Source: Catajapyx aquilonaris (taxonomy: Eukaryota). From it: a stretch of 34,059 nt of DNA. The DNA lies in assembly GCA_000934665.2 (NCBI GenBank), contig KZ538015.1, positions 124,001 through 158,059 of the forward strand, written 5' to 3'. Positions 1-34,059 of this stretch are shown piece after piece. Within the stretch, counting starts at the first letter, position 1. The number at the start of each line of letters is the position of its first letter. A program made the position numbers and the translations under genes. The notes beneath the pieces were generated by a model that ran no database searches, had not been told where the DNA came from, and was given only the letters and a program-made list of their open reading frames with translations.

Positions 1-523
1 AATGTTCTGTGCAAATTACGGACATCATTTCTACTAAAAGTACAGTAGAATCATATGGGCCATACCTTCCCATTGCAGCAAACAGTCGCCTAACATCTAC
101 TCTGGAAGCCTCCTACAATGCATACATGTCATCCAGATCATCCCTACGCTGCAGGTCCCCAAACATGCAGTACATTATACCCCGACCACTCTCAGCTGCG
201 GCCATCAACTGCAGCAGACACTTGGACGTGGATGGCCGTGAAACACGCCACAACCCCAGCAGTTCCCTGTAGCCACACCCGAGGGCTGCCCCTGGGACGA
301 CTCGTGGGCAAAACCCGACGTAAACTTTCCCTGCAGCATTCCCTCCCCTTACATCTCCCTGTTTCCCTTGGACATCACATATTATATGGAATGCAGGCAG
401 CAGCTTGTTCGATTCTTCCCACTTTGGAATCAGCTCGGGAGGAATGTGACGTCTCGTGATGCTCACCACGCCATCCGCAACCTCTGGATATGACAATCCC
501 CAACAATTAAGTCTGTGGCTCAC
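1..523 (-). pseudogene. PARG: Decayed poly(ADP-ribose) glycohydrolase (PARG) catalytic-domain fragment, frameshifted and internally deleted; may run off the left edge
   Basis: Minus-strand frames give DGVVSITRRHIPPELIPKWEESNKLLPAFHI (cf. PARG [29 protein letters not shown]) and KVYVGF (cf. KAYCGF). A shifted frame gives GVATGNCWGCGVFHGH (cf. VATGNWGCGAFGG), then KCLLQLMAAAESGRGIMYCMFGD (cf. [23 protein letters not shown]). There are frameshifts and an in-frame stop at 113-115. Comparison is to PARG sequences recalled from memory. Confidence 0.78.
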
Positions 524-536
524 TTTTGCTTGTTAA

Positions 537-781
537 GGCCGCATTTACATCTGAGAAATTAGCTTCGCTGAACAATTAAACCAATTGTTTGGGGCAAAAG
601 TAACACAACAATAAACTTTTGCCCCAAACAATTGGTTGCATAGCTCAGTGATGCTCGTCGCTGTACGACGAAACCAATATTATTGTTTGGGGTTAATTGT
701 TAATTTGTTCTCGCAATTGTTACTTTCATCCGAAACAATTGGTTTTGTCTCGGAGCAAATCGGTCACATGTAAATGCGACC
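537..781. mobile_element. PIF/Harbinger-type (Tourist-like) MITE, 245 bp
   Basis: 14-bp TIRs GGCCGCATTTACAT (537-550) and ATGTAAATGCGACC (768-781, 1 mismatch). TAA lies on both sides (534-536, 782-784). An internal inverted repeat reads AACCAATTGTTTGGGGCAAAA...TTTTGCCCCAAACAATTGGTT. Confidence 0.85.
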
Positions 782-3700
782 TAAAACATGTTGAAGCAAC
801 GAAGAGCTAGTTATTAGCTCTAGGTGCAACATTAAGCTGCGTTTACATGTGAGTGAATTATTAGCGAAATTGAAAAGTATTATGTGAAAATTAAAATATG
901 GATGGGGTCCTAAAAGACACACATCAGTTGGTGTAACTTTCAGGCATACCACACTGTTCCAGGGTTAAACAACCAAAACCTTACATTCTTCTGCATTTCT
1001 ATTTTTTTTACAGTTCTTTGAAACTAGGGAGGTTTATTATGTCGACACCCTGTATTTTCTATCCCCCCCAAAAAAGTGTACCTGACTGATTTGAGATCTC
1101 CGGCCCCTCAATTGTATCCCAGTTCGAAAACCACCGACTTTGAGAATATTCTGCTGTGATCCCACACTGCGAAAGAGTGATTTGACGTCTGACGACCACC
1201 TGATGGCACACCACTCTTTACAGTATATATGAGTTGGGGCCAGTTCGCCTTGGGGATTAGTTGGCTCCTGCGGAGTCAGTGGATCATCCCAAGGCTCCCA
1301 ATAAGTGGACGTAGGCACAACTTCCAAGAGCTGCTCGTTAGGACAGGTGCTTGGTAATCCCCATCCTCCTAAAATTCAACCAGCAATGTTTAAATTGCTG
1401 CGAAAATGGCTCCCAAATTCACCAAAATATGTTCCCAACATGTGTACGAAGTTGGTGGTCAACAGAGACCAACCGTGAAAGGGTATAGCCAATTGTGTAT
1501 TCTTTATACCAGGGTGGACCGGACAAGAGATGCAGGTAATTGGATTGTACACTGTTGGCTGTCAGTTTGTGGCAACTCCAAGTGCCAACTGAACCTTTAT
1601 TGATTGTCAACAACACATTGGTTGGCACAACTGGCAACCAACAATACAATCCAATTAATACCTACGGGTCCAGACTGTGTCCAGATGATGTCTTCATCAA
1701 TCAGAAGCATGTTGGCGATGCTTTAAAAGTCTTGCATGTAAAAATGATATTTCCCCTCCCACATCCTGCTCATTTTCGTTGGTAGCCGAAGCAGGAGATA
1801 TTTCGAAACATGCAGGAATTTGTGCCTATTTCCAGGTTTCCTTTCTGCATGACCCTATTGTTTCATTTTGGATGCAGGTACAAAAAAAAAGTAAGTATGT
1901 GAGAATTTGCAAAGGTGATTGGCCGTTGCTGCCTGCTGCACTGTTATCGTGTGATTCATATCAACATCCTGGTATAATGGCAACGGCGAGATGACATCCG
2001 TACACATTACCTGTGGGAGACTCGAACGCTCGCTTCATCGACTGGGGAGACAGGCTGGATTCTCCTAGTGGGACCTGACTGGATCGAACCATCCGAAGAT
2101 CACTGCACAAGGGCAAAGTACAGTTGAGCTGAAATGGAGCAGGGGGTTGGAGGTAGATGAATGGCAGATACCAGGCATTGAATTGCTTAGCGACCTCCGG
2201 ATCATCACGTCTGGGACTTGCATAGGCTACGTCTCATTAAAAAATATTTTTCCTCAACAGGCCATGATCTGGAGACTCCTTTCATCATGAGCGGCCTGGA
2301 GGAAGTGGTGAGGGCCATAAACATCACCAAAGCCCCTCAACATGAGAAGCTTCACCACATTGCTGTTTGAAGATTCCATCTGCATCTTCCACAGGGCTAC
2401 GGGGAAGACCAGTGCCTCCTGATCTGTGGTCTCTCTGCCAAGGCCGTTGAGAGGACTGGTTTGGAAGCCCATGTCGTCAACTGGTCATTAGGACGGGCTT
2501 GAGACATAACCTGGAAAAGACTGAAGGGACATTCCTGTTTAACGGTTTTTTCTATGAAAGCTAACATGTCTCCCTAGTTTTGGAGATTTACCTGGATCAG
2601 GCCTCGTCACCTGACTGCAGGACCAAATAGTTTTTGGTGCGATCCTTCCCATTACTGAGGAGGAAGAAGGACACTGCGGACTGTGTCCGGGGCTGTCAGG
2701 TGAAGCACCATGGGATCTCCCTTTGCTGCTGGTCTGCGATGGCTTGCCAGCGAGGGTGCAGGAGTGGCTGGACTTCCGTTGCCATGCTGGATCTGCTGGC
2801 TCGGATGGGTAGAGGAGGGCAAAGGACAAAAGCAAAGGCGAGGAAGAAGAAGAGGATGGGCTGGCAATATACACGGGCTGGGACCGTCTTCATCATCAGG
2901 AAAGTAGTGGACTGCATGGGGATGATGGGACAGGGGGTTTAAGTGGTGATGGGTGCGTCTTGGCGTGGGTTTGGACTCTGATTGATCTTATCCTGGGTTG
3001 TCTTTCAAGTTTAGTTCACATAAGTAGTCACGTAATTTAGTCATCATACGCTGTAACTTCACTGGATTCACAACTCTGTTAATCTGACCTAGATAGCTCA
3101 CAAGTCGTGGCTCATAGTTTGTAACATGTAGCATAACATTTACTGTAACTAATTGGAATAAACATCAAGGCTCACAGGACTGCATGTTATGAGATGGGTG
3201 CAGGGCCTTACTGAGTTGGGTGACCCCAAAAGACTCGGACATGTCCCTCAGCATATGAGCAAGGTGGGCCAAGGTGGGCAGCCCCTGGGTCATATTGGCT
3301 GTAAGTTTCTTTGGACAGAATGAAAATCATCATCTTCAGCAATGCAGATTAAAATGAGGTTGGGTGTGATAACTGAACTTATAGACTGAACTTATAGACA
3401 AAAAAAATTATGTACCAAGTGAGCGGCATTGAATATGATACGGTAGAATTAAAAAATAATCGGGCAAAAAGAATGTGTGTACAAAAATGTTTGACAATGA
3501 ATGGGAGACCATTAAAAAACATGAAAAATAATTACACTGCAAACCAGAAAGTCTCCCATGTTGTAAGGCTCTTGTAATGTTCTTTTGTTGCTAATAAAAC
3601 ATTGCAAGAGCATTCAAGACGAGCCTTAAAAATTGATGTTGCATGGGAGACTCAGTATTCATGCTCTTTTAATGCTTTGATGGTGGATTTTAATGTTCTT

Positions 3701-4092
3701 GGAATGCTTTTTGTTGCCGTTTAGCAATCATAAGTCTTACAAGACCATAGAAGAACTTTAGTAGAGTACTACCAGTATTACAACAGCATTAACACTTGAT
3801 GTTCTCCATGGGAAACTCAGTTGTAATCCTCCCGATGGTATCTTCACCTTGTCGTGGTGCTGCAGCTTGCGTTTCTCCGGTCTTTCCTCTCTTCTTTTCT
3901 CTCTCTTCGTTTCTATCTCCATCTGTCCCACCTTTGCATCTTCTTATATAGCCTGATAGCCATAGTTGCTTTGGCTTCTTAATAAACCTAAACCTAAACC
4001 AAACCTCATAGTGATGCTTTTTGAATAGTGTGCTGTTCATAGTGTAGACAAAACATAATATTTCTCTACCAGGTGAAGAGCATTGATTATAT

Positions 4093-4331
4093 CAGTGGTT
4101 CCTGACCTTTTTCGGGTTGTGACCCCCTTTCATGTTAGTCAAGTCACCTCCGACCCCCCTCCCCAGTATTAGTAAAAGATTAATGTATTGTTAAAACATT
4201 AAAAAACCTTCGTGGTAAAATTACCTAACTTATTGCAAGTAAAGATTACAGTGGCCACCGTACCGACCTCCTGGAAAAGGCTTTGCGACCCCCTTGGTGG
4301 TCGCGACCCGTAGGTTGATTGGGAACCACTG
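4093..4331. mobile_element. hAT-type (Charlie-like) non-autonomous element, 239 bp
   Basis: TIRs CAGTGGTTCC (4093-4102) and GGAACCACTG (ending 4331). The 8-bp TSD is GATTATAT (4085-4092) / GATTATAA (4332-4339). Subterminal (G/C)GACCCC motifs are present. Confidence 0.85.
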
Positions 4332-4521
4332 GATTATAATGATGAAATTTAAAAAAAATATTGGACAAAAAGAATGTCTATGAAAATGTTTGACATTGAA
4401 TGTGAGTTCATAAAAATAACTAGACAAAAAAAATCACATGATAGAATAAAAAATACTTAGACAAAAAGAACTTTATGGGAACAAAAATGTTTTACAGTCA
4501 GAGGATTAATTTAAAAATTAC

Positions 4522-4712
4522 CCTTTCTTATTTTCATTTTTTCTTTTTTTGTGTTTTTTTTCCTATTTTGTTTCTTTTTTTTTCCTTTTGTTATCTTTTT
4601 TCTTTTTTGTTCATCTTTTTTCCTTTTTCTTTTTTCCTTTTTTGTTCATCTTTTTTCTTTTTTCTTTTTTTTCTTTTTTGTTCATCTTTTTTTTCTTGTT
4701 TTTCTTTTACTT
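4522..4712. repeat. T-rich low-complexity tract
   Basis: Runs of T are broken by C or G, with TTTTTGTTCATCTTTTT repeated three times. This produces spurious Phe-rich ORFs. Confidence 0.9.
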
Positions 4713-5079
4713 ATATTACAGTATATGTAATTGAGTAACATGGCACATGATAGTATAAATATAAAAATAAGAATTAGACAAAAATAGTAGGCCTATGTGT
4801 ACACAAATGTTTGACATTGAATGTGAGAGCATAATACAATAACTACACTGTAAAGCGCAAACGGGGCACAAATCATTACAGGAGCATCACATACTGAATG
4901 TGAGTTGCTCATGCAAGAGCATTGCAAGAGCATTGCAAGAGCTTTAAAAATTGATGCTCCATGGGAGATGCAGTAGTGATATCCTCTTTTAATGCTTTGC
5001 GATTTACACTGCAGACAAAAAATAATATCTGTACCAAATGAATAGCATTGACGGAGACAGAATAAAAAATAATATTATA

Positions 5080-5691
5080 CAAGGGCGTTCAAAAAGTCTT
5101 TCCACTTTATTTTTTTGCCACAAATACAGGCCTATGCAGGTTGGCAGATAGGCACTAGGCACACATTATCAATAGAATCCTCCTGAACGAAGCCGAATGC
5201 ACTGGCTCCATGGGTGTGTCAACCTCTACTAACAGGCCCTCCAGGAACCACTTTTTGGAGGTGTGGCGCACCCACTCCCGGACAACTGCTCACAGTCAAC
5301 AACTGTCATCAATAATGTCCTGAAATTGGCGTCGGTGAAGGTTTTTTTTTTCCATGGATCTGAACAGTTGAAAGTGGGTTAAGGACAGGGGATTTCCTGC
5401 GGGTGTGGAAAGCACCCATAGCCTGATCCATGAAAAAAAAAAACCTTCGCCGATGCCATTTTCAGGATATTGTTGACAGTTGTTAGTTGTGAGCAGTTGT
5501 CCGGGAAGTGGGTGAGCCGCACCTCCAAAAAGTGGTTCCAGGAGGGTCTGGAGAGGTTGCTACACACGTGGTGCCAGTGCATTCGGCTCCAGTAGGGTTA
5601 TGTCGATAATGTGTGCCTCTCTGCCGACCTGCATGGGCCCTGTATTTGTGGCAAAAAAAATAAAGTGGAAAGACTTTCTGAACGCCCCTCG
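5080..5691. mobile_element. Mariner-derived foldback element (two inverted 3' ends), 612 bp
   Basis: TA flanks both ends (5078-5079, 5692-5693). Termini are CAAGGGCGTTCAAAAAGTCTTTCCAC and, as reverse complement, CGAGGGGCGTTCAGAAAGTCTTTCCAC. Arms 5080-5360 and 5424-5691 are inverted copies. The arm translates to WFQEGLERLLHTWCQCIRLQ*GYVD, resembling the mariner transposase C-terminus (F..GI..L..RW.KC....GDYVE). Confidence 0.88.
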
Positions 5692-7564
5692 TACGTGTAC
5701 AAAAATGTTTGACATGTGTGAGAGCATAAATAAAATAACTACACTGTAAACCACAAAGCTTTAAGCAAGGCTTTAAGTAAGCATTGAGTGAGCATTAAGC
5801 ATTTAAAAATTAATGCTCTCTTAATGCTCCATGTTGACAGTAATAATGTTCCATGCAGTTCTTACATAATGCTCCATAGAAGCGTGCAGTAGTGATTTTC
5901 CTTTAATGCCTTACGATTTACAGTGCAGACATAAAATAATTTCTGTACCAAATGAGTAGCATATTGACTGAGACGGAATAAAAAATAATTAGACAAAAAG
6001 AATATATGTGTACGATAATGTTTGACATTCAATGTGAGAGCATGATAATTACTATTTTTCTTTCCTGTTTTCCCTTTTTTCATTGTTTTTTTTTTCTTTT
6101 TTTGTTATTGGGTAAACATTCTTTATGATAACAAAAATAATTAGACAAAAAGAATATGTGTAACAAATTGTTTGACATTGAATGTAGTGAGATCATAAAC
6201 ATGACTAGGCGAAAAAAAATCTCTACCAATTGATTAATAAGAAATAAAAAATAATTAGACAAAAAATCTGCATATAAAAAGGTTCGACATGGAAGATGAG
6301 AGCGTAAAAATATATTACTAGACAAAATATAATTTCTGTAGCAAGTGAGTGTAACTGACTGGGATATAATAATTAAAAAAATGGGACAAAAAGGATATTT
6401 GTGCACAAAAATGTTTGACATTCAATGTGACAGCATAAAAGTAACTACACTGTAAACCGCAAAGCATTAAGTGAGCATTAAGCTATTAAAAAACCCTCAC
6501 TTATTAACGCTCCATTTTGACAATGGTAATATAATGTTCCATACACTTCTCACTTATTAATGTGCCATATGGTATTGATGTAGTGATGCTCTTTTAATGC
6601 TTTCCAATTTACTGTGCAGACAAAATATTTTTTTTTTGCACCAAATGACACAAAATAAGAAATAATTAGACAAGAAGAATTTTGATTTCTATTGAAGCTT
6701 CGGAATTACAAAAGTTGTGAATTGCTTTTTGATTAGAATCATTGCCCTCAGCCACGTATACGAGTCAAGTTAGGGATGGTGTGACACCGGGGCTGCCCTT
6801 GGACCAGTTTGGCTGTATGTAACTTCGGATGGAAAAATTGTACTTGGACTTAATCAGACCCTAAACAAGTTTGTGCTCGAGTAGGTTGAAGGGGACTACA
6901 AGGCAGGGAACGGGAAGGAAAAGGCAGACCTTCTGGGGCTGATCTGAAAAGATTATTACTTCAAATGAGTATTAAAATGTCACTGTAACAACAATATTGT
7001 CGAGAGTACGCACCATTCAATGTACAGTTGCTGGGTTCTGAAAAATATTTCCAACAAATGTTATTGTGCCTTTGCCAAGCACATTTCAGCAATCGATGGC
7101 CAAGCCACAATAACATTCGTTGGCCTGTGGCGCACAGACAGACAGTATTGTTGGGCAGATACAGTCCAACCTCACCTTCAATGACCCGAGGGCGGCCCCT
7201 GTGCTCCTCCGAGGGCGCAAAAGGACTAGGCCAGCCATAGATGAATGTGGATCAGAGGAGCGGTAAAGAAGAAGGCCGACTCACCCGCCATTATGATTGA
7301 GACAAAGGGAATATGTTATAATTACATTTACCAACGAGCCCGCGGGAAGCGGCGCCACCAATATCCTCTATTTTTGAATTTTTGAATAAATATTTGAATT
7401 TTAAATTGAATTTCTGAATAAATAATTGAATTATACATCGAATTTTTGAATATATATTTTGATTTGATATTGGATTTTTGAATAAATATATTAATTTTAA
7501 ATTAAATTCGATTATACCAAGGATTATACACTACCCAGGAGGGTTTCGAACAATTTGAACTTTC

Positions 7565-7680
7565 CGCGCATGCAAACTTTACCAGTTTGGACCAATCAGA
7601 ATGCGTTTACACCATCCAGCATCCAGACATAGTACGCATGCGTCTGGCAAGGACGAGTTCCGATTGGCTGTGATCACGTA
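7565..7680 (+). promoter_or_regulatory. Probable promoter of the CK1 gene
   Basis: CCAAT boxes at ~7592 (CCAATCAG) and ~7662 (GATTGG). NRF1/Ewg-like CGCATGCG at ~7635 and GTTTACAC at 7605. A GA-rich, CpG-rich leader follows. Confidence 0.5.
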
Positions 7681-8046
7681 TCTTGTCTCATGTGAACGGC
7701 AAATACTTCACCTTTCGACCGCCAGTTGGCGTCAGAGTTGGAAATAAGAACAGTGGTTGGAAATAAGGCCTCCCTTTGTCTTCGGAGGATTGAGAGAGAG
7801 AGAGAGAAAAAAAAAAGGAGAAGAGAGAGAGCGAGCGAGCATGGCGGCCGTATCGGTCGGTTGCTGCTGTTCCTCTTCCTCCTGTTCCGTGGTGGCCCAC
7901 TGCCTCCCTGCGTAGTGCAAGGAACGGCCCTGGGGGTCCTCCTTCCTGGGCATCGAAGAGGGGGCGGAACCTGGGGAGGCGAGCTGGGCCTAAAGAAGAG
8001 AAAAGGAGACTCGAAAGGAAAAAGTGGGAGGAGGAGAGAAAGCGGC

Positions 8047-10695
8047 ATGGCCAACGCTTCTACCACCTCCTCCAGGACAGACGTCATCTCGGGGCTAGTC
8101 AAGGTATGGGTACAGCTGAAGCCCCACTCGCTTCAGAAAAAAAACAAAAAAAGAGGAATAAGTTGGCACCCCTGGGGCATGTGACAGGGTAGCCAATCTG
8201 GCCTGCTGTAGTTGAAAAGTCCTTACTTGAGAAAACTGGCACCCCTGGGGCAAGTGACAGGGTAGCCAATCTGGCCTGCTGTAGTTGAAAGTCCTTACTT
8301 GAGAAAAACAGTTGGCACCCCTGGTCGTGTGATACTGTTGCATGTAGTCGTGGTGCCTGCAGTTGTAAAAACGGTTGGCACCCTGCTTGTCATGTGACAC
8401 TAGACAGTTGCCTGTAGTAGTGCCTGTAGTTGACGGTTGGCACCCCTTGTGAATGTCATGTGAATGGCAGGGTTGCCAACTGTCAATGTCGACACATTCC
8501 AATTATTGTGAAAGATTGTTTACAGTGCATGATTCTCATTGCGCAATTTGCTTTGCTGCCAACTCTTTTTCTCAGCGTACAGAGAGAGAGATGGGAAAAA
8601 AAGTGTATGGGCCAAGAAAAAATGAGGTGAATAGAGTTGATTCACCTTGGCTTAATTATGCGATGAGTCATGAACATTGGATCGCTATGAATTATTAGAT
8701 CTGATGATATGCTGGGAATGCAGACTGCGACCTCGATCTGATATAAATGTAGCTGGCGACGATAACATGAACCGCATTGTACACACCGAAATGAACATAT
8801 TCGATTGTACTTTACTTTTCTCTAGAGCAGACACAAAAGGTGTTGCTGGGAACGTATAGTTGTTAGCATTATGCGGCCCATTGTGTCTGGCTGTTATTTT
8901 TAAGCTAGGTTATCAAGTGTTTGCATTGGGTGGATTTGGGAACAATGCGGCTCTTGAGATTCTTTCTCTCCCTTGCGAGGATCTGATCAATCTGTACAAT
9001 TATCGGATTGGGTATCTTGAGTGCACTCGGATGGTCTTGCGGGATTAAATTGCGCAACAGGCTCAAGTACGGGCAAGTGAAGTCCCAGCATGATCGGCCG
9101 AAATAAGGTCATATGCTGTACGTGATGTTTGGAAGAAAAGCTGCTTTTATGTGCCATTGTGCTTTTAAAAAATGAAATGGTTTCCATGCTCTGGATAACA
9201 AACAAACGTTGCTCTGTTTCTTAGGCTGTTGTTGGTGGGCAGTACCGCCTTGTGCAAAAGATAGGGAGCGGTTCCTTTGGTGACATCTACATGGGCATAA
9301 ACATCACCAACGGAGAGGTAATCCCGCAGTTGTACTTGTGGCATCGGGACTAATTCACCATTTGCATTTTTCAGAGAGTGGCTGTGAAGCTGGAGTCAAT
9401 CAAAGGAGCCCACCCGCAGCTTCTTTATGAGAGCAAGCTGTACAAATACCTTTCCAATGGGATTGGAATCCCGCAGACCAAGTATGACCTGCCACTTGTT
9501 GCACATAATATGAAGTCACTCATGATATAACTTGTTACAGATGGTACGGCCAGGAAGGTAACTACAACGTACTTGTCATGGATTTGTTGGGACCGTCCCT
9601 TGAGGATTTGTTCAACTTCTGCTCTCGACGGTTCAGCCTGAAGACGGTGCTCCTGCTTGCTGACCAAATGTTGACCCGCCTTGAGTTCCTTCACGCCAAA
9701 AGCTTTATACACAGGGACATTAAGCCGGACAACTTTGTCATGGGATCGGGCAGTCAAAGCAACAGAGTAAGCTGCCGTTAACGCCTTTCGGTGGGAGCAA
9801 GCTTATCAGTTGTCGCTTACTTCTCAGGTGTTCATGATTGACTTTGGATTGTCCAAAAAATACCGTGACAACATTAGTCGTGTGCACATTCCATACCGGG
9901 AGGATAGGAACTTGACTGGCACTGCCCGATATGCGTCCATCAATGCGCACAAGGGAATCGAGCAAGGGTAAGTGACTCCAAATGTAAGTTCGTAAAAAAA
10001 GTAACTTATGCTTTTTTGAAACAACGAGTGAACCGGTGTCATCCTTCAAGTGCACTTAATTAAAAGTACTGTTTAATCTGTCAGGCGGCGAGACGACATG
10101 GAGTCCTTGGGGTATGTCCTAATGTACTTCAATAGAGGGAGCCTTCCCTGGCAGGGACTCAAGGTGAGGATTATTTCTGGGTGGGGGAACTGCTGTAATT
10201 ACTGAAGAGGCATGTGCATAATCACTGTACTTTTGTCATGCTCTCAAAAGGCGGCTACTAAGAAGCAAAAGTATGAGAAGATTTGCGAAAAGAAGATGTC
10301 GACGCCAGTGGAGGTTCTCTGCAAGGTAACAGGTTTTTGAAAATATTGCGGTTGCGATGATCCGAGCAGTAATAGTTACAACTTTTAGTCCTGATCTGTC
10401 AATTAACAATTTTTTGATGGAAATGTTACACATGATAGTACGAGTGCCGATATAATTGTTACATGTCTTCCAGGGCTACCCGAGTGAGTTTTCCCTGTAC
10501 CTGAACTACTGCCGGAGCCTCCGTTTCGAAGAGGCCCCTGACTACATGTACCTCCGGCAGCTTCTTCGCAACATGTTTCGCAACTTCAACTACCAGTACG
10601 ACTACCTTTTTGACTGGTGCCTGAAGCAAAAGGCTCTCGAGGCAGTCAGAGGAACCCTCCAGGCCATTGCCACTCCCGGTGAGTCTCTCTCGTAG
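8047..10695 (+). CDS. CSNK1A1: Casein kinase 1 alpha-like Ser/Thr kinase (332 aa if the last donor is read through; C-terminus uncertain)
   Basis: Exons 8047-8103, 9225-9317, 9375-9481, 9541-9766, 9828-9967, 10085-10163, 10251-10325 and 10474-10695, all GT-AG and phase-consistent. Motifs include [98 protein letters not shown] and [15 protein letters not shown], which are alpha-type. Exon 1 ([19 protein letters not shown]) is less certain. A strong donor G|GTGAGT at 10679 suggests a further exon. Confidence 0.93.
8161..8482. repeat. Tandem repeat in CK1 intron 1
   Basis: Two near-identical ~73-bp units (TGGCACCCCTGGGGCA.GTGACAGGGTAGCCAATCTGGCCTGCTGTAGTTGAAAGTCCTTACTTGAGAAAA). Three shorter degenerate GTTGGCACCC units follow, then an inverted GGGTTGCCAAC at ~8470. 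Confidence 0.85.
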
Positions 10696-13600
10696 GCAGT
10701 TAAACTCTTCACACTTTTTTATCCTTTTTTTTTTTTTGAAACGAAAACTTAGTAGGTGGTGGTAGGGAAGAAAAAGTTTCCTAAGTTTGTCATTGTTTTT
10801 CTTCCCCCCAATTTTTGTAGCGAACTGTAGTGTGGACCCTGGTGGATGCAAGAGGATCCAAGGCAATTCCTTTTGCATTGCTCACTGGTCTTTTGCACCT
10901 GTTCCCAGCATGCGAAGTTCTCAAAGAAAGTGACCCCCCCTTCTTTTTTTGTACAATTTTTTTTTACACACAAAAAAACACTGCGGGAAAATTTATCTCA
11001 GGACATCTCTTGTGGTTGTGATAATGACGTGTGCGAATAGCACTCTTTTTTTTTCATTTAGGGTTGCTATTTTGATTTTTCCAACTGGCGCCCCGATTTA
11101 CAATGGACTATTTTAAGTGCTGGATTTCAAGATATTTTTAAACAAAATGTACATTGTTTTTGCCAAACTTGTGCGGTGGTCACAGCTTTTTTGAAGGAAA
11201 AAAAAAAGAAACGAGTGGCCAATGTTCCTCCCCCTCCATTATTTGTAATACTTGACAAAAAAATATGAAAAGTACTCAATGGAATGCTTTTGACTTCTTT
11301 TTTTTTTATGGGAGTAAAATTTTCAACACTGTAAATATTGGCCTTTTTTGTGGTTGATTGATTGCTCGAATTATTCGGTGCCCTCTGAAAGTGTAATTGA
11401 AATAATCACTCGATCAAATTCAAATTGGCAATACTGTTAGTCACGAACAAATTTTGCAATACGGTTTAATAGCTATTGGATTTGTACGCGATGAAGATAT
11501 GGAGGTTTATTATTATTATTATCATTTTTCTGAGTAATGTGGTCTACATATATTAAGGTGCTACAGTCAATTTCAGACATATTTTAGGATTAAGCTTTCA
11601 TGTCTCTAATGGTCGGTTTAAAAAAATTAATTTCAGTGTAATTTTTGCAACCATGCCATGCTTTCTTACCAAAATGAATCGAAATAGGTTACGTGAAGAT
11701 TTTGACTCCAGGATTACAATACACGTACTCATGTTGGTAAAGAATAACGATATTATGCTTGTGGTTTCTTCCAATGTGGCCTTTTCGCTCAAATTTGGTC
11801 AGTCTGGAGCATGATCCAAGTGTACTTGCAAAAAAAAACTTTCTATCAAGTAGTTGGTCTTCCATTTTCCATTTTTTAGTTGCAATTATTTCGTATCAGA
11901 TTGGAAAGTGTGAGGCTATTTTGAACAAAATATGAATGCGTAGAAAGAGTACATACACCACTTTGCATGTACTCCCTGCAATTTTTTTTGTTTAAATTTA
12001 AAAAAAAAGAAAGAATGTTATTTAATTTGCGTTTGTTTGTCAAGTAGAAACTGACCAGTCATTTTTTTGTTGCAGGTGGCCATTAAAATGCAAGAATTTG
12101 CATAGGCAACGGCCAAGTGACAGGTTTTAAGTGATTTAAAGAGTGGCCTTAACACATGATGTGTTCCAGGTGGTTAGGATTTTTTTAAAAAACGAATGGG
12201 GGGGAAAAGAAAGTGTGTAAATGGACTCAACGTTGAAGAACAGTCGTACTTCAGAACGCATCTCCTAAGTGGCATTACAGGAATTTTCTTACGGGTTAGC
12301 ATTTGAGTTCAGTTGCCAATTAACGAAGCCTCTCGGAAGCATGTGCGAATGGATTCTGCCACACTCCAATAATTTTTTTGGTGTAATGAATAACTGTTTT
12401 TTTGTCAGGCATGGATGTATGCCCAAGCCGTTGGCGTAAATGTTTCAGAATGATTGGTTGTCCCACCAGTTATTGATATAAATGAATAATAGTGTCACAC
12501 ATGGGCATGAATTGGAAAACTGATGAGCCGCCTGAATTAAAAGACGTTGCTTTTGGATGTGCTTCACATTTTTTTTTTTTTAAAGAAAAAAAGACTGTAA
12601 TTCAAAATGCTCAATGTGGTGTATAATAGTGCTGGGAATGAATTTTTTCTGCGGTTTACACATACTGTGAAATAGTCAACATGTATTACTTCTTTTTTTA
12701 TGTTGCATGCCATATGTGCACCTTTTTTTTTTTTTTTTTTGCAGGATGTGTGGTTTACCTGTTCAGTATATGTTTAAAGACAAAATGTTGTTGAATCAGG
12801 ACCAAATGCCCCGCGTCTCGGTTTGGAAACTCTCGCAGTGTCTACGTCAAGTTTAAGCTTAAGCAAATGTGATAAAAAATAATAATAATTTCGTTGTCAA
12901 GTGTTTTGCTTGGACTGACTTAGATCGCTGGATAAAAATTCTTCAAAATTCCTATTGAAAATATTTGTTTGCAAATGTGGAAGAAAAACAAATCTTTTCA
13001 CGCCTGATGTGTGCGAGCAGAGCAGTTGTGTTTCTATATACATGAAGAAAAGAAAAAAAAAAGGCTGCTAGTTTTTTGAATGCGATGTTTTTTGGCCACT
13101 TGGAGGATCAACTCATTGCAGTGTTACTGGTGTCTAGTTCATTTCTTAACTTGGTCATCCTACTGATGCATTCCGTTGAGTGCTTGACAGTGGTGTTGAA
13201 AAAAAAAATGACGATTTTCAACTGTACAGGAGTTTGTGATAATAAATATAATGCTCCGTGAACAACGTGTTATGATCTGCTCAAACGACACATTACAGGT
13301 GTGGGAGTGGGTTGGGACGTGTTTCCAACATTTGAGACCCTGTCGGATTCATAATTCTGATCCCCAACGTTTGTTTAGTTTTAAGGTTACGCATCTTCAA
13401 TTATTCAACCGAAATCATACGCTTTGGAATGTCACATTTGAAGTGACAGTTTTATTGCTTCCGCCTCACGAGATTTTAGAAGATTGCTGACGATGTAAAA
13501 TTGCAGGAAATTTTTCTCTTCCATCCGAGTGGGACCTGTCAAAAGATGAAACGTATTGCATTTTGTTACTGCAAACAAGGACGTCACATGTACGCTGCGT

Positions 13601-13727
13601 TATACGGCTGTACATTTTGAAATATTCTTAACGATAATGAGCTGTGTCATATCTTACATATTTCACGATGAGACATGCACTCATGTTTGTCGTGTGGTTT
13701 CCCTCGATCTTGTTCCGTCAAGTGACG

Positions 13728-14012
13728 TCACTTACAGCACTGTTGCTTTACGTAAACATACAGCTCTATTGAGAGACTGACGAGTTGCGTGCTCACCCAG
13801 GCTAAGAAGAGGCTTTTGAGGACTTCGAATTCAGTTTTTTCGTAGACAGCGACAGCCAGGCTGAAGCAGTACCACAGGAAGAGGGATACTGTTGCTGCCA
13901 CCAAGATGGTGGCGAAGACCATGAGAATCGCAGTAATTACCCTGCAAGGGAATAGAGACCGCTGCAATTATCATCACTAATGCGAATGATTTAAGATGTA
14001 CCAGTTCGCCAT
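13728..14012 (-). CDS. Small membrane protein H (74 aa, about 2 TM; possibly 106 aa with a third exon 13535-13432)
   Basis: Exons 14012-14002 and 13941-13728, joined by a 60-nt GT-AG intron, give MANWVITAILMVFATILVAATVSLFLWYCFSLAVAVYEKTEFEVLKSLFLAWVSTQLVSLSIELYVYVKQQCCK*. A donor T|GTAAGT at 13735 joins in frame to the acceptor at 13536 (...CPTRMEEKNFLQ...LQM*), with AATAAA at ~13451-13456. No recognised family. Confidence 0.55.
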
Positions 14013-14180
14013 GATAATTTTGAACAATCGGTTGAGCTGTTGACTAATGTTACCATGCACATCGCCTGGCAATGGTTCATGGACAATTTACTGACTACTG
14101 TTGGACTTTGGGCTATGTGGCACATACTTAAATTAATCGACATGCAATTTTCTAAGTAACCGTCTCGTTTCGTGCTGTGC

Positions 14181-14503
14181 TCAACCTTCGGCTACTGTAG
14201 ATTTTTCCGATGCCTCCATGACGGTGAAGGCAACATGTAGGCATACGTAAGCAGTTGTCAGCAATAAAAAGATGAGGTGGTTATGATCCCACCCAGGCGC
14301 CATCCACTCATCGTACAGGCAGATGACCGTAACGGTGAAAGAAATGGCAAAGTAGCAGATGGGAAGGAGCATGTCAAGCGATATTGCTGCAAGAGAAGGG
14401 CAGATATTTTCGTATTAACAAGGTTTAATTTGCGAGGAATATTATTCTTACCTGTATGACCTAAATGACTTGCTGACTCACCAGGCTGGAAACAGTTTGC
14501 CAT
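14181..14503 (-). CDS. Small 2-TM membrane protein G (63-75 aa)
   Basis: The exon starts at acceptor CTCTTGCAG| (14386) and encodes MLLPICYFAISFTVTVICLYDEWMAPGWDHNHLIFLLLTTAYVCLHVAFTVMEASEKSTVAEG* from ATG 14372. An upstream ATG at 14503 is in frame via donors at 14481 (GTGAGT) or 14451 (GTAAGA), giving MANCFQP|AISLD. It is similar to exon 2 of ORF A. Confidence 0.6.
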
Positions 14504-14525
14504 TCCGTTTATCTGCTGCTGTAGG

Positions 14526-14714
14526 TCAGGACATGATGAAGTTGGTGGGAGGCATCCCGATTGCAAAGGAAATCCCCACAATTACTATTACAAGGCTTAA
14601 TATGTCGTGCGCGATAACCTCAAAGGGTGCAGACCAATTTCTCAAATCACCGACTAGCAGCCAGCCTGATAAAATCATGCACATGGCGAATATGATCAAA
14701 AAGACAATGTCCAT
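14526..14714 (-). CDS. Small 2-TM membrane protein F (62 aa)
   Basis: MDIVFLIIFAMCMILSGWLLVGDLRNWSAPFEVIAHDILSLVIVIVGISFAIGMPPTNFIMS*. The ATG lies 14 nt after a strong acceptor (68-nt intron 14796-14729, GTATGC...TTTTGCAG). The upstream exon has an in-frame stop. Confidence 0.6.
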   Translation of the reverse strand: MDIVFLIIFAMCMILSGWLLVGDLRNWSAPFEVIAHDILSLVIVIVGISFAIGMPPTNFIMS

Positions 14715-15156
14715 GCAAACTGGTGCGACTGCAAAAGAAAAGAAAAAAAGTATCATTATCCTAATTAACACAAATTGGAAGGAGGTGCAAGCATACCTGC
14801 TATTACTCGGAATATACGTTAGCTTGGTGACAGTGCATCATAACTTGTACGTAGTCACCTCCGTCTTTGGCTGCGATTCTACAGCAATTTCACATGACTT
14901 GCTGTACAGTACTGCAAAATTTTATCAACTTGAAGCATTTTTTTTTTCCTTCCAATTTCAGTATTTGTATCCAGGTTTCTATGGTTTTGGTACCAAATTG
15001 TCAAACTTGCGATGAGCCCATTCAGATAATTTTGGCATGAATCACGTTTCCATTTCCTACCCGAGGTTTTCACATCCGATGGTAAATTCAATTTTTATTG
15101 CTCTGACATAACTTTGGAAGTCACTAAGAAAGAAGTAGTTTGTACGACACTTTTTA

Positions 15157-15643
15157 TTATGTTGCGACTGATCTTCTGCGCACCCTCCGTGGACGACGTA
15201 ATTTGAAGAAGGATGTATTTTCTGAGATGAAAACTATGCCAAAGAATGCGTATGCGATGCTACAGCAGATCAGGAAGTAGAGTTCCGCAGCGAAAGGGCA
15301 AGCTCTAGGCTTGTACCACTCGCCATAGATGCTAATGCAGAGGAAGGATAGTCCAGCCAAGTAGCCAAACAGATATGTGAGATCCGGAAAAATTGGCTGC
15401 AAGGAAAGGTGTGTGAGTCGGGGTTTATTGTGAAGTGGCAGAGAATGAACTCACATTTGTAACCAACTTGCTGATTTGGAACGAAACAAGGGCAGCACTC
15501 CACATCACTAAGAATATACTAGCTGCTAGAGTCTGAACGGGTTCAGGTGCTCGAGGTTCGCAGCCGAACAGAATGAGAGCCAGGATGTAGCATAGTCCAA
15601 TAAGCATGAGCGTAGATATGGTTAATGGGATCAGATGGTACAT
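15157..15643 (-). CDS. Small 4-TM membrane protein A (142 aa, 2 exons, basic C-terminal tail)
   Basis: Exons 15643-15455 and 15396-15157 are joined by a 58-nt phase-0 GTGAGT...TTGCAG intron. There are four hydrophobic segments and the tail KLRRPRRVRRRSVAT. AATAAA overlaps the stop, and another lies at ~15094-15099. Confidence 0.68.
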
Positions 15644-15722
15644 TGTGATGGGAAAGGATGCTGAAAAATAGATGTATGAACCGTCTCAGTATCGCTGACG
15701 TCTGGATTTAAAAAACACTCAC

Positions 15723-15965
15723 CTATGAGTCCAGGAATGCTGCATCCATCCTGCGGAATTCCGACTCATAGTGGTCGTACTGGCTTATGCGACGTTGGCC
15801 AATTGACATAGTTTCGGTCATTTCTTTCATCGCAAAGATAACACCCAAGACTCCTGTCAGAATGCTGATGTATATCACTGCATCGGGATTGTCCCACATG
15901 CTAAAGAGCAAGGTACCAGACAGGCCCAAAAGAGCGACGGATCCACCAAGCAAGTAACGCTCCAT
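15723..15965 (-). CDS. Small 2-TM membrane protein B (80 aa)
   Basis: MERYLLGGSVALLGLSGTLLFSMWDNPDAVIYISILTGVLGVIFAMKEMTETMSIGQRRISQYDHYESEFRRMDAAFLDS*. The ATG has a good context (GCAATGG) 19 nt after acceptor TTTGCAG|. The TAG is followed immediately by donor GTGAGT. Confidence 0.65.
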   Translation of the reverse strand: MERYLLGGSVALLGLSGTLLFSMWDNPDAVIYISILTGVLGVIFAMKEMTETMSIGQRRISQYDHYESEFRRMDAAFLDS

Positions 15966-16163
15966 TGCGGATAAGCACCGAGTGCTGCAAAGCAAATGAG
16001 AAAAATTACAGTTTAGCAGAAGGACTTTAAAAAGAAAAGTACTTGCCTGATTTCACTTTCTGAATTTTATGACTTGTTGAAATATTTGGTTGTTACTATA
16101 GGTACGTAATCTGACAATGAAGTTGTGTGACTTGCTCTCGTTACAAGTCACAGGTGCTCAAGT

Positions 16164-16352
16164 CTACAGTGCATAATATTCAATAATGCATCCACCTAGG
16201 AAAAGAGCAAGTCCAATGGAGATGCAAGTGAAGCCGCAGCAGAAGCTATTAGCTGACGTGTTGGGGCTCGGATGATGCCATGATGTGGAAACGACCATGG
16301 ACCAGCAGGTTAGAAGGGCTGTGGCTGTGTACAGAGCTGCTACAGGTCCCAT
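16164..16352 (-). CDS. Small 2-TM membrane protein C (62 aa)
   Basis: MGPVAALYTATALLTCWSMVVSTSWHHPSPNTSANSFCCGFTCISIGLALFLGGCIIEYYAL*. The ATG is 8 or 16 nt after tandem AG acceptors (16361, 16369). An in-frame TGA lies two codons upstream of the ATG. Confidence 0.55.
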   Translation of the reverse strand: MGPVAALYTATALLTCWSMVVSTSWHHPSPNTSANSFCCGFTCISIGLALFLGGCIIEYYAL

Positions 16353-16441
16353 GAATCAGGCTAATAAACTAAGGAGAAACGACATGAAAGTGTAACGCAA
16401 GCAGCACATGATAAGTTTCTCACCTGCTGCGTCTGAAGTAG

Positions 16442-16612
16442 TCATGTGGCAGTGACCCTACTTGCCCCCATCCCAGTTGCCCACATCAGAAAAAGCATGA
16501 ACGTAATGATGTTTGTATTGGTTGCAACGTCGCACCAATTTTGTGCCAAGAACATGAAGCTTCTAATCACCCCAATTACATACAAAAATGTAATGATGGG
16601 TGCGGGTGCCAT
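16442..16612 (-). CDS. Small 2-TM membrane protein D (56 aa; below the ORF-track cutoff)
   Basis: MAPAPIITFLYVIGVIRSFMFLAQNWCDVATNTNIITFMLFLMWATGMGASRVTAT*. The ATG is 11 nt after acceptor TTTCAG| (62-nt intron 16685-16624). The stop is 18 nt before donor CAG|GTGAGA at 16423. Confidence 0.55.
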   Translation of the reverse strand: MAPAPIITFLYVIGVIRSFMFLAQNWCDVATNTNIITFMLFLMWATGMGASRVTAT

Positions 16613-16828
16613 GAAATATCACACTGAAATGAAAGTAATATTAATATTGGACCGTAACTTATCAGAATGAGTGCAGGTTGTTCACCTGTGAATTTATAAG
16701 ACTTGTTTACACGGATCACATCACCGGGCAATGATTATTGTTGAAAGTATTGGCTCGTTATGTGAACTTGTTTAATAGCTTGGGTGAAACTACACTAATT
16801 ACATAACACAATATATGTAGCGTTCTGA

Positions 16829-17131
16829 CTACTCTTTGGAGCTTTCCTTTGCTTTCTTCGACTTCTCCCCGATGACCTGGTCCACCATTTCGATGGCCTT
16901 CTTGGCTGGCATCTTTGACAGCACAGCCTTCAGGTCGTCCATGACCACAGTGTCCTCACCAGTCGGAGTGGTGTATGCAGCCATGATCAGATCTTCCAGG
17001 CAGTTGAACTCCTCAGGTTTGAAGCGGCCTGAATTCTCCAGGTTGTGCATCAGCTCCACGTAGACCTCACGGGTAGTCCGGCGATGGCACTTCTTCCTTG
17101 GCTTCTTCCAGAAGGAAAGGAGGGATCCCAT
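16829..17131 (-). CDS. Uncharacterised 100-aa protein E with N-myristoylation motif and polybasic patch
   Basis: MGSLLSFWKKPRKK fits MGxxxS plus a basic cluster. The ORF is clean and GC3-rich like the conserved genes, against AT-rich flanks. An acceptor CCAACAG| sits 1 nt before the ATG. Confidence 0.72.
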   Translation of the reverse strand: MGSLLSFWKKPRKKCHRRTTREVYVELMHNLENSGRFKPEEFNCLEDLIMAAYTTPTGEDTVVMDDLKAVLSKMPAKKAIEMVDQVIGEKSKKAKESSKE

Positions 17132-17555
17132 ACTGTTGGATCAAACTTATTAATTACTGTATTAAATTGGAGGTAAATATACTTGATAAAAGCTTGAAAC
17201 ATTTCCACAAACCTTTTTTTTTCTCTTCAAGTGTGATTGGCCTCAAAGTCTGACGATCAAACACGGAATGAACTGCTTGTCTTTCGTCCACTGCAAATTC
17301 GACGTGTCTTTAACACAATTAAAAGATGATAAGCCTGCTGCGAATTCCAAACAAGCTCGTTACTAACCGGAGTTTAAAAAAATGATGGAACAATCGTCAA
17401 ACTGGGATTCAAATATTGGCGCCATCCTTGAAATAATTACTGGCACAGGATTTTTTGAGTTTTTAATACCTTAATTAATTAATTTTTAATTAGTAGCACT
17501 TAATGTGACAGTGCTATGATATTGTGATTATTATTAAATTCGAATTTACTGTGCA

Positions 17556-17626
17556 TGACGTCATGTTCCACAAATAGGACGTCATGATTTGTAGTGACGT
17601 CATGATCCATCATATATGTGACGTCA
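17556..17626. promoter_or_regulatory. Cluster of CRE (CREB/ATF) palindromes
   Basis: TGACGTCA at 17556, 17595 and 17619, plus GGACGTCA at 17577. The cluster lies in the divergent intergenic region between ORF E and V-ATPase B. Confidence 0.45.
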
Positions 17627-18199
17627 TAGACCGGGTGCGTTTTTGAAAGTAATTTAAGTAGATTTTACAAAACTATTCATGAATTAGTCAGTGATTATAT
17701 TTTGTAATTAGCAACAAAATGCTGGTGACTCGTAATCAGTGACTAGAAAGTGTCATGTGACTAAAATGTGACGCACCCAATCGATCACGCGGTGTCACCA
17801 AGCAGCTGCTAACTAATAGCAGCTATCGCAATTGCCATCACTCTTATTGCTCTATAACGCGACATGTGATTACATTTCGAGTGCAATATGTATTTAGGGA
17901 TGTTAAACGCGCAATTAGAACATAATTATGCATTATTAACGTAGATATGTGCACAAACCGCCCCAGCTTACTTCGACATGTTATTGCTACCTGCTATTTG
18001 CAAATTAAGCAGCCATTCAGTAATTTGCTGCATATCTGCACTAATTTTGCGCAACATTTGCATTACACCGTCGCCTCCCACATTATGCGACATATTTATG
18101 ACTTTTATTTTGCACATTTCACCTTTATTGTTGCAAAAATGACCCATAAATGCTGATGTAGCTGATATAGCCACTTTTAAATAACAGCTATTCTGCAGA

Positions 18200-18350
18200 G
18201 TTTACACCTGCTATGGATGCACTCAACCTTCGTTTCAATTGGTTCGTAATGGAAATTGCTGCATCGTGATTGGTCGGTGGTTCCATATCCGGGTTGTGCA
18301 GCTCGCGATCATAATCCGGGACGCATGCGCATTGTGATCCTGTCACGTGA
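18200..18350 (+). promoter_or_regulatory. V-ATPase B proximal promoter with CLEAR/M-box-like element
   Basis: GTCACGTGA at 18342-18350, NRF1-like CGCATGCGCA at 18322-18331, ATTGG at 18238 and 18269, and GTTTACAC at 18200. Confidence 0.6.
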
Positions 18351-18434
18351 GCCTGGGTGGTGTTATCCTCTCCACAGAAGAAAATTCTATTTCACTTTCT
18401 TCTAGTTCCATTCTCTAAAAATTTGTCGAACTAA

Positions 18435-20126
<1,692 letters not shown>

Positions 20127-20565
20127 AAGGAATGGTAACATCGCGAGAGAGTAGTAATTTGTAGGCAAACAATTTAAAAAAAAACAGAGAGAGGGACAAT
20201 CGTGGTTGCACTTTAAAAAGTCAGTATTTTGTGTTCTTGCGTATTTGTGGGGGTCGACATTCCAGTTGTTTCAGTGTATATAAGTGTGAGTGGGGACATG
20301 TAGAGAGAGAAAAAAAAAAAAGTATAATAATTATGATTTGGGTTTCAAAAGTGTCAAGATTTTGTGGTCCAAACGTTGTTATGTTGAAGAATGTAAAGTT
20401 GATTGTAGTGAATAAAGCGTTGAACTCGTGCGCCATTGTTTCATTGCCCGTACTACTTTGCTGGCATCTGGGAATGTGCAGTGTGCCATTTATCTTACCG
20501 TAATGTGAGGCATTTTTTTTTTGCTTCAGTAATAACATAATAAGCATCTATGTACTGGCAAAAAT

Positions 20566-20980
20566 TAATAAGCAGCTAGTATGTACCTACTGGAAATAAC
20601 ACAATAAGCTGCTATCTATTGGCAGAAAATAACAAGCAGCTATCTACTGACAAAATAATAAGCTGCTATCTATTGGCAGAAAATAACAAGCAGCTATCTA
20701 TTGACAGAAAATAACAAGCAGCTATCTACTGACAGAAAATAACAAGCAGCTATCTACTGACAAAATAATAAGCTGCTATCTATTGGCAGAAAATAACAAG
20801 CAGCTATCTATTGACAGAAAATAACAAGCAGCTATCTACTGACAGAAAATAACAAGCAGCTATCTACTGACAGAAAATAACAAGCAGCTATCTACTGACA
20901 GATAATAACAAGCAGCTACAATGTACCGACTGAATATAACAATAAGCGGCTACTGAGTGCCGACTGAATAATAAGCAGCT
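20566..20980. repeat. Minisatellite, 27-28 bp unit
   Basis: More than a dozen tandem copies of AAGCAGCTATCTA(C/T)TG(A/G)CAGAAAATAAC and the variant AAGCTGCTATCTATTGGCAG. The array degenerates at both ends. Confidence 0.95.
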
Positions 20981-21273
20981 TTTATTAGTGAATATGGGAC
21001 CAACTAACTCAGCAATAAGGAGTGAATGGTGAGTCATTTTTGCAGTGTGTTTACATGTTCCAGCGAACCTGGTGCTCATGTGTTGTCCGTCTGCGATTGG
21101 TCAATTTTGTATTAAGACATCATCTGATTGGTGTGTGCGTCCTGTTGGCAGCCTTCCTTTTGAACATTTGCACGTGTAAACCCTCCGCCATTGCTGCACT
21201 TTTCCAATCGTTCCATCTTTTCTGATCTCGCCGATTTTGATCCAATTTTTTCCAATTTTGGCAAGACGCAAAG

Positions 21274-22210
21274 ATGGTTCAAGCGTGGTACATGGACGAC
21301 TCTGATGCGGACCAGCGTCTGGAGCACAAGCTGGACCCGCCCGAGTACGTGGAAGTGGAGGAACTGAAGACTCTTTGCGGGGTCCTCTATTGGAAGGTAC
21401 ACACTTGTTTGGAATATTTTTTGTTGACGTGACGTCATTACATAAAAACATGCATGTATACATACATGTTCCTTACTCCCAGACCGAGAGGACAAGATGT
21501 TTAATTTTTCATGGAGGTTAGTGTGAGGTTGTTTCCGACAGATGTGCCACGATGCATATGTTCGATTGATCCCTTTCGTGTTGTTGCAGTTGGACGCAAA
21601 GACCTACAAGGAGGATGGCAAGTTGGAAGAGATAAAGAAGGAGCGGGGTTACACGTACGAGGATGTCTGCGAAGTGTCCAAGGAGAAGATGCCTGACTAT
21701 GAAGACAGGGTAAGCTTCCGGATTGCAGTTGGGACAAATCTTAACATAAAAATAGATTGTCGGTTGATTTCTTTTTGAAATACCGGTAAATGCAGTTATT
21801 GGCTTATGATTGCGATGCAAATGTGATTATTACCGCTTGCAGATCAAGATGTTTTTCGAGGAGCATCTCCACACGGATGAAGAGATCCGCTTCATCTTGG
21901 ATGGTTCCGGCTATTTTGATGTTCGTGACCGCAAGGACCGTTGGATTCGAATTTTGGTCGAACGTGGAGATCTGCTGATTGTCCCTGCTGGAATTTACCA
22001 TCGCTTCACCATGGATGTTAATGTGGGAACATAAAATTATTGTAAGCTGTACACCTGGCAGGAAACTGAAGATTGGATTCTACTTTCCAGAATTATGTGA
22101 AGGCAATGCGGCTGTTTGTTGGTGAACCTGTTTGGACGCCCCACAACCGTCCAGCAGACAACATACCAGCCAGGAAGGAGTATCTCGCCCAAATGGAGCG
22201 AGGATTCTAA
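21274..22210 (+). CDS. ADI1: Acireductone dioxygenase (ARD/ADI1), copy 1, 180 aa
   Basis: Exons 21274-21396, 21590-21709, 21843-22022 and 22091-22210. Motifs [50 protein letters not shown] and [24 protein letters not shown] is at 22615-22620. Confidence 0.97.
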
Positions 22211-22278
22211 GCACAATTGACTGAACCAGGCAATTCTGATGTATCCAAACCACAGTCTTATTTTGCTTTGGTCTGCTG

Positions 22279-22543
22279 GTTACTCCCCCTCTTATCGCAT
22301 TCAGGGGGTGATGGGGTGGTAATGTGTTTTATGGCCGCTGTGGTGCTGAAGTTCTGCAGCCATTTCTGCGTTGCCTGGCGGGACTCCTTTGCACGTAATA
22401 GAAGATGGTAGATTTCAACCGTAACCTCTATTGAATGCGTCTTTGCCCATTGCGATCGCTGCAGAAGTTCATCGCCGCAGCAGCCATAAAGGCATTGTCA
22501 CCTCGCTGAATAGGGATTTATATGGAGTTGGGGTACGAGTGAC
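22279..22543. repeat. Imperfect inverted repeat (MITE-like insertion) in the 3' UTR of ADI1 copy 1
   Basis: Arm 22279-22360 (...TTTATGGCCGCTGTGGTGCTGAAGTTCTGCAGC) matches the reverse complement of 22458-22543 (...TTTATGGCTGCTGCGGCGATGAACTTCTGCAGC). The ~300-bp segment is absent from the copy 2 3' UTR. Confidence 0.75.
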
Positions 22544-23084
22544 AGGGGGCTGATCAATCTTCCACACGTGACGTTTTGAAAGTTTATATATTCGATTCTG
22601 GGATTTTAGTGCCAAATAAAGTGATATATTTTGCTTACGAGACACCCTGTATTTATAATATTGCTAACTATGTACAGAAACATTTTAAACACCTAGCAAA
22701 GTCAATAATAACTAGATAATTCTGTGCAGGGAGAAAAAAAAAAGTTTTCATGAATACACTTGGATTCAACATAATATTGTAAGCTGCTACTGTTGGGATG
22801 AAGATAACAAAATAAGCAGCTACTATGTAATGACAGCATTAAGCTGCTTATATTGCTGTCTGTTTACACGTTCCAGCCAGCCATGTGCTGATGCATTGTG
22901 CAGTTCTTATTGGTCAATTTGGGATTAAACTATCACCTGATTGGCTGTGGTGTCCTGTTGTTAGTCTTCTCTTTGATCATTTGCACGTGTAAACCCTCGG
23001 CCATTGCTGCACTTTTCCAATCGTTCGATCTTTTCCGATCTCTCCGATTTTGTTCCTATTTTTCCAATTTTAAAAGACTCAACG

Positions 23085-24125
23085 ATGGTTCAGGCTTGGT
23101 TCATGGACGACTCTGATGCTGACCAGCGTCTGGAGCACAAGCTGGACCCTCCCGAGTACCTCCAAGTGGAGGAACTGAAGGCTCTTTGCGGGGTCCTCTA
23201 TTGGAAGGTATACACTTGTTGGAACATTTGGTGACGTAACTACATTACATAAGAATAAGAAGCATGTGATGAAATGAGTTAATTTCGTTCCTTACTGCCA
23301 CTACATGTTTAATTCTGCAGGGAGATTAAAGTGTGAAGTTGTTTCTGGCAGATGTGCTTATGTTTGATTGATCCCTATTTCGTGTTGTTACAGTTGGACG
23401 CAAAGACATACGTGGAGGATGGAAAGTTGGAACAGATAAAGAAGGAGCGTGGTTACACTTACGCAGATATCTGTGAAATGTCCAAGGAGAAGATGGGGCC
23501 TGACTATGAAAAGACAGTAAGCTGCATGATTGCCAGTTGGGACAAACTGCTTAACATAAAAATAGATTGTCGGTTTATTTTTTTTAAAGTAATGCAGTTA
23601 CTGGCCTGTGATTGCAATCAATCAATTTATTTCACTGTTTATCCCAGACCCATTGCAATATATGTAGTACATTTGCAGATTGCTGATTATAGCATAGAGA
23701 AGGCCATGTATGATTCGAGTTACAGTAGGCCCATGTTATCATGCCATTTGGCCACATACATTAGAAGATAATAAATCGATTTCAATTGTTCCAGTGTAGG
23801 CTCTTGGAGGATTAGCCAGATATTGTCTCTTTGTAATGGTGGTATGTGATTTTGTAGTTTAAACCTGCCTCCCTTCTGGGCATTCACTAAGAATATGGAC
23901 CCAGTCATTAAGATTCTTATAGTTACAAAGATTACAATTTTCATCAGGATTAATTTGGAGGCTTCTTCTGTTACCTAATGGTATCCAATTTATTAGAATT
24001 AAATCTGAGGCATGCCAACATTCTACTAACAATAAGATTTAATATATGGTACAGGAACTCTATGGAGAGTGGAAGTATCTATAATTATCATAGTATATCA
24101 ATTTCATATGGTTAGAAGTTGATTT

Positions 24126-24194
<69 letters not shown>

Positions 24195-25335
24195 CCTGGG
24201 GCTTTTTAGGGGATCATCTTTTTAATTAACAGACTTTAATCATTGCCTTTGCTGTGATGGATTTTAATAGTGGGAGGAAATGGGAGAACCCCGAGAAAAC
24301 CCACGTGAACATGGAGAGAACCCATCGAAACTTTATCGACATAACTATCCTCCGTCCGACCCAGGGATCGATCTCGGGACCTTAGAGGTGGAAGGCTGTG
24401 GCGCTAACCACTCTGCCACCGTGCCGCCCAACAAGTCGACTTATTGGGACAAGCAATATTAATTTTTTCCTTCGATATCCAGCATCGTTTGTGTTAGTGT
24501 TGCATACTTTCGCAACCAGTTTTTGTCATCTCTCGCCGTGAAATTTCTAATTGATTGCCCATATTCGTTGAGCAGTTTATCTAGTTGCTTGATCCAGTTA
24601 TATTTTATTGGGGTTGTATTTTAATACCTAAATAAGTATATGTTGAAAGTATTTCTAATTGATTATCTTCTAATATAGAAGTGTCAGTGTCGGAAAGTCG
24701 ATCACCTTTCCTAAATATTATCACCTTCGTTTTAGAAATGTTAATCAATCCATTATTCTTAAGGTAGTTACCTGTGTGGTCAAGTAGCTTCTGTAGGTAT
24801 AAATTTATTGTCCGCTAACAAGACAATATCAAATTATACAAATAGTAAAGCTTTAATATCGTGACCGTTGTCAAGCCGTCACCTTGCAATTGGATTCCAT
24901 CCGTGTTATGACTTGTCAGCCAATGCATGACCTGTGATAGCAATGTTGACATGCTTGTTATGCTGCTTGCAGATCAAGATGTTTTACGAGGAGCATCTCC
25001 ACACAGACGAAGAGATCCGCTTTACTTTGGATGGTTCTGGCTATTTTGATGTTCGTGACCGCAAGGACCGTTGGATTCGAATTCTGGTTGAACGTGGAGA
25101 TCTTCTGATTGTCCCTGCTGGAATTTACCATCGCTTCACCATGGATTCTAATGTGGGAACATGATTGTAAGCTGTACACCTGGCAGGGAACTAACAGTTG
25201 GATCCTACTTTCCAGAATTACGTGAAGACAATGCGGCTGTTTGTTGGTGAACCTGTTTGGACACCTCACAACCGTCCAGCAGACAACGTGCCAGCCAGGC
25301 AGGAGTATCTGGCACAACTGGAGCGAGGATTCTAA
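23085..25335 (+). CDS. ADI1: Acireductone dioxygenase (ARD/ADI1), copy 2, 181 aa
   Basis: Exons 23085-23207, 23394-23516, 24973-25152 and 25216-25335. The frame is intact and the metal ligands (HLH...E...H) are retained. Intron 2 is expanded to 1456 nt versus 133 nt in copy 1. AATAAA is at 25437-25442. Confidence 0.95.
23619..24930 (-). mobile_element. 5'-truncated, decayed non-LTR retrotransposon (LINE) fragment
   Basis: The 14-bp TSD is CCTGTGAT(T/A)GCAAT at 23605-23618 and 24931-24944. The minus strand gives [16 protein letters not shown] (degenerate LLFADD motif) and [31 protein letters not shown]...YTYLGI (RT C-terminal part). It also gives [22 protein letters not shown] (CCHC knuckle). 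The 3' end has AATAAA plus (ATTG)n. Confidence 0.88.
24129..24429 (-). mobile_element. tRNA-derived SINE with V-domain-like core and (ATT)22 tail, nested in the LINE
   Basis: The minus strand begins GGGCGGCACGGTGGCAGAGTGGTTAGCGC (A box) and then GAGATCGATCCC (degenerate B box). The core GTTCTCTCCATGTTCACGTGGGTTTTCTCGGGGTTCTCCCATTTCCTCCCAC resembles the V-SINE core. The tail is (AAT)22 at 24129-24194. A possible eroded TSD lies at 24114-24128 / 24431-24445. Confidence 0.85.
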
Positions 25336-25610
25336 GCACCTGAGACTGAACCGCCCAATTCCGATGGACATCCAAACTGACATCTTCCACACATTACGTT
25401 TTCAAAGTTTATACAAATTCTGGGATTTTAGTGCCAAATAAAGGGATCTATTTTGCTTACGAGACATCCTGCATTTACACCATTGACAACTACGTGTACA
25501 CTAACATTTTCAACAACCACCAAAGTCAATAATAACTTGATTATTGTTTGCAGAGGGAAAATAGATTTTCCCCCCCCTAAATACAATAATTGGATGCAAC
25601 ATAATATTAG

Positions 25611-25982
25611 AAGCTGCTATTGATGTGTGATAATCGGTACATAATTAAGCTGCTACTGACGTCAATAAGCAGCTTTATGATTAAGCTGCTACTGGCGTCA
25701 AAGCCACTACATTAATAAGCAGCTTCATGATTAAGCTGCTACCGAAGCCATAGCCGCTACATGGATAAGCTGCTACTGGTGACAAAGCAGCTACATGAAT
25801 AAGCTGTTACATGATTAAGCTGCTACCGAAACCATAGCTGCTACATGGATAAGCTGCTACCGAAGCCATAGTCGCTTCATGATTAAGCTGTTACTGACGC
25901 CATAGCCCCTACATGAATGACGTCATCATTGTAATAACCGCTACATGGTTAAGCTGCTACTGACGTGCAATAACTGCTACAC
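25611..25982. repeat. Degenerate tandem repeat built on AAGCTGCTAC (~34-bp unit)
   Basis: CATG(A/G)(T/A)TAAGCTGCTACCGAAGCCATAGCCGCTA and variants are repeated. The core is shared with the 20566-20980 minisatellite. Confidence 0.85.
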
Positions 25983-26069
25983 GATGATGCAGTTAGATAC
26001 GGGCCGAAAAAGCGGCCACGGCTGGTGCTGCCCTCTGTGCACCTTTCACCGAAAGAGGGCTACGACTGC

Positions 26070-26279
26070 GTCTGTTTACACGCGCCAGTTTGCCTTCCTG
26101 CGCATGCGTTCCTGCATACCCTTCATCTCTATTCGTTCTTTCCGCCAAGTCGTCCATTCGGATTGGTCCGCTTGAATTCCCCCCTCCCACCCTCCCCCAG
26201 CTCTCCTTCGCCTCCATCCGTGACGTCACAAATGAATTAGGAAGTGACCTGCATCCGAGCAAAAAGGGGAAAAAAAAGA

Positions 26280-26312
<33 letters not shown>
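26070..26312 (+). promoter_or_regulatory. Probable promoter/leader of beta-TrCP
   Basis: TGTTTACAC at 26073, NRF1-like TGCGCATGCG at 26099, GATTGG at 26161, CRE TGACGTCA at 26221, GGAAGT at 26240 and a (GA)n tract at ~26283-26312. Confidence 0.55.
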
Positions 26313-26317
<5 letters not shown>

Positions 26318-26632
26318 AGGGGCCGCCTCTCCTTCTCCTCTCTGCAGGTTTTCATCGCGAGGAAATCCCTGCAGTTTTATCCCTGCAGCATTCTATATTG
26401 CATATCCCCTCTCCTCTACGACGCCCCACCCGCCTCGCCAGCCCCGTCTCTCTCTCCCCCGTCCCCCCCCGTCCCACCAACTACTCCGAGGGGGTGGCCT
26501 CTGCTGCAGCATTTTAGTAGTGTCGGTTCGGCAGAGGGGGAGACGAGGAAGAGGGCAGAGAGAGAAAGGGGCCAACTGGATGCGGAACATCTCCTGGTAG
26601 GGCAGCCAGAGAGAGGAGAGCAGACGCCGCAG

Positions 26633-29600
26633 ATGGAGACGGACAAGATCATCGAGGACAACGCCATACAGGTACGGAAAAAAGGAGGTGGTGGACTAGG
26701 GCTGGCTTCCAAAATGTAGGACACTTCAAGTAGTGGGGGGAGAGAGAGTTCGAATGGTCGATCCCTTGCAGTCAAATACATGCCACCTCAGGATGGTCTG
26801 CATGGAATTATAGTGGGATTTGCCATAGGATAGACGTACAGTGGAGGGGGGGTCAGTCACCACAGGACATGTTCTGATCCCCAATAAAATGGCTCGGACA
26901 TTTCCACATAAGGTCGCTGGGAAGGCAGCCTGCAAGCAGATTATAAATGCAGGACATTAATGGCGTTGTACCGGTGCCGCCATGAGCTGATGGCCGCAAA
27001 AGAGCGAATCAGTACATCGCTTCGATTTGCTCTTTTTCCGCCAGCAGCTCATGCGCCACCAGTACAACACCATTAATGTCGATATGCTTCAGGGTGGAGT
27101 ACTGTACTGCCCGTGGATTGTGTTTGCAACTGCTACCCTCCGTAACTACGTAAGAAATCTCATAAGGCCAACAGTGAGCATTTAACAAGAATAAGAGCGT
27201 TTTGAAGCACTGAAATGCTCACTAGTTGGCAGCCAGTTCATTGCTGGTATGTGGTGCTATTAATTCATCCAATCTGGGCATTAAACAATCACTTCGATAA
27301 ACTGGATGCCATATTGTACCTGCAGCCAATGGAAGTTAATGGGAGTGTTATTGCTCACTTGCATGCGGGAAAAGGCAGTTTAAAGGCTACTTAATCACCG
27401 TGCTTAACAATATACAGAGGTGGGAAGCTGGCCTTAAGCTCTGGATAGCACGTACCCCTATTCCCATGCGGTGACCTCCTAATGACATTATTCTCATTGA
27501 CCCACTCTTTTAAACTGACCTAGCCTTCTGTTTCACATGGAAATTGGCAGCATCAACTCTGATTGACAGTGATTTGAGTACCTGCATTTTGGATTTGAGT
27601 TAATTTAAAGAAATGTTTTTCAGAGATATTTTTCAAGTCGTGGGCAAGGTTACAGATAGGTGGGTGTTTGCAGTGGATGTGACCTGCAATTAAAGGGGTT
27701 GTAAAAGGGGGATTACTTTCCTGATTGAAGTTCATGCAATGCAAAGATATGAGAACATAAATTTTCCTTATTCGCCGCCTCATCCATCCATATTTCTGCC
27801 TGATAAAGGATGACTGTTACTTGGGTAATTCCCCAGTAAATGACATGGTTACATCTCCACACGCCAATAATGAACAAAAGCAGCATGGAAAGTATTGACG
27901 TAGCCTGTTTTATTGGCAGGACTGTGCTTTATGGAGCATGAAAGTGATATTTTAAATGCCCTGATATGATAATAATGGAATTTGGCAAAGAAATGAAAAG
28001 TTGGTCTTCCTCCATTTGTTTTCAGGTTTGGCCTATTTTCCTTGCGTGCTAAGTTGTAACCATGCGGACCTTCTCCCCCCTTGAAAACATGTGCAGTGGT
28101 ATGGCATGGTTTTTATGGTTGAGAAGAACACAAAAGAGTGTTTTCTTTTGTTAAAAACAATACTTTTACTTGCCTTGCTATTTTCATACTTCTAACCACG
28201 CTACTGTTGGCAGTAATCATGCTTAACCTGGCAATGTTTACAATATAAATCAACATGCAAAAATGGAAGTTTCTGAAGGGTTAGAACCCTGCAGGTAATG
28301 TATGTTAAATGCGGTAATTATGTTCCTAACCAGTTGTAGTAAATGAGTGAAATCCGAGACAGTTCCTGTCACTCTTAAACAGGTTGAACCGGGCTATTTT
28401 AAAAGTAGAGTTCATTTTATTTCTTCTCCGTTTTTTTTTTTTGCATGCTAAATTAGAAGAGAGTTGGAAGTGATACTGTGGTGAAAGTGTTCATGTGCAC
28501 AAAAAGAAATGTTAAGATGTGCTGAATTGTTAAGTGTGTCATTCACTCTCTTTGTGTCTGGTAAAGGAGCCGTGCTGGCATTTTTATGTGCAGAAGCTAG
28601 GGGGGGGGAGATAACACCAGAAAATTCTGTACAGTGCGGTGCTTTGTTATGCTGGTGCTGAGGAAAGGCTTTGAGTAAGTCACTTTCCATATCAACCAAT
28701 TCGACATCTGTTCTTGGAGGAATAATCAGGCTGCAGGAATCGAGCGAGCGTAGTACAATAACACATCACAATTGGACCTGTCGACACTTGTTCTGACGTA
28801 GCAACGAGGGTAATCTACCCAAATTGTCAGAATAGAGTTATAATTATTGTGGAATCTCTCGTCCCTGGAATTGTGTTGCATAAGTGCCATTATGGCCATG
28901 CAGATGACCTCGCAAAAGTCACATGCTGGGTGAGAATTTATGGGAAACGAGTCACGTGATTGAGTCTCCCCTTACATGTTCAGTATCAGTATGGGTCATT
29001 GCTCTGAGTTGGCTGCGAGTCAGGTAATATCACCACGGGCTTACTGCTGCCTAAATAGTCATGAACTGACCAATTAGGGTGATACACGTGCTTAGTAAGC
29101 ATGCCCTTCCTATGTGCTGTGTAATCAAGTGTTGCATCACCGAGGGCCTCACATGAACAGTTTGCATGTCAAGTGCAACATGTCCAGCATTTACACAAAA
29201 ATATCAAGTAAAGTACATGCAATGCAACAGGAAACTTGTTGTTTTGGTTAGTGCTTGCTATATCTGAATGCTTGTGGATTTCAAAATACGAGACCATTAC
29301 ATTTGTCGATGGTGCTGTGTAAATGATCGCAATGTTACACGTTATGCGTCACAAAATAGTGAAGAATGTGTGAACGTCCAAGGAATGAGTACTTGGAAAA
29401 AAAATGTGCTGCACTTCTTGACGAGGTTCTTGATATTGACCGAATAATTAGCTATACTGAGCTGCATGACGTGAAGCTGTTGGTCCGTTGCTATCTTAAT
29501 CTTTGTCCTACACATGTGCGTGGCCTTGAAGGCTCATTGGTTCTGGGAAGAAGACCATTTCCTTCACCCCTAAAGTCGAGGAGATTATTGCGATGAACTT

Positions 29601-32600
29601 TAGGCAGGCCAATGCAATTTCTGTTTAGGTTTTTTGATACTGTGGTAGACAACTTTTAGTAAATGAAATGAATATAATTCGGCAGGTGATGCTTCAAGTT
29701 CTTGACTCTCGTATCATGGTTTGTTATTTCCAGGTACCAATGACAATCCTGTATGATCGACCTCTGAAGAAGGACCCATCGCCTCAGTTCATGACTGAGA
29801 GGGAGTTATGCCTTCAGTACTTTGAGAAATGGAGCGAACAGGACCAGATAGAGTTTGTGGAGCACCTGCTGTCCAGGATGTGCCACTATCAGCATGGGCA
29901 CATCAATGCCTTCCTCAAACCAATGCTGCAGAGGGACTTCATCTCCTTACTACCAAGTTAGTATCCGTGCCACTCGTAACTTCACTCGCAGTGTGTTTGA
30001 TGGGAACTGAGGGTTGGCAGGTTGATCTGCAGAATGGAAGTTGACGTGTCGCAGGGAATGTCAGTGCTATTCCCACATGCACAGGAGGTGACTTGAAGCA
30101 GTATCAGGCAATGTTTTTGAAATGAATTGATGACGACAGTACCATTATGACATATTTGAATGATGATAATATCTGGGGGAAATATCTTGATGTGAACTGC
30201 AAGATGAACGATAAAATTGTTTACTTGCCCACCTACTGACGGTGTTAATGTCTTGGGTAGCACTTGTCTGCAAACATATCCTGGTTTTGCAGAGCCAAAG
30301 CCTGTGACAAAGGAGACTGACAACGACAAAGACATGTTAGGAGCCCAGGTCGGGCAGCAGGCACTGGAGAAGACCGAGGGTGAGAGTAGGCGAAATCATG
30401 ACTGGAGAAATATTAGGAATGTTTTTATCCATGTTGATACTGTAACACGGGCTGTCCTTGTTGTGTGGTGGATCATACGTAGTTGCTGAATTTTAGCGAA
30501 TGAAAATTTATTAACCATATTTGGACTTTGAGTAACATAATATTCATTGGCTGGTTGTAGTTAGGTGTTCGTACCATTCATGTTTTGTCTGGTCATGGGA
30601 AGAAATTGTTTTTATGTGACTCACAAGTCAGCTGACACTGTAGTGGGAATCGCACTGTCAGCCAAGCTCATTACAGAATAATGGCTGGGCTTACAATGTT
30701 TGTCAATGTGCGGAATATGACATTGCCATTTTTTTTTTTTTTTTTTTGCTACCTTTTATGACGGAAAGACGCTGTCATAATTACAATTTTTTAAATCTTC
30801 AGAGAAAGGTTTGGACCATGTAGCGGAGAACATCCTGTCCTACCTGGATGCCAAGTCCCTGTGTGCAGCTGAGCTGGTGTGCAAGGAGTGGTACCGTGTG
30901 ATATCGGAGGGCATGCTGTGGAAGAAGCTGATTGAGAGGAAGGTCAGGACGGACACCTTGTGGCGGGGACTGGCTGAAAGGCGCTGCTGGATCCAGTACC
31001 TCTTCAAACCCAAGCCTGGAGAGTCGCATCCAAACCACACTTTCTACAGGAGGCTATATCCCAAAATCATTCAGGATATTGAGGTGAGAGGGGGGCTGTA
31101 CAGGTCGTGGGACCTCGTTAATTCAGGACGAACGAATTTTATTTTTGACTCGAGGCTTACCCTTCACTCCAATTTCGTTGCGTTTTGTTGGTTTTTGACC
31201 ATGAAATGATTCAAAAACGACGCTTATAAAATTTCTTTTTGCTTCCAGAGCATCGAGAACAACTGGCGCATGGGCCGTCACAACCTGCAGAGAATTAACT
31301 GCCGCTCTGAGAACTCGAAGGGTGTCTACTGCTTACAGTATGACGACACAAAGATCGTGTCTGGACTCAGGGACAACACCATAAAGATCTGGGACAGAAC
31401 GTCGCTGCAGTGCGTTAAGGTTGGCAACAACTCTTTCCTATGGCCTGCGTACAGCCCTGCTATTACCTGACAGTGTTTCTTGACATAAAGTTCTCTTACA
31501 AGTTGCTAATGTCATAATTATTGCCTTAGGGTACCAGTTACCATCTAGCATGACGTAGATCTTTCTTGAATAGTGCTAAAAAGTGGTTATGTTCCCCCAC
31601 CGGTTGTTGATCCCTAGCATTGCTTGTGTGTTCAGCGTTATACCCTCAGCGCTCTTGTGACCCCGGCAGGTACTGACGGGGCACACTGGGTCAGTGCTGT
31701 GCTTGCAATACGATGACAAAGTGATTATCAGCGGGTCGAGCGACTCTACTGTGAGGGTGTGGGATGTCAACACTGGCGACATGGTCAACACCCTCATCCA
31801 CCACTGCGAGGCCGTCCTTCACCTCAGGTTCAATAACGGGATGATGGTCACTTGCTCAAAGGTACGGTGTGCTGATACATATCAAGTCTCTTTAGCGTAA
31901 TATTGTCCTATTGATTGAAGTCGCTAATGGTGCTTTACACATTCTCAGGACCGTTCAATTGCTGTGTGGGACATGGTGTCCGCCATGGAGATAAATCTCC
32001 GTCGAGTGCTGGTTGGCCACCGTGCTGCTGTGAATGTGGTTGATTTTGATGAGAAGTACATTGTTTCCGCATCGGGTGATCGTACTATCAAGGTCTGGAA
32101 TACCTCCACCTGTGAATTTGTCCGCACCCTCAATGGGCACAAGAGAGGTATTGCTTGCCTTCAGTACAGGGACAGGCTTGTTGTCAGTGGGAGCTCGGAC
32201 AACACTATACGGTGAGTGGTACATATGGCCGTGTGCTAAATATTTCAAATGCTCAAATTTCACTTCAGAAACATGCTAATAATGTCTCCTGATGACTCGG
32301 AACTGTGTGCATTGTTTTAACAGGTTCTGTTGTCTTGTTTTTACAGGCTGTGGGACATAGAGTGTGGTGCCTGTTTAAGAGTTCTTGAAGGGCATGAAGA
32401 GCTGGTTAGGTGTATTAGGTTTGACAACAAGAGGATAGTAAGCGGTGCCTATGATGGGTCAGTATCGTGTTTTCTACAGATGTGATCTGGAGCTATGAAG
32501 TGGAGCGAATCAGATGTTCTAATTTTTCGCTGCTTTTCTCTCATCCAGAAAAATTAAAGTGTGGGACCTGACAGCAGCACTTGATCCTAGAGCTCCTGCC

Positions 32601-33115
32601 AGTACACTTTGTTTGCGGACGCTCGTGGTAAGTATCAGCAGTGTTTGTTTGCTGCTTTTTATTTAGCTGTCGATAAGTAAAATTTCAGCAAATTATTACC
32701 ACGTATGCCACGAACTGTCGAAATACTAGACCCAATTTTCTGAAATTTATTGCATTGGCTTGCGAGAAAACTTGGACTCAAGTCCACAGAAATTGTGGTA
32801 TTCACTGAACATTAGATGCATACCAGAACAGCCTGTGTTTTGTGTATGAAGTTATTTTGGTAGAGACAAAGTGTTTAGAAAACAAATTGTGTTGTCTTCG
32901 TTTTTTTTTTTTTCTTTCCCCGTTTCATATTCAACTTCGCGACCAACACCCAAATGCAGGAGCATTCTGGGCGCGTGTTTCGACTCCAGTTTGATGAGTT
33001 CCAGATAGTGAGTAGTTCCCATGATGACACCATTTTGATATGGGACTTCCTCAATTGCACACCTCCAGAGCAGCCCAAGTCTCCATCCAGATCCTATTCT
33101 TACGTGAACACGTAA
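26633..33115 (+). CDS. slmb: Beta-TrCP / Slimb F-box WD40 protein, 504 aa
   Basis: Exons 26633-26671, 29734-29956, 30803-31083, 31249-31419, 31670-31861, 31949-32211, 32347-32457, 32549-32627 and 32960-33115 total 1515 nt, in frame. The D domain reads [19 protein letters not shown] and the F-box reads [19 protein letters not shown]. Seven WD40 repeats follow ([79 protein letters not shown]). Confidence 0.97.
26953..27080. repeat. Long hairpin (inverted repeat) in beta-TrCP intron 1
   Basis: Arm 26953-27010 (GACATTAATGGCGTTGTACCGGTG...AAAAGAGCGAATC) pairs with 27024-27080 (GATTTGCTCTTTT...CACCAGTACAACACCATTAATGTC) around a 13-nt loop. Confidence 0.85.
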
Positions 33116-34059
33116 GTCGCAGTACGTGAGTCTCCAATTTTTCTCAACTGTTTTATGTCCCGTCCTTTGTGGAAAAAAAATGTTTGAAGTAAAGCATTTT
33201 ATGTCATAAAATGGAAATTGTTTTTATGCACCACCCACAATATATGCTGTATCTTGCCTAATAATAAAGGTGCCATTTTGGAGGCTTGCTGGTGGCCCGA
33301 ATGTTGTATGCTAAAATGCTTTTGTGCCGTGATTTCTGTAGGCGTTTGGAAAATAATGCATTTGTAACAAGCTGTCTGTTGTGTTCATTAATTTGTCCGC
33401 ATCTAATGAACGTAATGCGTTACAAACTCTTGAAACCTGTGCATGATATTACGTACCTGACATTCCAGCACATAAATTGGTAATGTCATTGTGAAGTTGT
33501 GGCATGTTGTGGATGTTATGAAATTCTCGATTGTGACATTTTGTAAGCACTAATGCCTTGCCTTGCTGTTTCAGCTATTGAGGAGATAACTTGGTTAGCA
33601 GCTTAAAACTCTTTATAGTGCTGGGTGAGTAAGGCGACAAGTGTTGTGTGCACTATAAGGTATGATCGTCCACATGCACTGAACACTTTTTTTTGTTTTG
33701 CCCTTCCCCCCCTCAACATCCAATGGCAGAATTAAGCTTCCCTTCACTTAACACATCCCCTCAACCTCGGTCCCCGTGACGAAAGTGCAGTGACACTGAC
33801 TGACTGTGACATTGCAGTGCATTCCAACTTGTGATTCTTCTTTTTTTTTCCCCCTTTGAAAATAAATTGTTTCGTGTCTGGGAGAGCGCGTAAAAAGAAG
33901 ACTTGATAGTTAATTCCCAAGATAATAAAATTGTTAAAGCGGTCACTGAATGCACTTGAACTGTAAAGCCTGAAAATAGGGGGCGTAGTAATTTATTTCG
34001 TGAGTGAAACAGCAAAACGAGACCAGCCAAAATTTGTTTTCAATTTTTTTTGGGGGGGG

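Follow-up and report, generated by a model that had tools for sequence, protein, structure and literature searches.

A candidate cluster of small two-helix membrane protein genes linked by predicted intercistronic introns in Catajapyx aquilonaris

The window analyzed here, a 34,059-nt stretch of contig KZ538015.1 from Catajapyx aquilonaris, carries seven small ORFs (D, C, B, A, F, G, and H) that together comprise eight two-helix membrane modules, one per exon, on the minus strand between 13.7 and 16.6 kb (Table 1). A preliminary description of this DNA had noted seven co-oriented hydrophobic ORFs in ~3 kb, and all were found on this strand where it placed them. Five of the eight modules have W-x-x-P at residues 24-27, and a sixth has only the W, at residue 26. 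ORF and exon boundaries coincide, and stops and frame changes are confined to linkers of roughly 8-50 nt, with none in the ~540 module codons. The GC content of the ORFs is 0.44-0.50, versus 0.32-0.40 in six of the seven predicted introns. The same exon-high, intron-low contrast is seen in the verified neighboring V-ATPase B gene, whose product is 97-98% identical to insect proteins and three introns of which, read for comparison, share lengths of 57-76 nt and TGCAG acceptors with the predicted ones. ORFs of 50-100 codons are common in this DNA in other frames too.

Table 1. Features of the cluster and its upstream neighbor, by position in the window
Feature	Position	Strand	Description
ORF E	16829..17131	-	100 aa, not hydrophobic; GC3 0.74, like the window's housekeeping exons
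Candidate core promoter, first unit	16665..16698	-	TATAAA 16698-16693; Inr-like TCATTC 16670-16665
Cistron D	16442..16612	-	56-aa hairpin module; W at residue 26
Predicted intron D/C	16361..16423	-	Donor CAG/GTGAGA, PWM 10.8; GC 0.38
Cistron C	16164..16352	-	62 aa; W-x-x-P from residue 25
Predicted GC-AG intron, C exon/B exon	15985..16046	-	62 nt; donor CAG/GCAAGT; GC 0.32
Cistron B	15723..15965	-	80-aa hairpin; W-x-x-P at residue 24; charged C-terminal tail
Predicted intron B/A	15661..15722	-	62 nt; donor TAG/GTGAGT, PWM 10.4; acceptor TTTTTCAG
Cistron A	15157..15643	-	142 aa, four TM helices; AATAAA at 15158 and 15099
Predicted intron, noncoding 5' exon/F exon	14729..14796	-	68 nt; donor CAG/GTATGC (8.5); acceptor 10.6
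Cistron F	14526..14714	-	62-aa hairpin; W-x-x-P at residue 27
Cistron G	14181..14503	-	75 or 85 aa; W-x-x-P in loop; module exon 14386-14181
Cistron H	13728..14012	-	74 aa with mini-exon, or 64 aa from ATG 13922 (13922-13728)
AATAAA after H	13451..13456	-	Poly(A) signal

The TATAAA and Inr-like elements ahead of D stand at the canonical 30-nt spacing and predict a +1 at 16668, 56 nt upstream of the D ATG; a scan of the whole window for this pattern on both strands gave two matches versus 0.29 expected. It had been suggested that ORF E might head the D-C-B-A transcript. E is followed by an ATTAAA at 16776, 53 nt past its stop, and this signal, together with the TATA/Inr pair before D, makes E probably a gene of its own upstream of the unit rather than its head. 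E has no Pfam family, and a homologue search with it was also empty. From the D stop, 18 nt lead to the GTGAGA donor at 16423, and the acceptor AG ends at 16369 (a 55-nt intron) or 16361 (63 nt), leaving 16 or 8 nt before the C ATG; a TGA lies in frame two codons ahead of that ATG, within the exon. A perfect GC-donor consensus lies 62 nt ahead of the B acceptor, which scores 6.9 at 15984. An alternative weak GT donor at 16056 would give a 72-nt intron, and this C/B intron is the least certain of those predicted. The B TAG is the final triplet of its exon, and 17 nt separate the end of the following intron from the A ATG. A is made up of two modules (15643-15455 and 15396-15157, the second with W-x-x-P) fused over a 58-nt phase-0 intron, 15454-15397.

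In the second unit, the G ATG at 14503 lies in the same exon as F, 22 nt beyond the F stop, and two in-frame donors, 14481 (10.3) and 14451 (11.0), precede the intron end at 14387. H probably starts in an 11-nt mini-exon, 14012-14002, within the G exon and 168 nt past the G stop; a 60-nt intron with a weak donor (14001-13942) then leads to the module exon, 13941-13728. The first 11 nt of H are identical to those of G at 10 positions, and each of these openings ends the exon of the preceding cistron. Minus-strand AATAAA signals occur in the cluster at 15429, 15158, 15099, and 13456, the last probably marking where the second unit ends. The spacings at the D/C, B/A, and F/G junctions, the lack of AATAAA between D and the start of A, and the signals after A and H all agree with the preliminary description, to which we add the AATAAA at 15429, inside the A intron.

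The 2951-nt cluster includes six ATG-initiated ORFs of at least 50 aa with at least two TM helices predicted by hydropathy, whereas in 500 dinucleotide-preserving shuffles the count averaged 0.07 and never exceeded two; four such ORFs were found in the remaining window, both strands summed. Splice signals were scored with a crude, self-written PWM of the general consensus rather than one trained on this genome. Six donors scored at least 8, versus a shuffle mean of 1.3 and one on the plus strand, and five were paired with a YKCAG acceptor 50-100 nt downstream, versus 0.27 expected and with none of the 500 shuffles reaching five, which bears out the earlier observation of short canonical introns mostly between ORFs. 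In a motif-agnostic test that shuffled residues 15-40 only, any gapped dipeptide reached five units in 5 of 1000 trials (P ~0.005), and W..P never exceeded two. The third-position GC of the modules is modestly raised: GC3 minus GC averages 0.076 over the eight modules versus 0.007 (sd 0.059) in 217 null ORFs, with F and H each at the 0.009 tail. Module GC3 is 0.48-0.63, compared with 0.64-0.74 in neighboring genes, and C and A1 have no excess. Taken together, the excess of two-TM ORFs, the excess of splice signals, the W-x-x-P motif, and the raised GC3 make these ORFs look like real, related coding units. Outside the motif, sequence comparison points only weakly to paralogy, with a best z-score of 2.7 among 28 module pairs and leave-one-out profile ranks of 2, 2, 13, 40, 85, 116, 193, and 298 among ~894 ORFs.

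No module matched Pfam above the cut-off. The best Pfam score of the G module, over its hairpin region, was to the microsomal signal peptidase 25 kDa subunit (PF06703), also a two-helix hairpin (E 0.0045-0.0073, 16.5-17.2 bits); this falls below the 24.3-bit cut-off and none of the seven other modules matches, and we treat it as a compositional match rather than as family membership. A phmmer search with the second exon of A against 1.84 billion representatives returned a single match, a low-complexity repeat protein. Word-based searches with B, two metagenome scans, and a PDB profile search gave no match, and E, D, C, B, F, and H were all absent in exact look-ups. An AlphaFold2 model of F, built from an eight-row alignment, is a two-helix hairpin (helices 2-23 and 29-53, mean pLDDT 73), which lends weak support to the predicted fold.

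When every donor/acceptor combination was considered, no plausible in-frame splice joining neighboring ORFs was found, as each had a donor of 6.1 or less and/or a poor acceptor, with loss of TM sequence. Thus, the claim that the ORFs cannot be fused into one protein stands, except that the in-frame stop invoked upstream of B lies in a predicted intron and the B exon is open from its acceptor. Since the predicted introns lie between cistrons, each would tie the ORF of its upstream exon to that of its downstream exon on one pre-mRNA. They imply co-transcription of D with C, of B with A, and of F with G (and H), the second unit having three further predicted introns (5' exon to F, F/G-start to G, and G/H-start to H). 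The GC donor before the B acceptor would link C to B as well, giving D-C-B-A.

These predicted chains agree with the two polycistronic mRNAs proposed earlier, whereas the proposed translation by leaky scanning does not survive. In the model mRNAs, 7, 12, and 21 ATGs lie ahead of C, B, and A, and 7 and 19 ahead of G and the H start; with A at the 22nd ATG of the D-C-B-A mRNA, leaky scanning is ruled out. So many upstream ATGs make polycistronic translation mechanistically hard, and reinitiation after ORFs of 56-80 codons, here with mRNA spacers of 17-26 nt, would in general be inefficient. The proposed mechanism, reinitiation or leaky scanning, is no more likely than internal promoters, alternative processing, or internal entry. 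All of the ORFs have an ATG with G at +4, situated 8-19 nt from an acceptor or at a mini-exon; position -3 is T in D (a weak start context), C, and F, and a purine in B, A, G, and the H mini-exon start. The 8-mer CAAGTCWT occurs upstream of the D, B, F, and G2 exons, which account for four of its six copies in the window, and adjoins the TATA box at D. Its recurrence hints at several start sites.

The explanation we favor, and consider somewhat more likely than not, is a lineage-restricted array of tandem genes for small integral-membrane proteins, polycistronic by virtue of intercistronic introns and translated by means other than leaky scanning. A one-exon module, consisting of a TM helix, a short W-x-x-P loop, and a second TM helix, would have been duplicated repeatedly, giving seven proteins: six (D, C, B, F, G, and H) with one hairpin each and lengths of 56-85 aa, and the 142-aa A, in which two hairpins would be joined by phase-0 fusion. 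Tight packing would have left spliceosomal introns of 55-68 nt between cistrons. If these introns are used and the ORFs translated, D and C, B and A, and F and G, at least, would be carried on common pre-mRNAs and, most likely, on common processed mRNAs, with D-C-B-A and F-G-H as the complete predicted units. Access to downstream cistrons may come from additional internal start sites, from alternative processing, or from reinitiation or internal entry. The hairpins would insert with their two termini on the cytosolic side and the W-x-x-P loop on the other, and may regulate membrane complexes or form small subunits of them, possibly paired as four-helix units like the fused A.

The closest known counterparts are the polycistronic small-ORF loci catalogued in Drosophila. 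Among arthropod systems more broadly, the tal/pri peptides are soluble, ~11 aa long, and marked by an LDPTG-type motif, which none of the window's six frames contains, and the Sarcolamban peptides have 28-29 aa and one helix. The cluster ORFs differ from both in being hairpins of 56-142 aa, one per exon, with no Pfam family detected. What they would share with tarsal-less/polished rice/mille-pattes and Sarcolamban is a tandem series of several paralogous small ORFs carried by a single insect RNA and, with Sarcolamban, the membrane location of the peptides (PMC9681215, PMC13670568). Bosch et al. (2022; PMC9681215) describe a comparable arrangement at the Drosophila sloth1/sloth2 locus, where a single transcript encodes two small membrane peptides of 79 and 61 aa that are distant paralogues (27% similar). 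Only a very short spacer separates the two ORFs, the first has a weak start context and the second a good one, and a joint role in one complex has been proposed for the peptides. The sloth peptides, however, have one TM helix each and are conserved as far as humans, with both the transcript and its translation established by experiment (PMC9681215), whereas the cluster, as predicted from sequence, would encode two-helix proteins without homologues in the databases searched, in units of up to four cistrons with introns between them and many ATGs in upstream ORFs. Adjacent protein-coding ORFs on one processed mRNA also define the FlyBase "gene with polycistronic transcript" (Crosby et al. 2015; PMC4528330), which for D. 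melanogaster covers 159 dicistronic pairs, 7 tricistronic loci, and 2 tetracistronic loci. According to that account, stop-to-start distances are -34 to 319 nt in loci with polycistronic transcripts only, small polypeptides are over-represented, ~18% have similar tandem-duplicated genes, and the majority are incompatible with ribosome scanning (PMC4528330). Those models draw on cDNA, RNA-seq, and start-site data, whereas ours draws on sequence signals only. Among the cases compared, none gave each of seven cistrons of a single family its own exon, though the full catalogue of PMC4528330 may include such a case.

A stricter model, in which exactly two mature mRNAs, D-C-B-A and F-G-H, give all seven proteins by reinitiation or leaky scanning, is possible but unlikely. 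Leaky scanning cannot pass the upstream ATGs counted above, reinitiation would be inefficient at these ORF lengths and spacers, and the CAAGTCWT copies hint at additional start sites. On the other hand, the exons of each unit are all connected by predicted introns, no AATAAA intervenes between D and the start of A, tetracistronic loci are annotated in Drosophila (PMC4528330), and the distribution of T and purine at -3 is of the weak-then-strong kind from which Bosch et al. argue for leaky scanning of sloth1/2 (PMC9681215). The acceptors before the ATGs could also be spliced-leader trans-splice sites that resolve an operon into monocistronic mRNAs. A good acceptor does lie 8-19 nt ahead of every cistron start, and trans-spliced genes of nematodes and tunicates have a similar look; however, near-consensus cis donors stand 55-68 nt upstream of the acceptors, the neighboring V-ATPase B is insect-like, and spliced-leader trans-splicing is not known in insects, making this reading extremely improbable.

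We also regard it as very unlikely that the cluster consists of chance ORFs in a spliced noncoding RNA, or of newly arisen T-rich ORFs lacking a coding history. T-rich nongenic sequence is known to carry the potential for transmembrane segments (PMC7005711), ORFs of this size abound in other frames, and the homologue searches were empty, but the two-TM excess over dinucleotide shuffles, the positional W-x-x-P motif, the raised GC3, and the coincidence of ORF and exon boundaries all speak for coding units. Finally, the locus might be decaying, with one or two older multi-exon, multi-pass genes (a hairpin per exon) broken down, at most A functional, and the upstream ORFs reduced to long uORFs in its leader. 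We found homologue or conservation evidence for none of the ORFs in the databases searched, the codon bias of the modules is lower than that of neighboring genes, A is an example of modules joined in frame, and fragmented duplicated large coding sequences can yield several small ORFs per transcript, as described in a 2026 Tribolium study (PMC13670568). Nevertheless, decay is quite unlikely: every stop and phase mismatch falls in a linker rather than a module, each ORF has its well-placed ATG with G at +4, and every module keeps both helices, with W-x-x-P in five, while the rest has diverged beyond detectable similarity, a pattern that needs long-lasting selection on each module.

All seven ORFs of the preliminary description (D, C, B, A, F, G, and H) are present in the sequence, co-oriented on the minus strand from 16612 to 13728. 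They hold eight modules, each a one-exon unit predicted to form a hairpin of two transmembrane (TM) helices and poor in K and R residues. ORF length by itself is ordinary at the array, where ORFs of 54-107 codons also occur in other frames. The array has nine ATG-initiated ORFs of at least 50 aa in 2951 nt, compared with a mean of 3.9 in 500 dinucleotide-preserving shuffles; six of the nine have at least two TM helices predicted from hydropathy, versus a mean of 0.07 and a maximum of 2 in the 500 shuffles. Outside the array, four two-TM ORFs are found over ~31 kb of the window, both strands summed. What sets the array apart is that its ORFs encode hairpins and are grouped on a single strand, an arrangement not due to chance.

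A is the sole two-module protein (142 aa, four predicted helices, phase-0 intron), with an AATAAA at its stop codon and a second copy 59 nt further on. When the A intron is retained, the first module (15425-15643, minus strand) stops after 72 aa at a TAA within an AATAAA at 15429; thus, intronic polyadenylation could yield a stand-alone hairpin from A exon 1. The C-terminal tail of A is strongly basic, and the translations of both B (15723-15965, minus strand) and A (15157-15396, minus strand) contain R-R-x-S, a basophilic kinase consensus, in their C-terminal tails. The ATG of G is in the same exon as F, 22 nt past the F stop, and the start of H most likely lies in a similar position, in a mini-exon that ends the exon of G. 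The candidate H start, ATG 14012, is 168 nt past the G stop; its first 11 nt match the first 11 nt of G at 10 positions, and a 60-nt predicted intron links this mini-exon in frame to the H module exon, where the hydrophobic stretch begins right at the acceptor, ahead of the ATG chosen previously. The matching layout of a start mini-exon followed by an intron and a module exon suggests that G and H arose by duplication of one such unit.

The claim that the ORFs cannot be fused into one protein held up when every GT or GC donor within the final 40 codons of an ORF was combined with each frame-keeping AG acceptor of the next. No usable in-frame join between neighbors emerged from the full enumeration: in none does a good acceptor go with a donor scoring above 6.1, and every in-frame join would delete TM sequence. 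Donors scoring 8.3-11.0 are located at the stops or just past them. The absence of usable joins rejects a gene for a single multi-pass membrane protein. Stops and phase mismatches are confined to short linkers, with none in ~540 module codons, and a recent pseudogene of a multi-pass gene was rejected because the breaks are not scattered through the modules. Stop-codon read-through at the TAG of B was discarded because the frame past the junction differs from that of A. Likewise, splicing of E, a non-hydrophobic minus-strand ORF upstream of D, onto the modules via its internal donor at 16959 gives frames that run into stops.

The predicted introns are listed in the table; the stop-to-donor and acceptor-to-ATG spacings reported earlier were correct on re-reading the sequence. 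We scored splice sites with a matrix of our own, a crude consensus that gives the verified donors of the neighboring V-ATPase B gene values from weak up to 11.3. Six donors scoring at least 8 were found on the minus strand of 16700-13701, compared with a shuffle mean of 1.3 and with one on the plus strand. A YKCAG acceptor lies 50-100 nt past five of these six donors (0.27 expected), and none of 500 shuffles reached five such pairs; the intron between D and C, which has TTAG acceptors, was left out of this count. The V-ATPase B introns that we read, taken as the local standard for a genuine intron, are 57-76 nt long with TGCAG acceptors. GC content is 0.32-0.40 in six of the seven predicted introns versus 0.44-0.50 in the ORFs, and the contrast in V-ATPase B is alike. 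The introns that tie the ORFs together therefore look real by their sequence features. Because an intron requires both flanking exons on one pre-mRNA, D and C, B and A, F and G, and G and H would each be co-transcribed if the predicted introns are used, and inclusion of the GC-AG intron would make D-C-B-A a single chain.

Coordinates of predicted introns, a recurrent 8-mer, and neighboring features in the window
Feature	Position	Strand	Remarks
Predicted intron between D and C	16423-16369/16361	-	55 or 63 nt
Weaker predicted intron, GC-AG	16046-15985	-	perfect CAG/GCAAGT donor
Predicted intron between B and A	15722-15661	-	62 nt
Predicted intron inside A	15454-15397	-	58 nt
Predicted intron before F	14796-14729	-	68 nt
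Predicted intron in G	14451 or 14481 to 14387	-	65 or 95 nt, each in frame for G
Weaker predicted intron, H	14001-13942	-	weak GT donor, strong acceptor
CAAGTCWT upstream of the G module (G2), F, B, and D exons	14465-14472, 14894-14901, 16069-16076, 16698-16705	-	four of six window copies
Casein-kinase-1-like gene	~9.2-10.6 kb	+	from reading of the translation only, no family search
Acireductone-dioxygenase-like gene	~23.1-23.5 kb	+	from reading of the translation only, no family search
Beta-TrCP-like F-box/WD40 gene	~29.7-33.1 kb	+	from reading of the translation only, no family search
Duplicated pair	21040-21691 vs 22853-23495		80-89% match
Duplicated pair	21835-22241 vs 24965-25366		88-94% match
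Duplicated pair	22595-22737 vs 25417-25561		82-87% match

E had been considered a possible head of the D-C-B-A transcript. However, an ATTAAA lies 53 nt past its stop, and a TATAAA at 16698, with an Inr-like TCATTC (16670-16665) at the canonical 30-nt spacing, lies 56 nt before the D ATG. On these grounds we treat E as a gene of its own, with the first unit starting at ~16668. Two TATAAA plus Inr-like matches occur in the window (0.29 expected), the second of which (25375-25413, minus strand) adjoins a duplicated segment. E itself (16829-17131, minus strand; 100 aa) looks like a genuine orphan gene from its sequence; it starts with Met-Gly and may be N-myristoylated. The 8-mer CAAGTCWT, a motif picked after being seen, has six copies in the window versus 3.6 expected, and the copy at D adjoins the TATA box. 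It could be a promoter element common to these exons or a relic of duplication, and leaves room for internal promoters. The search for DNA-level duplication within the array returned short chance-level repeats only. When the stretches preceding D, B, and the G module exon were aligned, and likewise the F-G and G-H junctions, the shared core was no longer than 8-10 nt.

The array ORFs are probably separate, related, and coding. Translation is hinted at indirectly by the surplus of hairpins, the raised GC3, and a motif common to several modules. Pairwise comparison of the modules gave a best z-score of 2.7 among 28 (first module of A versus F), and in leave-one-out profile searches the held-out modules ranked 2, 2, 13, 40, 85, 116, 193, and 298 among ~894 ORFs; evidence of homology among them is weak apart from a W-x-x-P motif. 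This motif begins at residues 24-27, in the loop past the first helix, in five of the eight modules (C, B, the second module of A, F, and G), and in D only the W is present, at residue 26. We shuffled residues 15-40 only within each module and scored the best of all gapped dipeptides, so that the motif was not preselected; 5 of 1000 shuffles reached five units with any gapped dipeptide (P ~0.005), and W..P itself reached at most two. GC3 minus GC averaged 0.076 over the eight modules, versus 0.007 (sd 0.059) in 217 null ORFs, ranging by module from 0.14 in F and 0.15 in H to -0.02 in C and 0.02 in the first module of A. GC3 is 0.48-0.63 in the modules, 0.64-0.69 in the conserved exons of the window, and 0.74 in E, which matches housekeeping exons. 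The modules thus appear to carry a coding signature that is real but weak, as would fit genes that are young, lowly expressed, or until recently coding. AlphaFold2 modeling of F with an eight-row alignment placed helices at 2-23 and 29-53 (mean pLDDT 73), which fits a hairpin without adding much; complex prediction for F with the G module scored 0.01, an outcome in which the method gave no answer and which we counted neither way.

None of the eight modules, nor E, matched a Pfam family at the gathering cut-off in searches with E up to 1 and up to 10. The best score, for signal peptidase SPC25, was 17.2 bits against a cut-off of 24.3, and no module reached the cut-off of a phospholamban/sarcolipin-type family either. 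The second exon of A gave a single phmmer match, a low-complexity repeat protein, and we discarded a mitochondrial insert or a known multi-pass family for want of any Pfam or phmmer signal. Word-based searches of B and E against proteins near query length found no homologue, and nothing matched in an exact look-up of six ORFs, in metagenome scans using B or F, or in a PDB profile search with the eight-module alignment; Protein Atlas returned nothing at or above 0.9 for the second exon of A and for B. The large sequence searches covered queries from A, B, E, and F. The window was also blank in Rfam and tRNA scans. This sequence evidence does not allow the array to be assigned to any family. Even E, with its strong codon bias, is without a match. 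Sparse sampling of the lineage may be all that lies behind this, so the blank searches cannot be read as showing a family that is novel in nature.

The preliminary description had proposed two polycistronic mRNAs, D-C-B-A and F-G-H, translated by reinitiation or leaky scanning. In the model mRNAs, 7 ATGs lie ahead of C, 12 ahead of B, 21 ahead of A, 7 ahead of G, and 19 ahead of the H start, which excludes leaky scanning for essentially all downstream cistrons; separate hairpin ORFs tied by real-looking introns are the part of the proposal that is supported, and its translation mechanism is doubtful. The -3 position is T in D, C, and F and a purine in B, A, G, and the H mini-exon start, and +4 is G at all cistron starts except A. 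The same weak-then-strong pattern at sloth1/2 was argued to reflect leaky scanning, but there, unlike in the array, the upstream ORF is apparently without competing starts in the authors' account (PMC9681215). The FlyBase report on polycistronic loci (159 dicistronic, 7 tricistronic, and 2 tetracistronic) states that scanning does not fit most of them, that internal entry is possible, and that alternative monocistronic transcripts mostly arise from downstream promoters (PMC4528330).

The upstream ATG load, together with these FlyBase observations, favors mixed shared and internal starts over a strict two-mRNA reinitiation model. We accordingly lean, with some reserve, toward clustered genes for small hairpin proteins that share transcripts and have start sites of both kinds, and consider the strict model unlikely, even though the predicted introns would join its cistrons. 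A decaying locus in which at most A is functional could have a weak coding signature, but random disruption of one long gene would not confine the breaks to linkers, and we hold this explanation to be rather improbable. The chance that the ORFs are non-coding or newly arisen seems slight, GC3 being raised and the one-strand clustering of hairpins not accidental. We give very little credence to a spliced-leader trans-spliced operon: the neighboring V-ATPase B is nearest to insect proteins (97-98% identity over the 369 residues searched), and leader trans-splicing is not known in insects.

A bolder version of the shared-transcript idea, which we regard as doubtful, is a functional eukaryotic "operon", spliced and made up of a single family with a hairpin cistron per exon, in which D and C, and F and G, are halves of a four-helix protein of which A is the fused form. 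The locus would then have been caught in the middle of gene fission or fusion, and co-translation of one spliced mRNA would fix the ratio of the partners in heteromeric hairpin pairs. Ribosomes would get to the downstream cistrons without scanning, by internal entry or by efficient termination-reinitiation at exon junctions.

In kind, the array would sit among the insect genes with polycistronic small ORFs, alongside tal/pri, Sarcolamban, sloth1/2, and the entries of the FlyBase catalogue. It differs from them in its cistron-per-exon layout, its two-helix modules, and its cistron number, and is set apart by a fused two-module member within the same array. The tal/pri peptides are ~11 aa long with an LDPTG-type core; that motif occurs in none of the six reading frames of the window, the ORFs here encode 56-142 aa, and a tarsal-less/polished rice gene was rejected. 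A similar case might stand in the supplementary lists of the FlyBase paper. A Tribolium survey lists 35 candidate polycistronic small-ORF genes and notes that small ORFs are possibly fragments of larger coding sequences (PMC13670568).

If expressed, the array would represent a compact family of two-helix membrane mini-proteins overlooked by standard gene finders and by all homology searches tried, and its one cistron per exon, with downstream start codons inside the last exon of upstream genes, would widen the range of insect polycistronic loci. It would offer a natural test bed for ribosome access to an ORF preceded by a long one whose end lies at or close to an exon junction, and bears on how small membrane proteins may evolve through module duplication, fusion, and fission. 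If neither expressed nor conserved, it would be one more decaying lineage-specific cluster of little broader interest.

The window is nuclear DNA of an animal. The V-ATPase B gene has four exons on the plus strand at ~18435-20127, and the high identity of its product to insect proteins makes an insect or a close relative the probable host. A tandem duplication (21040-25561) surrounds the acireductone-dioxygenase-like gene, and its long minus-strand ORFs match no Pfam family. Two minisatellites lie at 20570-20956 and 25626-25995, with ~28-nt units in 11 registered copies and 34/84-nt units, respectively. GA/CT-rich low-complexity tracts at 7674-8192 and 25993-26787 yield long ORFs in multiple frames of either strand.

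Follow-up and report, generated by a model that had tools for sequence, protein, structure and literature searches.

As the relevant sections of PMC11475943 describe it, Drosophila wurmchen (wrm1/wrm2) yields two transmembrane proteins of 162 and 57 aa from one mRNA, and both belong to the same complex. Several small open reading frames (ORFs) per transcript are also described there for sloth1/sloth2, sarcolamban, and pri/tarsal-less/mille-pattes. The pri and sarcolamban ORFs are related and redundant, and the sloth products are partners in one membrane complex; in both wurmchen and sloth, the two products of a bicistronic gene sit in the same complex (PMC11475943). In the 2015 catalogue drawn from FlyBase release 6.04, spliced polycistronic mRNAs are enriched for small proteins, and the loci comprise 159 dicistronic, seven tricistronic, and two tetracistronic cases, the last being the largest (PMC4528330).

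The window analyzed here is a 34,059-nucleotide stretch of Catajapyx aquilonaris contig KZ538015.1. Its minus strand carries ORFs in the order E, D, C, B, A (4-TM), F, G, and H, among which eight hairpin ORFs are counted: D, C, B, A1, A2, F, G, and H, where A1 and A2 are the exons of A. The features are as follows:

16829..17131, minus strand: ORF E, 100 aa, soluble, five predicted helices; putative first cistron
16624..16685, minus strand: predicted intron E>D, 62 nt, GT-AG
16442..16612, minus strand: ORF D, 56 aa, 2-TM, W26 without P; ATG 11 nt past the acceptor at 16623
16369..16423, minus strand: predicted intron D>C, 55 nt; donor 18 nt past the D stop; acceptor weak by matrix (alternative at 16360)
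16164..16352, minus strand: ORF C, 62 aa, 2-TM, WHHP at 25
15985..16046, minus strand: predicted intron C>B, 62 nt, GC-AG
15723..15965, minus strand: ORF B, 80 aa, 2-TM, 34-aa charged tail, WDNP at 24; donor immediately after the stop codon
15661..15722, minus strand: predicted intron B>A, 62 nt
15455..15643, minus strand: ORF A exon 1 (A1), 63 codons, 2-TM, without WxxP
15397..15454, minus strand: predicted phase-0 intron within A, 58 nt
15157..15396, minus strand: ORF A exon 2 (A2), 79 codons, 2-TM, WYKP, basic tail
15094..15158, minus strand: two AATAAA signals (15158, 15099), probable 3' end of an E-D-C-B-A unit
14729..14796, minus strand: predicted intron upstream of F, 68 nt
14526..14714, minus strand: ORF F, 62 aa from the post-acceptor ATG, 2-TM, WSAP at 27
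14387..14451, minus strand: predicted intron F>G, 65 nt
14181..14372, minus strand: ORF G, 63 aa, 2-TM, WMAP at 23
13942..14001, minus strand: possible intron G>H, 60 nt; strongest acceptor of the locus, weak donor picked by eye
13728..13922, minus strand: ORF H, 64 aa, 2-TM, without WxxP
13451..13456, minus strand: AATAAA, probable 3' end of an F-G-H unit

The interval 14181..16612, to which the sequence-only reading had assigned the family, covers D-C-B-A-F-G but leaves out H (13922-13728) and E (17131-16829). The oddest feature, absent from that reading, is that exons have their own start and stop and are apparently cis-spliced into polycistronic mRNA. In size, the wurmchen products are close to A (142 aa) and to D-H (56-80 aa), but wurmchen has two cistrons, whereas five to eight are predicted here (PMC11475943). 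The sloth, sarcolamban, and pri loci carry two to four ORFs with conserved relatives, in contrast to five to eight predicted cistrons, one per exon (PMC11475943). Unlike that set, the present ORFs are 2-TM or 4-TM orphans without the LDPTGQY motif. If the polycistronic reading is true, five to eight one-exon cistrons of related hairpins would be an extreme case against the four-cistron maximum catalogued for the fly (PMC4528330). The locus would also offer a compact test bed for ribosome access to downstream ORFs in animals, and loci of this type probably escape annotation.

The two-TM character proposed for the small ORFs is borne out by hydropathy (Kyte-Doolittle, window 19, threshold >=1.4): two peaks occur in all eight hairpin ORFs, compared with 3 of 93 other ATG-initiated ORFs of 50-110 aa in the window. 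A plus-strand ORF of 160 aa (14533-15015) is probably the antisense shadow of F. Summed over the eight hairpins, the synonymous-codon score is -4.4 in frame versus -89 and -42 when the other sense frames are read; individual ORFs score -5.8 to +5.7, and non-coding sequence in 11 chunks -4.5 to -31. This bias lies far under that of the neighboring genes (+15 to +25 per 190 nt). The frame-specific codon usage bears only indirectly on the putative translation of each predicted cistron.

ORF A is, as first read, two exons joined in frame: A1 (donor after 15455) and A2 (acceptor 15396) would be spliced into a 142-aa 4-TM protein with one stop. A2 itself contains no in-frame ATG. The alternative product with a retained intron was also correctly described, being 72 aa long and ending at 15425, with its TAA overlapping the AATAAA at 15429-15424. 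Because A1 lacks WxxP, the predicted 4-TM protein has the motif once only. In A, the in-frame splice would bypass the stop between two units. If the polycistronic reading is true, the locus would also illustrate how a gene family grows when a self-contained exon is copied within a transcript, the fusion step from 2-TM to 4-TM being visible in A.

Splice sites were scored with matrices built from 22 introns of five neighboring conserved genes. An acceptor lies 11-19 nt upstream of each hairpin ATG (seven ATGs, A2 having none of its own). A donor of at least 6.4 bits, a threshold chosen after the fact, stands 55-68 nt upstream of 7/8 predicted acceptors versus 6/213 other AGs (rank test p=1.4e-5). 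An automated test with no hand-picking placed six of the seven hairpin starts in the top 1% against 655 other minus-strand ATGs (p=4.7e-6). The short intron class is shared with the neighbors, 7 of whose 22 introns measure 54-68 nt. Two sites are weak, namely the donor of G>H and the acceptor ahead of C, and an ATG at 14756 falls inside the predicted intron upstream of F. Every exon of the predicted chain except A1 ends with a stop, which precedes the next donor. The word CAAGT occurs 8-60 nt upstream of 6/8 donors versus 1/22 donors in conserved genes; it was found after the fact, and 1-81 of 4000 null sets were as extreme, depending on window and null. CAAGTCA occurs four times on the minus strand versus 0.3 expected. 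Judged from these signals, splicing at the predicted junctions is very likely.

Stop-to-start gaps measure 154 nt (E-D), 34 (D-C), 136 (C-B), 17 (B-A), 374 (A-F), 88 (F-G), and 198 (G-H). The range of -34 to 319 nt in the FlyBase catalogue includes six of these seven (17-198 nt), and the A-F gap exceeds it, which is consistent with two units (PMC4528330). Since the B stop abuts its donor and the D stop lies 18 nt from its own, the D-C and B-A pairs would share transcripts unless promoters lie inside ORFs. Neither of these two junctions offers space for a separate 3' end. Shared transcripts for at least these two pairs are accordingly probable on sequence grounds. There are no ATGs in the D-C and B-A gaps, nine in A-F, and six in G-H. 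The nine ATGs of the A-F gap, together with out-of-frame ATGs within D, C, B, A, and G, argue against a single scanned eight-cistron mRNA. The simplest arrangement would be two cis-spliced polycistronic mRNAs, E-D-C-B-A (end at 15158/15099) and F-G-H (end at 13456). Translation would probably proceed by re-initiation or leaky scanning over the short gaps (D-C, B-A), and because the A-F and G-H gaps contain nine and six ATGs, internal promoters making nested transcripts are invoked as an aid.

The locus could instead consist of packed, mostly monocistronic tandem genes, each with an internal promoter, a short 5' UTR exon and a ~60-nt intron, sharing poly(A) sites to give 3'-coterminal nested mRNAs of which only the first ORF is translated. 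E has an ATTAAA of its own at 16776, the E-D, C-B, A-F, F-G, and G-H gaps could house a start site, and a promoter-proximal element could account for the recurrent CAAGT/CAAGTCA ahead of donors. In Drosophila, polycistronic loci often have monocistronic isoforms from downstream promoters (PMC4528330). However, the donor positions after D and B would place promoters inside ORFs, and D, C, B, F, and G all lack a canonical poly(A) signal downstream. The spermatocyte motif CNAAATT of Drosophila shows no enrichment (3 versus 2.1 expected). The same holds for TGTCA, the other Drosophila-type spermatocyte promoter motif sought. This arrangement is unlikely, though by no means negligible, and under it the locus would be a more ordinary cluster of orphan membrane microproteins specific to its lineage.

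The preferred reading is that an orphan, fast-evolving family is carried on predicted spliced polycistronic mRNAs; as a whole it is the best explanation, held with a modest balance of confidence in its favor. The products would most likely act together in one membrane and one tissue, with a lipid-anchored E on the cytosolic side. Co-assembly of the hairpin products is a tentative proposal, and the male germ line as the tissue is an equally tentative guess of ours. Quite doubtful is the fullest version, in which one mRNA or two nested ones would form an operon for a whole undescribed membrane complex. Its parts would be E, a myristoylated cytosolic adaptor perhaps of EF-hand origin, and seven WxxP hairpin subunits that are paralogues of one another; one of these would be a 4-TM fusion, which early polyadenylation with a retained intron could switch to 2-TM. 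Starts placed 11-19 nt behind exon junctions, with a CAAGT element ahead of the junction, would belong to a mechanism by which ribosomes initiate on five to eight cistrons in succession.

The motifs quoted in the sequence-only reading are all present when the minus strand is translated (B SMWDNP, C TSWHHP, F RNWSAP, G DEWMAP, A2 GEWYKP, and D QNWCDV). WxxP starts at residue 23-27 in five of the eight hairpins (B, C, F, G, A2), is without a match in A1 and H, and is reduced to W in D. At residues 21-29 it occurs in 1 of the 93 other ORFs (50-110 aa, ATG, same window). It was the top-scoring motif after a search of all residue pairs, spacings 1-6, and windows; its score was reached by 0/1500 shuffled sets in each of four nulls, and an analytic probability with W and P inflated to 10% and 15% per position was non-significant after look-elsewhere correction. 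An AlphaFold2 model of A2 is a hairpin (helix 4-28, helix 34-65) with the motif at the turn (pLDDT 72.8, pTM 0.42). Each hairpin would likely be inserted with both termini cytosolic and a short W-x-x-P loop on the lumenal or outer side, where W would anchor the end of helix 1 and P would form the turn.

Alignment scores gave a divided answer on the proposed paralogy: the positional motif exceeds chance, but no hairpin pair survives correction (smallest p=0.017 among 28 pairs, none below Bonferroni). Values of p<=0.05 occur in 5/28 pairs versus ~1.4 expected, the pairs not being independent. The longer G/A2 alignment noted earlier is visible but alone non-significant (p=0.088 full shuffle, 0.079 window shuffle). 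W-anchored flanks show no significant similarity (p=0.057-0.76), and outside W and P it stands at p~0.07. With leave-one-out profiles, A2 and G alone fall below 0.05 before correction (12 and 24 of 500 shuffles, respectively, scoring as high), and C, A1, and H are not recovered (226, 425, and 456 of 500). The claim of a repeated exon-sized hairpin module is supported by the positional motif, the uniform acceptor-ATG spacing, the 55-68-nt introns, and CAAGT before 6/8 donors, but not by pairwise similarity. The unit would comprise an acceptor, 11-19 nt, an ATG, a two-helix hairpin, a stop, a short UTR, a donor, and a ~60-nt intron. Common ancestry of the WxxP members appears reasonably likely, and the unit may have been duplicated in tandem long ago, leaving a single-copy cluster of fast-evolving orphans.

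In hairpins that are unrelated, W is common at the ends of helices and P in turns. The locus could be a genuine spliced polycistronic cluster whose small membrane proteins are unrelated and gathered in operon-like fashion, with WxxP a convergence on a favored hairpin turn. The lack of significant similarity outside the motif and its incompleteness in A1, H, and D fit convergence, as does the observation that ~82% of Drosophila polycistronic loci contain dissimilar genes (PMC4528330). Against it stand the shuffle result for WxxP, the excess of low pairwise p values among non-independent pairs, and the size, topology, one-hairpin-per-exon layout, and acceptor-ATG spacing common to the hairpins. 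Convergence is accordingly judged improbable.

In a cassette gene, a common leader exon would be joined to any one acceptor by exon skipping, or a spliced leader would be added in trans, so that one ORF comes first in each mRNA. The very uniform acceptor-ATG distance fits a leader joined just ahead of each start. Drosophila genes sharing non-coding exons are known, and inaF-A to -D share 3' UTRs (PMC4528330). However, almost all acceptors are paired with a strong donor of their own at minimal-intron distance, which argues that neighboring exons are joined. Exon skipping across 55-68-nt introns is also unusual, and a cassette gene is very improbable.

Homologue searches were uniformly negative, and none of the libraries covered yielded a homologue or orthologue. 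With the nine ORFs as queries, every Pfam family stayed short of its cut-off and, because no known family was matched, the proposal of an undescribed family holds on this point. Across Pfam, PHROGs, and NCBIfam, all nine ORFs gave sub-cut-off matches only, the best being SPC25 (E=0.0098) for G. Fragments of a chemoreceptor or tetraspan gene were rejected on the same Pfam result and on the stop closing every predicted exon but A1. Word-index searches found no homologue with E, none at E<=1 among 676 candidates with the eight-hairpin alignment, and none among 709 candidates with the A1/A2 alignment among longer proteins. A phmmer search of B against 1.84 billion representatives gave four matches, each summed from 5-9 weak stretches; the two inspected were unrelated tandem-repeat proteins. 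The ESM Atlas held no usable match for A2 and scores <=0.78 only for E, E and A2 found nothing in JGI metagenomes, no convincing match came from PDB sequence searches, and Rfam had none at E<=1. By fold, the matches were all hairpins or helical bundles of a generic kind, which excludes no family. None of 10 sequences looked up in a 15-billion-protein collection was present. In the genome itself, B, E, G, A2, F, and C (as protein) and the DNA of 13700-16650 are single copy, with three weak, unconvincing extra matches (E=0.76-3.2). Among the best-ranked matches in the open-access literature, neither a description of such a locus nor "WxxP" was found.

Individual membrane families were also compared. 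The MARVEL/Snakeskin-type model (PF01284) has 13 genome matches, none on the contig of this locus and none to A1 or A2 scanned singly. The larger wurmchen product is MARVEL-like; the MARVEL model matches other contigs, not this locus, and no sequence link to wurmchen emerged from these searches. CatSper theta/TMEM249 (PF15158) was rejected, its three genome matches lying off this contig and the true gene on C2748. For CatSper eta/TMEM262, no CatSper chain was among the PDB sequence matches at E<=10 (alignment A1, G, B, F, or A2). A further alternative, in which the hydrophobic ORFs are accidents within a spliced long non-coding RNA or within the remains of a single multi-pass gene, would suit the absence of homologues and the weak hairpin codon bias but is extremely unlikely given the two-helix excess, the ATGs 11-19 nt past seven acceptors with a stop ahead of the next donor, the frame-specific codon bias, the motif excess, and the lack of match to the MARVEL, V-ATPase e, and TMEM249 models, whose genes lie on other contigs.

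ORF E has strong codon bias (LLR +45.7). It begins with MGxxxS followed by a basic patch, which we take to be a myristoylation-type N-terminus. E has no Pfam EF-hand match and is not among the 96 PF13499 matches; against 2468 frames of 30 EF-hand loci, its best match was an EF loop (E=0.11). A single-sequence model of E matches only generic helical bundles, and a supposed resemblance to calaxin found no support in the PDB sequence search.

V-ATPase subunit e (PF05493, ATP_synt_H) shares with the hairpins its small size, two membrane helices, and a proline following helix 1. None of the nine ORFs matches its model, whose 11 genome matches all lie off this contig (C81); the true gene, on C45, reads FLAP, not WxxP, and the idea that the hairpins are V-ATPase e paralogues was rejected. 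The cluster itself lies between casein kinase I and the V-ATPase B gene, head-to-head with the latter.

The minus-strand cluster is a real feature of the window (C81:124001-158059, in a 286-Mb genome with introns) and probably a real gene cluster. All eight hairpin frames, which encode small proteins with two TM segments and include both exons of ORF A (A1 and A2), have two hydrophobic peaks, compared with 3 of the 93 further ORFs of 50-110 aa that the window contains. The predicted polycistronic layout of one exon per protein has stronger support than the WxxP motif (W-x-x-P just after the first helix) and is of greater interest.

Cluster frames (17131-13728, minus strand; ORF E plus eight hydrophobic frames) in transcript order, with the acceptor-to-ATG distance, the stop-to-start gap after predicted splicing, and the first residue of WxxP
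E: 100 aa, soluble; 154 nt to D
D: acceptor 11 nt before ATG; 34 nt to C; W26, P absent
C: acceptor 16 nt; 136 nt to B; WxxP at 25
B: acceptor 19 nt; 17 nt to A; WxxP at 24
A: acceptor 17 nt; 374 nt to F; A1 without WxxP, A2 with WxxP at 27
F: acceptor 14 nt; 88 nt to G; WxxP at 27
G: acceptor 14 nt; 198 nt to H; WxxP at 23
H: acceptor 19 nt; without WxxP

Splice signals were scored with matrices built from 22 introns of five neighbouring genes. Seven of the eight cluster acceptors (A2 counted) have a donor of at least 6.4 bits, a threshold chosen after the fact, 55-68 nt upstream, compared with 6 of 213 other AGs, and a rank test gives p=1.4e-5. One predicted cluster donor is a GC donor, and the donor between G and H is weak. 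An automated start score adds the best acceptor lying 5-30 nt ahead of an ATG to the best donor a further 50-70 nt upstream; measured against 655 other minus-strand ATGs, the starts of D, B, A, F, G, and H all fall within the top 1% (p=4.7e-6), with C and E at about 10-12%. Additionally, a possible 56-nt 5' UTR intron precedes E (17157-17212, minus strand; its donor scores 6.5 bits and its acceptor, at 17156, is weak) and would imply a non-coding leader exon. The word CAAGT, picked after the fact, lies 8-60 nt ahead of six of the eight cluster donors (twice within coding sequence) but only 1 of 22 neighbour-gene donors; null sets had some 5-mer in common at least as frequently in 1-81 of 4000 draws, the figure varying with the window and the null used. 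CAAGT may act as a cis-element or be left over from duplication of the unit.

By codon use, the hairpin frames score above the alternative frames and above non-coding DNA nearby. Their bias is far below that of housekeeping genes, and ORF E is strongly biased. The B stop directly abuts the next donor, and the D stop is 18 nt from its own. Poly(A) signals follow E (ATTAAA, 16776), A (15158 and 15099), and H (13456), and another lies in the A intron. The simplest reading is two predicted transcript units, E-D-C-B-A and F-G-H. The sequence-only reading had described ORF A as an in-frame fusion, and the predicted phase-0 A1-A2 splice does yield a 142-aa 4-TM protein, A2 having no start codon of its own. 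Retention of the intron places the stop over an AATAAA (15429-15424), as that reading had also noted. Ribosomes are unlikely to reach all eight cistrons by plain scanning, because nine ATGs separate A from F and five of the seven hairpin ORFs counted down to and including G contain out-of-frame ATGs. Re-initiation across short ATG-free gaps, plus internal promoters, would be a more economical route to the downstream cistrons.

The cluster may work like genes known from Drosophila: wurmchen and sloth, which are bicistronic and encode membrane proteins, and pri and sarcolamban, which are polycistronic (PMC11475943). FlyBase release 6.04 lists 159 sets with two cistrons, 7 with three, and 2 with four, and ~18% of these sets contain similar genes (PMC4528330); a beetle survey gives 35 candidate polycistronic small-ORF genes with 83 ORFs in total (PMC13670568). 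The spermatocyte promoter motifs described in PMC7197356 are not enriched at the cluster.

The proposed paralogous TM-WxxP-TM family fared unevenly: its motif holds, and every instance quoted is found in the translations, whereas no pairwise similarity survives correction (p<=0.05 in 5 of 28 pairs before, 0 of 28 after). The longer G/A2 alignment offered for it falls short of significance (p=0.088), and W-anchored flank alignments give p=0.057-0.76. In leave-one-out profiles, the shuffles scoring as high, of 500, number 12 for A2, 24 for G, 41 for D, 45 for F, 70 for B, 226 for C, 425 for A1, and 456 for H. When every residue pair, spacing, and window was tried, WxxP scored highest. It could possibly reflect convergence on a favoured hairpin turn instead of common descent: an analytic check with W at 6% and P at 10% still comes close to significance (0.034, corrected for look-elsewhere) but fails with W at 10% and P at 15%. 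However, none of 1500 sets equals its score, whether shuffled in full or within windows of 15, 10, or 8 residues, which argues against convergence. Together with shared size, topology, and exon layout, the motif makes a common origin of the hairpin ORFs probable but unproven, the sequence evidence being suggestive only. Modelled by AlphaFold2 from an 8-row alignment (pLDDT 72.8, pTM 0.42), A2 takes the form of a helical hairpin whose turn carries the motif.

The V-ATPase e, TMEM249, and MARVEL genes sit on other contigs of the genome. The V-ATPase subunit e gene has several exons (C45:153188-154220), and a TMEM249 (CatSper theta) family gene scores above the Pfam cut-off (C2748:21269-21794). 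No relatives of the cluster ORFs were found in Pfam, PHROGs, NCBIfam, word-index or full-scan protein searches, ESM Atlas, JGI metagenomes, or PDB sequences or folds, and 0 of 10 sequences sought by exact match occur in the 15-billion-protein collection. The six of nine ORFs that were searched in the genome itself, and the cluster DNA, are single copy. The proteins appear to be orphans in the sense of undetected relatives and belong to no demonstrated named family; search power is low for short hydrophobic proteins, and the searches covered no related eukaryote genome. A minus-strand frame antisense to the casein kinase I end (10552-10839) matches ORF E at E=3.2, taken as chance.

Under the positive-inside rule, the basic C-terminal tails (8 K/R in A) would make both hairpin ends cytosolic, with the WxxP loop facing outward; alternatively, in some ORFs helix 1 could be a signal peptide that is cleaved off. 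ORF E begins with MGxxxS followed by a basic patch, which we take to be typical of proteins tethered to membranes by myristoylation. Residues 43-71 of E weakly resemble a shortened EF-hand (E=0.11 in a comparison with 2468 frames taken from 30 of the 96 EF-hand matches). From predicted co-transcription and precedent only, we infer that the products might co-assemble.

Neighbouring genes (named from their translations) and sequence elements
Plus strand, converging on the cluster: presumably casein kinase I
ATG 18437, plus strand, head to head with the cluster: presumably V-ATPase subunit B
Further neighbour: presumably slimb/beta-TrCP
21274-22212 and 23086-25337, plus strand: near-identical tandem genes, both intact (~180 aa, three introns), presumably acireductone dioxygenases of ARD/ADI1 type
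20606-20918 and 25638-25916: related tandem arrays of AAGCAGCTA / TAAGCTGCTA units (periods 28 and ~34-50) flanking the duplicated genes
17556-17626: three clustered TGACGTCA palindromes, ~430-500 nt upstream of E
13723-13730: one TGACGTCA palindrome overlapping the H stop
18322-18331, minus strand: TGCGCATGCG, in the head-to-head interval ahead of V-ATPase B

We take TGACGTCA, with 8 copies in the entire window, to be CRE-like and TGCGCATGCG to be NRF1-like. The interval around TGCGCATGCG is a possible promoter region common to both head-to-head genes.
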